Below, piece by piece: positions 1 to 64,000 of a stretch of 64,000 bases of DNA. Position 1 is the first letter of the stretch, and each line of letters begins with the position of its first letter. The translations under genes were made by a program, and so were the position numbers. Origin of the DNA: a virus; the IMG/VR virus record IMGVR_UViG_3300005680_000007, positions 1 through 64,000 of that record. One strand, given 5' to 3'. Under the pieces are notes generated by a model that did no database searches, was not told the DNA's origin, and was given only the letters and a program-made list of their open reading frames with translations.

Positions 1-32
1 CTCGTGGCGGATGGAAAAGTCGGCGTCTACAC

Positions 33-542
33 ATGGAGGGCGCTGCTGTCATGACCACGCGAGTTTACTGCATGTACGGGCTCGGCGGTGCGCTGTGGTC
101 CTACGGAATCGAAAACGTCCTCGCCCGCGCCATCCGCAAGCTGCCGGACACCTATGTCCCGGCCACCCGCGGCTATACGCAATGGCGTGAAATCGTGGAC
201 GACATCAAGCGCAACAAGCGGCCGGGCGACAAGATCGTAGTCGTTGGCCATTCCATGGGGGCAGCATCGGCCACCTATGTCACCGATTACGTGCCGGTCG
301 ATCTGGTCGTGCTTTACGACCTCGCCGGACAGGCGCCGTCGAAGCTCGGCAAGAACACCGGTCGCGCGATCGACATCTATGACACCGCGCCCGACATGGT
401 GCCGGAATGGCGCGTGCAGGCGGTGAAGGGCCACGAGAAGAAGATCGAGCGATGGACATCGGCCTTCGGTCATACCGGGCAGGACGATTCGATCCAGCTT
501 GCGAGCAAGGTGGTCGAGGAAATCAAGAAGCTTGCTGCGTAA
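33..542 (+). CDS. small alpha/beta-hydrolase-fold esterase/lipase-like protein in the enzyme slot of a lysis cassette
   Basis: 169-aa ORF with VVVGHSMGA (GxSxG nucleophile elbow, aa 72-76). A holin-like ORF and spanin-like ORFs follow directly downstream. Confidence 0.5.
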   Translation: MEGAAVMTTRVYCMYGLGGALWSYGIENVLARAIRKLPDTYVPATRGYTQWREIVDDIKRNKRPGDKIVVVGHSMGAASATYVTDYVPVDLVVLYDLAGQAPSKLGKNTGRAIDIYDTAPDMVPEWRVQAVKGHEKKIERWTSAFGHTGQDDSIQLASKVVEEIKKLAA

Positions 543-589
543 ACCGTGCCCGGCCGGACGCCGGGCAGTCAACTGACACAGGTGACGAC

Positions 590-769
590 ATGAATGCTGA
601 ATTGATCGAACGTCTGGTGCGCACCATCTTGCAGATTGCAGGCGCTCTGTTTGCCGGTGCGTCCTGGTACTCGGAAGCCCGCTGGGGCGTCATCACCGGC
701 GCGGCCGTGACCCTGCTCACGACCGTCTGGACGGTGTGGGCCGGCTGGAATGCGCCGAAGAACATATGA
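590..769 (+). CDS. holin-like small membrane protein
   Basis: ATG at 590 preceded by GGTGA. 59 aa with two hydrophobic segments (ILQIAGALFAGASW; ITGAAVTLLTTVWTVWAGW). Its stop overlaps the next start (ATGA at 766-769). Confidence 0.5.
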   Translation: MNAELIERLVRTILQIAGALFAGASWYSEARWGVITGAAVTLLTTVWTVWAGWNAPKNI

Positions 770-996
770 CGCTAATCAAGGCCATCTTCGCCTTCCTGGC
801 CGTCATCCGCGAAATCTTCGCCCTAAAGCGAAGCGCGGATGACCGGCAGGCTGGCCGCGACGAGGTGATGGCCGATCAGGCCCGGCAGAAAGACGCGCGG
901 CTGGATGATGCGATGCGGGCCGAAGTCGAGGCTGACAAGGCGCACAAGACCATGCCGGGCGACGAGGCATTCGATACGAGCTTCCGGAGGGATTGA
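766..996 (+). CDS. i-spanin-like protein (N-terminal TM plus charged helical region)
   Basis: 76 aa with an N-terminal hydrophobic helix (LIKAIFAFLAVI) followed by a charged Ala/Asp/Arg-rich stretch. Start and stop both overlap neighbouring genes. Confidence 0.4.
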   Translation: MTLIKAIFAFLAVIREIFALKRSADDRQAGRDEVMADQARQKDARLDDAMRAEVEADKAHKTMPGDEAFDTSFRRD

Positions 997-1175
997 TGAC
1001 CTGCACCGGCTTCGCCTTCATCTTCGCGCATCTGACCTGCACACAACCGGCATCCCCGCCCGACACCTATTGCCACATCGCGAAGCCGGTCTATTGGAGC
1101 AAGAGTGATACCCGCGCGACAAAGGAGCAGGTTGACCGCCACAACCGCGTTTGGAAAAGGCTTTGCGCAAAATGA
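996..1175 (+). CDS. o-spanin-like small Cys/Pro peptide (LysC/Rz1-like)
   Basis: TGATG overlap with the upstream ORF. 59 aa: MTCTGFAFIFAHLTCTQPASPP...SKSDTRATKEQVDRHN...C. The lipobox is non-canonical, so the call is tentative. Confidence 0.3.
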   Translation: MTCTGFAFIFAHLTCTQPASPPDTYCHIAKPVYWSKSDTRATKEQVDRHNRVWKRLCAK

Positions 1176-1483
1176 CCCAGGACGAACGCGACTACGAACG
1201 GGCGTGGCATCTCGACAAGAAGGTGCCGATCGCGCTGATCGTCACCATCGCGATCCAGACCGCCGGCATCATCTGGTTCGCGGCCGGACTGTTTTATCGC
1301 GTGGATGCGCTCGAAAAACAGACCAGCGGCTACCTGCCGCACGCCGACCGCATCACCCGCATGGAAGTCAAGATCGAAAATGTGGAGCGCGGCGTGACGA
1401 GGATCGAATCGCTGATCCAGCAGCCGCGCACGCAATGGCGTCCGCAATCCTCTCCAGCTTCGCCGGCACCGCCGCCTTTGTAG
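1172..1483 (+). CDS. membrane-anchored coiled-coil protein, unknown function
   Basis: ATGA overlap at 1172-1175. One TM segment (VPIALIVTIAIQTAGIIWFAAGLF) followed by a helical region. It is the last gene before a terminator. Confidence 0.5.
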   Translation: MTQDERDYERAWHLDKKVPIALIVTIAIQTAGIIWFAAGLFYRVDALEKQTSGYLPHADRITRMEVKIENVERGVTRIESLIQQPRTQWRPQSSPASPAPPPL

Positions 1484-1509
1484 CGTTCCTCCCGCGTGGC
1501 GTATCACCT

Positions 1510-1543
1510 GGCCCGGCCGCAAGGTCGGGCCTTTTTCTTTTCT
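1510..1543 (+). terminator. rho-independent terminator
   Basis: GGCCCG...CGGGCC stem followed by TTTTTCTTTTCT. Confidence 0.6.
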
Positions 1544-1659
1544 GCGCTTGTTAGGGATTAGCTAGGCCGCACGTATTGGCCCGAATGTCTCCTGGCATCG
1601 CGACTGCCGAGCATTCCCGGCAGTATCCAGGTCGAACCTCGTTAATCTCCTGTATCCTG

Positions 1660-1836
1660 TTATGCGTACCAATAATGTTGCGACTGCTTCACGAACTGTT
1701 CTGCCAAGGCGGCAAATCCATTCGTTCTCAGGAACTCGCACAGTATATCGTCGGCGCGGGAATGCTCGACCTCTGTATCGTGCAAGTCGTCCAGGGCCCT
1801 CAACTGTTCAATCGCTTCGGCTTCGCTCATCTTCAT
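1660..1836 (-). CDS. hypothetical small protein (58 aa)
   Basis: Below the track cutoff. ATG at 1836, TAA at 1660-1662. Reads MKMSEAEAIEQLRALDDLHDTEVEHSRADDILCEFL... Confidence 0.4.
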   Translation of the reverse strand: MKMSEAEAIEQLRALDDLHDTEVEHSRADDILCEFLRTNGFAALAEQFVKQSQHYWYA

Positions 1837-1863
1837 TTCCCCATTAACTGAAATTCACGGCAG

Positions 1864-2031
1864 TCACGCGATCAGGTCTCGGTCAACATCAATGCCCGCC
1901 CGCCGCGCGCACCCGTAGTCCTCGCAAAACTCGTCTTGCTCTGTGAGACAGGGCGCACCAGTCACCGGGCAAATCAGTGGCCGCCCCATGTCCTCATCGA
2001 TCTCGTCTTGTGTCCATTTTCGGTCTGGCAT
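1864..2031 (-). CDS. hypothetical small Cys-rich protein (55 aa)
   Basis: Below the track cutoff. ATG at 2031, TGA at 1864-1866. Reads MPDRKWTQDEIDEDMGRPLICPVTGAPCLTEQDEFCEDYGC... Confidence 0.4.
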   Translation of the reverse strand: MPDRKWTQDEIDEDMGRPLICPVTGAPCLTEQDEFCEDYGCARRAGIDVDRDLIA

Positions 2032-2046
2032 GGTGCTTACCGCTGG

Positions 2047-2346
2047 TTACTGCGTTTGCGATGGCAAGTCCTTTGCGCCCAACGATCTGGTCATGGCGAG
2101 AAGATCGTCGTGGGCTCGCTGGCGCTCCGTCTCGGTATCGAACGGTCCGATCTGCATGTAGGGTTTCCGGTTCACGCGAACGTCGATCCAGAACTCTCCG
2201 TTCTTCATGTCTCGGAAAACAAACTCGGCAACGACCTCCGTTCTCGGTGCGAGCGGAGGCTTCGGGCACGGCCCGCTATAGCCGTGAAACTTGAACATGC
2301 TTTCGCTCTCTGGCATCGGCTCGCCGCATATTTCGCAGTTCGGCAT
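2047..2346 (-). CDS. hypothetical protein with N-terminal CxxC
   Basis: 99-aa ORF in a same-strand tightly packed block. It looks protein-like rather than Arg/Pro-rich shadow sequence. Confidence 0.5.
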   Translation of the reverse strand: MPNCEICGEPMPESESMFKFHGYSGPCPKPPLAPRTEVVAEFVFRDMKNGEFWIDVRVNRKPYMQIGPFDTETERQRAHDDLLAMTRSLGAKDLPSQTQ

Positions 2347-2374
2347 GGTGTTGACCTCTCGTGTGCGGCCTTCT

Positions 2375-2587
2375 CTAAGGCCGGTTACTCGTTTTCAATG
2401 CGCTCAGAAGGCGCTCGATTTCCTCGGCGGATCGAGTGAGATAGTCCGCGACCGTGGTGGGGTCAGGATCAATCTCAGCGTAGTATGCGTCAGCGTATCG
2501 GCGCAGCCATCCCGGCAATTCTTCAACCGGAACGGTCTTAGGGCGAGACCGCATTTGTGCGAGCGTTATGCGGGTGGCCTCGTTCAT
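2375..2587 (-). CDS. hypothetical protein
   Basis: 70-aa ORF on the same strand within the block. Confidence 0.45.
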   Translation of the reverse strand: MNEATRITLAQMRSRPKTVPVEELPGWLRRYADAYYAEIDPDPTTVADYLTRSAEEIERLLSALKTSNRP

Positions 2588-2638
2588 TTTCGCACCATGC
2601 TTTTCATGTGGTGACTTTGCCGGGCACCAAACGCCCGA

Positions 2639-2821
2639 TTAACCGCGAAATTTTTCAGCCGGAAGAGGCGGCCCAATAAGGTCTGTCACCGCATCTTCCA
2701 ATTCCGCGAGTGCAAGCGAGCACGATTGGTCATAGACCCAATCGCACGCGGCCTTTAGAACGCGCTCGCGCTTCTTCTCACGTTCAGTCGGTGCAGGCAC
2801 AGTCAAGCGACTCTCCCACAT
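2639..2821 (-). CDS. hypothetical protein (start uncertain)
   Basis: The longest ORF reaches 2887 and overlaps the upstream gene. An internal Met (MWESRL) at 2821 is the more plausible start. Confidence 0.3.
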   Translation of the reverse strand: MWESRLTVPAPTEREKKRERVLKAACDWVYDQSCSLALAELEDAVTDLIGPPLPAEKFRG

Positions 2822-3641
2822 CTTCCAAAATGTCGCCTTGGCGCTGAACGGTGTCGAGCAGGGCGGCATAGCTCGGCCGATCAGCACGAAAGAGGGCCAT
2901 ATCAGGATTGATATTGCCGAAGGCGGGCGCGTGAGCCTCCTCGTCGATCCACCAGCGGGCGGTCTCAGGCCGGCGGCGCATAAGGCTCTGGATCGCGACC
3001 GCGCTTTTCAGGAAGCACAGGTCGCAGTTCCCATCCGGGGTGCTGCCGTTGACGTTGAGAAGTCGGAGGTCGAACGGTTGCTTCTGCCAGAACGCAGCCA
3101 CGTCGCGCTTTGTCACGCCTGCATCGGCTAGCGGCATCGCGGTTGTCCAACGATCTTTGTTGAGCCCGTTCCTAACGCGCTGCTTTGTAACCCGCCGCAT
3201 TTCATCGGCGCGCAGCCCGACCACGCTTGTCCAGCGGTCCCAACCGAGGGTGTGCCGGCAATACATATTGAACCGGCGGATTTTCATTTCGATCGTGCAG
3301 AACCGCGTGACCGGGTTCGGCAAAAATTGCTTGCGTTGGATCAGCGCGGCGAAGGGCTCGCCGTTCCGGCTGGCGCTATTGTGGCTGACAATCGCGGTGC
3401 GATGTTCGGCATCTGGATCGTATTCGAGCCAAACGATGTGGACCCCCCACCGATCTCCGCACTCCTGCACGAAGTCCAGCGTCTCGGGCATTTCCCGGCC
3501 GGTGTTAGCGAACGCCACCTTCACGTCATCTGGCAGCCTGCCACCATGCGCGTCGAGGATGTGATTGAGCATGTATCCCGATGTGCGCCCGCCGCTGAAC
3601 GAGATCAGCGCAGGTCCGGTTATGGCGTAGGGGGTCCCCAT
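2784..3641 (-). CDS. PAPS reductase / PP-loop ATP-pyrophosphatase family protein
   Basis: From Met-97 of the 381-aa track ORF: ISFSGGRTSGYM (SGGxDS-type PP-loop) and C-terminal Cys pairs (NCDLCF, CACTD). The N-terminal extension in the track is Arg/Cys-rich shadow. Confidence 0.65.
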   Translation of the reverse strand: MGTPYAITGPALISFSGGRTSGYMLNHILDAHGGRLPDDVKVAFANTGREMPETLDFVQECGDRWGVHIVWLEYDPDAEHRTAIVSHNSASRNGEPFAALIQRKQFLPNPVTRFCTIEMKIRRFNMYCRHTLGWDRWTSVVGLRADEMRRVTKQRVRNGLNKDRWTTAMPLADAGVTKRDVAAFWQKQPFDLRLLNVNGSTPDGNCDLCFLKSAVAIQSLMRRRPETARWWIDEEAHAPAFGNINPDMALFRADRPSYAALLDTVQRQGDILEDVGESLDCACTD

Positions 3642-3654
3642 CGCGGTTAACGTC

Positions 3655-3945
3655 CTATCCGAGCAGTAGACTGGCGGATACCCAGCAAAAGCAGAAGCCA
3701 GCAAAGACGCCGAGCATTGCAAAGATGCGCGCGATCCGCGCCTGATCGTCCTTTGCAGCCTTCGCTTCTTGCAGGGCCTGAGACCAACTCTTGACCATGC
3801 TGGAACGCACATCTTTTGCCATCGGGCGGTGGTTGCCACGCATCTCCAGAAAGCCATGAAGCTGATGCAACGACCGGCGCTGCATGTGAATGCGATGGTC
3901 AAGCCGGTGCCGCATCTCGCAATAGTCACAGTCGATCTTTGCCAT
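3655..3945 (-). CDS. hypothetical protein with C-terminal TM segment
   Basis: Internal Met at 3945 (MAKIDCDYCEMRH...). The C-terminus FAMLGVFAGFCFCWVSASLLLG is hydrophobic. Confidence 0.45.
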   Translation of the reverse strand: MAKIDCDYCEMRHRLDHRIHMQRRSLHQLHGFLEMRGNHRPMAKDVRSSMVKSWSQALQEAKAAKDDQARIARIFAMLGVFAGFCFCWVSASLLLG

Positions 3946-3958
3946 GTGTGTTAATCTG

Positions 3959-4162
3959 TCATAACGGCTGAATGAGTTGCGCGAGCCGGTCGATGTCGCG
4001 CTCGACGTACTTGCGCAGAGCGGCGCGGCTCTCAGGATCGAGCTTCGGCCATTGTTCGATCGCCACACGCAGCACCACCACGAGCGCCCGCGCCTCTGGA
4101 CTGAGCGGATGGTCCTTGCATAGATCAGTGATCTTGGTGGACAGGTCGGCCGGATCAGACAT
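3959..4162 (-). CDS. hypothetical protein
   Basis: Internal Met at 4162 (MSDPADLSTKITDLCK...). It is the first gene of the minus-strand block next to the att scar. Confidence 0.45.
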   Translation of the reverse strand: MSDPADLSTKITDLCKDHPLSPEARALVVVLRVAIEQWPKLDPESRAALRKYVERDIDRLAQLIQPL

Positions 4163-4292
4163 GGTTCTCTCCCGTGAACATGGCGCGAACAAAGTCCACG
4201 GATTCTACCCGATTGGCTTTGCCGAGTTTTGGATATGTTCTGCCGAGATTTGCCGAGAGCGAGCGAAGGCTAGTTGAAAAAGCCCCGCAAAA

Positions 4293-4341
4293 TGGTGGGC
4301 GCGACAGGGATTGAACCTGTGACCCCTCCCGTGTGAAGGGA
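4293..4341 (-). tRNA. 3' fragment of tRNA-Val(CAC): anticodon arm to CCA, probable att core
   Basis: The reverse complement reads TCCCTTCACACGGGAGGGGTCACAGGTTCAATCCCTGTCGCGCCCACCA. This gives an anticodon loop TTCACAC, a T-arm ACAGG/TTCAATC/CCTGT and the acceptor 3' strand plus ACCA. No D-arm or matching 5' acceptor strand lies upstream. Confidence 0.75.
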
Positions 4342-4357
4342 CTACCCCTCTTTGTTA

Positions 4358-4924
4358 TCATTGCGCTTTCCTTTTCGGAGCGCCCGTTTCCACTAATTCT
4401 GCCACTGGCAACCGATCGGCTCGTCGCGCGTCCTCGCTCGCGATCGTATGCGCGTAGCGGCTCGCTGATTGTTCGCTGTCCCAGGCACCAGTCCCGACCA
4501 GCCCGCGCGTGTCCAGCCCGCCATAGCGGCGCATCCATGTGCCGTAGGTGTGCCGGAATAGGTGGAACGCTTCGCGCTCGGGCAGCGCAATCTTGGCGTC
4601 CCGCGCGGCAGCCCGCAGCATGTCATAGAGCCGGCCGCCCTTGTGGAAGCGGAACAGCGTCTCGCCGGGCCGATCAAGCCCGCGCGGATGGTTCGCCAAC
4701 GCCGCTACGATATGCGGCGGCAGATGCACCGGACGCGGGTTGCCGTTCTTCGTGCGCGCGACATAGGCGAAGCCCTCGGACAGCTGGCTCCGCTCCGTCT
4801 TGCACTCTGCCGTCAAGCCGGACGGCAGATGGATGACGCGAACGCCCGCCTCCGTGCCAACGTGCTGCCCTCCCGGCGGTCGCCGCATCAATTCAACCCT
4901 CAAATCGTCGTCCGGTATGTCCAT
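4358..4924 (-). pseudogene. chimeric ORF: release-factor GGQ-domain fragment fused to the C-terminal catalytic half of a tyrosine integrase
   Basis: Aa 1-50 (DIPDDDLRVELMRRPPGGQHVGTEAGVRVIHLPSGLTAECKTERSQ) match the class-I RF/PrfH GGQ core. From ARTKNGNPRPVHLPP onward it is integrase-like (HLFRHTYGTW, SRYAH). The Arg-I box and the N-terminal domains are absent. It is only 188 aa. Confidence 0.6.
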
Positions 4925-4939
4925 GGCGCTAACGGCGGT

Positions 4940-5284
4940 TCAGCTAAAATCCGAATGGTCCCAAGGCTGGGCAGAGCCCATTTTGCCGTCGTTGATGACC
5001 CCGCCAGCCTCGGCGCGAGCAAGCGCGCTTTCCGCCGCAGAAAGTTCGCGGCGCTTCTGATCGACGCCCGCTCTAAGGCTATCAATGTCGCGGTGAAACA
5101 ACTTATCGAGGCGTGCTTTTGCCTTCGGGCACTGTTCCGCCTCAGCATGTGTCGGGTGGCCATTGTCGCAGTCGCACAGTTCGTCAATGACGTGCAACTG
5201 CTCATCGGACTGCCCGATGTAGCGATAGCGGCCGATACCCTTGCCGCCCTTCGCCAACTCCCGAACGCTGTAGATCATTGCCAT
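4940..5284 (-). CDS. hypothetical protein
   Basis: 114-aa ORF ending 13 nt upstream of the chimera start, on the same strand. Confidence 0.5.
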   Translation of the reverse strand: MAMIYSVRELAKGGKGIGRYRYIGQSDEQLHVIDELCDCDNGHPTHAEAEQCPKAKARLDKLFHRDIDSLRAGVDQKRRELSAAESALARAEAGGVINDGKMGSAQPWDHSDFS

Positions 5285-5313
5285 CTTCTTCTCCGGTTAG
5301 GCGGGTTAAACTG

Positions 5314-5496
5314 CTATGGCATCATTTCAGCGATTGCCGACTTGGCTTGCTCAAACGTCCATTCTTCCTCAATTGCGAGCGTTAAATAGCGTAGCGCCTG
5401 CTGGATGTAGGCCGTCTCGATACGACTTGCCGGTGCCCATAGAGCATCGTCGTTTGCCTGCATCGCGGTTAAAATCCGAAGCTGCTCAAGGGTCAT
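5314..5496 (-). CDS. hypothetical small protein
   Basis: 60-aa ORF. Its ATG lies 3 nt after the reconstructed stop of the IS-interrupted upstream gene. Confidence 0.5.
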   Translation of the reverse strand: MTLEQLRILTAMQANDDALWAPASRIETAYIQQALRYLTLAIEEEWTFEQAKSAIAEMMP

Positions 5497-5527
5497 CTTT
5501 CAAATCCGTTTAACGGCGGTTTCCGGT

Positions 5528-5560
5528 GTCACGAACGATGCTTATCCGGTTTAGACACAT
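5528..5560. repeat. left IS end: target duplication GTCACGAAC (5528-5536) plus inverted repeat (5538-5560)
   Basis: The inverted repeat reads ATGCTTATCCGGTTTAGACACAT. Confidence 0.8.
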
Positions 5561-5645
5561 GGCCACAAAATACGGTGCCCCGCTCTGTGCCAAGTGTTCC
5601 GCCCTTTTCGCTGTTCTGTGCCAAGTTTCGTACCCCAAAGGCTGA

Positions 5646-6695
5646 TCAGTCATGATGGCTCGCCATCGTCGGATGCTTCCACGTTCCTTCGTAAAGCCCG
5701 TCATAGGTCGGGCCTTCGCCGTTCGTGCCGATGCCGAGCAGCGAGCGGAAGGCGTTGAATGGGTAGAAGCGGCGATTGAACCGGAACGTGAACTCGTTGA
5801 GGTAGGCTTGCAGGTGTTGCGGCTCGACGCGCCCATGATGCGTGCCTTGCAGCCATGCCTTGAGGTTCGAAAACACAAGGTGGACGATGGGCAGGTATTC
5901 TTCCGCCACGGCTGGGTCGTTCGCCTCGACAACCGGCAGGTGGTCGTAGCCGAGCGCCTTGAGCCCATTGTAACCGCCCCAAGCGTCCGTGATGACCATC
6001 GCACCCGGTTCCACGGCCTGTTGCACAAAGGCGGTCAAAGACTTAGCGCCGCGCGTAGGGACGATTTCCAGCCGAAGGCGGCCAGCGTAGCGCCCGCCGC
6101 GACGGGTCGGCTTGTCGCCTTTCTTGGGTGGACGGGTGCGGACTTCGACGGCGGCCATGACCAGCGTCTTTTCATCCGCGTGAACGCCCTTGCCTTGGCC
6201 GCGCGTCACGCCGCCGATGTAAGTTTCGTCGATCTCGACGTGATCGTTCCGGCCAAGATTGCCGCCGATCCGATCGCGGCCCTGCCGCACCATGCCAGCG
6301 CGCAGCTTGTGCAGGATTTGGAAGGCGGTTTCGTACCGGCTGAGGCCAAGCTGGCGCTGAAATTGAACCGCAGACAGGCCCGGGGTCATGCTCGACACCA
6401 GATAGGCCGCCCAAAACCAGACGGTCAGCGGCGTGTGTGTCCGCTGCATCACGGTATCAACCGTCAGGCTGGTTTGCTTCCGGCACGCCCGGCAGGTGAG
6501 CACGCTGGTGCGCGTCGCCATGCGGAACGGCTCACCCTTTTCGCCGCAGTGCGGGCAAACGAAGCCCTTGGGCCACTTCGCGCCTTCCAGGTAGCGGGCG
6601 CACGCGGCGTCATCCGGGAAAAGCTTCTGGAAGTCCCGGAGGGACTTGGGGAACGGCAGGTGTTCCCATTGGAGAACGTCGGCGTGGGGAGGCAT
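5646..6695 (-). CDS. IS1595-family (ISXO2-like) DDE transposase
   Basis: 349 aa with an N-terminal zinc ribbon (CPHCG...CRAC). Also VEIDETYIGG, VITDAWGGY and a C-terminal E-containing block, typical of DDE_Tnp_IS1595. Confidence 0.85.
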   Translation of the reverse strand: MPPHADVLQWEHLPFPKSLRDFQKLFPDDAACARYLEGAKWPKGFVCPHCGEKGEPFRMATRTSVLTCRACRKQTSLTVDTVMQRTHTPLTVWFWAAYLVSSMTPGLSAVQFQRQLGLSRYETAFQILHKLRAGMVRQGRDRIGGNLGRNDHVEIDETYIGGVTRGQGKGVHADEKTLVMAAVEVRTRPPKKGDKPTRRGGRYAGRLRLEIVPTRGAKSLTAFVQQAVEPGAMVITDAWGGYNGLKALGYDHLPVVEANDPAVAEEYLPIVHLVFSNLKAWLQGTHHGRVEPQHLQAYLNEFTFRFNRRFYPFNAFRSLLGIGTNGEGPTYDGLYEGTWKHPTMASHHD

Positions 6696-6890
6696 CTACT
6701 TCGCTTTCTGCTGGAATTTGCGGAGCGCGATGCGACTCTCTTCGTTTCTCACGCCACTTTCGGTCCAAACATCCATGACCGAACCGCATTCGGTGCACCT
6801 GTCGAAATCGCCCCAAGGGCGCTTGCCGTCGTAAGGCTCTGCCGCCCAATCGAAAACGGAACATTTAGGGCAAACGGAAAAGAGATTCAT
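6696..6890 (-). CDS. IS passenger ORF, zinc-ribbon-like (64 aa)
   Basis: CPKC...CTEC. Its stop abuts the transposase ATG and it lies inside the IS ends. Confidence 0.5.
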   Translation of the reverse strand: MNLFSVCPKCSVFDWAAEPYDGKRPWGDFDRCTECGSVMDVWTESGVRNEESRIALRKFQQKAK

Positions 6891-6893
6891 GGC

Positions 6894-7091
6894 TCAGTAC
6901 CCCTTCCCGTAGTCGTAGATCGCCAGCAATTCGTCATTCGAGAGCGGCGGGGCAAAGTCGCGGTCCGTATCGACTTCCTCGCGATTGGCGGGGTCTACGA
7001 GGCGACGATTGCTCGGGCAGCAGGGGTTGGTCCAAATCTCATAGATTTGGCCGCGCAGTTCGAAATCAGGGCAGAGACATCGATCGCTCAT
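6894..7091 (-). CDS. IS passenger ORF (65 aa)
   Basis: Tightly packed in the same operon inside the IS ends. Confidence 0.45.
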   Translation of the reverse strand: MSDRCLCPDFELRGQIYEIWTNPCCPSNRRLVDPANREEVDTDRDFAPPLSNDELLAIYDYGKGY

Positions 7092-7094
7092 GGT

Positions 7095-7259
7095 TCAGGC
7101 CCTCTCCGCTTGAACACGCTCGCCCGCGCCCCACAAGATCAGCAAGAGGCCGCGCGCCTTACGGATTTCGGCTTGAGCGACGGAATCCTTTACCTGCTGA
7201 TGCAGTTCCCAAAGGTCATCGATGATGGCGCTCAGTTTTTCCAATTCAGGCTGCGTCAT
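7095..7259 (-). CDS. IS passenger ORF (54 aa, below track cutoff)
   Basis: ATG at 7259, TGA at 7095-7097. Reads MTQPELEKLSAIIDDLWELHQQVKDSVAQAEIRKARGLL... Confidence 0.35.
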   Translation of the reverse strand: MTQPELEKLSAIIDDLWELHQQVKDSVAQAEIRKARGLLLILWGAGERVQAERA

Positions 7260-7325
7260 CTAACCCTCCACAGGAGCCGAGCGGAATTGCTCGGGTATGC
7301 CCATGGTTCTAGCACTAGCCGCTGT

Positions 7326-7355
7326 ATGTGTCAACCGGATAAGCATGTCACGAAC
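7326..7355. repeat. right IS end: inverted repeat (7326-7346) plus target duplication GTCACGAAC (7347-7355)
   Basis: ATGTGTCAACCGGATAAGCAT is the reverse complement of the left repeat apart from a 2-nt indel. Confidence 0.8.
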
Positions 7356-7495
7356 CAATCCTCGACCGCCTGTTGGATTGCCTTGGCGAGGCTGTCACAA
7401 TGTGATTTGTAGAGCGCCGGATCGTCTCGGCACGGCTCGTGTTGCAGGAAATGCTCGGCCAATTCATAGCTTTTCACGTCATATGTCTTGATCAT
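7331..7495 (-). CDS. hypothetical phage protein with its 3' end replaced by the IS insertion
   Basis: Start MIKTYDV at 7495 with GAGGG upstream. The current C-terminus ...DWFVT-CLSG* is read from IS sequence. Deleting the IS and one repeat copy restores ...DWFVTPETAVKRI*. Confidence 0.6.
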   Translation of the reverse strand: MIKTYDVKSYELAEHFLQHEPCRDDPALYKSHCDSLAKAIQQAVEDWFVTCLSG

Positions 7496-7521
7496 CTTTC
7501 CCTCGCTTATCAGTCGTTTCG

Positions 7522-7686
7522 TCAGAAATAGTACGGCCAGACTTGGCCGCATCTCGTGCATCGATAGTGCAGCGTCTCATCTTCGTCGCGGCCTCGCAGT
7601 TCAATGCGATGGCTCCATGTCAGCACGCACCAAAGCCATCTGATGCTGCCAAAGGCTTCCGCAATCCGCTCTCCAAGTCCAAGCAT
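7522..7686 (-). CDS. hypothetical small protein (54 aa, below track cutoff)
   Basis: ATG at 7686. Reads MLGLGERIAEAFGSIRWLWCVLTWSHRIELRGRDEDETLHYRCTRCGQVWPYYF. Confidence 0.3.
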   Translation of the reverse strand: MLGLGERIAEAFGSIRWLWCVLTWSHRIELRGRDEDETLHYRCTRCGQVWPYYF

Positions 7687-7702
7687 CTAATTTCCCATTT
7701 CG

Positions 7703-7906
7703 TCAGTTGGGGATGCGGGAGCGGCAGGTTGCGCACGACACAGCGTCGTGACCAGAGTGCGCCGCATTGGCCGGAACATCGCGACCGCATAGCGTCCACA
7801 AGAGCCGCACGCCAGGGTGAACATCCGCACCCTCGACCGCGTGAACAAAATCCTGCTTGTCCTTCCAGCGGATCGGCCTGTTGTTGATCGTCGAGAATGT
7901 AGCCAT
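7703..7906 (-). CDS. hypothetical protein
   Basis: 67-aa ORF on the same strand as the early-left operon. Confidence 0.4.
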   Translation of the reverse strand: MATFSTINNRPIRWKDKQDFVHAVEGADVHPGVRLLWTLCGRDVPANAAHSGHDAVSCATCRSRIPN

Positions 7907-7926
7907 GGGTTGTGCTCCATTAGGTG

Positions 7927-8616
7927 CTATTCCGCCGCCATCACGATCGGTTCTTGGATAAGAGCCAACGCAGCGCGGCCAATGTGTTCGCTGTAAGCGG
8001 GCGGAATCGCCTCGCTCAATTCAGTCAACGTCATCCAGTCGATCCCCATGGCCTCGGCCGCAGCGGATTTGTGCCCGCCCTCCCAAGTGTCGCGCGTGCC
8101 CCTGCCGCCTGCCGATGCTGCGCGACGCCTCGCGTGTCCACCATAGACGCCTATCACCGGGCGGGTATCGTGAGCGCAGGCGAGTTTCGGGATTGCAAAA
8201 TTGCTCTCAAAGTCCCGGTGCCGCTCTAGCCGGCATCCTTGACTGCCGAGACCAAACATTGAGCCACACAGCCGAACAGGATTGATGAGTGGTGCGCCAA
8301 CAACATTCTCTATGACCCACGGCACGCCGGCCGCCTTTAGCCGCTTGCGGAGCGGCGCGATAAGCTCCGGATTGGCATCGCCCTTAGCGCCTGGCGCGTG
8401 CTTCATCGCCGTATGCCGCTGGCAGGGAGGGGAAGCCCAAATGAAATCGAAGCCCTGAAAACGAACATCCAGAGCGTCGGCTTGGATAAATGGGAAAGGG
8501 TAGCGCGGCTGCGGCGCTATATCGACGCCGACCACATCGAAGCCGGCGCGCCATAGGCCCATGCTCGCGCCTCCGGCGCAGCAACAAAGGTCTATGGCTT
8601 TTGGTCTGATAGTCAT
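7927..8616 (-). CDS. DNA (cytosine-5)-methyltransferase
   Basis: Motif I DLCCCAGGAS, motif IV SPPCQ, motif VI ENV. 229 aa. Confidence 0.8.
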   Translation of the reverse strand: MTIRPKAIDLCCCAGGASMGLWRAGFDVVGVDIAPQPRYPFPFIQADALDVRFQGFDFIWASPPCQRHTAMKHAPGAKGDANPELIAPLRKRLKAAGVPWVIENVVGAPLINPVRLCGSMFGLGSQGCRLERHRDFESNFAIPKLACAHDTRPVIGVYGGHARRRAASAGGRGTRDTWEGGHKSAAAEAMGIDWMTLTELSEAIPPAYSEHIGRAALALIQEPIVMAAE

Positions 8617-8634
8617 CTAATTCGCCATATGGTG

Positions 8635-9138
8635 CTATTGAATACGCGGCCCCGGATGCATCTTGAGTCCGATCGCCATGCGCTCCAAGTGATCGAGAAT
8701 CGCGAATGTCTCATCGCCGAGCGCAGTGCCACCGCGCGTGCGCGTCCAGTGCGCTCGCGCCTCCGCGAACGTGAAATAACGGCAGCCAGCAATGATGACT
8801 GGCGCGCAATCCCTGTTGGTGGGAGTCACGAGGAATGTGTGGCCATCGCTACGGGTCGCGACGCAAATGCGTGTAGAGACCCGCGCATCGCCGTAGACCC
8901 ACGCATTGCCGTAGACCCGCGCATTGCCGTAGACCCACGCATTGCCGGAGACCCGCGCATTGTCGTAGACCCACGCATCGCCGTAGACCGAAAGGTTTTT
9001 TTCGCTCTCGATCCAGCCGCCTAGTTCGCCGGCAACGATCTCCAGCGCTGCGATGGCCACAACCGCGCGGATGCGATTCAGCTTGACGCCCAATTCGATC
9101 TTGGTTTCGCCGGTAAATTCATATTTGGCGTTTTTCAT
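8635..9138 (-). CDS. beta-helix repeat protein (YG[ND]A[WR]V hexapeptide-type repeats)
   Basis: Internal ATG at 9138 preceded by GGGGA. Reads GDAWVYDNARVSGNAWVYGNARVYGNAWVYGDARV. In the present sequence the ORF is also open upstream to 9393. Confidence 0.6.
   Translation of the reverse strand: MKNAKYEFTGETKIELGVKLNRIRAVVAIAALEIVAGELGGWIESEKNLSVYGDAWVYDNARVSGNAWVYGNARVYGNAWVYGDARVSTRICVATRSDGHTFLVTPTNRDCAPVIIAGCRYFTFAEARAHWTRTRGGTALGDETFAILDHLERMAIGLKMHPGPRIQ
8874..8987. repeat. about six tandem copies of an 18-bp unit (GTAGACCCACGCATTGCC-like)
   Basis: Seen directly in the sequence. It encodes the hexapeptide repeats of the ORF above. Confidence 0.85.
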
Positions 9139-9393
9139 GCTTATCCCCGTTGAGTAGAAATTAGCGAGCCGTTGCCATGGCGGGCCTCTGCTCCGGGGGG
9201 GGGGCAGTAACGATAACTGCCGATCCTCCGCGTCGAGATACCGGCAGGCCTGCCGCCAATAGCCCGGCGCATCCGGCGCGCAAGGCAAAGTCAACCGAAT
9301 GCCGCTGGAACGGGAACAGCAGAAGCCAAAAATACCGAACCCAAACGAGAGTACGAGGGTCAGTATCAAGGAAACGAGTTTGAGCTTTGTCAT
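9139..9393 (-). CDS. TM/signal-like leader ORF, currently fused in frame to the beta-helix protein through a C10 tract
   Basis: MTKLKLVSLILTLVLSFGFGIFGFCC... starts at 9393, with GGGAG 11 nt upstream. There is no stop before 9138 when the tract is 10 nt long. Confidence 0.35.
9195..9204. repeat. G10 (C10 on the coding strand) homopolymer
   Basis: ctccGGGGGGGGGGcag. It encodes PPP+R in the leader/beta-helix fusion frame. Confidence 0.95.
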
Positions 9394-9409
9394 GGCAATT
9401 AATGCTCCC

Positions 9410-9802
9410 TCACTTGCTCTGCGCGAAGCCGCGCGATTGAAGTTTTCGCCCTGCTGGCCACGGGTTCACGCGAGCGGGGATCTTCGAGCGCGGCCGGTTG
9501 CGCGTCTCGCCGCGGATGCGCTTCTGCTTTGCGATCTGCGGAACGTCGATCGTCCGTGTCTTGGCGTCGTGCTCGTCGGTTGGGCGAGGCTCGAGATTCC
9601 ACGGCGCGTCGGGACCGCCATCGGCCTTCCGGATCGGCCAGTGGTCGAAGTCAAAGCGCGCCAGAATTTGGGCCTCGGTCATCCCCTTCGCTTCCTCGTG
9701 CGAGATCACGCGAACCAGCGTCCCGTTCTCGTCCGGGCGCATGATGGTGAGCAGCGCCGCGCATAGACGGGTCTTGAGGGGGATGTAGGCACGCTTGCTC
9801 AT
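9410..9802 (-). CDS. HNH endonuclease-like protein
   Basis: Internal Met at 9802 (MSKRAYIPL...). Reads FDFDHWPIRKADGGPDAPWNLEPRPTDEHDAKT. The track N-terminal extension is Arg/Pro shadow. Confidence 0.55.
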   Translation of the reverse strand: MSKRAYIPLKTRLCAALLTIMRPDENGTLVRVISHEEAKGMTEAQILARFDFDHWPIRKADGGPDAPWNLEPRPTDEHDAKTRTIDVPQIAKQKRIRGETRNRPRSKIPARVNPWPAGRKLQSRGFAQSK

Positions 9803-10395
9803 GCCGCCTCCAGCGCGCCGCGTGCGGTCAGGTGCAGCCAGAGCAGCTTGGCGCGGGTGAGATCCTCGTGCGCGGTGTGGATGCCTTGTCGGGGCTTGAG
9901 GCCGAGGATGGTTTCGCAGGCGACGTCGAGGCTGGGCCAGCGGTAGCTGCCGGACGGGTGGTCGGACGGAATGCGGCAGAGCGCGGCGCATGCGGGAATG
10001 AGATCGACCACCTGAATGCCGGGGCGCACCCACATGCGCGGGTCTTTGCGCCGGCGGAGGAGGGCTGACTCCACCACCTTGCGATCGAACCCGACTCCGA
10101 AGCCGATCATGCAGTCGGCCTGAGCGGCGAGGTCGCAGAGGATGGCCAGCGCGGCGATCTCGGAAACGCCGGATCGGGATGCCTGCCGGGTCGAGATGCC
10201 ATGCACGGCTTGCGCACCGGCACGGATCGATCGGCCGTCGGCCTTGATGCGGAGCGAGACGAAATCCAGCGCGGCGCCGTCGTCCGTCGACAGTTCGGCC
10301 GCGACCGCGACGATCCAAGGCTGGCTCGCATCGTCGAGCGGGAGGTCGTCCCTGAGAAGGTCGCTGGTCTCGAGGTCGATCAGGAGCGCGGTCAT
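9799..10395 (-). CDS. DEDDh 3'-5' exonuclease (DnaQ-like)
   Basis: Starts at 10395 (MTALLIDLETSDL = Exo I). Also GFGVGFDRKVV (Exo II-like) and HTAHEDL (Exo III). ATGA overlaps on both sides. Confidence 0.65.
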   Translation of the reverse strand: MTALLIDLETSDLLRDDLPLDDASQPWIVAVAAELSTDDGAALDFVSLRIKADGRSIRAGAQAVHGISTRQASRSGVSEIAALAILCDLAAQADCMIGFGVGFDRKVVESALLRRRKDPRMWVRPGIQVVDLIPACAALCRIPSDHPSGSYRWPSLDVACETILGLKPRQGIHTAHEDLTRAKLLWLHLTARGALEAA

Positions 10396-10856
10396 GCGTA
10401 TTCGCGCTCCCGCTCGCGTTGGCGCTGCGGATTGCCGGCGCACATGGCCTCGATCTCGTCGCGAAGCGTCCCGGGGTCGAGACCGGGGATGATGTCGGTG
10501 CAGGTCACGTAGACCATCCGGTCGATCAGACGGGACATTGCCGCCTGGTCGAGCGCGGACAGGGACTTGCGCTGGATGTGCGCCTTGCCCGTGATCGGGT
10601 TGACGACGATCTTGACGTGCCGGGCCATTTCGCAAAGCACATCCATCGCCACTTCCTTGTCGAGGATGTCGTCGCGCGCGTCTGCGATCTTGCCGGCGAG
10701 CGCCCAGATGAACCGCATCTGGGCCGCGTTCTTCGGTGCCTTGACGATCACCAGCAGGTCCTTGTCGCTCGGAATGCGCGCCATGTCGTCGGCGGCGATC
10801 TGGTTCGCCGCCTCCAACTTGCCCTTCACCTTGCGCATCCATAGCTCGGTGCTCAT
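10392..10856 (-). CDS. NinB/Orf-like recombination mediator (DUF1367-like)
   Basis: 154 aa. The pattern NAAQMRFIWALAGKIA...KSLSALDQAAMSRLID resembles lambda NinB (NRKLWACLGDV...STSRM). It lies between the exonuclease and RecT. Confidence 0.4.
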   Translation of the reverse strand: MSTELWMRKVKGKLEAANQIAADDMARIPSDKDLLVIVKAPKNAAQMRFIWALAGKIADARDDILDKEVAMDVLCEMARHVKIVVNPITGKAHIQRKSLSALDQAAMSRLIDRMVYVTCTDIIPGLDPGTLRDEIEAMCAGNPQRQREREREYA

Positions 10857-11938
10857 GCCTGCAGTCTCGCCTCGTGCTGGCGGTACTTCGCCATCGCGGT
10901 CTCTTGATCCGGGGGGAACAGGCCGTCCATGCGCGGTGCGATTTCGTCATTCCAGATGGTTTCCAGCGCATCCGGATCGGTGATCGCGGCGAGCTTGGTT
11001 TCGATCCAGGTCAGGAACGCCTCCGGGTCCGTGCCCGCGTCAGGGATGGCGTTCTCTGCCGCAGCGGCGTGCTGGCGCTCGCGCCGCGTCGATTTCTTCT
11101 GAGGAGGGGGAGCCTCCTGCGCCTCGTCCCTGGGGACGAGGGTAGCTTCCGCGGCTTCGTCCGCTGCCGGGGTTGGCGGCGAAGGCGGAACCGGCGGCGC
11201 GGGAGGTTTCGGGGTGACGTCGCGGGCGGTGTGCGCCGGATCGTAGATGCGGCGCCCTTCCATTTCCTCGGCGCTCAACTGATTGCCGAGTTCTTCGGGG
11301 AAAGCCTTGCGGAGCGCGGCGGCCTCGGCGCATTTCTCCAGCTGCCCCTCGGGCCGTGACTGCCACATCTCGTTCGGCAGATCCGAGGAGCCGATGGTGG
11401 CGTAGCTTTCCAGCCAGCCGACCTTGGGGCCGACGAATTTGCAAACGCGGCCGTTCAGATCGCGATAGACCGTGATGCGGCACCATTCGGGAAATTGGAC
11501 CTGGACGGTCTTGTCCTCCCAATTTCCTTTGTTCTTCACCTTCCCGGTGAATTGCTGCTCGATCATCGGGCCGAACACGGCCTCGTCGCAGCCGGCGTAC
11601 TGGCCGGTGCGGAATGCGGTCGTGCGCAATTCGGCAATGCCCGGCCAGATGGTTTCGATGTAGCCGCCGGACTTGCTGTCCCACATCGGAACGATGTGAA
11701 CCGGCTTCTTGAACGGGTCGAGGTTGCGCGCTTTGCAGTAGGAGAGGACCATCGCGACGGAGTCGACGCTCTTCGCCGACGGGAAAACCGCCTCGACGAG
11801 AGCCTTCCAGCCGGACTTGTCGATCCCGAAGCGCTCCTGGATCGCAGGATGGTAGGGCAGGCGCGGCGGGCTGAATGCGACGACTTCGCCGCGCTCGGCG
11901 ACCGGCGCTTCGATCTTCTCTGCTGCTTGTGCGGTCAT
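10853..11938 (-). CDS. recT: RecT/Bet-family single-strand annealing protein
   Basis: Starts at 11938 (MTAQAAEK). Reads SYCKARNLDPFKKPVHIVPMW...MWQSRPEGQLEKCAEAAALRKAFPEE, with a Pro-rich C-terminal extension. Confidence 0.75.
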   Translation of the reverse strand: MTAQAAEKIEAPVAERGEVVAFSPPRLPYHPAIQERFGIDKSGWKALVEAVFPSAKSVDSVAMVLSYCKARNLDPFKKPVHIVPMWDSKSGGYIETIWPGIAELRTTAFRTGQYAGCDEAVFGPMIEQQFTGKVKNKGNWEDKTVQVQFPEWCRITVYRDLNGRVCKFVGPKVGWLESYATIGSSDLPNEMWQSRPEGQLEKCAEAAALRKAFPEELGNQLSAEEMEGRRIYDPAHTARDVTPKPPAPPVPPSPPTPAADEAAEATLVPRDEAQEAPPPQKKSTRRERQHAAAAENAIPDAGTDPEAFLTWIETKLAAITDPDALETIWNDEIAPRMDGLFPPDQETAMAKYRQHEARLQA

Positions 11939-11939
11939 G

Positions 11940-12875
11940 CTACGCAACTTTCCTTTGCTCTTCGATGCTGACACCTGGGATGTTCTCGCGGCCGGCGTCG
12001 ACGGCGCGCTGCGCAAGTTTGTCGAGCAGTCCGATCAGATCAGGATGATCCTTGACGTACCCGTAGAAGGCGTCACGGTCGGTCACGGTGGCCACCTTGA
12101 TCAGCTTCACGGAAGCGGCGCGGCCGTAGGCACCCTTGACCGGCGCCGGCGCGGCAGGAGGGGGCGGCGCGACGGGCGCAGGCTTTCCGGCATCCGCCGC
12201 CTTGCGGGCCGCTTCTTCGGCCGCGCGCTGCGCCTCGCGCTCCTTGCGAAGCTTTTCGGTTTCAAAGGCCGACATGGCGCGCGCGATCGCGTCGGCGGCT
12301 TCCTTCGCCATCTTGACCAACGGCATCCAGCGCGTGTCGACCGCCTTCGCCGCCTCCATGTGCGGCTTCTTGTCGGCCTCCCGGCGCTTGTCGGCGGTGC
12401 GGGACAATTCGTTGAGGCGCGCGCGCAGCGACTGCGCCTTGGCGAGCGTGGCGTCGTCCGCGATCGTGGCGTATTCGGACGCGCCGGCCTTCGCCGCCTC
12501 GATCTGCTCCTGCAGGATCAGCGCCTCGTCCTCCGGCGGATTGTTGCCGCCGATACCGGTGCGCTGCTGCTCGGCCACGGTCGGGTCGATGTCGGGCCAG
12601 TTTTCCCCGCGCTCGGTCACGGCAAGGTAGGTTTCGTGTGCGATCGGATTCGCCGAAGCCCACGGCCAGATTTCACGCGCGCGCAGGTCGGAGACGGGCG
12701 AGCCATCCATGACGCAGACCAGCGCGCCCTCCTGGTCGTACCAATAGGCTATCGGCACGAACGGGCCGTTCTTTTGCTTGCGGACACGATAGAACCCAGA
12801 CGCAGGGTGATCGACATGGCGCTCGGGGTCCCCGCCGGCCAACAGCGCGCGCCAGACCGAATAGTCATTGCTCAT
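11940..12875 (-). CDS. hypothetical early protein with central coiled coil
   Basis: Internal Met at 12875 (MSNDYSVW...), 311 aa. No motif recognised. Confidence 0.5.
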   Translation of the reverse strand: MSNDYSVWRALLAGGDPERHVDHPASGFYRVRKQKNGPFVPIAYWYDQEGALVCVMDGSPVSDLRAREIWPWASANPIAHETYLAVTERGENWPDIDPTVAEQQRTGIGGNNPPEDEALILQEQIEAAKAGASEYATIADDATLAKAQSLRARLNELSRTADKRREADKKPHMEAAKAVDTRWMPLVKMAKEAADAIARAMSAFETEKLRKEREAQRAAEEAARKAADAGKPAPVAPPPPAAPAPVKGAYGRAASVKLIKVATVTDRDAFYGYVKDHPDLIGLLDKLAQRAVDAGRENIPGVSIEEQRKVA

Positions 12876-13072
12876 CGCGGGGCTCCCTTCCTGATCTGCT
12901 CGGCCGCGAAGCGCTTGAGGCGCGCGGCGCATTCGAGTTGTGCGGCTTCCTGGTCCAGCGTGTCGGCGGCCTTGTGAGACAGCCCGCGCGCAAGATCGGT
13001 GATGAGTTTGGAGGCCACGTCGCCGATGGGGCGGAAGGTGTCGGGCATGTTGATGACCTTGTCGTCGCTCAT
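12872..13072 (-). CDS. hypothetical small protein
   Basis: Internal Met at 13072 (MSDDKVINMPD...). ATGA-type overlap. Confidence 0.45.
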   Translation of the reverse strand: MSDDKVINMPDTFRPIGDVASKLITDLARGLSHKAADTLDQEAAQLECAARLKRFAAEQIRKGAPR

Positions 13073-13320
13073 TTGAGTTTCATCGCCTCGATTTGTTGCT
13101 GCTGTAGGGAGGGGCCGCCGCCGGTTTCCATTAGGTGTTCGTAGTGGCGCTCCCAATCCGCCTCGGCCTTGCACTGCTCGGCTTCCTCGACGAGCTTGAT
13201 GATGCGGTCGTTGAATTCCGTGCGGATGCCGGCTTCCTCCAGAAGCCCGAGGATGGCCTCCTGCAATTCGCTTGGGGCGATGTCGGGAACGTCAGGGCTT
13301 TCGGGGCGCTTTGCCATCAC
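13069..13320 (-). CDS. hypothetical small acidic protein
   Basis: 83-aa ORF within a run of overlapping starts and stops. Confidence 0.45.
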   Translation of the reverse strand: MMAKRPESPDVPDIAPSELQEAILGLLEEAGIRTEFNDRIIKLVEEAEQCKAEADWERHYEHLMETGGGPSLQQQQIEAMKLK

Positions 13321-13763
13321 CGAGATTCACCTTCGAACTGCTCTGGCCGAACTTGAGTTTGCGGCGGTTCATTCCGAAGATTGATGAATGCGCGAACCAC
13401 GTCGTAGATTGTTCGCTCGTCGATCAGCGGCAGGCAGAATTTCAATTCCGTAATTTCGAGGGTGCTGACCGGCTGTAATTTGGTCGGATCGCAGCCAATG
13501 TCGCTGACCAAATCCGGCACATTAGCCACGGTTACGACGCCCCCGGCCTCGCGGGCAAACGAGGGACTGTCGGCCATGTCGCCGAGGACCTTTTTCGCCT
13601 TTGCACTCTCTGCCCAGCGACGCATTGCGCGGCAGTCAGATCGCGTTTTTCCCCAAGTGGTTACGTTGTATCGGTATTCGTCGTCGATCGCGAGGATTGC
13701 CAACCGCTGCGCCTCGGACTGGTTGCCTATCACGCGGGCCGTGTTGATGGAGATGGCCTTCAT
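13317..13763 (-). CDS. hypothetical protein
   Basis: 148-aa ORF in the same operon. No motif recognised. Confidence 0.5.
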   Translation of the reverse strand: MKAISINTARVIGNQSEAQRLAILAIDDEYRYNVTTWGKTRSDCRAMRRWAESAKAKKVLGDMADSPSFAREAGGVVTVANVPDLVSDIGCDPTKLQPVSTLEITELKFCLPLIDERTIYDVVRAFINLRNEPPQTQVRPEQFEGESR

Positions 13764-14023
13764 GACTGGCGCTCCATCGAGAGTGCGTTCATTGCCCCGC
13801 GATAGGTCTTGTACCAGCCGACATTGACGAGCCTCACGGTGCCGTCTGGCTGGCGCACACGGCGGTCCAAAGCGAAACGATACTCGCCGTAGGTGTCGCC
13901 GGTCACAGACTGTTCCTCGATAATGAAGTCCCCAATATCCTCCCGGATGCGGCTGCCGCGCGTCGTTTTGATGTTGACCGCGCGATTTAATTCCGTACCA
14001 AAACTTTCCCCGCTGTCAGTCAT
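13760..14023 (-). CDS. hypothetical protein
   Basis: 87-aa ORF overlapping the next gene by 4 nt. Confidence 0.5.
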   Translation of the reverse strand: MTDSGESFGTELNRAVNIKTTRGSRIREDIGDFIIEEQSVTGDTYGEYRFALDRRVRQPDGTVRLVNVGWYKTYRGAMNALSMERQS

Positions 14024-14074
14024 GTCGTTGATTTCCCTTGTTAGGCTCCGTACTTTTCGAGGCTAAATTCAGCT

Positions 14075-14239
14075 TCACCGGCGCTCCCTAACGAATGTCT
14101 CGACCGCGGCTTCATCCGCGATGACGTTCTCGACGCCGCGGCACTCGTCGCAGGCCAGAACCTCAATGCCGCAGGTGATGCAGCGGGTGAGGGTGCGGTC
14201 TCCCTTGTGGCAGAGATCGCAATCTCCGAACGCGCTCAT
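14075..14239 (-). CDS. small zinc-ribbon-like protein (54 aa, below track cutoff)
   Basis: ATG at 14239 overlaps the upstream stop. Reads MSAFGDCDLCHKGDRTLTRCITCGIEVLACDECRG... Confidence 0.4.
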   Translation of the reverse strand: MSAFGDCDLCHKGDRTLTRCITCGIEVLACDECRGVENVIADEAAVETFVRERR

Positions 14240-14448
14240 GCCGCGCACTCCCGAGTGATCTGGCGCGCCTTCTGCAAATGCTCGACGCGGAGCAGGTGCA
14301 TCATCGCGGCCTTGTATTTCCCGGCCATCGCGAGGCGTGCGGCTTCTTTCCGGTGCCGGCGGATGGCGCTGCGGATGATTGCGGCAGGCGAGATCGAGGG
14401 GGCGGGGACTCCCGCCTGCCGCGTTGTGGGTGATCCGATACGCGACAT
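14236..14448 (-). CDS. hypothetical small basic protein
   Basis: 70-aa ORF in the operon. Confidence 0.4.
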   Translation of the reverse strand: MSRIGSPTTRQAGVPAPSISPAAIIRSAIRRHRKEAARLAMAGKYKAAMMHLLRVEHLQKARQITRECAA

Positions 14449-14452
14449 GGCG

Positions 14453-14530
14453 TCACCCGATGAAAAACTGGTGGATCGCGATGATCGCGATCACGGCGAA
14501 GATGCAGAGCATGGAGCGGAAGGATGCCAT
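14453..14530 (-). CDS. possible 25-aa hydrophobic peptide
   Basis: MASFRSMLCIFAVIAIIAIHQFFIG. It fills the gap between two genes exactly. Very short, so tentative. Confidence 0.2.
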   Translation of the reverse strand: MASFRSMLCIFAVIAIIAIHQFFIG

Positions 14531-14952
14531 CACGCGGCCCTCTGCTGCTCAGGCGCGCTGCTCGCCGCGATCTGCTCGATCAGGTCGACAATGCGGCGAC
14601 GGGTCTTCGGGTCAGGAATTGCGGTGAAGCTGCGCGCGATAGCGATGCCGTCACCCGTGGCGAGGAAGTCGTCGACGAAGGTTGCCTGGTCGCCGTCGCC
14701 AGCAGGCACGAGGCCTGATCCGACATGGACGCCATCGAAGAAGAACGACACCGGCACCTGGAGGATTTCCGCAATTTGCGCCATGCGGCTGGCGCCGATG
14801 CGGTTGGTCCCTTTCTCGTATTTCTGGACCTGCTGAAAGGTGAGGCCGAGCGCATCACCCAGCTTCTCCTGCGACATGCCGAGCATCATCCGACGCATCC
14901 GCACGCGGCTGCCGACATGCTTATCCGTGGGGTTCGGGCTCTTGATCGACAT
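14530..14952 (-). CDS. XRE-family helix-turn-helix transcriptional regulator
   Basis: VGSRVRMRRMMLGMSQEKLGDALGLTFQQVQKYEKGTNRIGASRMAQIAEIL is a classic HTH_3 sequence. Confidence 0.8.
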   Translation of the reverse strand: MSIKSPNPTDKHVGSRVRMRRMMLGMSQEKLGDALGLTFQQVQKYEKGTNRIGASRMAQIAEILQVPVSFFFDGVHVGSGLVPAGDGDQATFVDDFLATGDGIAIARSFTAIPDPKTRRRIVDLIEQIAASSAPEQQRAA

Positions 14953-14955
14953 TGC

Positions 14956-15345
14956 TCACCCCCTCATGCTGCGCTGGAAGTCGTGCCGCTGGCCTTCGCT
15001 GCGCGCGTCCTCGCGGTACTGCGCCGCAAGCTTGTCGAGCAGCGCCGCCGCGTTGTCGTCGGTGGCGTTGAAGCATTGCTCCTTGAAGCTTTCGGCCAGT
15101 TGCTTCTCGGTGATGGTCATGTGCCGCGCGGCGTAGCGCCCGAGCGCGTGGATCAGGTTGTCGGCGATCACCGCAACCGTCCGGCAATCGTCGGCTAGGT
15201 TCTCCGCATCCGCGGCGTCAGGGCCGCTGCCAAGGATTTCGGTGGGCTGGAAATTCGCCAGCGCCTTCACCGCGTCCATGATGGCGCGCTCGAGGATCAG
15301 GCGGTCGGGGGAGGGAAGGCGGCGGACTTCGGCGCTGGCGGGCAT
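14956..15345 (-). CDS. hypothetical protein, first gene of the leftward early operon
   Basis: 129-aa ORF. GGAG lies 6 nt upstream of the ATG and a sigma70-like promoter lies just upstream. Confidence 0.5.
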   Translation of the reverse strand: MPASAEVRRLPSPDRLILERAIMDAVKALANFQPTEILGSGPDAADAENLADDCRTVAVIADNLIHALGRYAARHMTITEKQLAESFKEQCFNATDDNAAALLDKLAAQYREDARSEGQRHDFQRSMRG

Positions 15346-15364
15346 GTCTGGCTCCGTTCTGATG

Positions 15365-15398
15365 CTGGAAATATTTTCCAGTTTACGGACAATGTCAA
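15365..15398 (-). promoter_or_regulatory. pL-like promoter with an overlapping palindromic operator
   Basis: On the minus strand: TTGACA (15398-15393), a 17-nt spacer, then AATATT (15375-15370). The 7-3-7 palindrome CTGGAAA-TAT-TTTCCAG (15365-15381) covers the -10. Confidence 0.55.
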
Positions 15399-15406
15399 CA
15401 GGGTCT

Positions 15407-15420
15407 TGGAATTTATTTCG
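15407..15420. promoter_or_regulatory. second operator-like half-palindrome (TGGAATTTATTTCG)
   Basis: It resembles TGGAATTTAATTCCA in the cI/cro intergenic region. Confidence 0.35.
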
Positions 15421-15543
15421 GAGTGTGGATATATTGGCGGCGGCCGGTGGAATCGGCCCCCCGCGGAGCCGCTCCAGAGTGGCCCATATTCGCCCGGAAA
15501 CGGGCCCTGCGTTCGCGTACCGCGTCGGCCCGGTGTCTCGGGG

Positions 15544-15578
15544 CCAAAAACGGAAAAAGCCCGCCTGTGGGGCGGGCT
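15544..15578 (-). terminator. rho-independent terminator (minus strand)
   Basis: 9-bp stem AAGCCCGCC/GGCGGGCTT with loop TGTG. On the minus strand it is followed by TTTTTCCGTTTTT. Confidence 0.7.
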
Positions 15579-16028
15579 TCCATTCCGATCCGGGGTCGTC
15601 GGATTAACGACGGGGCCTCGGGGTCATGCCGATGCGGTATGGCTAGATGTATACCGTGGGATGCCTGCGCATACAAGCCCTAGTCCAGGTCAGAAGGGGC
15701 AAGACAGGCCGGTCGGGACGATCCGACTGACAGTAGCTGACCTACCGCCCCCGCATCGATCGGGAGGGGCGGGCCCGGCTCGTCCCTCGTCTCGAGTGAC
15801 ATTCCAGAGCTTGGGCATAGGGACTGTCCCCTTCACCGGGGATAGTCGTCCTATGCCCAGTCTGAACCCTGAACTCAGTGACATCCCTTTGAAAACAATA
15901 TATAATCTTCTCTTTCTATCAACTTGGAAGATGGTAACTGTTGAAAGAGAAGAGAGGGGGCGACCGCAAAAATCCTGTGGGCATGCGGATACTGCATAAG
16001 GCCCTGTGAGGCTTGACAAAAACGCAAC
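15579..16028. ncRNA. ORF-poor, hairpin-dense spacer downstream of the repressor gene: candidate structured RNA or long 3' UTR
   Basis: No ORF with convincing codon bias. There are three strong hairpins: 15745-15772; 15812-15859 (12 bp plus 5 bp); and 15907-15952 (10-bp perfect stem followed on the minus strand by a U-rich run). The region is bounded by the terminator at 15544-15578. Confidence 0.35.
15878..15906 (+). promoter_or_regulatory. near-consensus sigma70-type promoter pointing into the 3' end of the repressor gene
   Basis: GTGACA (15878-15883), a 17-nt spacer, then TATAAT (15901-15906). No plausible ORF follows, so the transcript would be antisense to the CI-like gene. Confidence 0.4.
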
Positions 16029-16712
16029 TCAGCGCGGCCGGGTCGGCCGGTAGGCGTAGATCACCAGCGCAATGATTCGGCCCTCCTCGCCCTCGTATTC
16101 GCCGTAGGGGAGCACCACCGGGGTCTGCCATTGGGGGTCGGTCGAATAGGGCCAGAGCTCGGTCCGGTTTCCGGCCTGCCTGATTCGCTTGGCGGTGACT
16201 TCGCGCAATTGGCCGCCGTCTTTCAGGCGCTCGAAGATCACGAAATCGTCGTTCCGGATGTCGACCGGATGGGCCATGAGGCTGACGCATCGCAGGAATT
16301 CGCCGTCTGACGCCAGTTTGTTGATTGAAGTCCCGCTGACCCGGAGATCGAATTGGGCGCCGATCGGATAGCCCGGTACCGGCGGAAACTCTGAGGGGAT
16401 CGGTTCGAAGTCGATTCGCACGTCGTTCATGAACTCGACGTATCGGCCGGCGGCAACCTCGCCCAGCACATGGATTGGCTCCGGCGCCTCCATGGTGCGA
16501 CCGCTACGCAGCGCCTCGGCGGTGGTGTCAAAAACCTGCGCGATCTCCTGCAGCGCGGATCCCCGCGGCTGATCCACCTTCCCCTGAACGTATTTGTAGA
16601 GCCGATCGAGCAGGGCGGCGTCGTTCGGTTTGCCCATTTCCCGCGCCAGGTCCGGGACCGACATGCCGCGCTGGCGCATCTCCCGTTTCAGGTTTTCCGA
16701 CCAGTGGGGCAT
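16029..16712 (-). CDS. CI-like repressor (N-terminal HTH plus C-terminal LexA/S24-like domain)
   Basis: Probable start MPHWSENLKREMRQRGMSVPDLAREMG at 16712. The C-terminal VSGTSINK...VTAKRIR resembles the S24 Ser/Lys region. It is divergent from a Cro-like gene. Confidence 0.7.
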   Translation of the reverse strand: MPHWSENLKREMRQRGMSVPDLAREMGKPNDAALLDRLYKYVQGKVDQPRGSALQEIAQVFDTTAEALRSGRTMEAPEPIHVLGEVAAGRYVEFMNDVRIDFEPIPSEFPPVPGYPIGAQFDLRVSGTSINKLASDGEFLRCVSLMAHPVDIRNDDFVIFERLKDGGQLREVTAKRIRQAGNRTELWPYSTDPQWQTPVVLPYGEYEGEEGRIIALVIYAYRPTRPR

Positions 16713-16797
16713 TCCGAAATTGTAAATTGTGGAAATTCCTTCGGTATGGATTTCCGGCCCCTTGTGCATGGAATTTAATTCCAGTATATGGGGCTTC
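16713..16797. promoter_or_regulatory. divergent promoter/operator region
   Basis: Palindrome TGGAAT-TTA-ATTCCA at 16769-16783. It sits in the 17-nt spacer of TTGTGC (16762-16767)/TATATG (16785-16790). Further TGGAA/TTCC elements lie at 16730-16739 and 16747-16755. TACAAT on the minus strand lies 6 nt from the cI ATG. Confidence 0.5.
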
Positions 16798-17058
16798 ATG
16801 GAAGAGAAGCCCGCACCCCTTTCGATCTCGGAAATCATCAAGCGCGCCGGCGGTCCGAATGCGATCGCCGCTGCCGCCGACGGCGCAATCTCGACCGATG
16901 CGGTCTACAAATGGCCGCAGATCGGCATCCCGGATCGACACTGGCCGAGCATCATCGCGCTCGCTGCCGCGGGCGGGGCCACGATCACTCCGGACGACCT
17001 CATGCGTGCAAACATTGCTGCGCGCGCGGCTCGGGCCGGCGCGGACGCAGCTGCATGA
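16798..17058 (+). CDS. Cro/YdaS-like small DNA-binding protein
   Basis: MEEKPAPLSISEIIKRAGGPNAIAAAADGAISTDAVYKWPQIGIPDRHW. Divergent from the repressor. An earlier in-frame start at 16768 is possible. Confidence 0.6.
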   Translation: MEEKPAPLSISEIIKRAGGPNAIAAAADGAISTDAVYKWPQIGIPDRHWPSIIALAAAGGATITPDDLMRANIAARAARAGADAAA

Positions 17059-17069
17059 CCGGCCCGCGC
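17053..17069. repeat. 17-bp direct repeat, copy 1 (GCATGACCGGCCCGCGC)
   Basis: It contains the cro stop within an ATGA overlap. Confidence 0.9.
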
Positions 17070-17072
17070 GAC

Positions 17073-17498
17073 TCAGTGCAGCAATCGCAGGAAGGGCATC
17101 TGCGCGCGCAGTCGCAATTTGCGCATGAAGGCGCACGCCGCGAGCCGAAGCGCCGCGGGCACGTCCTCCCATTGCATGACGATCTGAGCGCGGATGTGGT
17201 GTTCGACCGGGCCTTGCGTTCCGAGCGGCATCTGCTCGACGTAGCAGACGAAGCGCGCGCAATCCCCCAGGTCCTCGATGTCTTCCAGTCCTCGAATGTA
17301 AACGTCGGTGACTGTCGCCGGTCGGATTACCACCGGCGCCGCTTTGACAGCCTCCAGCATGGCATTGCCCCATTCCGCCGGGCGTCTTTTTACGCTTCCC
17401 GGTCCAGGCAACATGGTGCCACACGGTTCCAGTTTGGAAACGGTAAAAGTCACAGTGGCGCGGCAAAATTTGTCGCGGCACCGCACGCGATGTTTCAA
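17073..17498 (-). CDS. antisense-oriented hypothetical protein inside a 492-bp insert (moron-like)
   Basis: 141-aa ORF, with shorter versions from Mets at 17414 or 17360. It is the only minus-strand gene in the rightward early operon and is flanked by the 17-bp direct repeats. Confidence 0.45.
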   Translation of the reverse strand: MKHRVRCRDKFCRATVTFTVSKLEPCGTMLPGPGSVKRRPAEWGNAMLEAVKAAPVVIRPATVTDVYIRGLEDIEDLGDCARFVCYVEQMPLGTQGPVEHHIRAQIVMQWEDVPAALRLAACAFMRKLRLRAQMPFLRLLH

Positions 17499-17561
17499 GC
17501 TTCAACTGGATACGGAATTCACAGCGATTTCTATGCGCGCTCATTTTCTCTGATGGGTGCG

Positions 17562-17578
17562 GCATGACCGGCCCGCGC
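17562..17578. repeat. 17-bp direct repeat, copy 2 (GCATGACCGGCCCGCGC)
   Basis: It contains the ATG of the RHH gene and is identical to copy 1, 509 bp away. Confidence 0.9.
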
Positions 17579-17818
17579 CGCATCACGATCGATCTGCGGC
17601 CGTCCGACGCCGCGCGCCTCGACCTGATGGCGGAACGCACCGGGCTTTCGGTCGATCGTCTCGCGGCCGATCTGTTCCAAGATATTCTGGCGTCAGCCAT
17701 TCCGTCCGAGGTTTCACGTGACGAATGCGGTGGACCGCGCTCCGGGCCGGCGGGACGAGGCACAAACTCGCCGGCCCGGGCGCTCTCCTTCATCGCAGGC
17801 GTGGGGAGCCAGCGATGA
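17564..17818 (+). CDS. ribbon-helix-helix (CopG/Arc-like) protein
   Basis: RRITIDLRPSDAARLDLMAERTGLSVDRLAADLFQDIL. Confidence 0.55.
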   Translation: MTGPRRITIDLRPSDAARLDLMAERTGLSVDRLAADLFQDILASAIPSEVSRDECGGPRSGPAGRGTNSPARALSFIAGVGSQR

Positions 17819-18192
17819 GAACGCGGAAACTCACATTCGCGCAGTGCAAGGCGCTCGCCGAAGCCCGCGAACGCGGCGAGACCGTGAAGGTCCTCGCCAA
17901 GCGCTTCGGCATCTCGCCCGGCTACGTCTCCCATATCGCCAATCAGATGGGGGCGAAGAAGCCCGTCACGGTGAAGCAGCGCATCCTGGATTACGCGCGC
18001 GACAATCCCAGCGCGTCGACCGCGGACATTGCGGCGGCGGTCAATACGACGAGGCAGAGCGTCCGCGCGGTTCTTTACGACTGCGGATGGTTCGAAGAGC
18101 GCGGCGTCGTGGCGATCGGTCGCGCCGCCGTCGCGGCTGGCCTCACCGTCAAGGACATCCAGGCGCTCGCCGCTCAGAGGAGCGCGCAATGA
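17815..18192 (+). CDS. HTH-containing early protein
   Basis: ATGA overlap at 17815. Two HTH-like segments: VKVLAKRFGISPGYVSHIANQ and STADIAAAVNTTRQSVRAVL. Confidence 0.5.
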   Translation: MRTRKLTFAQCKALAEARERGETVKVLAKRFGISPGYVSHIANQMGAKKPVTVKQRILDYARDNPSASTADIAAAVNTTRQSVRAVLYDCGWFEERGVVAIGRAAVAAGLTVKDIQALAAQRSAQ

Positions 18193-18309
18193 CCAATCCG
18201 ATTTCGAATATGCGTAGCGTTGGGGTGCGTCCATGCGTTCAAGTTATGAGGCTCGCGTTGCCGAGCAAACTGAAATCCAACGCAAGATCGTGCAGGGGAC
18301 TGCAAGATA

Positions 18310-18669
18310 TTGCAGCGGGAAATTCGGGAGAGCTTGGTCTGTGGGTCAGCGATCTCTGAATTGCCGCTGCAAATTCTGCCGGAGCGGGGGATGGTGATTG
18401 CGAACGGGAAATTCGTCACGATTTCGGGGCAGGAGATGGAATTGCTCGCGCTTCTGGCCAAGTTGTTCCCGCGCGTGCTCACGAAAGAAGCGGCGCTTGA
18501 TCATCTGTATCAGTTGGACCCGGATGGCGAAGCCGAGGCAAAAATCGTCGATGTCCTGATCTGCAAAATCAGGCGCAAGGTTCAGCCGCTGGGGCTGCGC
18601 ATCGATACGCACTGGGGAAAGGGCTACGCGCTCGCCGCGCCAGTCCGTGTTGCACAGGCGGCCGCATGA
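18310..18669 (+). CDS. OmpR/PhoB-type winged-helix DNA-binding domain protein lacking a receiver domain
   Basis: VTISGQEMELLALLAKLFPRVLTKEAALDHLY...AKIVDVLICKIRRKVQPLGLRIDTHWGKGYAL (Trans_reg_C pattern). TTG at 18310 or ATG at 18388. Confidence 0.65.
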   Translation: MQREIRESLVCGSAISELPLQILPERGMVIANGKFVTISGQEMELLALLAKLFPRVLTKEAALDHLYQLDPDGEAEAKIVDVLICKIRRKVQPLGLRIDTHWGKGYALAAPVRVAQAAA

Positions 18670-18920
18670 CACCCCCCCTCATCCGCAAGGACAAGCTCCC
18701 GCTGGCGAGAGAGTTGGGCGTGGAAGACCGCGCTGCCGAGCGCGCAGCGGTCGAGGCCGGATATGGCGAGCTGCGCTCCTATGTCGAACGCAGTCTCCCG
18801 CACGCGGTGCCGATCAGCCATGACGTGTTCGCCTTCTATGACAAAATCGCGAAGCGGGAAGGCGGGAGTGTCGCGGCGGTCATCAACGATACCCTCCGCA
18901 AGGCGGCCGGGGTGGAATGA
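18666..18920 (+). CDS. hypothetical protein
   Basis: 84-aa ORF with ATGA overlaps on both sides. Confidence 0.45.
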   Translation: MTPPLIRKDKLPLARELGVEDRAAERAAVEAGYGELRSYVERSLPHAVPISHDVFAFYDKIAKREGGSVAAVINDTLRKAAGVE

Positions 18921-20173
18921 TGCTGGCGCTCCCGACCCCGGAGACGTTCTTGGACGGCCGCGTCACGCTGTGGTGCGGTGACGTGCGGGAGATGCTTGGC
19001 CGGTTGCCGAGCGACCATTTCGATTGCGTGGTGACATCACCGCCGTATTGGGGCCTTCGCGATTACGGTGTCAGCGGCCAGCTTGGTCTCGAGCCGACGC
19101 TGGGCGAGCATCTGGCCGTCATGGTCGACGTGTTCCGCGAGGTCCGCCGCGTGCTGAAACCGACCGGCACGCTCTGGCTCAATTACGGCGACTGCTATGC
19201 GACGTCGCCGAACGGGCGCTCTGCGGCTGAAACAAAGGCTGCCGGCAACGACGACCGCACCTTTCGCGACAAGCCGTTCAGCACCATCGGCGGCGTTCTG
19301 AAAGCCAAAGACCTGTGCATGATCCCGAACCGTCTTGCAATCGCGCTGCAGGAGGACGGCTGGTGGGTGCGATCCGAGATCGTATGGGGCAAGCCGAACC
19401 CGATGCCGGACTCCAGCGGCAAATATCGCCCGAGTACGGCACACGAAAAAATCTTCCTCCTCACCAAAAGCGGCAAGAGTTTCTATGACGCGGAGGCCGT
19501 CGCGCTCCCTTGCAGCCCTAACACGCATGCCCGCATCTCTCAGGAAGTCGAGAAGCAGGTCGGGTCAGCGCGCGCGAACGGTGGCCGAAAGACCAACGGC
19601 AACATGAAAGCCGTAGTCCGCAAGCAGGACGGCCACGGGCGGCGCCACGATGGTTTCAACGAGCGTTATTTCGGCGGCAAGGTTGCGGAGGCTGGGTCCG
19701 GAATGCCTGTGGAGACACGGTATTTGCGCAACTACGAGCCAGCGTTCTTGCCCGCATGGGTGATCGGTACGTCGCCATTCTCAGAAGCGCACTTCGCCAC
19801 GTTCCCGCCCGAACTCGCTGAGCGCTGCATCAACGCCGGCTGCCCTGCAGGCGGCGAAGTGCTCGATCCATTTGGCGGCGCCGGCACCACTGCCCTGGTC
19901 GCTGCTTCGCTTGGCCGCCGCGCGACCCTGATCGAACTCAATCCGGAATACTGCCGCCTCGCGCGCGCCAGGATCGAAAGCGCGTTCATGGGCAAGGGCG
20001 AGGGCGCTCGCCACATGGCCGCCGCGCTCGGCAAGACGCAATCAGCCGAAAGCCTCCCGCTATTCGGCGCAAAAGAGGAGACCGCAAGTGCAGCCCGCGC
20101 AATCGGAATCCCCGCCCGCCACCCACAACCAGACCGTCGATGCCGACGCAATGGTGGTCGTCACGCTCTCTAA
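18917..20173 (+). CDS. beta-class N4/N6 DNA methyltransferase (SPPY motif IV)
   Basis: VVTSPPYWGL, IVWGKPNPMP, HFATFPPEL and LDPFGGAGTT (N6_N4_Mtase order). The last ~30 aa look like shadow and overlap the next gene. Confidence 0.8.
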   Translation: MMLALPTPETFLDGRVTLWCGDVREMLGRLPSDHFDCVVTSPPYWGLRDYGVSGQLGLEPTLGEHLAVMVDVFREVRRVLKPTGTLWLNYGDCYATSPNGRSAAETKAAGNDDRTFRDKPFSTIGGVLKAKDLCMIPNRLAIALQEDGWWVRSEIVWGKPNPMPDSSGKYRPSTAHEKIFLLTKSGKSFYDAEAVALPCSPNTHARISQEVEKQVGSARANGGRKTNGNMKAVVRKQDGHGRRHDGFNERYFGGKVAEAGSGMPVETRYLRNYEPAFLPAWVIGTSPFSEAHFATFPPELAERCINAGCPAGGEVLDPFGGAGTTALVAASLGRRATLIELNPEYCRLARARIESAFMGKGEGARHMAAALGKTQSAESLPLFGAKEETASAARAIGIPARHPQPDRRCRRNGGRHAL

Positions 20174-20618
20174 AATCCGGAGAGCGCAGGAGGACAATGC
20201 CTCCGCGAACGGAACGCTCCGCAACGCTTTCGCGCAGGCCGAAAAGCGCGGGATCAATCTCCCGGCCGCGAAGCGCGCGCTCAAGATCCTCAAGTCCGAC
20301 AACCGCGACGAGGCGGTGGAGGAAATCAAGCAAACCTTCTACTACCTTCGGGTGCTCGGTCAGGCGGTGCCAAAGAGCCAGCTTGACCTGTTCGAGGTTG
20401 CCGGCGGTCCCGCACCGCTCGACGAGAAGGCCGCAGAAGACGGGCGCCGGGCCGGGCTGCTCGGCGATGCGGAATCCTGTCCCCACGATCTCAATACCGA
20501 CGCCGGCAAGGCATGGCTCAACGCATTCCGTCAGGGCCGCGCCGAGCGCGACATCGTCATGGCGATGGCCGACGAGGACGAGGAATCGGCCGAAGCCGAG
20601 GACGCCGAGGGAGAATGA
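20088..20618 (+). CDS. hypothetical early protein
   Basis: GTG start with GAGGAG 7 nt upstream. 176 aa with an acidic C-terminus. Confidence 0.5.
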   Translation: MQPAQSESPPATHNQTVDADAMVVVTLSKIRRAQEDNASANGTLRNAFAQAEKRGINLPAAKRALKILKSDNRDEAVEEIKQTFYYLRVLGQAVPKSQLDLFEVAGGPAPLDEKAAEDGRRAGLLGDAESCPHDLNTDAGKAWLNAFRQGRAERDIVMAMADEDEESAEAEDAEGE

Positions 20619-21232
20619 CCGTCATCTGCGGACTGGATTCGGCCACGACAAGCGGCGCTGCGATCCTCCGCGGCGACCGGCTCGTTCATGCCGAATTCTT
20701 CCGCCCCAAGGGCAGTACCGACGCGGAAATCTTCGCGGGTTTCCGCATCTGGTGGCGCGCGCTGTTGAAGGCCAACGAGGTCGAGGAAGTCGCGATCGAG
20801 GAGCCGCTTCGCACCGACCTATCTATGAACGAAACCGAGGATCGGAGCGACGTGTTCGGTTCGTCCCGCTTCACCGTCAAGAAGCCGATCGGGACCATGC
20901 GGACGTTCCTGCGGCTCTACGGCATCCGCGCGCACGCGATCGAGGTTTGCCATTCGATCAATGTGCCGTGCCGGGAAGTGAACAATGCCACTTGGCGGTC
21001 CAAGATTTACGGGGGCCGACGGCCGCCGAGGGGCCTGAACTCTGCACAGCGCTCGGCCTGGTGGAAGCAGCAGGCGCTCAATCACTGCGCGCTGATCGGG
21101 TGGGACATCAAATCGAAGGACGCCGCCGAAGGCGCGATGATCGCGGAATATCTGCGCATCACGCTCAAGGAAGAGCGGCTGGGCTACTCGGCCCGTCCTG
21201 GGGAATTCAAATTCGGGGAGAGCGCGGCATGA
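20615..21232 (+). CDS. RuvC-like Holliday-junction resolvase
   Basis: ATGA overlap. Starts MTVICGLDSATTSGAAIL, with further acidic motifs AIEEP and KDAAEGAMIAEY. Confidence 0.55.
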   Translation: MTVICGLDSATTSGAAILRGDRLVHAEFFRPKGSTDAEIFAGFRIWWRALLKANEVEEVAIEEPLRTDLSMNETEDRSDVFGSSRFTVKKPIGTMRTFLRLYGIRAHAIEVCHSINVPCREVNNATWRSKIYGGRRPPRGLNSAQRSAWWKQQALNHCALIGWDIKSKDAAEGAMIAEYLRITLKEERLGYSARPGEFKFGESAA

Positions 21233-21768
21233 GCTTCGAGTGGAGTGACGTCCGGATCGAGCAATTGAAGGCCCTTTGGAGTGAAGGGCTTTCGGCGTCC
21301 AAGATCGCCGCTGAAATGAGCGACCCGGTGCGGGGGATGGTGCTTTCCCGGAGCGCGATCATCGGCAAGGTGCATCGGCTCGGGCTGCCGGGGCGCGCAC
21401 GGGCCCCCCGCCCGGCCGTGGTGCCGGAGCGGCCCCGCCGCGTCCCGGTGCGCGTCTCGGTGCAAGGGAAGGGAGCAATCCGCCTCCTCGATGCGAAATG
21501 CGAGCCGATCGAAATGCGGGAGGCCGATGCGGTCCCGCTCAATATCGGGCTGAGCGATCTGAACGGCACGACCTGCCGCTTCCCGTATGGCGACGAGGCA
21601 CCATACCGGTTCTGCGGACATCCGCCGATCAAGGACTCGCCGTATTGTGCCGCGCACCATCACATCACGCACAACGAGCCGCCGCGCGAAATCTCGGATG
21701 AAGAATCCGCCAAGCGTTCCGCCGCGCAGAAGCGGTCATGGGCCACGCGCAAGACCGAGGCGGCATGA
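21229..21768 (+). CDS. gcrA: GcrA-family cell-cycle regulator homologue
   Basis: WSDVRIEQLKALWSEGLSASKIAAEM...LSRSAIIGKVHRLGL, and C-terminal TCRFPYGDEAPYRFCGHPPIKDSPYCAAHH. Confidence 0.75.
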   Translation: MSFEWSDVRIEQLKALWSEGLSASKIAAEMSDPVRGMVLSRSAIIGKVHRLGLPGRARAPRPAVVPERPRRVPVRVSVQGKGAIRLLDAKCEPIEMREADAVPLNIGLSDLNGTTCRFPYGDEAPYRFCGHPPIKDSPYCAAHHHITHNEPPREISDEESAKRSAAQKRSWATRKTEAA

Positions 21769-23168
21769 ACGCACCGCGCCGCATTGAGGACTTCCTGCCG
21801 GCCGACATTCAGATCGAGCAAGCCCTGCTCGGCCTGGTGTTGTTGAAGAACGACGCTTGGCTCGAGGCTTCCGAGATCGTCGAGGCGCAGCATTTTTCCG
21901 AGCATCTCCACCAGCGCATCTGGGAATTCATCAGCGCGAAACTCGATGCGGGGGAGAAGGTCACGCCGCTGACCATGGGCGCGGCGCTCGGGCCGGACGC
22001 CAAGGCCGAAATCATCCCCGGCGTGACAGTCTCGGAATATCTCGCCCGGCTCGTGTCCGAAAGCATTGCGGGCCTGACGCAGGCCGCAGAACTCGCCAAG
22101 ACCATCCGCGACCTGTGGCGCCGCCGGCAGATCATCACGCTTGCCGCCGAGATGCAGCAGCGCGTGGCCGGCGGGTTGGGCGAGGCCGGCGTTGATGAAT
22201 TGCTGGACGAACTCGATCAGGAACTGAGCGCAATCCGGTTCGGCAAGGAAATCGCGGGGGTGGTCACGATCGGCGCAGCTGCGGAAGATGCGCTGAACGA
22301 CACGGCCCGCGCCTATCAGAGCGAGCAGCGGGTAGGCTTCGAGACGGGCCTGCCGACGCTGGACGAATTGATCGGGCCAATGATGCCGGGCGACCTGATC
22401 ACGCTCGGCGGCCCGTCCGGAGCGGGGAAGTCGGCGCTCGCTGCGCAGATCCTTCGCCACAACGCGCAGGGGCTATTCCCGCAGCCGGGCTTCTTCCTGT
22501 CGATGGAAATGAGCGCGTCCGCGATCGTGCGCCGGGAATTGGCGGCCGATACCCGGATCACGATGCGCCAGCAGAAGACCGGGGACATCACGCAGGGGGA
22601 ATACGAATACCTCCGCGACACCGTGAAGGCGATGAAGTCGATCCCGATCCATGTGGACGACAGCGGCCGGATGAAGGTCTCGCAGATCGTGAAGCGCCTG
22701 CGGGCGATGAAGAAGCGCCACAACATCGCACTGGCGGTGCTGGACAACATCCCCCTGATCGCGCCGGAGCGCGACCGCTGGACCGACATCGAGACCATCA
22801 AGCACGCGATGCCGATCCTGAAAGACACGGCGAAGGAATTGGGAATTGCCCTGATCGCAATTGCGCAGGTGACTCGCGAGAGCATGAAGCGCACGACCTG
22901 GCGCATCCGGTCGAGCTCGATATTCGGCGGCGAGATCATCAAGCAATGCTCCGACATCATGGCCGGGGTGGTGCTGCCGTCGCAATGGCTGATCGAGAAC
23001 GAGCCGGAAGGCGAGGGCACCAAGGCCCATGACAAGTGGCTGCGTGACACCGAGCAATGGCGCGGGAAGGCGGAATTGGCGGCGCTGAAGGTGCGCGACG
23101 ACGCCAGCGGCAGCTACCGGCGCTGCGATTTCGACGGCAAAACGGTGCGGTTCAGCGAGGAACGATGA
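21765..23168 (+). CDS. dnaB: replicative DNA helicase DnaB
   Basis: Starts at 21765. N-terminal IEQALLGLVLL, Walker A GGPSGAGKSALA, and the RecA-like C-terminal domain. Confidence 0.85.
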   Translation: MNAPRRIEDFLPADIQIEQALLGLVLLKNDAWLEASEIVEAQHFSEHLHQRIWEFISAKLDAGEKVTPLTMGAALGPDAKAEIIPGVTVSEYLARLVSESIAGLTQAAELAKTIRDLWRRRQIITLAAEMQQRVAGGLGEAGVDELLDELDQELSAIRFGKEIAGVVTIGAAAEDALNDTARAYQSEQRVGFETGLPTLDELIGPMMPGDLITLGGPSGAGKSALAAQILRHNAQGLFPQPGFFLSMEMSASAIVRRELAADTRITMRQQKTGDITQGEYEYLRDTVKAMKSIPIHVDDSGRMKVSQIVKRLRAMKKRHNIALAVLDNIPLIAPERDRWTDIETIKHAMPILKDTAKELGIALIAIAQVTRESMKRTTWRIRSSSIFGGEIIKQCSDIMAGVVLPSQWLIENEPEGEGTKAHDKWLRDTEQWRGKAELAALKVRDDASGSYRRCDFDGKTVRFSEER

Positions 23169-23581
23169 TGCCGAAGCGCATTCAGCGAAGCCAAGCCAAG
23201 GGCTGGAAGATGCCGCACGGCGCGGTCTATGTCGGCCGCGGCTCCATATGGGGCAACCCGTTCAAGGTGGGGGAGCCATGCGGCGTATTCGACGGGAAAG
23301 ACGGACGCGGTCTTGGTCTCATGGATCAAGTGGAAATTCTTGTGCCGATGCTGACGAGAGAGCAATGCGTCGAGTTTTACGGCGAAATGGTTAGAGGGTT
23401 TTTGCGCCCTGAGTTGTATCCAGCCGGCCATAACTGGCGGGCGGCTTTCGCTGGGAAAATGGGCGCGTGGCATCCTTCGGACGTCGCTCATACGGCGCTA
23501 CGCGGGAGGGATTTGGCCTGTTGGTGCCGGCTCGATGAACCCTGCCACGCCGATGTTCTGCTGGAGATCGCGAACACATGA
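23165..23581 (+). CDS. DUF4326-like protein
   Basis: YVGRGSIWGNPFKVG...LRGRDLACWCRLDEPCHADVLLEIAN. Confidence 0.5.
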   Translation: MMPKRIQRSQAKGWKMPHGAVYVGRGSIWGNPFKVGEPCGVFDGKDGRGLGLMDQVEILVPMLTREQCVEFYGEMVRGFLRPELYPAGHNWRAAFAGKMGAWHPSDVAHTALRGRDLACWCRLDEPCHADVLLEIANT

Positions 23582-24294
23582 CTGCGCTTGCAACGAGGGA
23601 CTTCACCATGACGCGCAACACCAAGATGCGTGGCGTTGCGTTGAAGGCGGTGCCGCCGAGCGCGCGGCCGAAGCTGATCGACATCGTGGTGGACAGCCCG
23701 ACGGTCCCGGGGGCGGTGGAAAAGCTCAAGCGCGTCGTCGACACCATCGAGGCCATGCACCGCCGCAAGCAATTGGCCGAGGACAAGGATAAGGACCTCC
23801 GGGCCATGAACAACGAGCGGGCGTATCGGGCGGCAATGCGGCTGCGCAATGCCTACGACACAGTCCACGGCTCGATCGGCGGCTCCATGGACTTCGACCG
23901 GGTGCGGGGAGGGGGCGCGCTCGGTGCGCCGCCCGCGCTGCATTACCGGGAAGCCGCGGACGTGCTGATCGATAGCCGCAAGGCGCTGCTCGCCGTTCAG
24001 GAGCGGGTGCTGCAATTCATCGTCTGCCAGGGCTACAGCGTTGAGGAGACAGCGCAGCGGGTGCGGCATTCGACCGAGCGGGCGGCGAAGGAAGAAATGG
24101 GCCGCGTTCTGCGCTCTGGTCTCGCCGCATTGGCGGATTTCTGGTTCGAGCCGGGGGACGTGAAGCGCAAGCTTGTGCGCCCCTATCACGCCCCGGACGT
24201 GGATCCCCGCTCATTCCGGTATTCGACCGAGCCGGGGACCATCAAGGCCGGCGGGACCGCGACGGCTACGCGCAATCGGGTGCAGAGGAATTAG
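23578..24294 (+). CDS. possible late-gene regulator with a sigma70 region-4-like HTH
   Basis: LLAVQERVLQFIVCQGYSVEETAQRVRHSTERAAKEEMGRVL. It is the last gene before the terminator and the late block. Confidence 0.3.
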   Translation: MTALATRDFTMTRNTKMRGVALKAVPPSARPKLIDIVVDSPTVPGAVEKLKRVVDTIEAMHRRKQLAEDKDKDLRAMNNERAYRAAMRLRNAYDTVHGSIGGSMDFDRVRGGGALGAPPALHYREAADVLIDSRKALLAVQERVLQFIVCQGYSVEETAQRVRHSTERAAKEEMGRVLRSGLAALADFWFEPGDVKRKLVRPYHAPDVDPRSFRYSTEPGTIKAGGTATATRNRVQRN

Positions 24295-24575
24295 AAGTGC
24301 CCGAGACCCGAGGTCCGGACCCGATCCTTGGTGAATTCTTCCTCCGCGATGCGGGACAGGAGCCGCCACAAACTACGCTCAGAGGGCGTTAAATGCCCCC
24401 ATTTCCGCTTGCGCTGCTCGGTTTCCCGGTAATAGGCGTCGGCCATCTTCGCGGCCACGGTATCGACAAGCGTTGGCATTGCGGCATCTCCAAAACGAAA
24501 TGCCTCGTCGGGGAATTGGCTATACGACCTTTGCGTGTGTGTCCAGATGGGGTGCGTTGACAATTGCGGGGTCAA
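24291..24575 (-). CDS. antisense-oriented small hypothetical protein
   Basis: 94-aa ORF, or 62 aa from the Met at 24479. It lies on the opposite strand between the early and late blocks. Confidence 0.35.
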   Translation of the reverse strand: MTPQLSTHPIWTHTQRSYSQFPDEAFRFGDAAMPTLVDTVAAKMADAYYRETEQRKRKWGHLTPSERSLWRLLSRIAEEEFTKDRVRTSGLGHF

Positions 24576-24611
24576 GCGGTTAATTCAGGTCAAATCGTGA
24601 TTCGCGTCATT

Positions 24612-24650
24612 GCCCGCTCCGGCCCCGGCCGCGGCGGGTTTTTCGTTTCG
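24612..24650 (+). terminator. probable rho-independent terminator
   Basis: GC-rich imperfect hairpin CCCGC...GCGGCGGG followed by TTTTTCGTTT. Confidence 0.45.
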
Positions 24651-24760
24651 CGGTCAATCCCTCCCCCCGAAGGCTCCTCGACCGCGGATCGGCCCGCGCC
24701 TCGTTCCCAGGTCCCCCTCTTGTGACGGGCGCGGGCCACCAATTCCAAGGGCATTGCGTG

Positions 24761-24979
24761 ATGGCGGACCGGGTCGAAGGGACCACCAAGTTCTATCTGG
24801 CGGACAAGGCCTACGGGTTTATCTCGCCCGACGGCGGCGGCGAGGACGTCTTCGTCCACCTGAAGGACCTGAAGGTTTCCGGAATCCGCGCGCTGGTGAA
24901 GGACCAGCGGGTGTCGTTCGAGATTGTCCCCGGCCGCGACGGCAAGCCCAAGGCAATTGGGGTGCAATTGCTCAAATGA
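24761..24979 (+). CDS. cold-shock domain protein (CspA family)
   Basis: GTTKFYLADKAYGFISPDGGGEDVFVH, carrying RNP1- and RNP2-like motifs. Confidence 0.8.
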   Translation: MADRVEGTTKFYLADKAYGFISPDGGGEDVFVHLKDLKVSGIRALVKDQRVSFEIVPGRDGKPKAIGVQLLK

Positions 24980-25713
24980 CGCAATTGCAATTGCGCGGCA
25001 AATTGCTCATTTGCCTGCCCGCCTTCGGCCGCGTCGTGCAGGCCGACACCACCGCGAGCCTGGTGCGGCTCTCCGGATTGCTCGCGCTCAATGGAATTGA
25101 GCCGGTATTCACCACGCATTCCTACCCCAATATCGCCGATCTGCGTAACCAGATGCTGACGCTCTGGTACGACCGGATCACTGACGCCTCGCATTGCCTG
25201 ATGGTCGATGCCGACATGGCATTCGAGCCGGAATTGGTATTGGACATGCTCGCGCTCGACGAGCAATTGGTTGGCTGCCTGTATCCGAAGAAGACCTATC
25301 CGATCTCGTATGCCGGCCGGCTGCTGGATGAGGCGCCGACGGCGCGCGATGGCTTCCTGGAGGTCTTGTCGATCGGCTTCGGCGTCACCCTGATCCGCAG
25401 GGATTGCGTGGACGCCATGCTGGCGAGCGGCGCGGCCGCCTCCGATCCCAGGATCGACGCCTTCACCTACGGCCCGATGCTCCGGCAATGGGGCGTGTCC
25501 CGCCTGATCCGGGCCTTCGACGAGATCGAGACCGAACAGGGCCGGATGACCGAGGATTATGCCTTCTGCAAGCGTCACCGGGACAGCGGCGGCAAGGTCT
25601 TCGCGGCCGCGCACCACCGCATCACCCATGTCGGGCCGCACGGGTATTCCGGATGTTTCGCCGAGACAGCCCAGACCCAACCGGCGCCCTTCTCGTTCCA
25701 ATGGACCGCGTGA
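24976..25713 (+). CDS. glycosyltransferase (GT-A fold, DxD)
   Basis: ATGA overlap. Reads LMVDADMAFEP and MTEDYAFCKRHRDSGGKVF. Confidence 0.55.
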   Translation: MTQLQLRGKLLICLPAFGRVVQADTTASLVRLSGLLALNGIEPVFTTHSYPNIADLRNQMLTLWYDRITDASHCLMVDADMAFEPELVLDMLALDEQLVGCLYPKKTYPISYAGRLLDEAPTARDGFLEVLSIGFGVTLIRRDCVDAMLASGAAASDPRIDAFTYGPMLRQWGVSRLIRAFDEIETEQGRMTEDYAFCKRHRDSGGKVFAAAHHRITHVGPHGYSGCFAETAQTQPAPFSFQWTA

Positions 25714-25946
25714 TGATACACGTGAGCAAAGAGGGCGAGGAAACTCGCCGCGGCCTCAACATTCGTTCCGTCTCGGATGGCGGTTACGAAGCCATCCTGT
25801 ACGTCTGGCGACTGAGCGTCTATTTCCGGAAGCGCGGTGCCAGCAATCCAAGGCGGCCTCGGTTCATCCTCGATTGGCATTGGGGGAAGACCTGGGCCGA
25901 GCGGCAGGCCGAACACAAGCAGTTCATGGCGCTCGGACGGAAATGA
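25713..25946 (+). CDS. hypothetical protein
   Basis: TGATG overlap. 77 aa. Confidence 0.4.
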   Translation: MIHVSKEGEETRRGLNIRSVSDGGYEAILYVWRLSVYFRKRGASNPRRPRFILDWHWGKTWAERQAEHKQFMALGRK

Positions 25947-26248
25947 TGCCCGGCTACATCGTGCGCAAGGACGGCGTGCAGGAAGTGCGCTCAGTCGAGT
26001 TCTCCCAAGTGAACGATCCGAAGTCGTTCGACGCGGATGTGGCTGTCGGCCCAATGGAAATCCTCGCGAGCCTTGAAAAGCAGGTTATCGACATCTACCG
26101 AGAGCCGCTGTCTCCGGCTGAGAGCAAACTGGTCAATGCGCTGGCGGTGCTGATTGCTGTTGTCCGGCACATTCACGGGCCGCAGCCCGGCGACCGCAAA
26201 GGGCCTGATGCTGTTGACCTATCAGGTAAGACCTATACCGTTCGCTAA
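25943..26248 (+). CDS. hypothetical protein
   Basis: ATGATG overlap. 101 aa. Confidence 0.45.
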   Translation: MMPGYIVRKDGVQEVRSVEFSQVNDPKSFDADVAVGPMEILASLEKQVIDIYREPLSPAESKLVNALAVLIAVVRHIHGPQPGDRKGPDAVDLSGKTYTVR

Positions 26249-26913
26249 TGCCTGTCCTCTCCAATGGCCGCCACGAGCAAATCGACCTGCAACTGCTCCC
26301 GAAATCCAAGAGGGAGGCGCGCGCTATAGGCAGCAAGTTTTTCTTTACGGGCGTAGCCTGCAAATACGGGCATCTGGCTCACCGGTATGCGACGACGGGG
26401 CATTGCAAAGTTTGCTCAGTAGAGCGCGTTAAACAGTGGTGGGCGGCTCAAGGGCCCGGAGCAAAGAAGGAAAACTGGCGAGAGTGGGCGCGAGACAACG
26501 CAGACCACCGCAATGCCTATAAGCGCGCTCGCAAAGCCAAGCCAAATCCAGAGACGCGATCCGCGTGGAAGGACCAGAACAGGGAAAAGCTCCGGGCTTC
26601 TGGACGCCGACATTACCGCGAGAACAAGGAATATCATCTCGCCAAGGGCCGCAATCGCAAAGCGAGGCAAAAGGGTGCTGCCGGTTCTCACTCCCGGGAG
26701 GATGTGGCTCGCATCCTAGCGAAGCAGAGCGGAAAGTGCGCCTATTGCAAGGTTGGGCTGCGCGGCAAGTACCACGTCGACCACGTAATGCCGCTGGCGC
26801 TGGGCGGCAGCAATTTTCCGCAGAACCTGCAGGTTCTTTGCCAGCCGTGCAACTTGGCAAAAAGCTACAAGCACCCGACCGAGTTCGCGCGGCGTCGGGG
26901 CATGTTGCTCTGA
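26248..26913 (+). CDS. HNH endonuclease (terminase-associated position)
   Basis: CAYCKVGLRGKYHVDHVMPLALGGSNFPQNLQVLCQPCNLAKS. It lies immediately upstream of the terminase genes. Confidence 0.8.
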   Translation: MPVLSNGRHEQIDLQLLPKSKREARAIGSKFFFTGVACKYGHLAHRYATTGHCKVCSVERVKQWWAAQGPGAKKENWREWARDNADHRNAYKRARKAKPNPETRSAWKDQNREKLRASGRRHYRENKEYHLAKGRNRKARQKGAAGSHSREDVARILAKQSGKCAYCKVGLRGKYHVDHVMPLALGGSNFPQNLQVLCQPCNLAKSYKHPTEFARRRGMLL

Positions 26914-26934
26914 TAGACATTCAAACCAAATCAA

Positions 26935-27309
26935 ATGGCCCGCGGCGGCAAGAGGGAAGGCGCTGGGCGTAAGCCAGGCGCGGTCAACAAAGCCACTAAA
27001 GAGGCTAACGCCACCATCGGGCAATTGGCGCGCGGCCATACGGCTTTGGCGCTGGCCACGCTTGTGAGGATCGCCAGTAAGAGCGAGAGCGATGCGGCGG
27101 CAAAATCAGCTGCCGATTCGATCTTGGATCGAGCGTGGGGCCGACCTGTGCAGAGCATGGAACACACGGGTGCCGGTGGCGGTCCTATCAAGCACGATTT
27201 GAGCGCGTTGCCGGATGACCAGCTTAGCCAACTCCGAACAATCCTTGGATCACTTGCCCAGCTTGGCGGAGGTCGAGGCGGAAATACGGAGAAGGGAGAC
27301 AAGTCGTAA
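26935..27309 (+). CDS. terS: terminase small subunit
   Basis: MARGGKREGAGRKPGAVNK N-terminus. 124 aa, directly upstream of and overlapping TerL. Confidence 0.6.
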   Translation: MARGGKREGAGRKPGAVNKATKEANATIGQLARGHTALALATLVRIASKSESDAAAKSAADSILDRAWGRPVQSMEHTGAGGGPIKHDLSALPDDQLSQLRTILGSLAQLGGGRGGNTEKGDKS

Positions 27310-28837
27310 CGCCGACAAGCTGCGGGCAGCCCAATCGCGACGCGGCGGTCTCATCGAATTTGTCAGGCATTTTTGGGCAACGCTCGAGCCGCAGACCGAG
27401 TTTGTGGACGGGTGGCCGCTGCGGGCCATTTGCGAGCATCTCGAGGCGGTGACGTTCGGGGAGATCAACCGGCTCCTGATGAACGTGCCGCCGGGCTTCA
27501 TGAAATCGCTGCTGACGGACGTGTTCTGGCCGGCGTGGATGTGGGGGCCGATGAACCTGCCTCACAAGCGGTTCGTGACGTTCTCGTATTCGGCCGCGCT
27601 GACCGAGCGCGATAACCGCCGGATGCTGGCGCTGATTATGTCCCCCGACTTCCAGGTTCTGTGGGGTGAGCGCTTCGGCCTGATGAAGAAGGGCGAAACC
27701 CTCGTATCCAACGACAAGACGGGGTGGAAACTGGCCTCGTCGGTCGGCGGCGTCGGCACTGGCGAGCGCGGCGACGTGGTGGTCGCGGATGACTTGCACA
27801 ACGTGAAGGAGGCGGAATCCGATCAGGTTCGGACCGAGACCGTGCGCTGGTTCCAGGAGGCCGCAGAAAACCGGCTCAACGACCTGAAGAAATCGGCAAT
27901 CGTGGTCATCATGCAGCGCGTGCATGAGGCTGATGTCGCAGGCGCTATCATCAAATCGGGCGGATACGTCCACCTGATGATCCCGATGGAATTCGAGCCT
28001 GCGCGCGCCTGCAAGACCAAGATCGGTTGGAAGGACCCCCGAACCGAAGACGGGCAGCTGGCTTGGCCAGAGCGGTTTGCCGAGGCGGAAATCCTCACGT
28101 TCAAGCGTCGTGCATATCTCTGGGCTGGCCAGTATATGCAGCGCCCGGAGCCGCGCGGTGGCGGCATCTTCAAGCGCCACTGGTGGAAGAACTGGAACGA
28201 CGAGACCTGCGTTCAATTCGGGGTAAAGCCGGGGCATCTGCCCAGCTTCTCCTATATGCTTGGCGTGCTGGACACGGCCTATACCGAGAAGGACGAGAAC
28301 GATCCGTCGGCGATGACGGTCTGGGGCGTGTTCTCGGATCCGCGTGGCGCGCCGAACGTCATGCTGGTGCATTCCTGGGAGGAATGGCTGGAATTCAACC
28401 CGCTGGTCGAGAAGGCGGCCAAGGTTGCGAAGGACGTAAAACTGGACCGGCTGCTGATCGAGGCGAAGGCCTCGGGGTTGTCGGTGGCGCAGGAACTGGA
28501 GCGCAGGTTCGGCGGCCGGGGCTTTGCGATCGAGGCTGTCGATCCTGCCAAGGGCGACAAGATCGCGCGGGCCTATGCGCAGACCTACGCCTTCGAGGAA
28601 GGTCTGGTCTGGGCGCCAGGCTATCCTGACGGGCGCTGGCGCAAGCTGAGCGAGCGGGTGATCGACCAGGCCGCGACCTTTCCAAGATCGACGCACAAAG
28701 ATTTGGTCGACACCATGACAATGGGGCTCTGGTATTTGCGGTCGCGTGGACTAATTCTCAGGGCGGAAGAAAAAGCCGCGAGGGACCGCGAGGAAATGAT
28801 GTTCCGGGGCCGCGCGCGGAAGCTTTACGATGCATGA
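27215..28837 (+). CDS. terL: terminase large subunit
   Basis: 540 aa. An ATPase-like region (LLMNVPPGFMKS...VVVADDLHN) precedes a nuclease-like C-terminal half. Size and position fit. The start is uncertain (27215 or TTG at 27263). Confidence 0.7.
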   Translation: MTSLANSEQSLDHLPSLAEVEAEIRRRETSRNADKLRAAQSRRGGLIEFVRHFWATLEPQTEFVDGWPLRAICEHLEAVTFGEINRLLMNVPPGFMKSLLTDVFWPAWMWGPMNLPHKRFVTFSYSAALTERDNRRMLALIMSPDFQVLWGERFGLMKKGETLVSNDKTGWKLASSVGGVGTGERGDVVVADDLHNVKEAESDQVRTETVRWFQEAAENRLNDLKKSAIVVIMQRVHEADVAGAIIKSGGYVHLMIPMEFEPARACKTKIGWKDPRTEDGQLAWPERFAEAEILTFKRRAYLWAGQYMQRPEPRGGGIFKRHWWKNWNDETCVQFGVKPGHLPSFSYMLGVLDTAYTEKDENDPSAMTVWGVFSDPRGAPNVMLVHSWEEWLEFNPLVEKAAKVAKDVKLDRLLIEAKASGLSVAQELERRFGGRGFAIEAVDPAKGDKIARAYAQTYAFEEGLVWAPGYPDGRWRKLSERVIDQAATFPRSTHKDLVDTMTMGLWYLRSRGLILRAEEKAARDREEMMFRGRARKLYDA

Positions 28838-29037
28838 AGCACACCACGGTCAATGTCGGTAAGCGGGCTTTCGTCCGCCTCAAAGACGGAACCACCTTCA
28901 CTGATCGCGTGGAAGCCCTGACGGATAGGTTCGTTGTGTTCCAGTTGCGCGGGCGGGTGCAAAAGAACGCGATGCGATCGATGTCGATCAACCAGAATTT
29001 GCCGGGCGTTCGGTTGCTCCGGCCGGGGCGCGGGTGA
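28834..29037 (+). CDS. hypothetical protein
   Basis: 67-aa ORF with an ATGA overlap with TerL. Confidence 0.4.
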   Translation: MKHTTVNVGKRAFVRLKDGTTFTDRVEALTDRFVVFQLRGRVQKNAMRSMSINQNLPGVRLLRPGRG

Positions 29038-29157
29038 ACCCGGCTTTCAGAAATGCCGCCTCGTGAGAACGTCCGGTCCGGGTGAAAACCCGGCTTCATC
29101 TTGGACACGTCAAGGCGGCAGTCCCGCGAGTTTCTTTCCAACAAACGGAGATGCGTT

Positions 29158-29457
29158 ATGGCTTTCGGTCAAGTCGGTCAGGTTACGGGCACTGCGCTGC
29201 AGGGGCTGCAGGGCATGGCGGTGGGTGCGCCAGTCAAGGAGATCGGCTTCCTGCAGCGGGCCGAGGGTCTGAGCAGCGGCCTCATGGAATTGCACGAGCG
29301 GCTGGAGCGCCTGTCCGCCAAGATCAACAGCCATCCGGTCGCCGACGACAAGGCGCGCAATGCTATTGCGGGCGGCCTCGACGGTTCGCTCACGGCGGCA
29401 GAAGGTGCGCTGCGCGCGTGCTTCGACGCCATCACCAGGATCGACGGCCAGTTCTGA
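29158..29457 (+). CDS. hypothetical protein
   Basis: ATG at 29158 with GGAG upstream. 99 aa. Confidence 0.45.
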   Translation: MAFGQVGQVTGTALQGLQGMAVGAPVKEIGFLQRAEGLSSGLMELHERLERLSAKINSHPVADDKARNAIAGGLDGSLTAAEGALRACFDAITRIDGQF

Positions 29458-29465
29458 GCGCCATC

Positions 29466-29813
29466 ATGTCCAGTCCCGCAAAGCCCGTGATGCAGCTTCG
29501 CCCCGGCGAGTGGAAGCAGAACGCGCTGTTCAATCTCGCCGGCATTCAGAATTACGTGCTGAGCATCCCGGATCAGGTGGAGTCCGGTGCGGCGGGCATT
29601 CAGCCCGAGCACCTGGCGCTGATCGACGCGGAGATTGAGCGCGTGCGTCTGTTCCTGCGGTCGTGGCAGCGCTCGCGGTTCGATGTGCCGAGCGCCGAGC
29701 CGGCGCAGGAGCCGCATGCCGGCAACGGCGCAGCCGAGCCGAAGCGCAAGGGCGGCTGGCCGAAGGGCAAGAGCCGCAAGGTCAAGATCGCGCCCGGCGA
29801 GAGCGTCGTATGA
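29466..29813 (+). CDS. hypothetical protein
   Basis: ATG at 29466. 115 aa with a basic C-terminus. Confidence 0.45.
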   Translation: MSSPAKPVMQLRPGEWKQNALFNLAGIQNYVLSIPDQVESGAAGIQPEHLALIDAEIERVRLFLRSWQRSRFDVPSAEPAQEPHAGNGAAEPKRKGGWPKGKSRKVKIAPGESVV

Positions 29814-29989
29814 CAGTCGACGTCGGCCACATGCAATCGGTCGTTCGGCAACTGCTGGAGCGCCAGCGCGCCGAGAAGATCGATCGGCTGTTCCGCCGTC
29901 CCCCGAATTTCCGGCGTGCCGCCCTGTCGTCCGCCTCGCTGATCGCGATCCGCGCGCGCGACATGGTGAAGACCGCGGGGTTGCCATGA
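29810..29989 (+). CDS. hypothetical small protein (59 aa)
   Basis: ATGA overlaps on both sides. Confidence 0.35.
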   Translation: MTVDVGHMQSVVRQLLERQRAEKIDRLFRRPPNFRRAALSSASLIAIRARDMVKTAGLP

Positions 29990-30480
29990 CCATAACGCTG
30001 GAGCGTCTGAAAGAACTGGTGGAATACAGCCCCGAGACGGGGCTTTTTCTTTGGCGCGTTCAGATGAATTCGGCTGCGCCGGTTGGGTCGATCGCGGGAA
30101 CAGTACGCCCCGACGGGTATCGTGGCATTCGCATTGATAAGCGTCACTACTTTGCACATCGCCTCGCGTGGTTTTACGTCCATGGTGAATGGCCCGCGCT
30201 TTATCTGGATCACATCAATTGCGATCGTGCAGACAATCGAATTAAGAATTTGCGGGTCGCGACGCGATCTCAAAATCACGCTAACGTCGGAAGGCGAAGC
30301 CACAATACTTCCGGGTTCAAGGGCGTGACTTGGCACAAGCGCGACCGTCACTGGCGCTCCCAAATCAAGCACGCTGGCACATTGCATCATTTGGGGAGTT
30401 TCTCGGACCCGGCCTTAGCTCACGAAGCTTATTGCCGCGCAGCACGTCAGCTTTTCGGTAAGTTTGCCCGCGCCGGTTAA
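29986..30480 (+). CDS. HNH_3 + AP2-domain homing endonuclease
   Basis: FAHRLAWFYVHGEWPALYLDHINCDRADNRIKNLRVATRSQN, then SGFKGVTWHKRDRHWRSQIKHAGTLHHLGSF. Visibly lower GC than its neighbours. Confidence 0.75.
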   Translation: MTITLERLKELVEYSPETGLFLWRVQMNSAAPVGSIAGTVRPDGYRGIRIDKRHYFAHRLAWFYVHGEWPALYLDHINCDRADNRIKNLRVATRSQNHANVGRRSHNTSGFKGVTWHKRDRHWRSQIKHAGTLHHLGSFSDPALAHEAYCRAARQLFGKFARAG

Positions 30481-30514
30481 CGCATTGGCCAGTCCATTTC
30501 AAAATGTGCTGCGG

Positions 30515-32944
30515 ATGCCGCAGCCCGAACCAGAGCCCTTGCCGCCCCCGGCGATCGTGGACCTGCTCGAGGACGGCCCGTCGTCAATGCTCGACGAAGG
30601 CGCGCTGGTGATCGAGACCGAGGATGGCGGCGTCATCGTCGATCTGGACCCGAAGCCTGAGCCGAAGCAGCGGTCCGACCGGTTCGATGCCAATCTCGCG
30701 GAGGAACTGGACGAAGCAACGCTCGCCATCATCGCCGACGAATTGCTGACCGGGATCGAGGCGGACGACCAGTCCCGCGCCGAATGGCTCGCGACCCATG
30801 CCGCGGGCATCAAACTTCTCGGCCTGACCATCGACGAGCCCTCGGCGACCTCGGGCGAAAGCTCGGCGCCGCTGGAAGGCATGTCCAATGCCCGGCATCC
30901 GCTCCTGCTCGAGGCGGTGCTGATGTTCCAGGCCAATGCTCGGGGCGAATTGCTCCCGGCCGCGGGCCCGGTGAAGGTGCGGGACGACCGGCCGCAGAAG
31001 CCTGCCGAGCCGCCGCAGATGGGCCACAACGGCGGTCCGCCGCTGGACGATGCTGGCATGGCCGACGCTGGCGCCCCGCCGATGCCGGCGCCAATGGCCG
31101 GCGGTGCCGCTGTGCCGCCGCCTCCCGTGCCGCAAATCCCTCCGCAGCCCTCCATGGTCCCCGGCGTCCCGATGCCCGGCACAGGCCCGCAGGAGGACAA
31201 GCGCGACGAACTCGCCGATGCGCTGGAAAAGGACTTCAACCACTTCCTGACCGTCACGGCGAAGGAATACGTGCCCGATACCGACCGGATGCTGTTCTCC
31301 GTCGGCTTCGGCGGGCAGGGCATCAAGAAGGTCTATAACTGCCCGATCCGGCGCCGGCCGGTCTCCGAGTCCGTGCCGATGGAGGACTTCATCGTCTCCA
31401 ATGCGCTGACCGATCTGGGCAACGCCCAGCGGATCACGCACCGGATCAAGATGAAGCCCTCGACCATGAAGCGGATGCAGCTTCTCGGGGCCTATCGCGA
31501 CGTCGCGCTCGGGCAGCCGGCGCCGGACAGCGACGTCAATGCGGTCGACCAGGCCAAGGCCGAAGTCACGGGCGTCGCGCCGGCTCCGACCGATCCGAAG
31601 GACGCCGATTACGAGCTCTACGAGGTCTGCTGCGAACTGGACCTCGAGGATTACGCCCCCGAGCAATTCAAGGGGAAGGGTCTCGCGCTTCCGTATCGCG
31701 TCACGATCGAGAAGGACAGCCGGCAGGTCCTGCAGATCGTCCGGAACTGGAAGGAAGACGACGAACAGTGCCTGCCGAAGCAGTATTTCGTGGAATATCC
31801 CTACACCAAGGCGTTCGGTTTCTACGGCATCGGGCTCCTGCACATCGTCGGCAACCTCGCCAAGGCGCTGACCGCGATGATGCGGATCAGCATCGATAAC
31901 GGCATGTTCTCGAATTTCCCCGGCTTCCTCTATGCCAAAGGCGCCGGGCGGCAATTGACCAACGAATTCAGGGTGCCTCCGGGCTCCGGCGTCGGCCTCG
32001 ATGTCGGGCTGGCAAAACTGCAGGACGCCGTGATGGCGCTGCCGTACAAGGAATTCTCGCAGGCCTGGGCGATGTTCCAGAACCAGCTTGCGGAATTGGG
32101 CCAGCGCGTCGGCGGCACCGCGAATATCCAGGTCGGTGAGGGCAAGCAGGACGCGCCGGTCGGAACCACGCTCGCGCTGATCGAGCAGGCGACCAAGCCC
32201 ACCGGCGCGGCACTGAAACGGCTGCATACCGCGCAGAGCACGGAATTCCAGTTGCTGCGGGAGCGCTTCCTCGAGGATCCGGAGGCGTTCTGGCGCTTCA
32301 ACCGGCGCCCGGCCCGGCAATGGCAGGCCGAGCAATTCGTCAAGGCGCTGAACGATTTCGACCTCGTGCCGGTGTCCGACCCGAACAATCCGACCAAGCT
32401 TCACCGGGCGGCCCGCACCGCGGCGCTGCAGACCTACGACCAGCAGAACCCAGGCCTTCTCGACAAGCGCAAGGTCTGGGAGCGGGTTGCGGCCGCGCTC
32501 GACGAGCCGAACCCGCAGGAATTGCTGGCGCCGCCGATGCCGCCGCAGGCCCCGCCGGTCGACCAGGGCAAACTGGCGATGGCTCAGGCCAAGACGCAAG
32601 GCGATCAACTGCGGGCGCAGACCGAAATACAGAAAGCCCAATTGGGAGCGCAGGAAGCCGCCGCCAGCCGCGATGCTCGCATCCGCGAATTGGAAATGAA
32701 GATCGAACTGGAGCAGTTGAAGGCGGACGCTAAGAGGGAAGCCGAGCAATTGCGGATAGCCGGGCAATTGGCGGTCGCGTCCGAAAAGGCCGAGCAGGCG
32801 GACCATCACAAGGCCGCGGAGATCGCCTCGCGGATGGAGAACAGCGCCGAGGACCGCGCGCATCGCGAGCGCATCGCGGAGGCGAACAACAAGGCGCGTA
32901 TCGACGCCGTGAAGGCGAGACCGAAACCGAAAGGTGGGAAGTGA
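30515..32944 (+). CDS. portal protein (large, with C-terminal coiled-coil)
   Basis: About 810 aa, positioned downstream of the terminase. The C-terminal 130 aa are Gln/Ala/Glu/Lys coiled coil. The start is ambiguous (30464 TTG, 30506 GTG or 30515 ATG). Confidence 0.5.
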   Translation: MPQPEPEPLPPPAIVDLLEDGPSSMLDEGALVIETEDGGVIVDLDPKPEPKQRSDRFDANLAEELDEATLAIIADELLTGIEADDQSRAEWLATHAAGIKLLGLTIDEPSATSGESSAPLEGMSNARHPLLLEAVLMFQANARGELLPAAGPVKVRDDRPQKPAEPPQMGHNGGPPLDDAGMADAGAPPMPAPMAGGAAVPPPPVPQIPPQPSMVPGVPMPGTGPQEDKRDELADALEKDFNHFLTVTAKEYVPDTDRMLFSVGFGGQGIKKVYNCPIRRRPVSESVPMEDFIVSNALTDLGNAQRITHRIKMKPSTMKRMQLLGAYRDVALGQPAPDSDVNAVDQAKAEVTGVAPAPTDPKDADYELYEVCCELDLEDYAPEQFKGKGLALPYRVTIEKDSRQVLQIVRNWKEDDEQCLPKQYFVEYPYTKAFGFYGIGLLHIVGNLAKALTAMMRISIDNGMFSNFPGFLYAKGAGRQLTNEFRVPPGSGVGLDVGLAKLQDAVMALPYKEFSQAWAMFQNQLAELGQRVGGTANIQVGEGKQDAPVGTTLALIEQATKPTGAALKRLHTAQSTEFQLLRERFLEDPEAFWRFNRRPARQWQAEQFVKALNDFDLVPVSDPNNPTKLHRAARTAALQTYDQQNPGLLDKRKVWERVAAALDEPNPQELLAPPMPPQAPPVDQGKLAMAQAKTQGDQLRAQTEIQKAQLGAQEAAASRDARIRELEMKIELEQLKADAKREAEQLRIAGQLAVASEKAEQADHHKAAEIASRMENSAEDRAHRERIAEANNKARIDAVKARPKPKGGK

Positions 32945-33159
32945 TGCCGAAATATACCGACGAGTCCGCGCGCGGCCGGCGCTTTGCCGACAGCATGAAG
33001 CGCCCCGAAAAGCTCTACGGCAACGACGGCCCGGCCTCGGCCAAGGCTCCGAAGGTCGATGCCTCGGTTCAACTCGGCCCGCTGCAAGGCGAGCCGCGCC
33101 GCTGCGTCCCCGTCAACTCGCCGGCCTATACCGGCAAATTCCCGGGATATGCGAAATGA
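32941..33159 (+). CDS. hypothetical small protein
   Basis: 72 aa with an ATGA overlap. Confidence 0.4.
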   Translation: MMPKYTDESARGRRFADSMKRPEKLYGNDGPASAKAPKVDASVQLGPLQGEPRRCVPVNSPAYTGKFPGYAK

Positions 33160-33314
33160 AACAGCCAAAATACGTCGGCGAGTCCATGAAGGCCTCGAAA
33201 TCCGCCCGCAACGAGACCGGATCGGCGCACAAGTATCCGAGCATCAAGCATGGCGGCGCCGCGTCCGGCGTCGGCCGCCTCGCCAAGACCAAGGCCTACG
33301 GCAAGAAGGCGTGA
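33156..33314 (+). CDS. hypothetical small basic protein (52 aa)
   Basis: ATGA overlap at 33156. Confidence 0.35.
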   Translation: MKQPKYVGESMKASKSARNETGSAHKYPSIKHGGAASGVGRLAKTKAYGKKA

Positions 33315-33538
33315 CGGTCCTGACCATTCTCGCGGTCGATCTCAAGATCGGCCTTGTCCATTTCGACCGCTGCGACGCCAAGATCGACACCATGCTGGAC
33401 GTGGACGGGGAGGAGACCTCCGACCCGGCAATGGCCTGCTACGTGGTCGCGAAGGTTCCGGACGAATTCCCGGTGCGCGGCGGCCAGTGGGTGAACGTCA
33501 CGGTCGATGCGGTGCCGTCGCGTCCGACGAGGCATTGA
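33311..33538 (+). CDS. hypothetical protein (GTG start)
   Basis: GTGA overlap at 33311. 75 aa. Confidence 0.35.
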   Translation: MTVLTILAVDLKIGLVHFDRCDAKIDTMLDVDGEETSDPAMACYVVAKVPDEFPVRGGQWVNVTVDAVPSRPTRH

Positions 33539-33810
33539 TGGCGGAAATTCATGTTTTGCCGGGTGTGGAGCGCCGGGATCTGCTGGGCGTTCTGCCGGCC
33601 GAGGAATTGCTTCAAAAGGCGATCGATCAGGGGATCACCGACGTGGTGATCGTCGGCCGCGACCGTGCGGGAAACCCCTATGTCGCGTCCTGCCTCTCGG
33701 ATGTTGATCGTGCGGTCGGCCGATTGATGTATGCGGCGACATTCCTCGCCCAGGCCACGCTCCACAACGATCAGGTGATCGATACGGACGAGGGGCCGAT
33801 CGGCGCATGA
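33538..33810 (+). CDS. hypothetical protein
   Basis: TGATG overlap. 90 aa. Confidence 0.4.
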   Translation: MAEIHVLPGVERRDLLGVLPAEELLQKAIDQGITDVVIVGRDRAGNPYVASCLSDVDRAVGRLMYAATFLAQATLHNDQVIDTDEGPIGA

Positions 33811-34004
33811 GCGTTCTCGACACCGACCTCGCCGCGAAGCTCACCGAGGACCTCGACAAGATCATCGCCGACGCAATCAATGGCCTCGCCGCCGGCCTGC
33901 CCTACGACCAGTACCAGCAAGCCTGCGGGATGATCGAGGCCTTCAAGCAGGTCCGCTTCTCGCTGATCCCACAAACCCTGTCCGACCTTCAAACCCGGAG
34001 ATAA
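33807..34004 (+). CDS. hypothetical protein
   Basis: 65 aa with an ATGA overlap. Confidence 0.4.
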   Translation: MSVLDTDLAAKLTEDLDKIIADAINGLAAGLPYDQYQQACGMIEAFKQVRFSLIPQTLSDLQTRR

Positions 34005-34010
34005 CCGCGT

Positions 34011-34427
34011 ATGCCTGCTGCGGCCATTTACGACATCGCTGACAGTGACAACCCGAAAGCCGAAATGCTCAAGGCGATCGGCGACCTGTCCGGCTTCGAG
34101 CTCGCCGGCGCCCGCGTGCTGGTGTGGCCCTTCATCCGCTCGCGCAAGACCAAGAGCGGCATTTACCTGACCGACAAGTCGGTGAAGGAGGACCTGTATC
34201 AGGGCGCGGTGGGCTACGTGCTCAAGGTCGGGCCGCTCGCGTTTCAGGACGACGCCGCGCAGAACATCAATTTCGCGGGCTTCTCCTGCAAGGAAGGCGA
34301 CTGGGTCACGTTCTCGCCGGGCGAGGGCAAGCGGCTGCAGGTCAACGGCGTCGATTGCCGGCTGTTCGAGGACTCGCTGATCCAGGCGAAGGTCTCCGAT
34401 CCCGACACCATCACGCACCGCCAGTGA
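34011..34427 (+). CDS. GroES/Cpn10-like co-chaperonin
   Basis: GARVLVWPFIRSRKTKSGIYLTDKSVKEDLYQGAVGYVLKVGP...KEGDWVTFSPGEGKRLQVNGVDCRLFEDSLIQAKV follows the GroES pattern (RVIV..KT.GGI.L......G.V.AVG...GD.V.F). Confidence 0.5.
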   Translation: MPAAAIYDIADSDNPKAEMLKAIGDLSGFELAGARVLVWPFIRSRKTKSGIYLTDKSVKEDLYQGAVGYVLKVGPLAFQDDAAQNINFAGFSCKEGDWVTFSPGEGKRLQVNGVDCRLFEDSLIQAKVSDPDTITHRQ

Positions 34428-34434
34428 GGCACCC

Positions 34435-35370
34435 ATGTCCAAGCTGAAGCCGATCAAGGACGAGGCCGAACTGGCCCGTATCCCGCTGGAAGAGCCGGTT
34501 CTGGTCGAACTGGAGCCGGCCGCGAGCGGGGAGGATGTGTCCGCCCGCACCGAAGAGCGCGAGGAGGAGCGGCCCGAGCCCGATGACGGTGCCGGCGCGC
34601 CCGACCTTTCCGAGCAGCTGCGCGCCGCGAACGAGGCCCGCGATCGCGCCGTGCGCGAAGCGGCGGTCGCGCGCGAGGAAGCGGAGCGTCTGCGCGCGTC
34701 CAACACCGACACCGAGAAGGAATTGCTGACCTCCTCGCTCGAAAAGGCGCAGCAGGATCAGGCGACGGCCGAAGCCGAATACAAGTCAGCCTACGAAGCC
34801 GGCGACCCGGACGCGATGGCCAAGGCGCAGAGCAAGATCGGCCGCGCCGCTGCGCAAATCCTGCATTTCGAGGGCGCGATCGCGAATTTCGATACGGCGC
34901 CGAAGCGCCCAGCGACCGATGAGCGGGGCGGCGACGTCATCTCGGCAATCGAGCGCGATCCGCAATTGCTGCCGGCCGAAAAGGAATGGCTGAAAAAGCA
35001 CCCCGAAACGCTGGTGCAGGGCTCATCGGCTCATGCCGAATTGACCGTCGCCCATAATCGCGCGCTTCGGGCCGGCCACGACCGCGGCACCGACGGCTAT
35101 TTCAAGTACGTCGACAAGTTCATGGGCTTCGACAAGTCGTCGGGCCGCTCCGACACCAGCGAAAGGTCCCCCTCCGTGACCGCACCCGTCACTCGCGACG
35201 CTCCGTCACACTCCGGCCGCCCGCTCAAGCCGAGCCAGGTCCAACTCACCCCGGAAGAGCGCCAGATGGCGCGCAATCTCGGCCAGTCGGAAACGGTCTA
35301 CGCGCGCAACAAGCAATTGCTCCAGCAGCGCAAGCAGACCGATCCCGAGCGCTACGCCACGACCCGCTGA
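34435..35370 (+). CDS. scaffolding-like protein
   Basis: 311 aa, acidic, Ala/Glu-rich and helical, located upstream of the capsid genes. Confidence 0.4.
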   Translation: MSKLKPIKDEAELARIPLEEPVLVELEPAASGEDVSARTEEREEERPEPDDGAGAPDLSEQLRAANEARDRAVREAAVAREEAERLRASNTDTEKELLTSSLEKAQQDQATAEAEYKSAYEAGDPDAMAKAQSKIGRAAAQILHFEGAIANFDTAPKRPATDERGGDVISAIERDPQLLPAEKEWLKKHPETLVQGSSAHAELTVAHNRALRAGHDRGTDGYFKYVDKFMGFDKSSGRSDTSERSPSVTAPVTRDAPSHSGRPLKPSQVQLTPEERQMARNLGQSETVYARNKQLLQQRKQTDPERYATTR

Positions 35371-35381
35371 GGAGCACCGAC

Positions 35382-35924
35382 ATGGCACCCCGCACCGCCC
35401 GCACCCCGGTCCGCACCGAAACCCAGGAGGCCGAGCCCGCGCGCGAGCCGGTCCGCGCCAAGGTCCGGACCCGCAAGAATGTCGGCAGCCAGAGCCGCTA
35501 TCACATCCCGCCGGACTGGATCCCGGAAGGCATGGACTTCCAGTGGAACATCGACACCGTGCTCGGCAAGCCGGAGACTTTCCAGCGCCGCATGATGGAA
35601 GAGCAGGGCTGGGAGCCGGTCGACCCGAGCCAGGAGCCGTTCAAACATCTCGACGGCCGCATCATGCGCGCCGGCCACAAGGGCGAGATCAACGTCGATG
35701 GCCTGGTGCTCATGTATCGGCCGCTCGAATTGACGCTGGAAGCCCGCGCCGAGGAATTGCAGGACGCGCGGCGCGCGCGCTATGTGGAAGAGCAGAAGAT
35801 GGCGGCCGGCCGACCGGACGGCGTTAATCCGAACATGCTCGACCCGAACCACGGCTCGGCACCGCGGCAGACGTTCTTCCGCAAGAGCCACGAGCGCATC
35901 CCCTCGATGCCGGTCCCGGAGTGA
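35382..35924 (+). CDS. hypothetical head-module protein
   Basis: 180-aa ORF. Confidence 0.45.
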   Translation: MAPRTARTPVRTETQEAEPAREPVRAKVRTRKNVGSQSRYHIPPDWIPEGMDFQWNIDTVLGKPETFQRRMMEEQGWEPVDPSQEPFKHLDGRIMRAGHKGEINVDGLVLMYRPLELTLEARAEELQDARRARYVEEQKMAAGRPDGVNPNMLDPNHGSAPRQTFFRKSHERIPSMPVPE

Positions 35925-35937
35925 CGGGAACGACATC

Positions 35938-36141
35938 ATGGGACGGCCCTGGCGCCTCGAAGAATGGCAGAAGCAGGCCATCTGCGACGCCATGGAGGCC
36001 GGGGAGAAGCGGGAAGCGATCGCGGCTGAGTTTGGCGTGACGCCGCGCTACACGCGGCTTCTCGCCCGCCGGCGGGGCGTTCGCGAGCGTCCTGCGGGGC
36101 GCCCGCGCAAAATACGGAACACTCTTCTCGAACCGTGTTAG
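35938..36141 (+). CDS. small HTH protein
   Basis: MGRPWRLEEWQKQAICDAMEAGEKREAIAAEFGVTPRYTRLLARRRG. A terminator follows. Confidence 0.4.
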   Translation: MGRPWRLEEWQKQAICDAMEAGEKREAIAAEFGVTPRYTRLLARRRGVRERPAGRPRKIRNTLLEPC

Positions 36142-36161
36142 CCAAGTCCTAAGTGATAGGC

Positions 36162-36187
36162 ACCGCCACGCGCCGTGGTGGTTTTCC
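36162..36187 (+). terminator. possible rho-independent terminator
   Basis: ACCGCCACG-CGC-CGTGGTGGT hairpin followed by TTTCC. Confidence 0.4.
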
Positions 36188-36240
36188 GCTGACGAAGATC
36201 GCGAGGCTCGCGGTTCGGTCGGCATAGATGGGAAACCGCT

Positions 36241-36840
36241 ATGGCAAATACCAATGCCCCGAACGGGTTCATGCCTTGGCGCCGCATGGATGGCGGCTCG
36301 CCGACCATGGGCCTCGAAACCCGCAAGATTCTCTCGACCTACAACGTCGCGATCGGTCAGGGCGACCCGGTGATCCCGGTGTCGACCGGCTATATCCAGC
36401 GCGCGACCGCCTCGACCGTGCAGTTTGTCGGCATCTTCTGGGGCTGCAAATACCTCAACACGTCGGTCGGCCGGGTGGTCTGGTCCAATTACTGGCCGGG
36501 CACCGCGCAGGGCTCCGACGCCGAAGCCTATCTCATCACCGACCCGCAGACGCTGTTCGTCGCGCAGACCCTGAATACCGCGATCACCTTCGCCAATATC
36601 GGCGAGAACGTGAACGTGGCGATCGGCACGCCGAGCTCCGTCACCGGCTTCTCGACCTCCACGGTCGATCAGTCGACCCTCGCCACCACCAACACCCTGC
36701 CGTTCCGGGTGTACGGGCTTCTGTCCGAATACGAGACCACGTCCGGCGCCGTGAACGGCACCGACGATGCCTCGGCCTACAACCGCGTCATCCTCCAGCC
36801 CAACAACTGGTCTCGTCGCCAGCTTGAAGGCATTGCATAG
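36241..36840 (+). CDS. head decoration/cement-like or minor capsid protein
   Basis: 199 aa (MANTNAPNGFMPW...), immediately upstream of the major capsid gene. Confidence 0.35.
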   Translation: MANTNAPNGFMPWRRMDGGSPTMGLETRKILSTYNVAIGQGDPVIPVSTGYIQRATASTVQFVGIFWGCKYLNTSVGRVVWSNYWPGTAQGSDAEAYLITDPQTLFVAQTLNTAITFANIGENVNVAIGTPSSVTGFSTSTVDQSTLATTNTLPFRVYGLLSEYETTSGAVNGTDDASAYNRVILQPNNWSRRQLEGIA

Positions 36841-36854
36841 CGAGGAGATGACAG

Positions 36855-37769
36855 ATGCCCATCGCACTTTCAAACATCCGCGATCTCCTCCTCCCCGGCC
36901 TCTGGGGCTTCACCGGCGAATACGACCAGCTGCCGCGTGTCTGGAACAAGGTCTACAAGACCCGCACGTCCAACATGGCGCTGGAGCGCAATGTTGCGAT
37001 GCGCTTCCTGCCGATCGCGGCGATCAAGTCCGAAGGCGCGCCGACGGTCTTCGACGCCCAGTCCGGCGAGCGCTACGTCTACAACCAGGAGCACGACGAA
37101 ATCGGTCTCGGTTTCGCGATCACCCGCAAGGCGATCGACGACAACCTCTACAAGACCGAATTCGGCCCGTCGGCGATGGGCCTGCGCAACGCCTTCCTCC
37201 GGCTCGAGGAAGTGCTGTCGGCGGACGTGTTCAACACCGCGACCACCTATGACGCGGCGGTCGGCGGCGACGGCAAGGCCTTTGCCGCAACCGACCATCC
37301 GGTCGATGGCGGCACGTTCTCGAACCTCGCCTCTCCGGCGGTGGCGCTGAACGAGACCTCGCTGCTCGACGCGCAGGTCGCGATCAATGCGAACTTCCGC
37401 GACAACGCCAACCAGCGCATGAATGCCAAGCCGCGGCGCCTGCTGATCCCGCCGCAGCTCGAGCCGACCGCGATCCGCCTGCTCAAGACGGAATTGCGCC
37501 CCGGCACCGGCAACAACGACGTCAACGCCATCCTGTCCACGCAGGGCGGCGTGCCCGACGGCTATCTGGTCTGGAACTACCTGACCTCGACCGTCGGCTG
37601 GCAGTTGCTGACCGATCAGGACGGCCTGGTGCACATGAACCGGGTGCCGTTCGAGACCGACATGAGCGTCGAATTCAGTACGGACAACTTGCTCGTCAAG
37701 GGGTACCAGCGCTACTCGTTCGGGTACTTCGATCCGCGCGCGGCCTATTTCAGCCGGCCGAGCGCGTAA
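36855..37769 (+). CDS. major capsid protein
   Basis: 304 aa. Its position after the scaffold, its size and its sequence character fit an HK97-fold capsid protein (GpT/E-like). Confidence 0.55.
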   Translation: MPIALSNIRDLLLPGLWGFTGEYDQLPRVWNKVYKTRTSNMALERNVAMRFLPIAAIKSEGAPTVFDAQSGERYVYNQEHDEIGLGFAITRKAIDDNLYKTEFGPSAMGLRNAFLRLEEVLSADVFNTATTYDAAVGGDGKAFAATDHPVDGGTFSNLASPAVALNETSLLDAQVAINANFRDNANQRMNAKPRRLLIPPQLEPTAIRLLKTELRPGTGNNDVNAILSTQGGVPDGYLVWNYLTSTVGWQLLTDQDGLVHMNRVPFETDMSVEFSTDNLLVKGYQRYSFGYFDPRAAYFSRPSA

Positions 37770-37784
37770 GGGAGGGCTCGCACA

Positions 37785-38828
37785 ATGGCCCTCACCAACT
37801 TCCCGAACGGCCTGACCTCGTTCGGTGTCCCCCTCGTCGGGGGCATCGGCGGCATCCCGCTCACCGGCACCTGGTTCTTCGTGAACCCGGCGACCGGCTC
37901 GGACGCCAACGACGGCCTGTCGCCGGAAACGCCGCTCGCGACGCTCTACATGGCCCATCACAAGATGACGGCCGGCAAGAACGACGTCTGCGTGCTGATC
38001 GGCGACGGCTCGACCACCGGCGCGGCGCGGCTCTCGACCGCGCTCGCCCAGACGGTCAATTCCGCCGCCACCGCCGGCACGCTGGCATGGACCAAGAACG
38101 CCTGCCATCTGATCGGCGAGACGGCTCCGACCGCGGCCGCGTCCCGCGCGCACATCGCACCGCCCTCGGGCACCTATACCCAGGCGACGTTCGGCTCCGG
38201 CAATTTCGTCACGGTGTCAGCGCAGGGGTGCATCTTCGCCAATTTCTCGCTGTTCAACGGCTTTTCGACCGGCGGCAATAACCAGATTTGCTGGACGGAC
38301 TCGGGCGGCCGGAATTCCTACTACAACGTGCAATTCGGCGGCGCGGGTGACGCGGCTTCGGCCGCTTCGACCACCAGCCGATCGCTGCTGATCACCGGCA
38401 CCACCGGCGAGAACCTGTTCGCCAGCTGCACGATCGGTCTCGATACCGTGTCGCGCGGTGTGGCGAACGCCTCGATGGAATTCGCCGGCGGCTCGCCGCG
38501 CAACGTGTTCAAGAACTGCCTGTTCCCGATGGTGGCCGGCGCGGCAACCCCGCTCTTCATCGTCACGGCGGCAGCCTCCGCGATCGACCGCTTCCAGTGG
38601 TTCTACGACTGCCTGTTCGTGAACGACATCAATTCGTCGGGCACGGCGCTGACGGTCGGTATTTCCATGGCTGCGTCCGCAGGCGGCATCCTGGTGATGC
38701 AGCGCTGCACGCTGGTCGGCGGCAATACCTCGACCAACTGGGGCGATGCCGCGGCGCTGTCCCAGATTTGGGTGGACGGTGGCGCCCCGACGGCCGGCAC
38801 GACCGGCCTCGCGGTCAACCCGACCTGA
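37785..38828 (+). CDS. right-handed beta-helix (pectate-lyase-like) virion protein
   Basis: N-terminal FFVNPATGSDANDGLSPETPLATL, followed by Gly/Thr/Asn-rich repetitive strands. Confidence 0.45.
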   Translation: MALTNFPNGLTSFGVPLVGGIGGIPLTGTWFFVNPATGSDANDGLSPETPLATLYMAHHKMTAGKNDVCVLIGDGSTTGAARLSTALAQTVNSAATAGTLAWTKNACHLIGETAPTAAASRAHIAPPSGTYTQATFGSGNFVTVSAQGCIFANFSLFNGFSTGGNNQICWTDSGGRNSYYNVQFGGAGDAASAASTTSRSLLITGTTGENLFASCTIGLDTVSRGVANASMEFAGGSPRNVFKNCLFPMVAGAATPLFIVTAAASAIDRFQWFYDCLFVNDINSSGTALTVGISMAASAGGILVMQRCTLVGGNTSTNWGDAAALSQIWVDGGAPTAGTTGLAVNPT

Positions 38829-38838
38829 TGGTGACGTC

Positions 38839-39009
38839 ATGAAGCATTCCGACAAGAAGCAGGACAAGGCCATGGCGAAGGCCGCGGTGCATAAGCACGA
38901 AAAGGCGATGCACCCCGGCAAGGCCATGACCCCGATGAAGCGCGGCGGCCGGCTGTCGCCGATGGCCGATGTCGCGTCCAAGAATCCCCTGGCCTACGGG
39001 GCCAAGTAA
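38839..39009 (+). CDS. small Lys/His-rich protein (56 aa)
   Basis: ATG at 38839. Followed by a strong terminator. Confidence 0.3.
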   Translation: MKHSDKKQDKAMAKAAVHKHEKAMHPGKAMTPMKRGGRLSPMADVASKNPLAYGAK

Positions 39010-39045
39010 CGAGCCTCCTGCGGTCGCGTTCCGACCAAACTCCAA

Positions 39046-39073
39046 GGGGCGGCTTCGGCTGCCCCTTTTGCTT
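39046..39073 (+). terminator. rho-independent terminator (UUCG tetraloop)
   Basis: GGGGCGGC-TTCG-GCTGCCCC followed by TTTTGCTT. Confidence 0.75.
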
Positions 39074-39087
39074 AGAGGGACCGGGCT

Positions 39088-39777
39088 ATGAGGCCAATCT
39101 ACGTCTCCAAAACGCTTGCGGCCGCCGACGATAACGGCATCTGCGCCTCGCAGACCCCGGGCGCCGCGGGCAATATGACGATCAACGGTGTGCTGGCCTC
39201 TGGCGGCGTCGCCACGCTGGACACCCAGCGGATCGTGCTGTTCACCTTCGCGGCCGACGAAACCGGCACGAATTTCACGGTCTACGGGGCCGACGACAAC
39301 GGTGTGAGCCTGCAGGAAACCGTGGCGGGCACCGCGACCACGGCCGTCACGACGCAGAGTTTCAAGACGGTCACGCGCATCGCGATCTCCGCCGCTGCGG
39401 CCGGCGCCATCATCGTCGGCACCAATGGCGTCGGCGCGACCCCGTGGCAGATCATCAGCAATGCCATGACCCCGACCGGGCTCGGCATCGGCATCACGGT
39501 CTCCGGCACGGTCGATTTCACCTGGCAATACACCTTCGAGGATCCGAGCGGCACCTATCCGAACCCGGCGGCGGCGACCTCGGGCTATATCAACCCCGCG
39601 CAGCCCAACGCGATCACGAAATTCCCGACCGCGTGGAACCTGACCGCGCTCGCGGCCAAGTCGGCGAACACGGATTCCTCGAGATCATCGCCGATCTATG
39701 CGTGGCGGCTGCAGATCAATTCCGGCACCGGCACCGCGCAGGCCACGGTGGTGCAGGCCGGGATCGCGGGCAACTGA
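39088..39777 (+). CDS. virion structural protein
   Basis: 229-aa ORF, Thr/Ala/Gly-rich. Confidence 0.45.
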   Translation: MRPIYVSKTLAAADDNGICASQTPGAAGNMTINGVLASGGVATLDTQRIVLFTFAADETGTNFTVYGADDNGVSLQETVAGTATTAVTTQSFKTVTRIAISAAAAGAIIVGTNGVGATPWQIISNAMTPTGLGIGITVSGTVDFTWQYTFEDPSGTYPNPAAATSGYINPAQPNAITKFPTAWNLTALAAKSANTDSSRSSPIYAWRLQINSGTGTAQATVVQAGIAGN

Positions 39778-39783
39778 CGCGAC

Positions 39784-40473
39784 ATGGCCTCGAGCGGCAC
39801 CTACGCATTCGCCCTGTCGAATGCGGATGTCCTGATTGAGGGTTTTTCCCGGTGCGGTGTGCGCCGGACGTCGCTCCTCGCCGAGCACATGAAGGACGGC
39901 CAGCGCGCGATCAACCTCGCGATGGTGACGTTCTCCAACAAGCAGCCGAACCTCTGGACCTCGGAGGAACAGACGCTGGACCTGACCGAGGGCACGATCA
40001 CGTATTCGCTGCCGGCCCGCAGCGTGATGATCCTGTCCTGTTTCATCCGGACCGGCAGCGGCGACACCCAGCAGGACCGCATCTGCTGGCCGATCAGCCA
40101 ATTCGATTACGCCAGCCTGCCGAACAAGAACGCCGAGGGCTTCCCGAGCCAATACTGGTTTGATCGGCAGATCACCCCGGAGATTTCGTTCTATCTCGTC
40201 CCTGACGCGGACGACACCTACACCGCGCATTTGCAGATCGTGCGGCAGATTCAGGACGCCAACCTGCCGGGCGGCGAGACCCCGGATATTCCCTATCGCT
40301 GGATCGATGCTTTGTGCGCCGAGACCGCGTACCGGCTGTCGCGCATCTACGCCCCGGACAAGGAGCAATTGCGCAAGGCCGACGCGGCCGAGGCTTGGGC
40401 GATCGCGGCGATCCAGGACACCGAGAACGTATCGATGTCGATCGCGCCGGCGCTCGGCGGGTATTATCGTTAG
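39784..40473 (+). CDS. head-tail adaptor-like structural protein
   Basis: 229 aa. Assigned from its position only. Confidence 0.35.
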   Translation: MASSGTYAFALSNADVLIEGFSRCGVRRTSLLAEHMKDGQRAINLAMVTFSNKQPNLWTSEEQTLDLTEGTITYSLPARSVMILSCFIRTGSGDTQQDRICWPISQFDYASLPNKNAEGFPSQYWFDRQITPEISFYLVPDADDTYTAHLQIVRQIQDANLPGGETPDIPYRWIDALCAETAYRLSRIYAPDKEQLRKADAAEAWAIAAIQDTENVSMSIAPALGGYYR

Positions 40474-40477
40474 CCGC

Positions 40478-41122
40478 ATGTTGAAAACATCGCTGGACAA
40501 GCCTGCCGTTGTCTACCTGATCACAAATTCCGTGACCGGGAAGACCTACATAGGCGTGACCACACGCACGCTGCGTCGCCGACTAAATGAGCACTTTGCG
40601 GGCGCGCGCTTCGGTGGTGAGAGCCGTTTCTATCGCGCTCTGCGGAAATATGACCGAAGTGTTTTCTCTATCGAAACCCTTCGCCAATGCCAAACCACGC
40701 GCGAGGCGCTCGTGGCAGAGCAAGAACTTATCGCAGAGATGAAGCCCAAATATAACTCGACCCTTGGAGGGGACGGGCAATTTGGGCGGTCAATATCGGC
40801 TGCTGGGAAGGCTCGGATTTCCGCCGCTCAAAAAGGAAAGGCAAGGTTCCTTGGCCGCAAGCACAGCGACGAAACAAAGCAGATGCTTCGCGATCTCGGA
40901 CACAAGAATATCTCGATATTCAAGCGCTATTCTCTCTTGGGCCCCGCGTCTCAGGCGCGGCCGGTAATCTGTGTTGATGATGGACTCTCATTCCACAGCG
41001 CATCTGCCGCTGCGGCCCACTATGGGCTTTCAAAAAGCTTGATCATTGAAGTTTGCCTCAAGAAGCCGTACCGGAAAACGGCGGGGGGGAAGCGGTTTGC
41101 TTATGCTGGAGAAGCCGCATGA
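40478..41122 (+). CDS. GIY-YIG homing endonuclease with NUMOD3-like repeats
   Basis: VVYLITNSVTGKTYIGVTT...RRRLNEH...AEQELI..YNS, then GKARISAAQKGK / GRKHSDETKQMLRD. Lower GC than its flanks. Confidence 0.8.
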   Translation: MLKTSLDKPAVVYLITNSVTGKTYIGVTTRTLRRRLNEHFAGARFGGESRFYRALRKYDRSVFSIETLRQCQTTREALVAEQELIAEMKPKYNSTLGGDGQFGRSISAAGKARISAAQKGKARFLGRKHSDETKQMLRDLGHKNISIFKRYSLLGPASQARPVICVDDGLSFHSASAAAAHYGLSKSLIIEVCLKKPYRKTAGGKRFAYAGEAA

Positions 41123-41517
41123 GCGGCCCGTGGCACCCTACAGGAAGGGCTCGCGTAAACCCTTCGAACCCAGAAGCTGCCGGAATTTGTGACCGTTGCG
41201 GCATGATGTTCTCCATGCGCGATCTCGTGCCGCAATATCAGTGGCAGGGGATGCAGCTGCAGAATATCGGCATTCTGGTTTGCACCGCGACCTGCCTCGA
41301 CACGCCGCAAATCCAGTTGAAGACGATCATCCTGCCGCCGGACCCGATGCCGCTGCAGGTCACGCGGCCGGAACGCTATGGCGAGAATGTGCCGTCCTTC
41401 ATGTCGACCGAAGACGGCGATCACCTGACCACCACCACTGGCGACAACCTGACCATGGCGATCCGCGTCACGCCGTCGCCCGACCCCAACACCCCGTATT
41501 ATTTCGATGAAGAATAG
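41119..41517 (+). CDS. hypothetical structural-module protein
   Basis: ATGA overlap. 132 aa. Confidence 0.45.
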   Translation: MSGPWHPTGRARVNPSNPEAAGICDRCGMMFSMRDLVPQYQWQGMQLQNIGILVCTATCLDTPQIQLKTIILPPDPMPLQVTRPERYGENVPSFMSTEDGDHLTTTTGDNLTMAIRVTPSPDPNTPYYFDEE

Positions 41518-41525
41518 ACCGCCCC

Positions 41526-44012
41526 ATGGCTAACGCCACCATGCTCAATCTGCCCGTCGCCACTGGGCTCGACGGGTCTGAATATGCGTGGATCAACCAG
41601 GGCGGCACCGACAAGCGCGCGACCCTTGCGGACATTGCCAACACCGCATCGGGCTTTATCCCGTTTGACCTCTCGAACCTCAATCCGATGCTGGTCACGG
41701 ACTCGTTCACGGTTTACGAGACCGCGACCGGCAATTACGCGCGCGCGACCTTCCCGAACGCAATGAAGGCCCTGACCGGGCTCACCGCGCTCGCCGTTCC
41801 GAACCTCACCAACGACTACCTGATCATCAACCGGGCGGCGGATAACACCACCTATAAGATCAACGTCAGCGCGTTCGGCCTGGCGAGCGGCAATCTGCCG
41901 GCGGGTGGCACCCGCGGGCAATTGCTCGCCAAGAACTCGTCGACCGATTACGACGCCACTTGGTCGTCGACGATCTTCGATGGCAGCGGCAATACCGAAC
42001 TCGCCTTCACCGCGACGGCCTCGGCGGTCAACTATCTCCGCGTCACCAACAATTCGACCGGCGGCACGCCGCTCCTGTCGTCAGATGGCGAAACCAACGT
42101 CCCGATCCGCATTGCCTCCAAGGCGGCGGCCTCGGTGTTCCTGCGCACCGACGGCACCGACCGCGTCACCGTGGGCTCGACCGGCATCGTCACGGTATCG
42201 GCTGCGGTCGCCTCGACCAATACCTCGACCGGTGCGATCGTGCTGTCCGGCGCATCGGCAGGCATCGGGCTCCCGGGGGCCATTTTTGCCGGTGGCAACG
42301 TCAATGCGGCGGCCTTGGTCCCGACCGGTGCTTCGGTCCCCAGCAATGGCATGTATTTGCCGTCGGCCAACACGCTGGGCTTTGCCACCAATTCCGGGGC
42401 CGTGGCCTCGATCGGCGCCACCGGAATCGTCACCCTGCTCGGAGCCGTGGCGTCCACCACCACCGGCACCGGCACCCTCGTCCTGTCCGGGGCTTCGGCC
42501 GGCATCGGCCTCGCTGGCGCGCTGTTTGCCGGCGGCAATGTCAACGGTGCCGCGCTCGTCCCCACCGGTTCGAGCGTGCCTGCGAACGGTGTCTATCTGC
42601 CGGCGGCCAATACCGTCAGCATCGCCACCAACACGACGGAGCGCTTCCGTGTTGACAGCGTCGGGGCGGTGCAGGTCGGCGCCGGCGCCATCACCACCGG
42701 CTATTCGTTCTCAAATATCCGCAACATCACCGGAGCCGTGTCGTCGCACGCCAACGTGTCGTCCGGGACCGTGCAATCCGACGTCACCACCCAGGCATCG
42801 GGCTACCTGACGCTGCTCGGCGTCCAGAACGCGGCCTTCACGCTGCCAATCCTGTACCACTACCGCGCCGCGCAGGGCACGTTCGGCGGTTCGGCGACCA
42901 TCACCAATCAGTACGGCTTTGCCGCAGGTTCGAACCTGACGGGGGCGGGCACCAATTACGGCTTCTGGACCGATCTTGCTGCGTCGGGTGCCGCTCGCTT
43001 TGCCTATTACAGTGCCGGTTCGGCTCCGAGCCTGCTGACCGGCATCCTGACGCTTGCTTCGGCGACCGCGTCCACGTCGACCTCCACGGGTGCCCTCGTC
43101 CTGACGGGCGCGTCCGGCGGCATCGGCCTGCTGGGCGCCATCTTCGCGGGGGGCAACGTCAACGCCGCCGCGCTGGTGCCGACGGGGTCCGCCGTCCCCG
43201 CCAATGGCATGTACCTGCCGAGCGCCAATACCGTCAGCTTCGCTACCGCCTCCACCGAGCGCATGAGGATCGATAGCGCGGGCAACGTCCAGGTCGGCGC
43301 CGGCGCGACCACCGCTGGCCGCATCTTCTCCAGCGTGAAGCAGATGACGGGCGCGGCCACGTCCTACGCCAACGCGACCTTTGCGCAGATCCAGTCCGAT
43401 GTGACGACGGCGGCGCATGGGTTCTTCTCGTCGCTCGCGGTTGCCAACGCATCGTTCACGCTCCCGGCCCTCTACGCTTTCCGCGCCATCCAAGGCTCGT
43501 TCGGCGGTTCGGCCACCGTTACCAGCCAGTTCGGGTTTATCGCCGACAACACGCTGATCGGGGCGACGACGAATTACGGCTTCTACTCGCTGCTCGCGGC
43601 ATCGGGTGCGACCCGCTACGCCTTCTACGCGGCAGGAACGGCGCCCTCGCTGTTCGCTGGCGTGACCAGCTTCACGGTGGGCACCGCCGCGACCTCGACC
43701 ACGACCGGATCGGTGGTCGTCACCGGCGGCATCGGTGCCAGCGGCGCGATCTACGCCGGGGGCCTGATCAACTCCGCGGCGGCCGTCGCCGCCCATTCCG
43801 CCACCGCAATTCCGGCCGGCGGCACCGCGGGCGCGGGCTTCGTGTTCTCGTCCACCGCGAATTTCGGGATGTTTTTCGGCTCCGGTGCGCCGACGCTCTC
43901 TGCTGCCCAGGGCTCGCTCTACCTGCGCTCGGACGGCTCGTCCACGTCGACGCGCCTCTACGTCAACACCAACGGCTCCACGACGTGGACCAATCTCACT
44001 TCCGCAGCATAA
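41526..44012 (+). CDS. tail fibre protein with tandemly duplicated modules
   Basis: 828 aa, Gly/Ala/Thr/Ser-rich, with internal repeats. Confidence 0.6.
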   Translation: MANATMLNLPVATGLDGSEYAWINQGGTDKRATLADIANTASGFIPFDLSNLNPMLVTDSFTVYETATGNYARATFPNAMKALTGLTALAVPNLTNDYLIINRAADNTTYKINVSAFGLASGNLPAGGTRGQLLAKNSSTDYDATWSSTIFDGSGNTELAFTATASAVNYLRVTNNSTGGTPLLSSDGETNVPIRIASKAAASVFLRTDGTDRVTVGSTGIVTVSAAVASTNTSTGAIVLSGASAGIGLPGAIFAGGNVNAAALVPTGASVPSNGMYLPSANTLGFATNSGAVASIGATGIVTLLGAVASTTTGTGTLVLSGASAGIGLAGALFAGGNVNGAALVPTGSSVPANGVYLPAANTVSIATNTTERFRVDSVGAVQVGAGAITTGYSFSNIRNITGAVSSHANVSSGTVQSDVTTQASGYLTLLGVQNAAFTLPILYHYRAAQGTFGGSATITNQYGFAAGSNLTGAGTNYGFWTDLAASGAARFAYYSAGSAPSLLTGILTLASATASTSTSTGALVLTGASGGIGLLGAIFAGGNVNAAALVPTGSAVPANGMYLPSANTVSFATASTERMRIDSAGNVQVGAGATTAGRIFSSVKQMTGAATSYANATFAQIQSDVTTAAHGFFSSLAVANASFTLPALYAFRAIQGSFGGSATVTSQFGFIADNTLIGATTNYGFYSLLAASGATRYAFYAAGTAPSLFAGVTSFTVGTAATSTTTGSVVVTGGIGASGAIYAGGLINSAAAVAAHSATAIPAGGTAGAGFVFSSTANFGMFFGSGAPTLSAAQGSLYLRSDGSSTSTRLYVNTNGSTTWTNLTSAA
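42450..43690. repeat. two tandem modules of about 620 bp (about 206 aa) inside the tail fibre gene, preceded by a partial copy at 42211-42449
   Basis: STxTGxLVLxGASxGIGLxGAxFAGGNVNxAALVPTGSxVPANGxYLPxANTVSxAT..ERxRxDSxGxVQVGAGAxT... recurs at protein and DNA level. Confidence 0.7.
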
Positions 44013-44017
44013 GGAAA

Positions 44018-44350
44018 ATGACCATGCCGGAATATAAAGCCTGGCGCTTCCAGTGTGACATCCCTTACGGCGAGGACGATCCGTTCGTCACCGTGTTCCT
44101 CGGCCCCGTTGTCGAAGGCCGAGAAGGCACGAACATCCAGCAGGACGCCAGCAACCCTCTGACCATGCGGCTGTCTGACCTCGGCAAATACATCGCCGGC
44201 GGCGTCGATCACGCCAACCTGTCCGCGAAGCAGCAGGACGAAATCGAAGCCAGGGCCGCGGCCAAGGCCGAAGCCGAACTGGCCGATCAGGCAGAGCGCG
44301 CCAAGATCGCGGCCGAACAGGCCGCGGCAGCAGCGCCTGCGCGCGGCTGA
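44018..44350 (+). CDS. hypothetical protein
   Basis: ATG at 44018 or 44024. Ala/Glu-rich C-terminus. Confidence 0.4.
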   Translation: MTMPEYKAWRFQCDIPYGEDDPFVTVFLGPVVEGREGTNIQQDASNPLTMRLSDLGKYIAGGVDHANLSAKQQDEIEARAAAKAEAELADQAERAKIAAEQAAAAAPARG

Positions 44351-44384
44351 TCCATCCGTTCCCCACCAGCAAGAGGCGTCCCCT

Positions 44385-44726
44385 GTGAAGACCTTCACGT
44401 TCAACACCTGTCCGCCGAAGAAAAACGCCCAGGGCATCGAAGTCGCGTTCGAGCCGAAGTCGATCCTGCACGGCATCGTCATCAACGCCCCGCAAGGACA
44501 CGGATTCACCCTCGACATGATGCGCAAGCGGCTGCGTATCGCCGATGTCCTCGAAAAGACCGAAGGCCTCACCATCACGCTCGAGGACGCCGATCACGCG
44601 CAACTCTGCGACATCCTCAACAATTTCCCGACCTTCCTCGGCGGCGACTTCATCAAGGAAGTGGTCGAAATGTGCGACACCGTCCTGAAAGCCAAGGACG
44701 CACCGCGGGATAAGAAAGCGGCCTGA
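44385..44726 (+). CDS. hypothetical protein (GTG start)
   Basis: GAGG upstream of the GTG. 113 aa. Confidence 0.45.
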   Translation: MKTFTFNTCPPKKNAQGIEVAFEPKSILHGIVINAPQGHGFTLDMMRKRLRIADVLEKTEGLTITLEDADHAQLCDILNNFPTFLGGDFIKEVVEMCDTVLKAKDAPRDKKAA

Positions 44727-45421
44727 TGTCCTACACCTACTCGACCTACACAACTGCCCTTGCGCAGTTGATGGTTATGGAAGAGTCGGACCCGCTGTTC
44801 GTCGCGATCGAGCCGTCGGTCATCGATTACGCCGAGCAGCGCTGCTACACTGACCTGAACCTGCTGGCGACGACGGTGCGCAACGCAACGCTGAGCACCA
44901 CGCCCAACAGCCGGTCCTTCACCCTGCCGGTCCCGAGCGAGGGCTATTTCCTGATCGTGCAGGGGATGAATGCGATCACGCCGGCGGGCGGCACTACCGC
45001 CACCGGCACCCGAAACCCGATTTCTCCCGCCGCGCTCCGGCTCGTGGATTTCCTCTATCCCACGGAGACCGCCCCGAGTACGCCCTCGGTGCCGTCCCTC
45101 TACGCGATGGTGACGGATACCCAGGTCGTGTTCGGCCCGGCGCCGGACGCCGCCTATCTGATCGAAGTCATCGGCACGGTGCGACCGACCGCAATGTCGG
45201 TCAGCAATCCGAGCACCATTCTCAGCAGCCATTTCCCGCAGCTGCTGATCACCGCGTCGATGGTGTTCGCCTCGGGTTACCAGAAGAATTTCGGCTCGCA
45301 GGCCGACGATCCCAAGATGGCGATCTCCTGGGAAAGCCAGTACCAGACCCTGCTCAAATCGGCCCAGACGCAGGAGACGCGCAAGAAGCTCAACCAGACT
45401 TTTGCGGGCATGCAGTCATGA
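44726..45421 (+). CDS. structural protein, paralogue A
   Basis: 231 aa. It shares IDY[AG]EQRCY.DL.LL, FTLP and Y..EV.GT.RPT with the next ORF. Confidence 0.5.
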   Translation: MSYTYSTYTTALAQLMVMEESDPLFVAIEPSVIDYAEQRCYTDLNLLATTVRNATLSTTPNSRSFTLPVPSEGYFLIVQGMNAITPAGGTTATGTRNPISPAALRLVDFLYPTETAPSTPSVPSLYAMVTDTQVVFGPAPDAAYLIEVIGTVRPTAMSVSNPSTILSSHFPQLLITASMVFASGYQKNFGSQADDPKMAISWESQYQTLLKSAQTQETRKKLNQTFAGMQS

Positions 45422-46104
45422 GCATGACCTTCCAGACCTATGTGCAGCGCTTGTTCGACGAGAGCGCGGCCATAAAGTCCGATTTCAACCCGCAAATCCT
45501 GGTCCCCGGCGCAATCGATTACGGCGAACAGCGCTGCTATCGCGACCTGGACCTGTTGAACACGGTGACGCGGCAGACCGGGACGCTCACATCCGGGTCA
45601 CGCGATTTTACGCTGCCGAGCGCATCCGGCCGCTTCGTGGTCACGAACGGCATCAATGTCATCACCCCATCGTCGCAGGCTACGCCCAATCTCGGTACCA
45701 GGGTGCAGCTTGAGTCGGTGTCGCGCGACTACATGGACGCGGTCTGGCCGTCCACGGCCGGGACCGGGACACCGTCCTGCTACGCCATGGTCACTGACCA
45801 GACCATCATTGTGGGCCCGGTGCCGAATGCGGGCTTCACGGTCGAGGTCATCGGCACCATCCGGCCGACGCCGCTCTCGTCCAGCAACACGACCACCTAC
45901 CTGACGCTGTATCTGCCGGACCTGTTTCTCGCCGCCTCGATGATCTATCTGGCCAATCTTGCCGAAAAGGCTGCCGTTCCCGCCTGGGAGCAGCAATATG
46001 CGACCCGGCTCGCGTCCGCGAACGTCGAAGAGAACCGGAAGAAATACGCCTCTGGTGCTTGGGGATCGCTGCAGCCGACCCCGATCGCAACGCCCGGCCG
46101 ATAA
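45418..46104 (+). CDS. structural protein, paralogue B
   Basis: 228 aa, a tandem paralogue of 44726-45421. Confidence 0.5.
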   Translation: MSMTFQTYVQRLFDESAAIKSDFNPQILVPGAIDYGEQRCYRDLDLLNTVTRQTGTLTSGSRDFTLPSASGRFVVTNGINVITPSSQATPNLGTRVQLESVSRDYMDAVWPSTAGTGTPSCYAMVTDQTIIVGPVPNAGFTVEVIGTIRPTPLSSSNTTTYLTLYLPDLFLAASMIYLANLAEKAAVPAWEQQYATRLASANVEENRKKYASGAWGSLQPTPIATPGR

Positions 46105-46170
46105 CCCACCGCGTCTCCCTGCCATGCGTCCTTCCCCGGTCCCGCCGGGGCTGCCGACGGAATCCGCGCA

Positions 46171-47094
46171 ATGCCATCAACCTCGAACCGCGGCTATTCG
46201 GTCCCGGCGACCGGCACGCAAAGCGGCATCTGGGGGTCCGACGACCTCAACCCGAATTTCGAGAAAATCGATGACAATCTCGGCGCCACCGCGTCGGTGG
46301 TGCTGTCGTCATCGAACGTCATTCTGTCTGCCGCTGAATATAACTGCGGCACGATCATCCTGTCGGGCGCGCTGCTCGGCAACCTGACCGTGACCTGGCC
46401 GTCGGTTTCGGGCTGGTGGACCGTCTACAATCTCTGCACCGGCAACTTCTTCGTTCGCATTCAGTGCAGCGTGCCCGGCGCGAAAATCTGCCCGCCGCCG
46501 GGGCAATGCACCGACGTCTTCACCGACGGCACCAACATGTATTACCGAAGCCTGCCGCATAACATCGGCGGGTATTGGGACTATGCCGGGAGTTCCACCC
46601 CGCTCTGGGTCAGCAACTGCACCGTCCCGCCGTATCTTCTCTGCGACGGATCGACGTTCAGCGCCGTCACCTATCCCTATCTCAATACGATCCTCGGCGG
46701 CACGACATTGCCGGATCATCGCGGGCGCTCGCGCATCGCGCTCGATGGCGGCACCAACCGCGTCACCACCGCGGGCTCCGGAATCGACGGCGCAACCCGT
46801 TTCGCGGCCGGTGGCGCTCAGAACGTCACCCTTACCGAAGCGCAACTCGCAGCGCACGCGCACACGCTCACCACCAACGGCGCCCACACCCATACGGTAG
46901 GTCCGCTGCTGACAAGCAATCCGAACCAAGGTAGCGGTGGATCAATCACGGTCTATGTCCCGTCCGCCGGAACACTGACCTCGTCCTCGAACGGTGATCA
47001 CACGCATACGGTTGGGAGTACCGGAGGGGGCACGTCGCACAACAACATGCAGCCGACGGTGGTCGGTGGAATTGTGCTGATCCGAGCGGCTTGA
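46171..47094 (+). CDS. tail-collar-domain fibre protein
   Basis: PPYLLCDGSTFSAVTYPYLNTILGGTTLPDHRGRS (Phage_Tail_Collar pattern), followed by HxH-rich repeats. Confidence 0.65.
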   Translation: MPSTSNRGYSVPATGTQSGIWGSDDLNPNFEKIDDNLGATASVVLSSSNVILSAAEYNCGTIILSGALLGNLTVTWPSVSGWWTVYNLCTGNFFVRIQCSVPGAKICPPPGQCTDVFTDGTNMYYRSLPHNIGGYWDYAGSSTPLWVSNCTVPPYLLCDGSTFSAVTYPYLNTILGGTTLPDHRGRSRIALDGGTNRVTTAGSGIDGATRFAAGGAQNVTLTEAQLAAHAHTLTTNGAHTHTVGPLLTSNPNQGSGGSITVYVPSAGTLTSSSNGDHTHTVGSTGGGTSHNNMQPTVVGGIVLIRAA

Positions 47095-49124
47095 TGCCAA
47101 ACTTCCCGCTCAAACTCATCCCGACCGTCAATGCGGAGTTTACCGAGACCCTGAACGAGGCCGGGATTTCGTCCTGCAACCTCATCCGGTTCAAGGCAAA
47201 ACTGCCGCAGAAGCTCGGCGGCTGGCAGAAGTTCGTCGATGCGGTGCTCGGGGGCACCGCGCGAGACCTTCATGCGTGGCAGGACCTGTCGGCCAATGAC
47301 TGGCTCGCCTATGGCGCCACGTCCAATGTCAGTGCGGTCTCGGACGGTGTCGTCTCCGACATCACGCCGCAGACGCTCGATACCGCGTTCACCCCGGGGT
47401 TCGCGACCACCAATCTCTCGACAACCGTAACGATCACCGACGCCGGGATTTCCAACGTCACCGATTACGACTCCATCCTGTTCCGGACACCTGTGTCGGT
47501 CGGCGGCTGCGTCTTCTATGGCGTCTATCCGATCGATGCCTCCGTCACGCCCACGAGCTATCAGATCACGGCAGACAGCGCCGCAACGTCGACGGTGGCC
47601 AACGGCGGCGCGGTGCCGCAATTCGGGACCACAAGCGGGTCCGCCATCGTCACGGTGACGTTCGCCAATCACGGCAAGGCGGTCGGGGAACCGTTTACCG
47701 CCCTCGTGTCCACCACGGTTGGCGGCCTGACGGTGTCCGGAACCTATCCGATCCTCACCACGCCGACGGCCGACACCTTCACGATCGCGGCCAACACCGC
47801 GGCCACGTCCACGACCTCGGCCTATATGGGCGGCGCCAACGAGGCGCAGCTGACCTATTACATCACGCTCGGGCCGCCCGGCGCCGGAGCGGGCTATGGC
47901 ACCGGCACCTACGGCACCGGCGGCTACGGCACCGGTTCGTCTTCGACCGCGCAGACCGGAGACCCGCTGGTCGCGACCGACTACACCCTCGATAACTGGG
48001 GCGAAAACCTGCTCGCCAATCCGCTCGGCGGCGGCATCTATGAATGGACGCCGAATTCCGGCTTCCAGAATATGCGCCTGATCGAGGAGGCGCCGATCTT
48101 CGTCAACGGCATCTTTGTCGCAATGCCGGCGCAAATCCTCGTCGCTTATGGTTGCAACCCGGAAGGCGACCAACTGCTCGATCCGCTGCTGATCCGCTGG
48201 TGCGACCAGGAGGATTATTACACCTGGATCGGGACCGCATCCAATCAGGCGGGATCGTTCAGACTGTCTTCCGGCTCGCGGGTTGTCGGCGCGCTGCAAG
48301 GCCCGCAACAGGCTCTGCTCTGGACCGACATCGATCTGTGGTCGATGTCCTATATCGGGCCTCCGCTGGTGTTCTCCTTCAACAAGATCAGTTCCGGTTG
48401 CGGGTTGATCGGGCCGCATGCCGCGGGCGTTCTCGGCGGCAACGTCTATTGGATGAACCAGGGCAATTTTTACGTTCTCGGCGGGCAAGGCGTGCAGGTC
48501 CTGCCGTCTTCGGTCTGGGACATCGTGTTCCAGGACCTCGACACCGCCAACCAGCACAAATGCGTGGCGGCGCCGAATTCCACCTTCAATGAGATGTGGT
48601 TCTTCTATCCGTCGGCCTCGGGCGGCACCGGCGAGTGCGACAAATACGTCAAGTTCAATACGCAGGAGCCGTCCTGGGACTATGGCGACATGCAGCGGTC
48701 GGCGTGGATCGACCAGAGCGTGCTCGGTCAGCCCATCGGCGCGACGTCCGGGGGCACGATCTACCAGCATGAGACATCCAACGACGCCGACGGCGCTCCG
48801 CTCAATTGGTGGTTCGAGACCGGCTATTTCGTGATCGCAGAAGGCCTCAACCAGATGGTTGTGGACTTCATCTATCCCGACTTCAAATTCGGCGAGGCCG
48901 GCGGCCTGCAGGACGCAACGGTCATGACTACCATCACGGCGGTCGATTATCCGAACGGCACTGAGCGGGTCTACGGGCCCTATTCGATGACGGCGGCGAA
49001 GAACTACATCAACACGCGGCTGCGCGGGCGCCAGATCAAACTGAAATTCGAGGGCAACGATCTCGGCACCTTCGCCCGGCTTGGCCTGATGCGCTACCGC
49101 GCGGCGCCGGACGGAAGGGTCTGA
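47091..49124 (+). CDS. large tail/baseplate-like structural protein
   Basis: 677-aa ORF with an ATGA overlap. Confidence 0.5.
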   Translation: MMPNFPLKLIPTVNAEFTETLNEAGISSCNLIRFKAKLPQKLGGWQKFVDAVLGGTARDLHAWQDLSANDWLAYGATSNVSAVSDGVVSDITPQTLDTAFTPGFATTNLSTTVTITDAGISNVTDYDSILFRTPVSVGGCVFYGVYPIDASVTPTSYQITADSAATSTVANGGAVPQFGTTSGSAIVTVTFANHGKAVGEPFTALVSTTVGGLTVSGTYPILTTPTADTFTIAANTAATSTTSAYMGGANEAQLTYYITLGPPGAGAGYGTGTYGTGGYGTGSSSTAQTGDPLVATDYTLDNWGENLLANPLGGGIYEWTPNSGFQNMRLIEEAPIFVNGIFVAMPAQILVAYGCNPEGDQLLDPLLIRWCDQEDYYTWIGTASNQAGSFRLSSGSRVVGALQGPQQALLWTDIDLWSMSYIGPPLVFSFNKISSGCGLIGPHAAGVLGGNVYWMNQGNFYVLGGQGVQVLPSSVWDIVFQDLDTANQHKCVAAPNSTFNEMWFFYPSASGGTGECDKYVKFNTQEPSWDYGDMQRSAWIDQSVLGQPIGATSGGTIYQHETSNDADGAPLNWWFETGYFVIAEGLNQMVVDFIYPDFKFGEAGGLQDATVMTTITAVDYPNGTERVYGPYSMTAAKNYINTRLRGRQIKLKFEGNDLGTFARLGLMRYRAAPDGRV

Positions 49125-49126
49125 GC

Positions 49127-49462
49127 ATGTCTTCGCTGAGCGACATCTTCACGGCGTTGAACACCGCCAACAAGAACATCTCGGAACTGATCCGGACGCT
49201 GCAAAGCATCTTCCGCAATGCCGGGACCTTCACCTGGAATGGCGCTTCGGCAACCACCACGGTCGAGAATGCGGGGGTGCAGGCGACATCGCTTGTTCTC
49301 CTGATCCCGACCAATGCCGCGGCCGCCACGCTGATGGGCAGCAACGAATACCCGTATGTGTCGTCTCGCGTGGTCGGGACGAGCTTCACGCTCACGACCG
49401 CGGCGGGCACGGCTGCGGCGGGCACGGAAACCTTCGCGTACCTCCTCATCACGCCGGTATAG
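49127..49462 (+). CDS. hypothetical structural protein
   Basis: 111-aa ORF. Confidence 0.45.
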   Translation: MSSLSDIFTALNTANKNISELIRTLQSIFRNAGTFTWNGASATTTVENAGVQATSLVLLIPTNAAAATLMGSNEYPYVSSRVVGTSFTLTTAAGTAAAGTETFAYLLITPV

Positions 49463-49466
49463 CGCC

Positions 49467-50108
49467 ATGCCCCTGAAAAAATCTTCCAGCGATGCGGCGT
49501 TCAAGGCCAATCTGAAAGCCGAGCTTGCGGCGGGAAAGCCGCAGAAGCAGGCGTTGGCGATCGCCTATCGCGTCCAGCGCGACGCCAAGGCCAAAGGCAT
49601 GGCGCGCGGCGGCAAGGTCGGATACGCGCCGGGCGGCGGCATCCCGTTCTATCTCCGCGACCAGGCCCGGCAGACCGCGCGCCCGAGCGGCGGCATCATC
49701 GGCTCCGCGGTGCCGGGACGCAGCGACCGCATTCCACTGTCGCCGAAAGGCGGTTCCTATGTCATTCCCGCGGATGTTGTCAGCGCGATCGGGCAGGGCA
49801 ATACCGCCGCCGGCGCGCGCGGGCTCAGCCGCATGTTCAAGATCGGTGCCCCGCCCAAGGGCATGCCGAGGATGCCATCGACGCGAGTGCGGATGCCAAG
49901 CGCGAAGATGGCGGCCGGCGGCGCGACCGACGGCAACGTGGACATCATGGCGGCCGGCGGCGAATTCCTGGTGCCGCCAGAGAAGGTGGCCGAGATCGGC
50001 GGCGGCGATCTGGACCGGGGCCATAACATCCTCGACGACTTCGTCATGCAGGCGCGCAAGAAGGCGATCAAGACGCTGAAAGGGCTGCCGGGTCCGCGCC
50101 AGCGATGA
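49467..50108 (+). CDS. hypothetical virion-module protein
   Basis: ATG at 49467. 213 aa, Gly/Ala/Pro-rich. Confidence 0.45.
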   Translation: MPLKKSSSDAAFKANLKAELAAGKPQKQALAIAYRVQRDAKAKGMARGGKVGYAPGGGIPFYLRDQARQTARPSGGIIGSAVPGRSDRIPLSPKGGSYVIPADVVSAIGQGNTAAGARGLSRMFKIGAPPKGMPRMPSTRVRMPSAKMAAGGATDGNVDIMAAGGEFLVPPEKVAEIGGGDLDRGHNILDDFVMQARKKAIKTLKGLPGPRQR

Positions 50109-50638
50109 CATCGGCATCGATTGTGCGGCCCGCGGTCCCTTCGGACCGGGACGAAATCTGGCGGCTGTTCCGGCTGCATGCGGAAGAGAACGCGCTGGTG
50201 CGGCTCGCGCAGGACAAGGTCGACTGGTATCTCGACCGCATGCTCTATCCGCACCGGATAGCGGTGGACGACACCGGGCCGCGCGGGCGGATCGGCGTGA
50301 TCGGAGCCTCGGGCTCGCTCGAGGCCGCCATCATGCTGGTGCTCGGCGCCCCGTGGTATTCCGACGAAATCATGCTGGACGACTGCATGAACTTCGTCGA
50401 TCCGGCGCACCGCAAGTCCGATCACGCCAAGGCGCTGATCGCCTATGCCAAGCACCTTGTGGACAAGGTGCGCGAAGGGCACCCGAATTTCAAGATGACG
50501 CTCGGCATCGTCTCGACCGAGCGCACCGAAGCGAAAATCAGACTCTACGCGCGCCAGGACCTGCAGCCGGTCGGCGCGCTGTTCGTCTATCCCCCTGCGT
50601 CTGGCGTGAAGCCCCTCACCGAGATCCGGACGGACTGA
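50105..50638 (+). CDS. GNAT-like acetyltransferase fold protein
   Basis: IVRPAVPSDRDEIWRLF...FVDPAHRKSDHAKALIAYAKHLV resembles GNAT motif A. Tentative. Confidence 0.35.
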   Translation: MTSASIVRPAVPSDRDEIWRLFRLHAEENALVRLAQDKVDWYLDRMLYPHRIAVDDTGPRGRIGVIGASGSLEAAIMLVLGAPWYSDEIMLDDCMNFVDPAHRKSDHAKALIAYAKHLVDKVREGHPNFKMTLGIVSTERTEAKIRLYARQDLQPVGALFVYPPASGVKPLTEIRTD

Positions 50639-50639
50639 C

Positions 50640-52961
50640 ATGGGATCATTGTGTAAAAGCGGTCCCGCGACCACCACGACGTCGACCAAGACCAAATCGG
50701 AGTCGGCCTATACGCCTTTCGCGCGCGACGAGATGCAGGACATCTACGGCCGCGTCTGGGAGGCTGGATCGACGCCATACACGCCGTTCACCGGCAATAT
50801 GGTCGCGGGGCTCAACCCGACGCAGCTTGGCGGCATCGACAAGATCACGGGCGCGACGAACTATCTCAACACCGCGGCGAATTACGCGCGCGAGGGCGCA
50901 GCGCCGATCTCGGATTGGGAGATCGAACGCTACATCAATCCGTTCACCAACAATGTCATCGACGCCACGCGGGCGAATTTCGCGGAGAACAATGCCCAGC
51001 AGCAGAGCCAGATCAGGGGCAATGCCGCGCTCCGTGGCGCGCTCGGCGGCGACCGGGCCGGCATTGCGCAGGCGGAAGCGGCGCGGCAGCAGAAACTGGC
51101 GCAAGACCCGATCATCGCCAAGATGCAGCAGGACAGCTACACGCAGGCGCTCGCGGCCGCGCAGGCCGACCGGGCCGCAAAGGCGCAAGGGGCTTATGGC
51201 TTCGGCGCGCTGCATTCCGGTGCGCTTGCCGGCGGCCAGTCTCAGATCGGGGCTGGCTCGCTCGAGCAGGGCGTGGATCAGGCAAGGCTCAATGCCCAGT
51301 ACCAGGAATTCATGCGCGCGCAGCAATACCCCTATCAGAATGCGCAATTCCTCGCGTCGGCCGGGCTGCCGCTCCTCACCGCGCAGGGCGGCACCCAGAC
51401 CGGCCAGAGCAGCGGCACCAGCACGCAGGTCCAGCAGGCGGCGCAGCCGAGCGTCTTGCAGCAGGCGGTTGGCCTCGGCACCGCGGCAATCGGCGCGTTC
51501 AGCGGCAACCCGTTCGCGTTCCTCGGCGGCCTGAACAGCGCCGCGGGCGGAATGCCATCGACCGGCGCGACCTACGGCGTCTCGCCAGGGTCTTCCGGCA
51601 TGGCATCGTTCGGCGGCGTGCCGTATCCGGTGTTCAACCGCGGCGGCCGCGTGCGTCCCGGCTACCGGAATGGCGGCTTCATCGACCGGGTCAACGAGCT
51701 CCGGCAGGCGATGCGCCGCGGCGGCGCGATCCGGCTTCCCGGCTATGCCGACGGCGGCGAAATTCCGTTCTGGGAGCGCTTCGCGCCGGCCGCGGAAGCC
51801 GTCCAGAGCGGCGAATTCGATCCGCAGGGGTCGAATTACCCGGCACCCATGGCAATGGCGCCAGAGGCCCCCGCTGAGTCTCCTGCGCTCGCCCGTGGGA
51901 TCACGCTTCCCCCGCAGATTGCCAGCCCGGGGGGCTCCGGCCCGATCATGGCTCCGGCCATGCGCCCGGCCATGCAGCCCGCGATCGCGCAGGCGCCAAT
52001 GGCGGCCGACGCACCGACCGATTTCTCCGCGCAGCGGGCATTCCCGCCGCGAGCCGCGCAGCCGGGCGGTGGCCTCTCCGAAGAAGCCCGCATGGCACTC
52101 ATCGCGGCCGGCCTCGGCATGATGGCCTCCAAGCATCCAAATGCGGCCGGCGCCATCGGCGAGGGCGGACTGATCGGCATCAAGCAATACACGAGCGGCA
52201 AGCAGACCAAAGAGAAGAACGAATTGGCGGCTCGCAAATTGCTGATGGATGCGGAGCAATTCGCCAAGACCCACGATTTGCGCGGCAAGACGCTGGACGA
52301 GACCAAGCGCTACCACGACATGACGATCCAGGAGCGCCGGGAGGCGGCTTCCGAGCGGTCGCAGGACCGCCGCGATGCGCTGGCCCGTCATGCTTTCCCT
52401 GGGACAGGGAAGGACGAGGACGGCAACGCCGTGCCGGGGATGTATCGCTACGACCCGGACAAGCAGGACTATGTGTTCAAGCCAGGCGCCGCGATCCAGA
52501 AGGGCGGCTCCGGTTCCGGACGGCCGCCGGCGGTGCTGCAGATCGCAGACGCGATGATCGCCGCGCGCGAAGAGGCCCGCAAGGCCAATCCGAGCCTTCC
52601 GCCGCTCAGCCGGGAGGAGGCGATCAAGTCGGCCCAGCGCGCCCCGCGCGACCGCGAGGACGTCACCACCCGCGAGCGGCTGGCCCAGAACCTCGCCAAG
52701 AACGACCCGAGTTTCACCATCGACAAGGCGCGCGAATTCTACGGCCTGCCGCCGCGCGTGATGCCGGACAAGAAGCCCGCCGAGAAGGGCCTGTGGGACC
52801 GCATGTTTGGCGGCGGGGACAAGAAGGCCGATGCGCCGAAGCTCAAGCCCATGACGCCCGAAGTCAGCGCCAAGGCGAAAGAAGCCATCGACGCCGGCAA
52901 GGACCGCAATGCCGTGATCCAGCGGCTGCGTGAAAACGGAATCGACCCGTCCGGACTGTGA
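50640..52961 (+). CDS. internal virion/ejection-type protein
   Basis: 773 aa, Gln/Ala/Gly-rich and low in complexity. It lies between the tail genes and the giant ORF. Confidence 0.45.
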   Translation: MGSLCKSGPATTTTSTKTKSESAYTPFARDEMQDIYGRVWEAGSTPYTPFTGNMVAGLNPTQLGGIDKITGATNYLNTAANYAREGAAPISDWEIERYINPFTNNVIDATRANFAENNAQQQSQIRGNAALRGALGGDRAGIAQAEAARQQKLAQDPIIAKMQQDSYTQALAAAQADRAAKAQGAYGFGALHSGALAGGQSQIGAGSLEQGVDQARLNAQYQEFMRAQQYPYQNAQFLASAGLPLLTAQGGTQTGQSSGTSTQVQQAAQPSVLQQAVGLGTAAIGAFSGNPFAFLGGLNSAAGGMPSTGATYGVSPGSSGMASFGGVPYPVFNRGGRVRPGYRNGGFIDRVNELRQAMRRGGAIRLPGYADGGEIPFWERFAPAAEAVQSGEFDPQGSNYPAPMAMAPEAPAESPALARGITLPPQIASPGGSGPIMAPAMRPAMQPAIAQAPMAADAPTDFSAQRAFPPRAAQPGGGLSEEARMALIAAGLGMMASKHPNAAGAIGEGGLIGIKQYTSGKQTKEKNELAARKLLMDAEQFAKTHDLRGKTLDETKRYHDMTIQERREAASERSQDRRDALARHAFPGTGKDEDGNAVPGMYRYDPDKQDYVFKPGAAIQKGGSGSGRPPAVLQIADAMIAAREEARKANPSLPPLSREEAIKSAQRAPRDREDVTTRERLAQNLAKNDPSFTIDKAREFYGLPPRVMPDKKPAEKGLWDRMFGGGDKKADAPKLKPMTPEVSAKAKEAIDAGKDRNAVIQRLRENGIDPSGL

Positions 52962-55900
52962 CCGACATCTCCTTCGACGACCTCCCGTCGGCAAAACCGG
53001 CGGATACCGGCCTTTCCTTCGACGACCTTCCTGCGGCCGCGCCCGCAGCGGAATCGGGCTATGTGCCGGAAGCGTTGAAGGGCTTCGCGCGCGGCGCGCA
53101 GGGCATGGTGACGTCGCCGCTGCAGGGTGTTGCGGCCGCGCAGTCGCAGGGCCCGGCGGCAATCGAACGCGCCGGACTTTCGGCCGCCATGGACCGCGTC
53201 ATGGCCGGCGAGGATCCCGCGCAGGCTGTGGAGAACGTGCGCGCGGCACCCCCGGCGCTGCCGCCGGTCACGGAAACGCCCGGCTGGCATGCCGCCGAGT
53301 CCTTCAAGAAAGCGACGGACCCGTATATCGCGCCCGCGAAAGGCTGGGAGGACAGCTGGACCGGCGATATAGCTGGCGGCTTTGGATCGGTCGCAGCCGG
53401 CATCGGCATGTCCATCCTCAATCCGGCCGCCGCCATGCTCGCGTTCGTCACGGCCGGCCAGGGCGAAGCGGCCGAACGCGCGGTGAAGGCTGGCGCTACG
53501 CCGGAGCAGATCCAGACCGCGGCCAGGCTCGGAACGGTCTCGGGCGCAACCGACGTGGTTGACGCGCTCCTGCCGATGATGGGCTCCTACGGCAAGACGC
53601 TCGGGCTCATCAAGCGGGTGGGCTATGGCGCTGTCTCCGGCGCGCTCGCGGAAGGCGGGCAGGAAGGCCTGCAGCAATTCATCCAGAACGCGATCGCGAA
53701 GGGCATCTACAAGCCCGACCAGGACTTGATGGAGGATGTGCCGCGCAGTGCGGCCATTGGCGCGATCGTCGGCGGGAGCATCGGCGGGTTCTCTGGCGGC
53801 GTGCAGAAGCCGGGGGCTGCGCCGGCAGCCGAGGCCCAGCAGTCCGCTGTGCAGCCAACTGCCGGGCAGCCCGCGGCCGACCCGCTCGAAGCCTTGATCG
53901 CGCGCGAAGCCGAGTCGCCGGCGCCGGACAATCCCGAACTCGACGCGCTCCTGTCCGATCTTGCCTCCCGCGCGACGGATTTCTCGGACCGCGCGCGCAG
54001 CGGTTCTCCGGTCGCTGCGCCTGCCCAGGCTGCCGAACCCGCCACCGAGCCGAGCGGGGCGCCGATCGATCCGATGTTCGCAGACCTGCCGGATGCGGAA
54101 GAAACCCCGCAGCGCGGCCCGAAAATCACCTATCTGACGCCGGATGCCATCCAGACCGACGCCGAGCGCTTCCAATATAAGGGTGGTGCCGACAAGGAAG
54201 GCGTCACCAGCGCGCTCAAGGACGTCAAGAAATGGGATGACCGTCTCGCCCCGCCTATTCTCGCGTGGGAGTCGGAAGACGGCAGCCTCTACGTCGTCAA
54301 CGGACACCAGCGCACGGCGCTCGCCAAGCGCGCCAGCGCCGCAGGTCAGCCGGACGTCTATGTCCCGGCCCGCATTATGCGTGAGGCTGACGGCTATACC
54401 CCCGAGTATATGCGCGCCCTCGGCGCCTTCCAGAACATCGCGGAGGGCACCGGGACGGCGCTCGATGCGGCGAAGGTGCTGCGCGCTAATTCGGCCGACC
54501 TCGCAGATGTGCTGCCGCCGCTGCCGCCGCGCAGCCAGCTTGTCCAGAACGCAAAGGGGCTGGCCGACCTGTCCGACGAGGCGTTCGGCATGGTGGTCAA
54601 CGACATCGTGCCGGAAGCCTACGCCGCGCAGGTTGGCAACATCCTGAAAGAGCCTGCCGAGCAGATGGCGGCGCTGGACGTTCTGGCGAAAGGCCAGCCC
54701 GCCAACGTCGACCAGGCGCGGATCATGGTCGAGGACATCCGCAACGCCGGATTCCTGAAAGGCGAACAAACCGGATTGTTCGGTGCCGAGGAATTTGCCC
54801 GCTCGCTTGTGCCCGAAAGGGCGCGTATACTGGACCGCGCCGTCAAGACGCTGCGCAAGCTCGGCTCCACGTTCAAGACCGCGGTGGAGCAGGAAGGCAC
54901 GCTGGCCGAGGCCGGCAACAAGCTCAAGCGCGCCGCCAACGAAAGGGCGCAGACCGAGAACGAAAGGCTCGCAGAGGTTCTTGCCAATGACGGGACGCGG
55001 AAAGGACCAATCTCCGATGCGCTTAGTGACGCCGCAAGAGCGCTCGCCGACGGCAAGCCCATCAATGCCGTCACGTCGCAATTCCTCTCCCAGGTTCGAT
55101 CTCTCACGCGAGGAACTCGTCCGGGCGTACAACGAAGCGCTGAGACTGACCGCGATGGACATGCGCGAGAACCGCAGCAGGCCGCGCTCTACTCGCTCGG
55201 ACGAGGACAGCAACGTCCTGTAGCGCCGAAAGTTCGCGCTGAAATCGAGGCCATGACGGCGCGCAATGCGCCGCTGGATGAAATCGTCGCGCACCCTGCC
55301 GTGTCCCGCGCCGTCGCGGAAATGCGCCGCCGCATCCCGACCGGTACACCGGAACAATTGCGCGATCCGGCATGGCAAGCGAAGCGCGTCTATGACTTCG
55401 GCGGCAAGCCGGTCAGAGGATTCGATGCTGCTGCTGATCGTCTGACGGAAAAGGCTCGTTCCTATGCGGGCGGCAAGGTGGAGAACGGGCGCCATGCCGT
55501 ACTCGTGCTTGGGCCTCCTGCGGCTGGCAAATCTACCTTCGCCAACCCGATCGCAAAGGCGATGGGCGCGGCCGTGGTCGACGCCGACGATGCCAAACTG
55601 GTCATACGCGAATATCAGGGCGGTGTCGGCACCGTCGCGGTTCATGAGGAAAGCTCTGCCCTGGCCGGTCGTGTGGCCTCGCGCCTGATCGGCGAGGGAG
55701 CCAATCTGGTTTTGCCGAAGGTGGGTGCCGCCGAGGCCAGCATCCGCAATCTGAAGAAGGCGCTGGAGGCCAAGGGCTACACGGTCGACGTCGCCCATGT
55801 GGCTGCAAATCCTGAGATTTCCGGCCGCCGGAACATTGGCCGCTGGCTCGAAACGGGACGCCTCGTCGACCCGGATTATATTCGGGAAGTGGGTGACAAG

Positions 55901-58900
55901 CCGCGGGAAGTCGCCTATATTCTGAGTAGAGAGGGTAATGACTATGTCGATGTCGATACCTCCCGAAGCCCCCCGAAAATCGAAGGAAAAGGCCCGCTCG
56001 CGAAGCTTCTCCGAGATCGAGGAGAGCGCGGAGAGCCTGTTTCTCGAGGAGATGGAGCGCAAGCCCTCTTCTCGCTCGGGCGACGGAAAGGCGTAACGGA
56101 TCAGGTCGATCTGTTCGGCGGCAGGGGAGACCAGTATGTCCTGCCGGGCGCCGAGAAGATCAGCGATGCCGAACTGGCGCAGCGGCGCGCGGATGCCCCG
56201 CTGCAGCCCAAGAAGCCGCAGAAGCCGGCCGAACTATTCTCGAACGACGATGCAAGCCAGCTAGGGCTTGGTCTGGAGCCGAAAGATGGACGCCGAGACG
56301 TTCGCCAGGGAGCACAAGGAGTATCTCCAAAACAACCGGCCGGACGTGCTCAAGGGCTTTCAGCGCGAAGGCGACCTGAGCAGGTATCTCTCTTCGATTG
56401 GGGAGCAGGCCGAAAGCCGGATGATCGACCTGCACGGCCAGATGAACAAGCAGGCGGGGGTGAACGACCTGCCGTACCTGCAGAAGGTGGCCGCGTTACA
56501 AAACCACCATCAATCGGCGCTCGAAATCGTCCGCGACGAAATCATCCTGCAGCCGCGGGACTAGCCGAGGCGATCAAGAAGATCGAGGAGCGTTCGCGCC
56601 TCAACTATCGCATCACCGATTCCGATCGCATCGGCGAAGGCGGACCCAAGCAGAAGGTCCGCGACAATATCGAAGCCGTTCGCGTCCTGCGCCAGATCGA
56701 GGAAGAAGGCCGCGGCCCGACTCCCGAGGAAAAGGCGAAGCTCGTCAAGTATGTCGGCTGGGGCGCGTTCGCGCAGGATGTGTTCGCACCCCACAAGCAG
56801 GATTGGAAGAAGGAACGCGATGCGCTCCGCTCGCTCCTGACCGACGCCGAATACGATTCCGCCAAAGCCTCGACCCTGAATGCCCACTACACGTCGCCGG
56901 AAGTCATCCGCGGCATGTGGGACGTGATGGATCATTTCGGGTTTTCGGGTGGCCTTGCGCTCGAGCCGTCGGCCGGCATCGGCCATTTCATCGGTCTCAC
57001 CCCCGACCACGTCGCGCCCAAGACGGCATGGACGGCGGTTGAACTCGACGCCATCACCGGACGCATCGCCGCCGCGCTCTATGGCGGCTCCGAGGTTCAC
57101 GTCGAAGGCTATCAGGATCTCAAGCGACCGTCGAATTACTACGACCTCGTCATCTCCAACGTGCCGTTTGGCGACTACAACATCACCGAAAAGCCCTACG
57201 GCCGCTATCCCATTCACGACTTCTTCTTCGTCAAGTCGCTGGACAAGGTGCGCCCGGGCGGCATCGTCGCGTTCATCACGTCCCGCTACACTATGGACCG
57301 CATGGATCCCGCGACGCGGCGCGAATTCGCGAAGCAGGCTGACCTCGTCGGCGCCATCCGTCTCCCGGGCGGCCGCAAGGGCGCGTTCGCCGGCAATGCC
57401 GGAACCGAAGTGACGACCGACATCATTTTCCTGCGCAAGAAGGTGCCGGACGAAAAGCCTTATCCGCAGAAGCCATGGCTAGAGACCAAGGAGATCAAGA
57501 CACCGGACGGCCCGGTCAAGATCAACGAGTATTTCGCCGCCAATCCACAAATGATGATGGGCGAAATGCGGCTGACCGGATCGATGTATTCGGACAAGGA
57601 GCCGGTGCTGGTCGGGACCGCGGAGGGATTGCGAGAGCGCATTGCTCAGGCCGCGCGCGACAACATGGAGGCCGGAGCATTCCTGCCGCGCGGCGTGCCG
57701 GAGCCGGTCAATATCGATAGTTCGGACGTCGATCCGACGCTGAAAGAAGGCGCGCTGTTCGTGAAGAACGGCAAGGTCTACCAGCGCCAGAATGGCGTTG
57801 GCGTCGAGCAGAAGCTTTCCCCCGACGACGTCGACCGCGTCAAGCGGCTGTCCGAGATGCGGGGCACGGTGAACGACTTGCTCGCGGCGCAGCTGGGCGC
57901 GAGCGACAAGGGCACGCCGGCGGACCTGCGCCGTTCGCTTGCCAAAACCTACGAGGCTTTCGTCAAGAAGTGGGGCCCGATCAATCTCGAGGAGCGGACG
58001 GTCACGTCCCGCGTCAACAAGGAAGGCGAAAACGTCGTCATTGTCCGCACGCCGAACCTGACCCCGTTCAAGGGCGATCCGGATGCATGGAAGGTCTCGG
58101 CGATCGAGAAATACGATCCAGAGACGGGCAAGGCGACGCCAGCCGCGATCCAGACCAAGAACGTGATCGAGGCACCGACCGAGCGCCAGATCAACGGGCC
58201 GGCCGATGCGCTGGCTGCGTCGCTAGACAAGCATGGTGCTGTGGACGTCTACGACATCGCGGACATGCTGGGCACGTCGGTCGAGGATGCCGTCAAGAGC
58301 CTGGGCGATACGGTGTTCGTCGATCCGGACGGCCGCCAGTATGTGACCGCCGATCAGTACCTTTCCGGCAATGTCGTGAAAAAGCTGGAAGAGGCGCGCG
58401 CGCTTGCGCAGGATGACGCCTCGTTCCAGCGCAACGTGGACGCCTTGGAGAAGGTGCAGCCCGTTCCGCTGGAGCCGTCCGACATCACCGCGCAATTCGG
58501 TGCCCCGTGGGTGCCGGAGCACGTCTATAACGATTTCATCAAGGATGTGCTGGGTGGTAGCGGGGAGGTCAAGAAGGTCCCGCTGACGGGCGAATGGCGC
58601 GTCACGATCAACGCAGCATCCCGAGATGCTCGCGCGAAGTATGCGACCGATCGCGTGCCGATCGACAAGATATTCAAGGCCGCGATCAACAACCAGCAGA
58701 TTACGGTGTGGGATCAGGTCGCGGACGACAAGCGGGAGGTCAACCAGAAAGAAACCGAAGCGGCCCGGATCAAGACCGAGGCGATGAAAGAAGCCTTCGC
58801 GGGCGATCCGAACCTCGGGATTGACGGATGGGTGTGGCAGGACGGGGCCCGCGCCGCCGAGCTCGCCGCCATCTACAACCGGACCTACAACAATCTCGTC

Positions 58901-61900
58901 CCCACCAATTTCGACGGCTCGCACCAGACGCTGCCCGGCCTCAACCGCATGTTCGCCGATCGCAAGCACCGGCTGGATGCTATCTGGCGCATGGTCACGA
59001 AGGGCAACACGCTGCTCGCCCATGTGGTCGGTTCCGGCAAGACCGTTACCATGATCGCCGGCGGCATGGAGATGAAGCGGCTGGGCCTGATCAACAAGCC
59101 CGCCTATGTGGTGCCGAACCACATGCTCGAGCAGTTCGCGCGGGAATTCATCGAAGCCTACCCGAATGCCAAGATCATCGTCGCCGAAAAGGACGAGATG
59201 ACGCGGGACAACCGCAAGGCCTTCTTGGCCAAGGTGGCGGCAAACGACTGGGACGGCGTCGTTATCACGCATGACGCCTTCGGCCGCATCAACATGGCGA
59301 AGGAATTCCGCCAGCAATTCATCCGCGACCAGATCGCCGAACTTGAGCGGGTGAAGACCGCGGAGGCGAAGGAGGCGGGCAAGGACTCGCCCACGGTCAA
59401 GGCGCTGGAAAAGGCCAAGAAGCGGCTGCAGGACAAACTGCAGAAGCTTTTGAACGAGGATCGCAAGGACGAGGGCACGTCGTTTGAGGAGAGCGGCGTC
59501 GACTTCCTGTTCGTCGACGAGGCGCACAAGTTCAAGAACCTCGCATTCGTGACGCGGCTGCAGCGGGTGAAGGGGCTTGCGCAGGGCGAGAGCCAGCGCG
59601 CCGAGGACCTGTCCCTGAAAATCCGCTACCTCGACCAGAAGCGCCCCGGCCGCTCGGCGGTTTTCGCAACCGGCACGCCGGTATCGAACACGATGGCCGA
59701 ACTCTGGACCATGCAACGCTACCTGCAATACGACAAACTGCGGGAGGCCGATCTTGACACGTTTGATGCATGGGCATCGACCTTCGGCAAGGTCGTCAAC
59801 AACATGGAATTGTCGGCGGACGGCCGCACCCTGAAAGAGGTTTCATCCTTCTCCCGCTTTGTGAACGTGCCGGAACTGGTCTCGCTCTATTCCGAGATTG
59901 CCGACACCAAGACCGCGGACATGCTCAACCTGCCGCGGCCGCAGGTGGTGGCGCCGGACGGCAAGCCCGGCATCGAGATTGTGAAGGTCTCGCCATCGGA
60001 AGCCGAAGAGCGCTACATTGAAGGCCTGGTGAAACTGGCCGAGGAATTGAAGGGCAAGCGGCCGGAGCCCGGCAAGCCCAATATGCTGAGCGTGGTCGGG
60101 CTGGGCCGCAAGGTCGCGACCGATGCGCGCCTTGTCGGTCTGCCCGTCAATGAGGGCGGCAAGATCGCCACGGCCGCGCGCAACATCTTCCAAATCTGGA
60201 AGGATGGCAAAGAGCCCGGCACCGTGCAGATGGTGTTCCTCGACATGGGCGTGCCGCAGACCAAGGCGAAGCCGAAAAAGGCGGACCCGGATGGCGACGT
60301 CACGATCACGGACACTCCGGACCCGATCTTCGCGAAATACAACGTCGATCTCTATGCTGACCTGAAAGCGCGCCTTGTCGCCATGGGCGTGCCGGCCAAG
60401 CAAATTGCCACGATCCACGAGGCGACCGACGACCAGAAGAAGGCCAAGCTGTTCTCGCGCGTGCGATCGGGCGATGTTCGCGTGATCATCGGCTCGTCGG
60501 AGAAGATGGGCGTCGGGACCAATGTGCAGGACCGGCTCATTGCGATGCACCATTTGGACGCGCCGTGGAAGCCCGCGGAAGTGGAGCAGCGCGACGGCCG
60601 CATCGTGCGCCAGGGCAACAAAAATCCGAACGTCCGCATCCTTCGCTATGTGACCGAGCGTTCGTTCGACGCATTCATGTGGCAGAAGCTGGACACAAAA
60701 TCGAAATTCATCGGGCAGGTGCTGTCCGGTGCAAAAGGCGCGCGTCACGCCGAGGACATTGACAATCCGCTGCCGGAAGCAGCGGAGATGAAGGCCGCGG
60801 CGTCTGGCGACCCGCGCATCATGGAGTTGGCCGAACTCGACCGGAAGGTCCGGCAACTGGCGGCGCAGAAGCGTGTGTTCGACGCATCCAAGGCCCGCGC
60901 GGTGTCCGAACTCGCCATGACCAAGGGCCGCGTCAAGCAGTATGAGGATGCGCTGCCGGCGGCCGAGATGGACGCGGCGAAGGTCGAAGATCTGTCGGGA
61001 GACAAGTTCAAGGTCACGATCCAGGGCAAGGAATACGACGACCGCCGCGAGGCCGGAAAGGTCATTCTCGATGCATTGCTCGCGCGCGATGCCCGTTCCT
61101 ATTATGCGCCGAAGCGGATCGACATCGGCACGGAAATGTCGGGCTTCCCGCTCGAAGTTGTGGCGCATGGCCGTTATGGGGACGGCGCGGCCTATCTGGC
61201 CGTGACGCCCGTGGTGCAGGCCAGCAAGAATTACAGCGGCTTGTCGGACATAACGATCAACGACCAGACAGATCCAGCCGGCCTCATGCTCAGGTTTGGC
61301 AATCTCCTCAAGAGCATCGCTCTGGAGCCGGACCGGATCGAGCGCGTGCTGAAAGAAGAGCGCGCAAACGTCCCGCGGCTGGAGAAGGTCGCGGGCGAAA
61401 CCTGGCCGAAGGATGCCGAACTGCAGCGCGCGCGCGCCGATCTGGACGCGCTGACCAAGGAATTGACCGGGGCGAAGGAGGAGAAGCCTGCGGAGGCGGC
61501 TCCTGCAACTGACGCGGTGGATACTGAAGGCTGGACGGCAGAGTCCCTCGTGGGACCGGATGCCGGGTTCACGCATTGGCAGATTAGGGACGCCGCCGGG
61601 AACCCAGTCACGAAAATCGTCGGTGGCACCGCAGAGTCCGCAATCCGAAAGGCAGCGGAGAAACCCGAGGCGCTGTTCGACATCTCGCGCGACCTGACAC
61701 GGCTCGCCCAGAAGGACCGCGGGGAGATCGAGCGCCGCATTACCGCAATCGCCCGGCAGGTCATGGGGGCGCATGTGAGGGTGGCGTTTCAGGACGCGAT
61801 TCCGCTGCCGGACGATGCTGTCGAAGCGTGGGGCGCGAAGGCCAAGGGCCTCTATACCGCCGCAGGACGGTATATCCCGGCGCATCGGCTGATCGACATC

Positions 61901-64000
61901 GCCATGGCTGACCCGATGTACCGGGATCAGGTCAGCACCGCCTATCACGAGCTTTTCCACGGCGCGGAAAACCTGCTGCTGCGTGACGCGGAAATGGCCG
62001 TGCTCAAGGCAGAGGACGCGGAGTTGCGGCAGATCGCGGCCGACTATACCGGGATGAGCCGTGCGGAAGCGGCTGAACTCGCGGGCTTCGAGGTCCGCGC
62101 GATCGCGGCGCAGGCCTATGCGGACATGCGCAACCAGCCGCGCTCGGTCGATCTCCTGTCCGGAGCGGCCCGCAAGGTGCTGGAAAAGCTGCGCCAGATG
62201 TTCAAGCGCATCCGCAACGTCATGCGCGGGCTGGGCTACCAGACGTCGCAGGACATCTTCTCGGACTTCTATGAAGGCCGCATGGCGGCGCGGGCTGCGA
62301 AGGAACGGCCGTTCGTGCGGGAAGCGGCGTCCGTCGTGCCCGGCGGTGGCACACCCACCCCGCAGCAGCGCCGCTCCGTCATGGAGCGCATGGACATGCG
62401 CCCGCTGGACCGGGCATTGCGGGTGCCCTTCGACGTGTTCGGCGGCACCAACCAGAAGGGCGAGTGGGACCCGGGCCTGCGCCTCTCCGAGAAGGCGGCG
62501 AAGATCATCAAGGACGCCAAGTTCTCGGGTGGCGGCAAATTCCACTGGCTCAATCCCACGCTGGAACGCGCGCGTGCCGGACTGATTGACCGATACGGTC
62601 TCGACCCCGCCTATGTCGAGCGGGAGCGCCAGCGGGCGCTGGACGAGCGCCGCATCATGGGCGTGGTCCCCGAAGTGATGCAGACATTGAAGGAGAACGA
62701 CGTCGGGTCCGCCGAAGCGATCGTTTTGCAGAAGATCCTGACTGGCGAGCAAATCTCCGACGCCAACCTCGAAGCGCTCGCCGCGCCGATCCGGCAGGCC
62801 ATTGATGTATTCGGGCAGGAGGCGGTCGACCTCGGCCTCCTCTCTCAGGAATCCTTCGACCGCAACAAGGGCGCCTATCTGCATCGCGTCTACCGCAAGC
62901 ACGAGACCGACCAGAACCCGCTGGTGAAGTGGGTCTCCCAGATGGCGTCGACCCGCCGCAAGAAGATCATCGGCAACCAGTTCAAGGGCCGGGGCCTCTG
63001 GAAGGAAGTCGCAGCGAGCACGGTCAACCAGGCACCGAAGGGCTCCAAGGTCTCGATCGGCGGCACGCAATGGGAAGTCCGCGGCTACAAGGGTAAGAAG
63101 GCCGTGCTCTGGCGCGACTATACGCCGGCAGAGCGCGAGCGCATGGGCGAAATCCTCGACGCCCGCTACACCATCGCCAAGACCTATATGGTCATGGCGC
63201 ACGATCTGGCGACCGGCCGCTTCTACAAGGACATCGCGGACAATCCGGAATGGTCGTCGGATCAGGAGCCAGCGTCCGGCGCGTGGAAGAATGCTGCGGA
63301 ATACGGCCGGCACTGGGCCGACCCCGACATCGAATGGGTCAAGGTCCCCGACACCAAGATCGCGTCCAGCAACACGCCCCGCTATGGAGCGCTTGCCGGC
63401 CGGTTCGTGCGCGCTGAAATCTGGCGCGACATAAACGAACTTGAGCAGATGCAGAGCCCGACATGGTGGAACACCATCCTCACGCAATGGAAGCTCAACA
63501 AGACCGCGCGCTCCCCCGTCACGCACATGAACAACGTCATGTCCAACGCCGTGTTGATGGACATGGCGGACGTGCGCGCTCGCGATCTCTACCGCGGCAT
63601 CCGCTCGATGGTGAAGCAGGACGCGCTCTACAAGGAGGCGGTGGACAACGGCGCCTTCGGCGGCGACATGATCAGCCAGGAAATCCGGGACAACGTACTC
63701 CGGCCGATCCTCGAGGAGATCGAGAACCAGGCGCAGGCCAAGTCCCCGGTCGGCATGGTAGAGAAGGTCATGGCCGGGCTGTTCTCCAAGGGCGCGCTGG
63801 TGGGCGCTGCCTATGGTGCTGCTGGCGGTGCGTTGGTCGGCGGGCCGGTCGGTGCGGTGGCCGGTGCGGGCGTCGGGGCCGTGGCCGGCGCGGCCGCGCG
63901 CAAGCCGATCGACAAGTTCGACGAGAAGATGCTGCAGGCCTACCGGCTCGAGGATGAAGTCTTCCGCATGGCGACCTATACGCGCCGGATCGACCAAGGC
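52958..64000 (+). CDS. giant polyvalent protein (ParB-like, P-loop kinase-like, N6-MTase, DEAH/SNF2 helicase, HExxH peptidase-like); 3' partial
   Basis: Frame 2 (start coordinate mod 3 = 2) has no stop from the GTGA overlap at 52958 to nt 64000. The track lists no closed frame-2 ORF in this span. Hand translation is protein-like except for three short stretches (see findings). Confidence 0.7.
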   Translation, partial: MTDISFDDLPSAKPADTGLSFDDLPAAAPAAESGYVPEALKGFARGAQGMVTSPLQGVAAAQSQGPAAIERAGLSAAMDRVMAGEDPAQAVENVRAAPPALPPVTETPGWHAAESFKKATDPYIAPAKGWEDSWTGDIAGGFGSVAAGIGMSILNPAAAMLAFVTAGQGEAAERAVKAGATPEQIQTAARLGTVSGATDVVDALLPMMGSYGKTLGLIKRVGYGAVSGALAEGGQEGLQQFIQNAIAKGIYKPDQDLMEDVPRSAAIGAIVGGSIGGFSGGVQKPGAAPAAEAQQSAVQPTAGQPAADPLEALIAREAESPAPDNPELDALLSDLASRATDFSDRARSGSPVAAPAQAAEPATEPSGAPIDPMFADLPDAEETPQRGPKITYLTPDAIQTDAERFQYKGGADKEGVTSALKDVKKWDDRLAPPILAWESEDGSLYVVNGHQRTALAKRASAAGQPDVYVPARIMREADGYTPEYMRALGAFQNIAEGTGTALDAAKVLRANSADLADVLPPLPPRSQLVQNAKGLADLSDEAFGMVVNDIVPEAYAAQVGNILKEPAEQMAALDVLAKGQPANVDQARIMVEDIRNAGFLKGEQTGLFGAEEFARSLVPERARILDRAVKTLRKLGSTFKTAVEQEGTLAEAGNKLKRAANERAQTENERLAEVLANDGTRKGPISDALSDAARALADGKPINAVTSQFLSQVRSLTRGTRPGVQRSAETDRDGHAREPQQAALYSLGRGQQRPVAPKVRAEIEAMTARNAPLDEIVAHPAVSRAVAEMRRRIPTGTPEQLRDPAWQAKRVYDFGGKPVRGFDAAADRLTEKARSYAGGKVENGRHAVLVLGPPAAGKSTFANPIAKAMGAAVVDADDAKLVIREYQGGVGTVAVHEESSALAGRVASRLIGEGANLVLPKVGAAEASIRNLKKALEAKGYTVDVAHVAANPEISGRRNIGRWLETGRLVDPDYIREVGDKPREVAYILSREGNDYVDVDTSRSPPKIEGKGPLAKLLRDRGERGEPVSRGDGAQALFSLGRRKGVTDQVDLFGGRGDQYVLPGAEKISDAELAQRRADAPLQPKKPQKPAELFSNDDASQLGLGLEPKDGRRDVRQGAQGVSPKQPAGRAQGLSARRRPEQVSLFDWGAGRKPDDRPARPDEQAGGGERPAVPAEGGRVTKPPSIGARNRPRRNHPAAAGLAEAIKKIEERSRLNYRITDSDRIGEGGPKQKVRDNIEAVRVLRQIEEEGRGPTPEEKAKLVKYVGWGAFAQDVFAPHKQDWKKERDALRSLLTDAEYDSAKASTLNAHYTSPEVIRGMWDVMDHFGFSGGLALEPSAGIGHFIGLTPDHVAPKTAWTAVELDAITGRIAAALYGGSEVHVEGYQDLKRPSNYYDLVISNVPFGDYNITEKPYGRYPIHDFFFVKSLDKVRPGGIVAFITSRYTMDRMDPATRREFAKQADLVGAIRLPGGRKGAFAGNAGTEVTTDIIFLRKKVPDEKPYPQKPWLETKEIKTPDGPVKINEYFAANPQMMMGEMRLTGSMYSDKEPVLVGTAEGLRERIAQAARDNMEAGAFLPRGVPEPVNIDSSDVDPTLKEGALFVKNGKVYQRQNGVGVEQKLSPDDVDRVKRLSEMRGTVNDLLAAQLGASDKGTPADLRRSLAKTYEAFVKKWGPINLEERTVTSRVNKEGENVVIVRTPNLTPFKGDPDAWKVSAIEKYDPETGKATPAAIQTKNVIEAPTERQINGPADALAASLDKHGAVDVYDIADMLGTSVEDAVKSLGDTVFVDPDGRQYVTADQYLSGNVVKKLEEARALAQDDASFQRNVDALEKVQPVPLEPSDITAQFGAPWVPEHVYNDFIKDVLGGSGEVKKVPLTGEWRVTINAASRDARAKYATDRVPIDKIFKAAINNQQITVWDQVADDKREVNQKETEAARIKTEAMKEAFAGDPNLGIDGWVWQDGARAAELAAIYNRTYNNLVPTNFDGSHQTLPGLNRMFADRKHRLDAIWRMVTKGNTLLAHVVGSGKTVTMIAGGMEMKRLGLINKPAYVVPNHMLEQFAREFIEAYPNAKIIVAEKDEMTRDNRKAFLAKVAANDWDGVVITHDAFGRINMAKEFRQQFIRDQIAELERVKTAEAKEAGKDSPTVKALEKAKKRLQDKLQKLLNEDRKDEGTSFEESGVDFLFVDEAHKFKNLAFVTRLQRVKGLAQGESQRAEDLSLKIRYLDQKRPGRSAVFATGTPVSNTMAELWTMQRYLQYDKLREADLDTFDAWASTFGKVVNNMELSADGRTLKEVSSFSRFVNVPELVSLYSEIADTKTADMLNLPRPQVVAPDGKPGIEIVKVSPSEAEERYIEGLVKLAEELKGKRPEPGKPNMLSVVGLGRKVATDARLVGLPVNEGGKIATAARNIFQIWKDGKEPGTVQMVFLDMGVPQTKAKPKKADPDGDVTITDTPDPIFAKYNVDLYADLKARLVAMGVPAKQIATIHEATDDQKKAKLFSRVRSGDVRVIIGSSEKMGVGTNVQDRLIAMHHLDAPWKPAEVEQRDGRIVRQGNKNPNVRILRYVTERSFDAFMWQKLDTKSKFIGQVLSGAKGARHAEDIDNPLPEAAEMKAAASGDPRIMELAELDRKVRQLAAQKRVFDASKARAVSELAMTKGRVKQYEDALPAAEMDAAKVEDLSGDKFKVTIQGKEYDDRREAGKVILDALLARDARSYYAPKRIDIGTEMSGFPLEVVAHGRYGDGAAYLAVTPVVQASKNYSGLSDITINDQTDPAGLMLRFGNLLKSIALEPDRIERVLKEERANVPRLEKVAGETWPKDAELQRARADLDALTKELTGAKEEKPAEAAPATDAVDTEGWTAESLVGPDAGFTHWQIRDAAGNPVTKIVGGTAESAIRKAAEKPEALFDISRDLTRLAQKDRGEIERRITAIARQVMGAHVRVAFQDAIPLPDDAVEAWGAKAKGLYTAAGRYIPAHRLIDIAMADPMYRDQVSTAYHELFHGAENLLLRDAEMAVLKAEDAELRQIAADYTGMSRAEAAELAGFEVRAIAAQAYADMRNQPRSVDLLSGAARKVLEKLRQMFKRIRNVMRGLGYQTSQDIFSDFYEGRMAARAAKERPFVREAASVVPGGGTPTPQQRRSVMERMDMRPLDRALRVPFDVFGGTNQKGEWDPGLRLSEKAAKIIKDAKFSGGGKFHWLNPTLERARAGLIDRYGLDPAYVERERQRALDERRIMGVVPEVMQTLKENDVGSAEAIVLQKILTGEQISDANLEALAAPIRQAIDVFGQEAVDLGLLSQESFDRNKGAYLHRVYRKHETDQNPLVKWVSQMASTRRKKIIGNQFKGRGLWKEVAASTVNQAPKGSKVSIGGTQWEVRGYKGKKAVLWRDYTPAERERMGEILDARYTIAKTYMVMAHDLATGRFYKDIADNPEWSSDQEPASGAWKNAAEYGRHWADPDIEWVKVPDTKIASSNTPRYGALAGRFVRAEIWRDINELEQMQSPTWWNTILTQWKLNKTARSPVTHMNNVMSNAVLMDMADVRARDLYRGIRSMVKQDALYKEAVDNGAFGGDMISQEIRDNVLRPILEEIENQAQAKSPVGMVEKVMAGLFSKGALVGAAYGAAGGALVGGPVGAVAGAGVGAVAGAAARKPIDKFDEKMLQAYRLEDEVFRMATYTRRIDQG
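54119..54420 (+). other. ParB/Srx-like N-terminal nuclease domain of the giant ORF
   Basis: KITYLTPDAIQTDAERFQYKGG...ILAWESEDGSLYVVNGHQRTALAKRA. Confidence 0.6.
55065..55223 (+). CDS. +1-frame island 1 nested in the giant ORF (52 codons from ATG; coding signal from about 55095)
   Basis: Frame 0. Reads ...FDLSREELVRAYNEALRLTAMDMRENRSRPRSTRSDEDSNVL* (TAG 55221-55223). Hand-counted third-position G+C is 24/27 here against 14/27 in frame 2. Confidence 0.35.
   Translation: MPSRRNSSPRFDLSREELVRAYNEALRLTAMDMRENRSRPRSTRSDEDSNVL
55480..55900 (+). other. P-loop kinase-like (zeta-toxin/AAA_33-like) domain of the giant ORF
   Basis: GRHAVLVLGPPAAGKSTFANPIAKAMGAAVVDADDAKLV. Confidence 0.45.
55938..56096 (+). 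CDS. +1-frame island 2 nested in the giant ORF (50-52 codons)
   Basis: Frame 0. GAGG at 55931-55934, ATGs at 55938, 55944 and 55950. Reads ...SFSEIEESAESLFLEEMERKPSSRSGDGKA* (TAA 56094-56096). Third-position G+C is 35/44 against 24/46 in frame 2. Confidence 0.35.
   Translation: MTMSMSIPPEAPRKSKEKARSRSFSEIEESAESLFLEEMERKPSSRSGDGKA
56286..56564 (+). CDS. +1-frame island 3: TnpV-like ORF nested in the giant ORF
   Basis: Frame 0. GGAG at 56275-56278, 7 nt before the ATG. Reads MDAETFAREHKEYLQNNRPDVLKGFQREGDLSRYLSSIGEQAE...NDLPYLQKVAALQNHHQSALEIVRDEIILQPRD*. It resembles TnpV. Third-position G+C is very high, whereas frame 2 is Arg/Pro/Gly-rich. Confidence 0.55.
   Translation: MDAETFAREHKEYLQNNRPDVLKGFQREGDLSRYLSSIGEQAESRMIDLHGQMNKQAGVNDLPYLQKVAALQNHHQSALEIVRDEIILQPRD
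56565..57450 (+). other. gamma-class N6-adenine DNA methyltransferase domain of the giant ORF
   Basis: NYRITDSD...YVGWGAF..., motif I LEPSAGIGHF, motif IV ISNVPFG, and IVAFITS. Confidence 0.75.
58950..60700 (+). other. DEAH/SNF2-type helicase domain of the giant ORF
   Basis: AHVVGSGKTVTM (Walker A), FVDEAHKFKN, ATGTPVSNTMAELW, VIIGSSEKMGVGTNVQ, QRDGRIVRQGN. Confidence 0.75.
61946..61960 (+). other. HExxH zinc-metallopeptidase-like motif in the giant ORF
   Basis: STAYHELFHGAEN, in frame 2. Confidence 0.45.

Follow-up and report, generated by a model that had tools for sequence, protein, structure and literature searches.

The DNA analysed here (the window, 64,000 nucleotides of a virus record) ends in one continuous coding frame, a real late gene, whose product is a polyvalent protein, with disparate domains joined in one chain and encoded among late virion genes. 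Nested inside this frame, just before the DarB-like module, is a second, small gene of the TnpV family, which comparison among related loci shows to be under purifying selection. We estimate at about 0.8 the probability of this reading as a whole, i.e., a real late polyvalent giant of a Bcep22-like podophage, inferred to be ejected into the host, and carrying a nested TnpV-family gene (Table 1). In the survey by Iyer, Burroughs, Anand, de Souza, and Aravind (2017; PMC5512222), polyvalent proteins are described as combining many unrelated enzymatic domains in one chain and as being encoded beside virion genes. The giant itself would be one more instance of a strategy already known, in which a multi-enzyme "first-strike" protein is packed in the capsid and injected with the DNA. 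What is new beyond this strategy is the overlapping gene, small, conserved, and unannotated, within phage genes of a class that has been annotated many times.

Table 1. Features of the window discussed in the text, with positions in the window and, for parts of the giant protein, residue numbers.
Feature	Positions	Strand	Remarks
Stand-alone MTase	18917-20173		separate from the giant
Putative internal/ejection protein gene	50640..52961	+	773 aa; TGA overlaps the GTG of the giant
Antisense shadow ORF	52739-56062	-	1,107 aa
Giant polyvalent ORF	52958..64000	+	3,681 codons, open at the window edge
N-module	52958..53857	+	aa 1-300
[IL]SFDDLP repeats	52967-52987 and 53012-53032	+	within the N-module
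Gly/Ala-rich hydrophobic segment	53387-53458	+	e.g., aa 144-167; within the N-module
Conserved domain, ParB/Srx-like (motif only)	54143..55105	+	aa 396-716; VVNGHQR motif
Zeta-toxin-type P-loop kinase	55493..55894	+	aa 846-979; Walker A GPPAAGKST
Conserved junction motif	56087..56281	+	aa 1044-1108; DLFGG..QYVLPGAEKISDAELAQRR..KPQKPAELF..LGLGLEP
GGAG Shine-Dalgarno-like motif	56275..56278	+	7 nt 5' of the nested ATG; read from the sequence
Frame-0 linker	56282..56569	+	aa 1109-1204; Gly/Arg/Pro/Ala-rich, out-of-frame reading of the nested gene
Nested TnpV-family gene	56286..56564	+	92 codons plus TAG; +1 frame relative to the giant
DarB-like core	56570..61522	+	aa 1205-2855; LPD36-type helices, N6-adenine MTase, SNF2-type helicase
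SNF2-type helicase	58997-60937	+	aa 2014-2660; GSGKT, VDEAH; C-terminal to the MTase
Antisense shadow ORF	59843-63997	-	1,384 aa
HExxH module, predicted zincin-type metallopeptidase	61664..62347	+	aa 2903-3130
HExxH motif	61946-61960	+	H2997-E-L-F-H3001; H, E, H invariant in six relatives
C-module	62399..64000	+	aa 3148-3681 of ~870 aa; LRVPFDVFGG motif
Glycine zipper	63788-63913	+	aa 3611-3652; in the C-module

As to the continuity of the giant frame, translation from 52958 to the window edge meets 0 stops, in agreement with the earlier, sequence-only reading of this DNA, the other five frames of 52958-64000 containing from 8 to 127 stops each, and the chance of such a stop-free run, calculated from base composition, is very low (P ~2e-45). 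The GTGA overlap with the upstream gene, proposed in the same reading, is present, and a homologue, P0056, begins at the same place (MSDISFDDLP). P0056 (3,924 aa), found as a single ORF on 6 contigs, follows the same module order and is 72.5% identical across aa 1-3681 of the giant, after which it extends 303 aa further, implying a predicted full length of ~3,985 aa for the giant, with the stop codon beyond the window. The sequence over 56122-59233 is matched with 100% identity and no gaps by an independent assembly (Logan, SRR2082602). Over most of the frame GC3 is 0.77-0.88, as expected for coding sequence in a genome of 63% G+C. A dip (0.56-0.69) is seen at aa 600-1100, and a sharp composition anomaly at aa 1101-1200 (GC1 0.85, GC3 0.33), the latter due to a second gene occupying the +1 frame there, to which the native codon-position signal belongs.

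This second gene scores 44.8 bits against the Pfam model TnpV (PF14198; cut-off 27), and its counterpart in the related locus L005 scores 40.9; among 75 nested ORFs, 45 match the family at E<=0.01. In 94 loci the gene keeps its frame relative to the giant ORF, it starts with ATG in 78/92 cases, preceded by a Shine-Dalgarno-like motif of at least 4 nt in 61/92, and it is called by the gene caller on the Logan contig. Both frames are open across tnpV in 92/94 loci, versus ~11 expected, or, after dereplication, in 47/49 lineages, versus 5.9 expected; a figure of 88/90 loci, also versus ~11, is given as well. Relative to the counterpart in L130, the relative with the 72.5% identical giant, the nested gene is 76% identical, the codon changes being 16 synonymous and 22 non-synonymous in the TnpV frame, versus 4 and 35, respectively, in frame 0. 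These patterns show that the nested gene is under purifying selection and that the frame-0 linker is constrained to remain open. The linker has a GC3 of 0.23-0.40 and, across loci, a composition of 20% G, 12% A, 10% R, and 10% P. A nested TnpV-like ORF is also present in cultured phages such as JC1, Gerry, Pavtok, PEp14, Itty13, POI1126, and Atu_ph08, and it is missing from every deposited annotation inspected, those of the cultured phages included. No mention of such a gene, or of the cysteine lack described below, was found in the portion of Iyer 2017 (PMC5512222) drawn upon here. The sequence-only reading likewise overlooked the gene, and its linker of aa 1109-1203 is the TnpV gene read out of frame.

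One known case of such nesting is lambda Rz1, a +1-frame gene fully enclosed by Rz; the Rz and Rz1 products form one complex. Like tnpV, Rz1 is a small gene inside a larger phage gene, with a start of its own, and is conserved across phages. The overlaps differ, however, in that Rz and Rz1 are spanins, while in the window the host frame encodes only a low-complexity linker, and an interaction between TnpV and the giant is only putative. Another point of reference is TnpV of the Tn4451-type transposons of Firmicutes, which belongs to the same Pfam family (PF14198); a single canonical Firmicutes-type TnpV was examined, and its gene stands alone, without DarB-like genes next to it.

The constant position of TnpV in the +1 frame relative to DarB, in 94-95/100 loci, would also agree with programmed recoding at the junction, likened to that of the tail chaperones G/GT or dnaX, in which a short form would end in TnpV and a long form would enter the DarB frame, TnpV not being a free protein. 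One example pointing in this direction is PBC5 orf33 (2,185 aa), which has an in-frame C-terminal TnpV and whose final 574 nt are overlapped by the DarB frame; this type of fusion is also contained in phrog_938. As the upstream modules of PBC5 are in the TnpV frame, not in the DarB frame, there is room for recoding, or for a sequence error, at this junction. However, the PBC5 sequence dates from 2002, a 1-nt error would look identical, and its TnpV part retains an AGGAGG and an ATG of its own. In the window, a TAG (56261-56263) closes the +1 frame only 8 codons ahead of the ATG of TnpV, a comparison of the window with L005 shows no conserved slippery heptamer, and, across loci, the TnpV stop ranges from -104 to +133 nt relative to the LPD36 start, which, along with the ATG starts and the Shine-Dalgarno-like motifs of most nested ORFs, makes recoding improbable. 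A little less probable still is the existence of two proteins (N-module/ParB-like/Zeta and DarB/HExxH/C-module), split by the tnpV-like gene, with frame 0 open incidentally or by assembly error. The +1-frame codon-position signal at the junction would fit such a split, as would the upstream part of PBC5, ending with TnpV in frame, and a short Logan contig that is called as tnpV plus a downstream ORF; L001, moreover, encodes the homologous modules in two genes rather than one, and thus a single chain is not obligatory. Yet in the window frame 0 is free of stops, with no possible start codon (ATG, GTG, or TTG) from the tnpV stop to the LPD36 start; frame 0 is open over tnpV far more frequently than expected (see the counts above), the 72.5% identical relative has the same single ORF, and the independent assembly is identical. 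A single giant chain, with TnpV as a separately initiated nested gene, is the reading that we prefer.

As to the role of the nested gene, the comparison with phages P1 and P7 is instructive. P1/P7 DarB possesses the same dyad of MTase and SF2 helicase as the window giant (29% identity in the MTase). P1 depends on Ulx, a small partner, and on DdrB, a protein with ParB and peptidase parts, other P1/P7 partners being DarA and Hdf; the window dyad, for comparison, is accompanied by a nested small protein, a ParB-like domain, and an HExxH module. Unlike the window giant, P1 DarB is a separate protein of ~2,255 aa, in a myophage, P7 darB contains no nested TnpV ORF, and the window ParB-like domain does not match DdrB-ParB. 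The authors of the JC1 study stated that the DarB co-factor of Bcep22-like phages had not been found, and the nested TnpV-like gene is a concrete candidate for it. To the broader proposal, that DarB-like cassettes carry an obligatory nested TnpV-family gene (75-130 aa) and that this is the missing small DarB partner, functionally Ulx-like, we would give even odds. The dual coding would then have been kept across Alphaproteobacteria, Gammaproteobacteria, Burkholderiales, Verrucomicrobia, Deltaproteobacteria, and cyanophage lineages, and nesting would let the accessory gene ride along whenever the cassette shuffles in frame between giant genes. P7 OlxA/Ulx was considered as a relative of TnpV and ruled out, not being TnpV-like.

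The cargo modules of the giant are largely those named in the sequence-only reading, and all of the motifs quoted there are found in the translation (ISFDDLP, LSFDDLP, VVNGHQRT, GPPAAGKST, LEPSAGIGHF, NVPFG, GSGKT with DEAH, YHELFH, and the Gly zipper), with kinase, N6-MTase, SNF2 helicase, and glycine zipper all detected in one stop-free frame. The DarB-like core matches phrog_10089, "DarB-like antirestriction," with 1,650 bits, a match that includes the LPD36-type N-terminal helices (NYRITDSD..GEGGPK), and phrog_11801, "DNA methyltransferase," at E 7e-201. An LPD36-type sequence with the GxGU motif, NYRITDSDRIGEGGPKQK, lies directly before the MTase and is kept in L005; the Pfam LPD36 model itself is absent from the scan output for the giant. 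Motifs I (LEPSAGIGHF) and IV (SNVPFG) of the MTase, which is of the EcoKI/TaqI-like N6-adenine type, are invariant between the window and L005, motif IV being N-V-P-F, not N-P-P-F. The helicase, of the SWI2/SNF2 clade, passes the Pfam cut-offs (in parentheses) for SNF2-rel_dom, 29.6 (24.9), ResIII, 26.6 (22.5), and Helicase_C, 25.9 (23.5). Both proposed activities are thus upheld by PHROG and Pfam matches, with catalytic motifs intact, and so is the P-loop kinase, whose match to Zeta_toxin (PF06414; E 4.9e-14, 52.7 bits, gathering cut-off 22.3) includes an intact Walker A. The conserved junction motif that follows the kinase is found in 33/148 family representatives and precedes a module boundary also in P0005, P0006, P0007, and P0013.

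Two of the modules are assigned tentatively, by motif. The region with the VVNGHQRT motif, proposed to be a ParB-like domain, is conserved (42% identity to the Ruegeria 45A6 giant; phrog_10691 at 1e-61 and phrog_21 at 4e-21), and it matches phrog_1033, "ParB-like," at E 1e-3 only, across 45 residues; its motif is of the DGHQR type, and it has no Pfam match even at E<=10, no match among PDB profiles, and no hhalign match to the DdrB-ParB of L001 (PF18763). Likewise, YHELFH is present in a module 40% identical to aa 254-563 of P0013, with the catalytic-type residues invariant in relatives (Table 1), and no peptidase family model in Pfam or among PDB profiles matches this module. The combination of domains was also said to be unusually rich, which is overstated, since all of the modules are on the list of known polyvalent-protein components and the architecture is repeated in P0056. 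The components listed in PMC5512222 include the LPD36 MTase-helicase dyad, kinases of the zeta-like kind, ParB-type domains, and zincin peptidases, these last serving in processing and being common though not universal, and the phage versions described there are anchored mainly on MuF, N4 RNAP, and named LPDs.

In the window giant, the cargo is flanked by modules of a different kind. The N-module is found at the N-termini of 26/148 family representatives, at that of a 1,450-aa protein of L001 (35% identity), and also in the Ruegeria 45A6 giant. It resembles aa 325-441 of N4 gp50 (hhalign, 84% probability, E 7.5e-6) and phrog_2206, "virion RNA polymerase" (E 3.4e-6). The C-module matches 5,408 protein clusters at E<=1e-3 and 1,456 at E<=1e-30, nearly always as the C-terminus of proteins of 2,000-5,900 aa. 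It includes the glycine zipper, located much as first described and above the cut-off of the Pfam model Gly-zipper_Omp (26.9 bits vs 25). An AF2 model of the C-module (pLDDT 75, pTM 0.71) finds no fold match in the PDB, and the module has no counterpart in Pfam or NCBIfam, nor is any Pfam LPD model matched in the proteins scanned. In BFVD it matches the C-terminal parts of viral polyvalent proteins whose cargo is different; similarity to C-terminal chunks of N4-like vRNAPs is weak by Foldseek against BFVD (E 5e-3, TM 0.22) and not significant by sequence profile against N4 vRNAP. Across thousands of relatives, the N-module and the C-module bracket a variable set of cargo domains, defining a chassis with interchangeable cargo, its C-module shared by >5,000 clusters that are mostly from uncultured phages; among cultured phages there is almost none, 4 Helicobacter prophage records only.

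The giant family is virtually without cysteine, like N4 gp50. There is no cysteine among the 3,681 residues of the window giant (0.8% in neighbouring genes), or in JC1 gp69 (0/4,515), the 45A6 giant (0/3,912), and N4 gp50 (0/3,500), and 161 family proteins contain 99 in 474,027 residues. This near-total lack, which includes N4 vRNAP, presents a simple signature that could help spot ejected virion proteins. N4 gp50, the virion RNA polymerase, is packaged and delivered into the host according to PMC5512222. It resembles the window giant in its distal position in the virion module and in the N-module; N4 differs in being of the Schitoviridae, with another genome layout, and no RNAP family match was found anywhere in the window giant in Pfam, PHROG, and NCBIfam searches.

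The genome context points to the type of phage. An SU10-type portal, capsid, tail fibres, TerL, RecT, PAPS reductase, and acetyltransferase are found in the Bcep22/JC1 order, along with DnaB and a 677-aa "virion structural/head closure" protein, and the portal, capsid, fibre, and ejection-like genes lie upstream of the giant, on the same strand. The 773-aa protein has weak matches to phrog_7477 and phrog_4287, "DNA ejection protein," and its L130 counterpart (841 aa) contains a Hydrolase_2 domain. In L130, the giant is followed by a 93-aa reverse gene and then by CHAP, Amidase_2, and lysozyme genes. Domains and gene order thus agree with the proposal that a polyvalent DarB-like giant closes a podovirus-like virion module, and the phage is a Bcep22-like temperate podophage of a high-G+C, probably alphaproteobacterial, host. 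The MTase of the giant is matched by 125 deposited phage records. The DarB-like giant virion proteins of Bcep22-like and related podophages, Bcep22 gp75, JC1 gp69 (4,515 aa), Parlo (3,764 aa), Pavtok gp27, Gerry (a Ralstonia phage), and POI1126 gp30 (Ochrobactrum), share with the window giant the position as last gene of the virion module, with small reverse genes and lysis genes next, the LPD36-MTase-SNF2 core, the size class, the absence of cysteine, and the nested +1 TnpV-like ORF. In JC1, a "massive DarB-like protein" was noted after the fibres, with lysis genes next. Only the DarB core is common to the two proteins (JC1 gp69 aa 1498-3108, 36% identity over 1,685 aa), with no BLAST-level similarity outside it, and the window giant differs from this group in having the Zeta kinase, the ParB-like domain, and the N- and C-modules. 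Conversely, the giants of Bcep22, DC1, and Pavtok are annotated with a lytic transglycosylase, and the window giant has no SLT/lysozyme match in Pfam, PHROGs, or NCBIfam.

The giant is probably packaged and ejected, by analogy with its relatives: JC1 gp69 was detected in purified virions by mass spectrometry (51 peptides), and we infer delivery into the host from the JC1/Bcep22 virion proteomics, the lack of cysteine, and the N4-like N-module. That the giant would not be virion cargo, but a cytoplasmic or prophage-expressed protein acting in superinfection exclusion, in self-methylation of progeny, or as a captured host-side defence, seems the least probable of the alternatives, as the capture of some polyvalent proteins by host genomes (PMC5512222), the 47 related loci on bacterial MAG contigs, some megabase-sized, the separate stand-alone MTase, and the weak matches of the SNF2 part to DISARM DrmD and other defence helicases (39-46 bits, far under the cut-offs of 610-1,100) are countered by the late-virion strand and the GTGA translational coupling of the giant gene, by the presence of JC1 gp69 in virions, and by a family-wide cysteine lack, as in the ejected N4 vRNAP.

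For the packaged and ejected giant, the following course of events may be proposed. The protein would be made late and loaded into the capsid, and, being free of cysteine, it could pass unfolded, together with the DNA, through tail and periplasm, as N4 vRNAP does, the glycine-zipper C-module and the hydrophobic N-module serving to load the capsid or to cross the membrane. In the host cell, the DarB-like MTase-helicase would translocate on the incoming DNA and methylate or shield it in cis against type I-like restriction; P1 DarB, according to PMC5512222, is an internal head protein co-ejected with the DNA that protects in cis from type I R-M. The Zeta-type kinase may target a cell-wall precursor or a nucleotide sugar, and the HExxH module may cleave the chain into its working parts, with the conserved junction motif as a possible site. 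The TnpV-like protein would be produced by internal initiation at its own Shine-Dalgarno motif and ATG, to act as the small partner of the DarB-like module.

A final observation concerns gene calling. The giant is missing from the ORF list of the window only because its frame runs past the window edge, and the two minus-strand shadows reported in its place, of 1,107 and 1,384 aa, are both found. Such antisense shadow ORFs of high-G+C DNA can oust the true gene in annotation, one example being the Itty13 record.

The giant gene is, with a probability of approximately 80%, one real late gene encoding a polyvalent DarB-like protein of a Bcep22-like podophage, and the sequence-only reading was essentially right in its interpretation. 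Its view of the combination of ParB, kinase, methyltransferase, helicase and peptidase domains as unusually rich is an overstatement, as all of the domain types seen are among the components of polyvalent proteins listed in PMC5512222, and the protein belongs to an already known kind. The additions made here are a conserved, nested and unannotated gene of the TnpV family, an unnamed module at the C-terminus by which a very large family is defined, and the absence of cysteine.

As to the open frame, translation of the window confirms that it is real, running from the GTGA overlap to the window edge: nucleotides 52958-64000 of the plus strand comprise 3,681 codons with zero stops, each of the remaining five frames across this interval containing 8 to 127, and the probability of such a run by chance, given the base composition, is approximately 2e-45. 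The GTG start (52958) shares bases with the TGA stop of the preceding gene, which encodes a 773-aa protein, and GC3 is at 0.77-0.88 over most of the frame, indicating that this continuous frame is coding. Over 56122-59233, the only span that its contig covers, the Logan assembly of run SRR2082602 matches the window without a difference. The antisense shadows of 1,107 and 1,384 aa are both present on the minus strand in the ORF list, from which the giant is absent for the sole reason that its frame runs off the window edge. The same artefact is found in the deposited record of Pseudomonas phage Itty13 (NC_070969, 3046-9482), where three "hypothetical protein" CDSs, shadow ORFs antisense to a DarB-like giant gene, are annotated in place of the real gene.

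Features of the window relevant to the giant gene (nucleotide positions, or residues of the giant protein where marked aa)
Feature	Position	Strand	Remarks
PAPS reductase	2784-3929	-	phrog_424, E 3e-50
Stand-alone DNA methyltransferase	18917-20173	+	phrog_67, E 3e-67
Large terminase	27215-28837	+	same strand as giant, upstream of it
SU10-type portal	30464-32944	+	upstream of giant
Capsid protein	36855-37769	+	upstream of giant
Tail-fibre proteins	41526-44012 and 46171-47094	+	upstream of giant
677-aa "virion structural" protein		+	upstream of giant
Acetyltransferase-like protein		+	upstream of giant
773-aa protein	50640-52961	+	directly upstream of giant; weakly resembles ejection proteins
Zeta-toxin kinase	aa 846-979	+	52.7 bits vs cut-off 22.3
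Nested ORF	ATG 56286, TAG 56562-56564	+	92 codons, +1 frame; GGAG 7 nt 5' of ATG
PHROG "DarB-like antirestriction"	aa 1123-2855	+	1,650 bits
PHROG "DNA methyltransferase"		+	E 7e-201
SNF2, ResIII, Helicase_C		+	each over its cut-off
Glycine zipper	aa 3611-3652	+	26.9 bits vs 25

Of the enzymatic domains proposed from the translation, the P-loop kinase is matched by the Zeta-toxin model, and the N6-methyltransferase and the DEAH/SNF2 helicase by PHROG and Pfam models, with the catalytic motifs GPPAAGKST, LEPSAGIGHF, SNVPFG, GSGKT and DEAH all intact; the glycine zipper was also recovered. Two assignments were not confirmed at the level of families. At aa 396-716, the region proposed as ParB-like, there is indeed a conserved domain, which shares 42% identity with the giant (3,912 aa) of Ruegeria phage 45A6 and matches phrog_10691 (1e-61), but it was not placed in the ParB family by Pfam (no matches at E<=10), by a PDB profile search or by hhalign against DdrB-ParB; what points to ParB is a PHROG ParB match with an E of 1e-3, together with a DGHQR-type motif. 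Likewise, the HExxH motif, starting at H2997, is invariant across six relatives, but no peptidase model matched this module, the only matches being of the IrrE type and non-significant. GC3 drops to 0.56-0.69 at 54750-56250 (aa 600-1100, the region of the Zeta-type kinase) versus approximately 0.8 elsewhere, which suggests a more recent acquisition of this region from a source of lower G+C content.

The giant lies in a late-gene context, with the portal, capsid and fibre genes of a podovirus-like virion module 5' of it on the same strand, as had been proposed. Its placement after ejection-type proteins corresponds to the 773-aa protein, which is weakly similar to such proteins. Farther left are genes for RecT, an exonuclease, a DnaB-type helicase, a DNA methyltransferase and a PAPS reductase, the last a moron found in phage JC1 too. 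This order is the one described for Bcep22-like podophages, whose genomes each carry "a massive DarB-like protein" 3' of the fibre and head-closure genes and 5' of the lysis genes; in JC1 this protein, gp69 (4,515 aa), was detected in CsCl-purified virions by 51 unique peptides (PMC9144972). The methyltransferase part of the window protein matches 125 deposited phage records, and megablast of the entire 11-kb ORF against phages and plasmids returned zero matches.

The missing end of the protein can be estimated from its relatives. Those of the C-terminal part run approximately 300-320 residues past the window-edge motif YRLEDEVFRMATY, and a full-length relative (P0056, 3,924 aa, occurring on six contigs), 72.5% identical over all 3,681 residues, with the same module order and the N-terminus MSDISFDDLP, runs 303 residues further, so that the window protein, by comparison with this relative and its locus (L130), should be approximately 3,985 aa long. 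Downstream of the gene at that locus come a 93-aa gene on the reverse strand and, after it, genes for CHAP, Amidase_2 and lysozyme; directly upstream lies the gene for an 841-aa protein with a cell-wall-hydrolase domain (3476-6001; Hydrolase_2, SleB-type). The window counterpart of the latter, the 773-aa protein, has zero Pfam matches; peptidoglycan cutting, a function located inside the giant in Bcep22-like phages, may here reside in this separate upstream protein. A search for exact copies of a 66-nt stretch taken from the window end returned nothing from the genome and viral contig collections, and no fragment identical to the C-terminal part was found in the protein database. One more distant relative (ENA ERZ25039531 contig_139866, 5476-13672) has the modules split into adjacent genes, of 1,450 aa (N-module, DdrB-ParB, Zeta) and 1,223 aa (HExxH, junction motif, C-module); a GH25 lysozyme gene comes next, and the DarB cassette (the LPD36-methyltransferase-helicase core) is absent. 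A single chain is thus one among several arrangements, and the window gene looks like these two genes joined by insertion of a tnpV-DarB cassette.

The two ends of the giant deserve separate mention. The N-module (first ~300 residues) carries both features described for it earlier, the duplicated [IL]SFDDLP motif and Gly/Ala-rich hydrophobic segments; it is carried N-terminally by 26 of 148 representatives and aligns with residues 325-441 of N4 gp50, the virion RNA polymerase of that phage (hhalign probability 84%, E 7.5e-6), phrog_2206 being concordant. In the C-module (last ~870 residues), only the glycine zipper was matched in Pfam, NCBIfam, PHROGs and PDB sequences; NCBIfam held nothing useful for either module or for "PLxRFG". 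In a profile search with the C-module, 5,408 clusters passed E<=1e-3 and 1,456 passed E<=1e-30; nearly all top matches were proteins 2,000-5,900 aa long that end with the module. Its AlphaFold model, built from 41 sequences, is usable and mainly helical (pLDDT 75, pTM 0.71), an earlier AF2 model from 14 sequences having been too poor for use (pLDDT 54). No solved structure was found to resemble it; in BFVD it matches C-terminal chunks of viral polyvalent proteins with Zeta toxin, ART-PolyVal, LT_GEWL and LPD38 cargo, and, more weakly, those of N4-like virion RNA polymerases as well as an internal virion protein of a Pelagibacter phage. LPD37, considered as part of the C-module, was rejected, as it is a separate cargo domain in another family protein (P0013). 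Between the ends the content varies: at single-sequence sensitivity, the DarB dyad is present in 16 of the 148 representatives, a ParB-like domain in 15, the Zeta kinase in six and HExxH in 35. The conserved ends, with varying cargo between them, constitute a chassis.

The giant possesses not a single cysteine in 3,681 residues, versus 59 in the 7,235 residues (0.8%) encoded by sixteen other window genes (P ~8e-14 against the neighbouring genes). Cysteine is also lacking in 138 of the 161 family proteins, which together contain 99 in 474,027 residues, as well as in JC1 gp69 (4,515 residues), the Ruegeria 45A6 giant (3,912), orf33 of phage PBC5 (2,185) and N4 gp50 (3,500). We infer that this is a signature of proteins travelling unfolded through the tail and the oxidising periplasm, and it may be a general one for tail-ejected proteins.

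An anomaly in codon-position G+C at aa 1101-1200 (GC1 0.85, GC3 0.33) is explained by a 92-codon ORF occupying the +1 frame, whose product belongs to the TnpV family (PF14198, 44.8 bits versus a cut-off of 27), while the giant's own frame reads there as an Arg/Gly/Pro-rich linker and, in the window, offers no start codon from the TnpV stop up to the LPD36 domain. In tblastn the window TnpV peptide had no phage match and one weak plasmid match, and a word-index search returned the query alone. With an HMM built from loci, among 113 loci with DarB-type LPD36-methyltransferases (66 on viral contigs and 47 on contigs of bacterial genomes of several phyla), a TnpV-like ORF was found directly upstream in 100, in the +1 frame in 94-95 of these. 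The methyltransferase frame is open across the entire TnpV domain in 92 of 94 loci, versus 11 expected from synonymous-codon resampling; 88 of 90 are open versus 10.9 predicted by an empirical null, drawn from equally long windows of the downstream coding region read in that relative frame; and when the loci are dereplicated at 50% TnpV identity, the frame is open in 47 of 49 lineages versus 5.9 expected. Most of the nested ORFs have SD-like motifs, 78 of 92 start with ATG, and 45 of 75 individually match Pfam TnpV; in composition they resemble a helical globular protein, the giant's frame giving 20% Gly, 12% Ala, 10% Arg and 10% Pro. Between the window and the P0056 locus, where the nested proteins are 76% identical, substitutions at nested codon positions 1/2/3 number 15/13/26, and synonymous to non-synonymous codon changes are 16:22 in the TnpV frame versus 4:35 in that of the giant, a pattern indicating that selection preserves the TnpV protein and holds the giant frame merely open. 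The nested ORF is very probably a functional gene. In JC1 it also lies within the giant's CDS, at approximately 49,219-49,638 of OM283127, and the same holds for Gerry, Pavtok, PEp14, Stean, SopranoGao, LASTA, Itty13, Atu_ph08, VvAW1, POI1126 and Mwe-JY07, none of these 12 cultured-phage records listing it as a feature, and a literature search, to whose coverage the Bcep22 founding paper was external, found no paper on DarB and TnpV together.

Some loci depart from this arrangement. In Sinorhizobium phage PBC5 (AF448724), orf33 (2,185 aa; locus positions 752-7309) shares its frame with TnpV and has the TnpV domain as its last part, which explains why nested ORFs match phrog_938 "endolysin" C-terminally, and the DarB frame (6733 onward) overlaps the final 574 nt of orf33; this reflects either a 1-nt error in the 2002 sequence or a real frameshift geometry, hinting at recoding. 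Five MAG contigs, with the giant frame closed across TnpV (L074, L112) or TnpV in the +2 (L105, L107) or the same frame (L114), may represent pseudogenes, assembly errors or real variants. Sequencing indels are an unlikely cause of the two-frame junction, as the independent assembly is identical and the arrangement recurs in 92 loci.

As to the role of the nested TnpV gene, it accompanies the DarB cassette, not the Zeta kinase or the C-module, and for this reason we propose its product as a partner of the methyltransferase-helicase, the odds of its being a DarB co-factor standing at even or somewhat lower. Nesting in the linker would, we propose, tie an accessory gene with its own translation to a cassette that passes in frame from one giant gene to another. 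The arrangement is likened here to Rz/Rz1 of phage lambda, the classical case of a partner gene embedded in the +1 frame. For protection against EcoB and EcoK, P1 DarB depends on Ulx, which is small, and on DdrB, a ParB-peptidase protein, and the JC1 authors found no homologues of the P1 DarB partners in Lessieviruses (PMC9144972). Ulx was considered as a TnpV homologue and rejected, its P7 counterpart OlxA having no Pfam TnpV match, so any equivalence to the nested protein would be functional only; P7 darB contains no nested TnpV ORF. The idea that TnpV generally neighbours DarB was rejected too, as the canonical Firmicutes copy inspected stands alone.

By analogy with JC1 gp69, P1 DarB and N4 virion RNA polymerase, the giant would be loaded into the capsid and ejected with the DNA. 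Following the model of Iyer et al., the translocating methyltransferase would protect the entering DNA in cis, and the Zeta-type kinase would act on a cell-wall precursor, making entry easier (PMC5512222). The HExxH module may process the giant, perhaps at the DLFGG..PGAEKISD motif that recurs at module borders. In the window this junction motif (DLFGG..Q[YF]V[IL]PGAEKI[ST]D.ELA.R...KPQK...LPLF) occupies 56087-56281 (aa 1044-1108), and it recurs just 5' of module boundaries in relatives (P0005, P0006, P0007 and P0013) and in 33 of the 148 representatives, making it a candidate for either an HExxH-module processing site or a recombination joint for cassette exchange.

Follow-up and report, generated by a model that had tools for sequence, protein, structure and literature searches.

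Nested genes and polyvalent proteins

Small genes that lie within a larger gene, out of frame and on the same strand, include Rz1 inside Rz of phage lambda, B inside A and E inside D of phiX174, and comS inside the giant srfA-B of Bacillus. These overlaps fall in structured or enzymatic regions and are lineage-restricted. The locus described here is like them in that the small gene is wholly embedded out of frame on the same strand and has its own initiation site, and comS is likewise nested within a very large multidomain gene. It differs in that the overlap is an interdomain linker, with up to three in one host gene, and in that the nested frame appears to be older than the host frame.

In ShiLan, an HNH endonuclease gene lies out of frame within the DNA methylase gene of a mycobacteriophage (Arsenault, Gosselin & Gogarten 2025, PMC11855218). 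As there, a complete small gene occupies another frame of a phage DNA-modification gene whose own frame runs through it stop-free, the nested stop comes at the extreme end of the inserted stretch, and the host-frame sequence is predicted to form a loop or linker that does no harm. ShiLan's passenger, a homing endonuclease regarded as a selfish insertion, has no detectable ribosome binding site (a leaderless GTG was proposed) and a narrow distribution (PMC11855218). Here the passenger is instead a helical protein of the TnpV family, or another small peptide, has a canonical Shine-Dalgarno (SD) sequence and ATG, is located in the interdomain linkers of polyvalent proteins and is conserved across phyla; no evidence was found for independent mobility of the nested gene.

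Polyvalent proteins of phages and conjugative elements were described by Iyer, Burroughs, Anand, de Souza and Aravind (2017, PMC5512222). Like these, and like P1 DarB-like methyltransferase-helicases, the host protein combines many conflict-related domains in one polypeptide beside virion genes. The words TnpV, overlapping, frameshift and linker are absent from that paper, and the dual-coding linkers proposed here are not part of the class as described there. TnpV itself (PF14198) is known from Tn4451/Tn4453 and related clostridial transposons, where it is a free-standing gene adjoining recombinase genes; it was postulated to aid excision, from its homology with lambda Xis (PMC3158075). The copy studied here scores above the Pfam threshold, but unlike classical TnpV it lies inside another gene and lacks profile positions 1-24.

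The giant reading frame and its three frame switches

The window, i.e., the whole 64,000-nucleotide stretch of viral DNA that was analysed, ends in a giant plus-strand ORF (52958..64000) in frame 2 (codon start position mod 3 = 2). As the original prediction had stated, it has zero stops from 52958 to 63997 (3,680 codons) and continues past the window end. Its GTG start overlaps the stop codon of the upstream gene, and it sits 3′ of the phage terminase, portal and virion genes. Pfam domains in the ORF are Zeta_toxin, SNF2-rel_dom/ResIII, Helicase_C, Gly-zipper and, weakly, Eco57I methylase. The zeta-toxin-like kinase domain spans 55493..55894 (PF06414, E = 4.9e-14, aa 846-979; homologues P0001-P0042). 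The methyltransferase and SNF2 helicase module occupies 56603..60616 (SNF2/ResIII at aa 2015-2195, Helicase_C at aa 2481-2553); DNA and protein homology begins here, with the conserved methyltransferase N-terminal block NYRITD...GEGGPKQK, which starts 39 nt 3′ of the last frame-0 stop described below.

The original prediction had further proposed that the coding signal moves into frame 0 at three places in this ORF. When codon usage was modelled from the window's genes, exactly three were picked: across the 11-kb ORF, frame 0 exceeds frame 2 only at 55028-55237 (+25.6 nats), 55928-56137 (+11.5 nats) and 56228-56587 (+85.6 nats), and ten ordinary genes from the window contain no frame-switch windows of this type. 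Each of the three islands ends at a frame-0 stop (TAG 55221-55223, TAA 56094-56096 and TAG 56562-56564), exactly where host-frame sense restarts, and the host-frame filler over them is 47-59% Arg+Pro+Gly+Ala, all of which agrees with what had been predicted. The G+C content of third codon positions (GC3) gives a similar picture. Over 56280-56580 it drops to 0.28-0.36 in frame 2 and is 0.79-0.87 in frame 0; the frame-2 dips at islands 1 and 2 are shallower (0.44-0.56), and five further disordered linkers in the protein keep a GC3 of 0.65-0.91.

The openness of frame 2 across the islands had been held unlikely to arise by chance. Within this GC-rich window alone this does not stand, as synonymous shuffles left island 3 without a stop with a probability of 0.05-0.47 and island 2 with one of 0.34-0.40. 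It is the comparison with relatives that settles the matter, and the claim holds only once those data are added. The ORF is considered likely to be one gene for a phage polyvalent protein, with three dual-coding interdomain linkers that contain nested small genes, in line with the first of four options originally raised without a preference.

Nested ORFs in the three linkers

Support is strong for island 3 (56286..56564, plus strand), a complete TnpV-family gene for 92 aa, which the host linker carries in its +1 frame. The suspected resemblance to TnpV was borne out by a profile search (PF14198, 44.8 bits against a cut-off of 27, E = 1.4e-11), and the product also matches phrog_24764 (E = 1e-7). 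Its 61 homologues are mostly free-standing proteins of 90-105 aa that align end to end, and its exact product has been called as a gene in another assembly. The AlphaFold model (pLDDT 95.5) has four helices, for which a PDB fold search returned no match. The predicted SD sequence is present, GGAG at 56275..56278, 7 nt 5′ of the ATG. The host-frame linker over this gene (56285..56563, 93 aa) is its -1 frame, with 59% Arg+Pro+Gly+Ala and a host GC3 of 0.30.

Nested TnpV copies were also found in relatives. Among 59 distinct TnpV ORFs, the -1 frame has no stop in 7, one stop in 1 and 3-15 stops in 51; all seven stop-free cases, and no others, lie in long -1-frame ORFs, six of them in host ORFs of >1,000 codons. 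The frame relation is constant in all nested cases, the host frame being the nested frame minus 1. Copies occur in L005 (63% identical), in a Verrucomicrobia-like contig (L108), in Clostridia (L012, L018, L063, L080, L013), in a Cohnella plasmid (L103) and on proteobacterial contigs, those of Clostridia and Cohnella being full-length TnpV (E = 6e-41 and 1e-30). In Clostridia, where GC3 is 0.72-0.74 in the nested copy vs 0.46-0.54 in the host gene, the shuffle test gave probabilities of 2e-4 to 1.4e-3 for the absence of stops given host codon usage. In relatives, the host frame is kept open beyond chance. Over the TnpV overlap, substitutions peak at nested codon position 3 and are lowest at nested position 2 (host position 3), and amino-acid identity is 0.55-0.64 in the nested frame vs 0.27-0.48 in the host frame; this substitution pattern indicates purifying selection acting in the nested frame. 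An SD-like sequence lies 6-10 nt 5′ of the ATG in nine of ten nested TnpV-type genes checked, none being present before that of L108, and nested genes start where free-standing homologues start. TnpV nesting of this kind recurs across several bacterial phyla, on plasmids, in conjugative elements and in phages, and is apparently unreported.

Of 22 homologues with long N-terminal extensions, 10 carry IRPDGRETLA, the -1-frame shadow of the TnpV sequence YGRMAEKHW. In 18 of the 22, a QLDLF/QLSLF-type (Q-x-x-L-F) motif lies upstream. Both observations count in favour of read-through in the host frame. The window has QVDLF in the host frame (56102..56116), a motif of the type that precedes the dual-coding linker in relatives and might have a role in sliding-clamp binding. 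A weakly similar small gene occupies the equivalent spot in the Paraburkholderia and Pseudomonas plasmids pEMT1, pBN4 and p12969-2 and inside the 5,145-aa homologue of Pseudomonas phage 8P, which is annotated as a structural protein. The pEMT1/8P-type small proteins gave an hhalign probability of 7% against TnpV and pairwise z-scores of up to 5.5, by which their homology to TnpV is not established.

Support for island 2 (55938..56096, plus strand) is good. It lies at the zeta domain's C-terminal edge and encodes 50-52 aa that include an acidic helix motif, FSEIEE...LEEMERK. Its SD-like sequence, originally given as GAGG, reads GAGGG (55931..55935) and lies 2 nt 5′ of ATG 55938 and 8 nt 5′ of ATG 55944. 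Each of the six ParB-zeta relatives examined has an ATG-initiated +1 ORF of 52-65 aa at this position, and the chance probabilities multiply to ~2e-5. Between the window and the relative L077, which has GGAG 6-7 nt 5′ of its own ATG, the peptide comparison gives z = 11.4; the two frames are about equally conserved in this pair and are not told apart by substitution counts.

Island 1 (55065..55223, plus strand), a candidate nested +1-frame ORF of 52 aa in the linker between the ParB-like region and the zeta domain, is the weakest of the three, and its support as an overprinted gene is weak. The advantage of frame 0 over frame 2 is 16-26 nats, at a host GC3 of 0.44-0.50. The in-frame ATG expected is found at 55065, with an alternative at 55017, and no clear SD is seen in the sequence before it. 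In three relatives (L105, L106, L107) the corresponding site has an open +1 frame of 103-154 codons, and the peptide comparison with L105 reaches only z = 2.5.

Shortly 5′ of the frame-0 stops that close islands 1 and 2 lies a 21-nt near-repeat (55187..55207 and 56066-56086, plus strand), read in the host frame as LYSLGRG and LFSLGRR. Its pattern, which was built from the pair itself and is descriptive only, has just these two matches in the window.

Alternative readings and a possible origin

Islands 1 and 2 could be fossil C-termini, untranslated remnants of once-separate genes whose stops were bypassed by 1-nt indels and whose old codon bias was retained. Fusion and fission are known to be frequent in polyvalent proteins (PMC5512222), each island stops at the very point where the host frame makes sense again, a known family was matched by neither peptide, and island 1 combines the lack of a clear SD with a frame that is open far upstream, to 54759. 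This second of the original options is nevertheless disfavoured and is regarded as unlikely. The +1 ORF with its ATG at the island 2 position persists in the six relatives at only 33-50% identity, by which time a fossil would have decayed, and the island peptides are not found in frame in any homologue. Host GC3 over island 2 in the relatives converges to 0.48-0.59 from gene values of 0.24-0.86; in the low-GC relative L106 it climbs to ~0.5 in the overlap, which points to present constraint and not to leftover bias. For island 3, its own start, the purifying selection and the conservation across phyla exclude such an origin.

It is rather improbable that islands 1 and 2 are artefacts of composition, i.e., Gly/Arg/Glu-rich linkers with A/T-ending rare codons, which might pause translation between domains, and G+C-rich first positions that mimic a +1 coding frame, with no small proteins involved. 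Host codon position 1 is indeed G+C-rich in all linkers (0.62-0.85), the giant ORF has many +1 ORFs of 50-150 codons, and in a test conditioned on host peptide and host GC3 the islands reach only z = 2.4-3.3, with one control linker at z = 2.15. Against this, the five other linkers of the same protein hold their GC3, and frame 0 of island 1 scores per codon at the level of real genes whereas its frame 2 scores like off-frame sequence. In addition, the GC3 dip recurs at the equivalent position in relatives, with its direction reversed in the low-GC genome, and an ATG is maintained through T-ending Asp/Asn/His codons. The argument is inapplicable to island 3.

The giant ORF itself might be illusory, with separate genes whose frame is open owing to high G+C and linkers that are untranslated in frame 2. 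In the same window the frame of the GcrA gene is open by chance for ~360 codons upstream, over the neighbouring gene, antisense ORFs of 1,107 and 1,384 codons are present, and PGAP places the starts of the plasmid helicase genes 3′ of the small gene. This is nevertheless very unlikely. As had been predicted, two of the three resumptions have no ATG, GTG or TTG: island 1 is followed by ATG 55253, but there is no frame-2 start at 55900-56330, after island 2, and none at 56250-56780 before GTG 56780, which lies 72 codons inside the conserved domain. In pEMT1, the conserved methyltransferase block lies 5′ of the PGAP start, and the only start upstream of the block is ATG 5548, 5′ of the nested gene. 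In both cases that were checked, translation of the host protein must begin upstream of the nested gene. The ParB-zeta homologues are single proteins spanning islands 1 and 2, and the host frame is kept open in Firmicutes of 47-55% G+C, where chance gives 3-15 stops.

Programmed frameshifting, either +1 into the islands to yield truncated isoforms or -1 out of TnpV to yield a TnpV-methyltransferase fusion, is highly unlikely and is not needed. The far-upstream openness of island 1's frame and a run at 55969-55979 would favour it; the run, originally described as C6-A4, actually reads C6-G-A4, and the coding signal of island 2 begins 5′ of it. Frame-0 stops 4-8 codons 5′ of the ATGs of islands 2 and 3 leave hardly any room to shift in, an X_XXY_YYZ heptamer is present in none of ten nested genes, and nested genes have their own SD and share the start point of free-standing homologues. 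Frameshifting would also not require the host frame to be open over the entire nested gene, yet it is. Assembly or sequencing indels, for which no favouring point was found, have a negligible probability and are excluded for island 3, since the Logan assembly of run SRR2082602 is 100% identical and gap-free over 56122-59233 (island 3 and both junctions), the architecture recurs in many independent, unrelated assemblies, including complete plasmids and an isolated phage, and complete small ORFs with start, SD and stop would be left unaccounted for.

In the favoured reading of overprinted linker genes, the host protein would run from a ParB-like region through the zeta-like kinase, the DNA methyltransferase and the SNF2 helicase to further domains. 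Ribosomes in frame 2 would traverse each linker without a break, making it an Arg/Pro/Gly/Ala-rich flexible tether, whereas others would initiate inside the same mRNA in the +1 frame, at an ATG in all three cases and with an SD in at least two, and make a separate small protein whose own stop falls exactly at the beginning of the next host domain. Both products would then be made. The third small protein would be the TnpV-family four-helix protein and the second a conserved acidic peptide of ~50-65 aa linked to the zeta domain; the status of the first is uncertain. Such an arrangement may have arisen when neighbouring genes were fused by read-through of an intervening small gene whose -1 frame is naturally stop-poor, and fusion by this route would mean that a linker was gained without loss of the small gene.

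The giant reading frame and its three islands

The window is G+C-rich (~63%) and represents a phage or prophage region with genes for a large terminase, portal, virion structural proteins, tail fibre, DnaB, a DNA methyltransferase and a GcrA-like protein; the bacterial host to which its sequence points is alphaproteobacterial. Frame 2 is stop-free over 3,680 codons, from 52958 to the window end. The product of this giant gene (called the host gene, and frame 2 the host frame) contains, by Pfam, a zeta-toxin-like kinase, a methyltransferase block, SNF2/ResIII, Helicase_C and a glycine zipper, the methylase being recognized by a weak Eco57I match and a conserved N-terminal block. Such a domain set characterizes the class named “polyvalent proteins”, known from phages and conjugative elements (PMC5512222): several unrelated conflict-related domains are joined in a single polypeptide, and upstream of the gene are those for terminase, portal, virion structural proteins and tail fibre, as fits a phage origin. 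Homologues are found on plasmids and in phage 8P, and homologues carry ddrB-ParB. No close relatives of an 833-aa frame-2 segment were found in genome_contigs, viral_contigs or metagenome_contigs, and DNA searches of plasmids and phages gave matches confined to the methyltransferase part of the gene. Its GTG start (52958-52961) overlaps the stop of an upstream 773-aa gene (GTGA), which suggests that the giant gene may be translationally coupled to this preceding virion-module gene, whose protein had no Pfam or PHROG match. Two long ORFs lie antisense to the giant gene (52739-56062, minus strand, 1,107 codons; 59843-63997, minus strand, 1,384 codons) and are probably typical by-products of high-G+C coding rather than genes.

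When codon usage was modelled from the genes of the window itself, frame 0 was preferred over frame 2 at only three places in 11 kb, namely islands 1 (55065-55223), 2 (55938-56096) and 3 (56286-56564), with advantages of +25.6, +11.5 and +85.6 nats. These are exactly the stretches and stops that the original prediction had placed there. Windows of such a frame switch were absent from ten ordinary genes of the window under the same model, and third-position G+C (GC3) was normal (0.65-0.91) in five other disordered linkers of the host protein. The claim that start codons are wanting also held, in that frame 2 offers no start after island 2, and the first one after island 3 is GTG 56780, well within a conserved domain.

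The argument that frame 2 was unlikely to stay open by chance did not survive within the window. A stop in the host (-1) frame requires a T at the G+C-rich third position of nested codons, and after synonymous shuffling frame 2 stayed open in 5-47% of trials for island 3 and in 34-40% for island 2; for the window alone, P was thus 0.05-0.47. How far a frame can stay open by chance here may be gauged from an internal control, the 542-codon ORF at 20140-21768, a composite of which only the last third belongs to the GcrA family (PF07750, aa 367-512). The GcrA-family gene itself starts at ATG 21229 (MSFEWSD...), overlapping the stop of gene 20513-21232 (ATGA), and the 360 codons upstream of it are the accidentally open -1 frame of that gene. 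Since shuffled sequences are often open and ~360 codons can be open by chance, the openness of frame 2 within the window proves nothing, and the question was therefore settled with relatives.

Island 3 and its nested relatives

Island 3 had been taken for a TnpV module, and the PF14198 profile bore this out with 44.8 bits against a gathering score of 27 (E = 1.4e-11), the alignment covering profile positions 25-111 of 111. It also matches phrog_24764, a PHROG of unknown function (E = 1e-7). The product, 92 aa with its own ATG and stop, has the size of a TnpV protein (~90-130 aa, ending shortly past the conserved C-terminal helix). Scanned in full with HMMER, a set of 1.8 billion representative proteins yielded 61 relatives, most of them free-standing proteins of 90-105 aa that align from first to last residue. 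IMG/VR gave no TnpV-type matches. An AlphaFold model built with the relatives as alignment has four helices (pLDDT 95.5); a Foldseek comparison with the PDB returned nothing below E = 3. All the signals of a gene are present in another frame of an open host ORF: GGAG 7 nt 5′ of ATG 56286, a stop at TAG 56562-56564, and a frame-0 stop 8 codons upstream. A role of TnpV in transposon excision has been postulated (PMC3158075). Under the explanation favored here, island 3 is very probably a real nested gene.

The closest TnpV-type relative (L005, 63% identical) has the same layout, its methyltransferase frame lying one base behind the TnpV-type gene and being open from the contig start, across the small gene and into the NYRIT... 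block. The same frame relation with full overlap was found in a Verrucomicrobia-like contig (L108), in five loci from Clostridia, whose host ORFs exceed 1,000-2,400 codons, and in a Cohnella (Bacilli) plasmid (L103). The giants of Cohnella and of the Clostridial locus L080 have Pfam-detectable N6-methylase and/or SNF2 domains and that of L012 a weak ResIII match; in the L063 giant no N6-methylase or SNF2-type Pfam domain was detected. The nested genes in the Clostridial and Cohnella cases are full-length TnpV (E = 6e-41 and 1e-30). Among 59 distinct TnpV ORFs, the -1 frame contained no stop in 7, one stop in 1 and 3-15 stops in 51. Six of the seven stop-free ORFs lie within ORFs of more than 1,000 codons, the seventh being L079. 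Nested TnpV copies have a GC3 of 0.69-0.84 versus 0.37-0.66 for most free-standing ones, three of which reach 0.69-0.76. When Clostridial nested genes were resampled with the codon usage of their host genes, the frame was open in 0.02-0.14% of trials, so that among relatives the openness does exceed chance.

Three divergent pairs were compared for substitutions, and the differences per site at nested positions 1/2/3 were 0.26/0.24/0.40, 0.36/0.25/0.44 and 0.33/0.26/0.57, i.e., they peak at nested position 3 and are lowest at nested position 2, which is the host third position. Amino-acid identity in these pairs is 0.55-0.64 in the nested frame versus 0.27-0.48 in the host frame, and the nested frame is under purifying selection. 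The substitution pattern together with the higher nested identity indicates that the nested frame drives the evolution of the sequence, with the host frame kept stop-free.

A small gene of similar pattern occurs directly 5′ of the methyltransferase block in plasmids pEMT1, pBN4 and p12969-2, and at the same spot in Pseudomonas phage 8P, within a 5,145-aa protein annotated as “structural protein”. At this spot GC3 is 0.76-0.84 in the nested frame versus 0.36 (pEMT1) or 0.43 (8P) in the host frame. Homology of these small genes to TnpV is weakly suggested by sequence comparison (pairwise z up to 5.5; profile comparison of the pEMT1-type proteins with hhalign, probability 7%). In phage 8P (MT152150.1) the gene is an unannotated 90-aa +1 ORF (record positions 31545-31817, inside CDS 26390-41827; GC3 0.84 versus host 0.43) directly before the methyltransferase block, and its product resembles the pEMT1-type plasmid proteins (z = 6.7-9.3). 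As an isolated phage, 8P is a tractable experimental system.

Other states of the arrangement were also seen. A Verrucomicrobiota MAG (L109, JBAOIL010000030.1) has a decayed copy at 5800-7300, with the downstream helicase split into many small ORFs; the TnpV frame is connected by frameshifts first with the host linker frame and from there with the methyltransferase, and the gene caller consequently made a chimeric 417-aa “methyltransferase” with a TnpV Pfam match (P0212). In L079 (73-705) an upstream gene supplies the host frame with its C-terminal tail, 210 codons that overlap the entire TnpV-type gene and end 23 nt past its stop, and the methyltransferase is not fused; by its layout it could be an intermediate between the separate and fused states. 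L104 (Pusillibacter) was considered as an unfused ancestral layout and rejected, its flanking ORFs being unrelated to the Clostridial giants.

Judged from the available start codons and from protein comparisons, translation of the host frame would have to run through the overlap. In pEMT1 the start that PGAP picked comes after the conserved block DYTITAADQLGEGG, and the sole earlier in-frame start is an ATG 130 nt before the nested gene. Among 22 homologues with long N-terminal extensions, 18 have a Q-x-x-L-F motif upstream (QLDLFS in the examples read), and 10 contain “IRPDGRETLA”, the -1-frame reading of TnpV “YGRMAEKHW”. Homologues without a nested gene (P0146, P0170) have an N-terminal motif of the Q-x-x-L-F type joined to the enzyme by a short or Pro-rich linker. 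These host-frame motifs presumably resemble the bacterial sliding-clamp-binding consensus QL[SD]LF. In the window, Q-x-x-L-F sites adjoin the dual-coding linkers at 56102-56116, 56229-56243 and 56379-56393 (host frame); others occur in pEMT1 at 5581-5607 and just 3′ of the nested stop in L012, L063 and L101, the variants being QVDLF, QVSLF, QLDLFS, QLSLFP and QFSFDF. In three sequences (the window, L005 and L079) one such motif corresponds to TnpV YLSS[IV]GEQA read in the -1 frame.

Islands 1 and 2 and the alternative readings

Island 2, a +1 ORF that starts with ATG, lies where the zeta domain has its C-terminal edge; GAGGG precedes ATG 55944 by 8 nt, and the ORF codes for an acidic helical peptide. 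In all six ParB-zeta relatives whose DNA was compared, this position is occupied by a +1 ORF of 52-65 codons that likewise starts with ATG, formed where Asp, Asn or His has a T-ending codon and the next base is G, and host third-position G+C there converges to 0.48-0.59 in genes with a GC3 of 0.24 and 0.86 alike. For each genome, the probability that ATG and open frame would both persist by chance is 0.03-0.35, and the product, a rough figure that assumes the genomes to be independent, is ~2e-5. Similarity of the peptides is significant, with z = 11.4 between the window and L077 and z = 6.5 between L077 and L078 (both ParB-zeta relatives), with the host-frame peptides of the region equally similar, and host-guided codon alignments showed +1-frame conservation against L077 only. 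BLASTP of the island peptides against 42 host homologues gave no in-frame counterpart with E below 0.04, and the peptides of islands 1 and 2 had no match in Pfam, PHROGs or NCBIfam. A homologue of the epsilon or PezA antitoxin was considered for island 2 and dropped, as Pfam, PHROG and NCBIfam gave no match; an antidote-like role of the peptide would be pure speculation. Island 2 is a probable conserved nested gene, and we lean somewhat towards including it under the same explanation as island 3.

Island 1 has a strong compositional signal, frame 0 scoring on a par with real genes and frame 2 on a par with an off-frame. In three relatives, the corresponding place has a +1 frame that is open over 103-154 codons. 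It has no clear SD, its cross-lineage similarity is weak (z = 2.5), and L077 and L078 have an ordinary linker at this position. Island 1 could represent a nested gene or a fossil, or ribosomes might enter it by frameshifting, and that the nested-gene explanation extends to it is doubtful, if conceivable. A 21-nt near-repeat, with one mismatch to a shared degenerate pattern, lies at 55187-55207 and 56066-56086, 8-14 nt 5′ of the frame-0 stops of islands 1 and 2. The host frame translates this repeat as LYSLGRG and LFSLGRR, the nested frame as STRSDED and SSRSGDG; it could be a shared host-frame motif, e.g., a processing site, or a trace of a common origin of the two islands.

Fossil C-termini, left behind by gene fusions, may account for island 1; they fit island 2 poorly and cannot explain island 3. 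Clusters of rare codons could produce a local anomaly of codon usage, but they leave the reversed anomaly in a low-GC relative unaccounted for. Programmed frameshifting, by which ribosomes would enter the islands from the host frame, is unnecessary. No X_XXY_YYZ heptamer was found in 10 nested genes, and in islands 2 and 3 the ATG follows closely on a frame-0 stop. Both the lack of start codons and the low-GC cases speak against separate genes with a host frame open by accident. Assembly indels, one of the options originally offered, are excluded for island 3 by a 3.1-kb Logan contig from a second assembly, identical and gap-free to window 56122-59233, in which the exact 92-aa product was called as a gene. 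The upstream 773-aa gene had no second copy on record that would have extended this comparison to islands 1 and 2. Nested genes in dual-coding linkers are, overall, the explanation that we consider probable, and the phenomenon first noticed in the window is real and more general than could be seen from it, the nesting being conserved in relatives.

Known nested genes and a possible origin of the linkers

In bacteria and their mobile elements, long overlapping genes on the same strand are regarded as rare and frequently meet with scepticism. Older parallels are Rz1 in Rz, B in A and E in D of phiX174, and comS in srfA-B. The present cases differ in the passenger family, in their canonical ribosome-binding sites, in their position in the interdomain linkers of polyvalent proteins, in the breadth of conservation and in having up to three overlaps per gene. 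The case is strengthened by a recognisable family in the nested frame and by a natural control, the -1-frame stops of free-standing copies, and the nesting is conserved from Clostridia to Proteobacteria and in isolated phages. In the literature searched, no description of nested TnpV and nothing on phage 8P was found, and the paper that defined polyvalent proteins does not contain the words TnpV, overlapping, frameshift or linker (PMC5512222).

For annotation, the consequence is that gene callers give the giant gene or the small gene, never both. In plasmids, PGAP/RefSeq starts the “DEAD/DEAH box helicase family protein” genes ~175 codons late and loses the conserved block, and in the PLSDB gene table the Cohnella plasmid has TnpV only, despite a 2,073-codon ORF spanning it. 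Inconsistently annotated records are pEMT1 (NZ_CP026110.1), pBN4, p12969-2 and the Cohnella plasmid (NZ_CP051681.1). The “IRPDGRETLA” at many methyltransferase-helicase N-termini is really the shadow of a TnpV motif.

The arrangement suggests a simple route of gene fusion in which the intervening gene is kept and a disordered linker is gained at no extra cost. It also offers TnpV a specific candidate partner that can be tested. Roles for the small proteins are something we infer, and the overlap may serve co-expression or be a mere record of fusion origin. A broader proposal, which we put forward as unlikely but worth stating, is that polyvalent proteins encoded by phages, plasmids and conjugative elements as a rule make their interdomain tethers from the stop-poor -1 frame of small intervening genes (“fusion through a gene”), each linker hiding a functional partner that is tied to the adjacent domain in both its synthesis and its inheritance. 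If this were true, the window gene would hold three dual-coding linkers, with an antidote-like acidic peptide paired with the zeta kinase and a TnpV-family protein with the methyltransferase-helicase.
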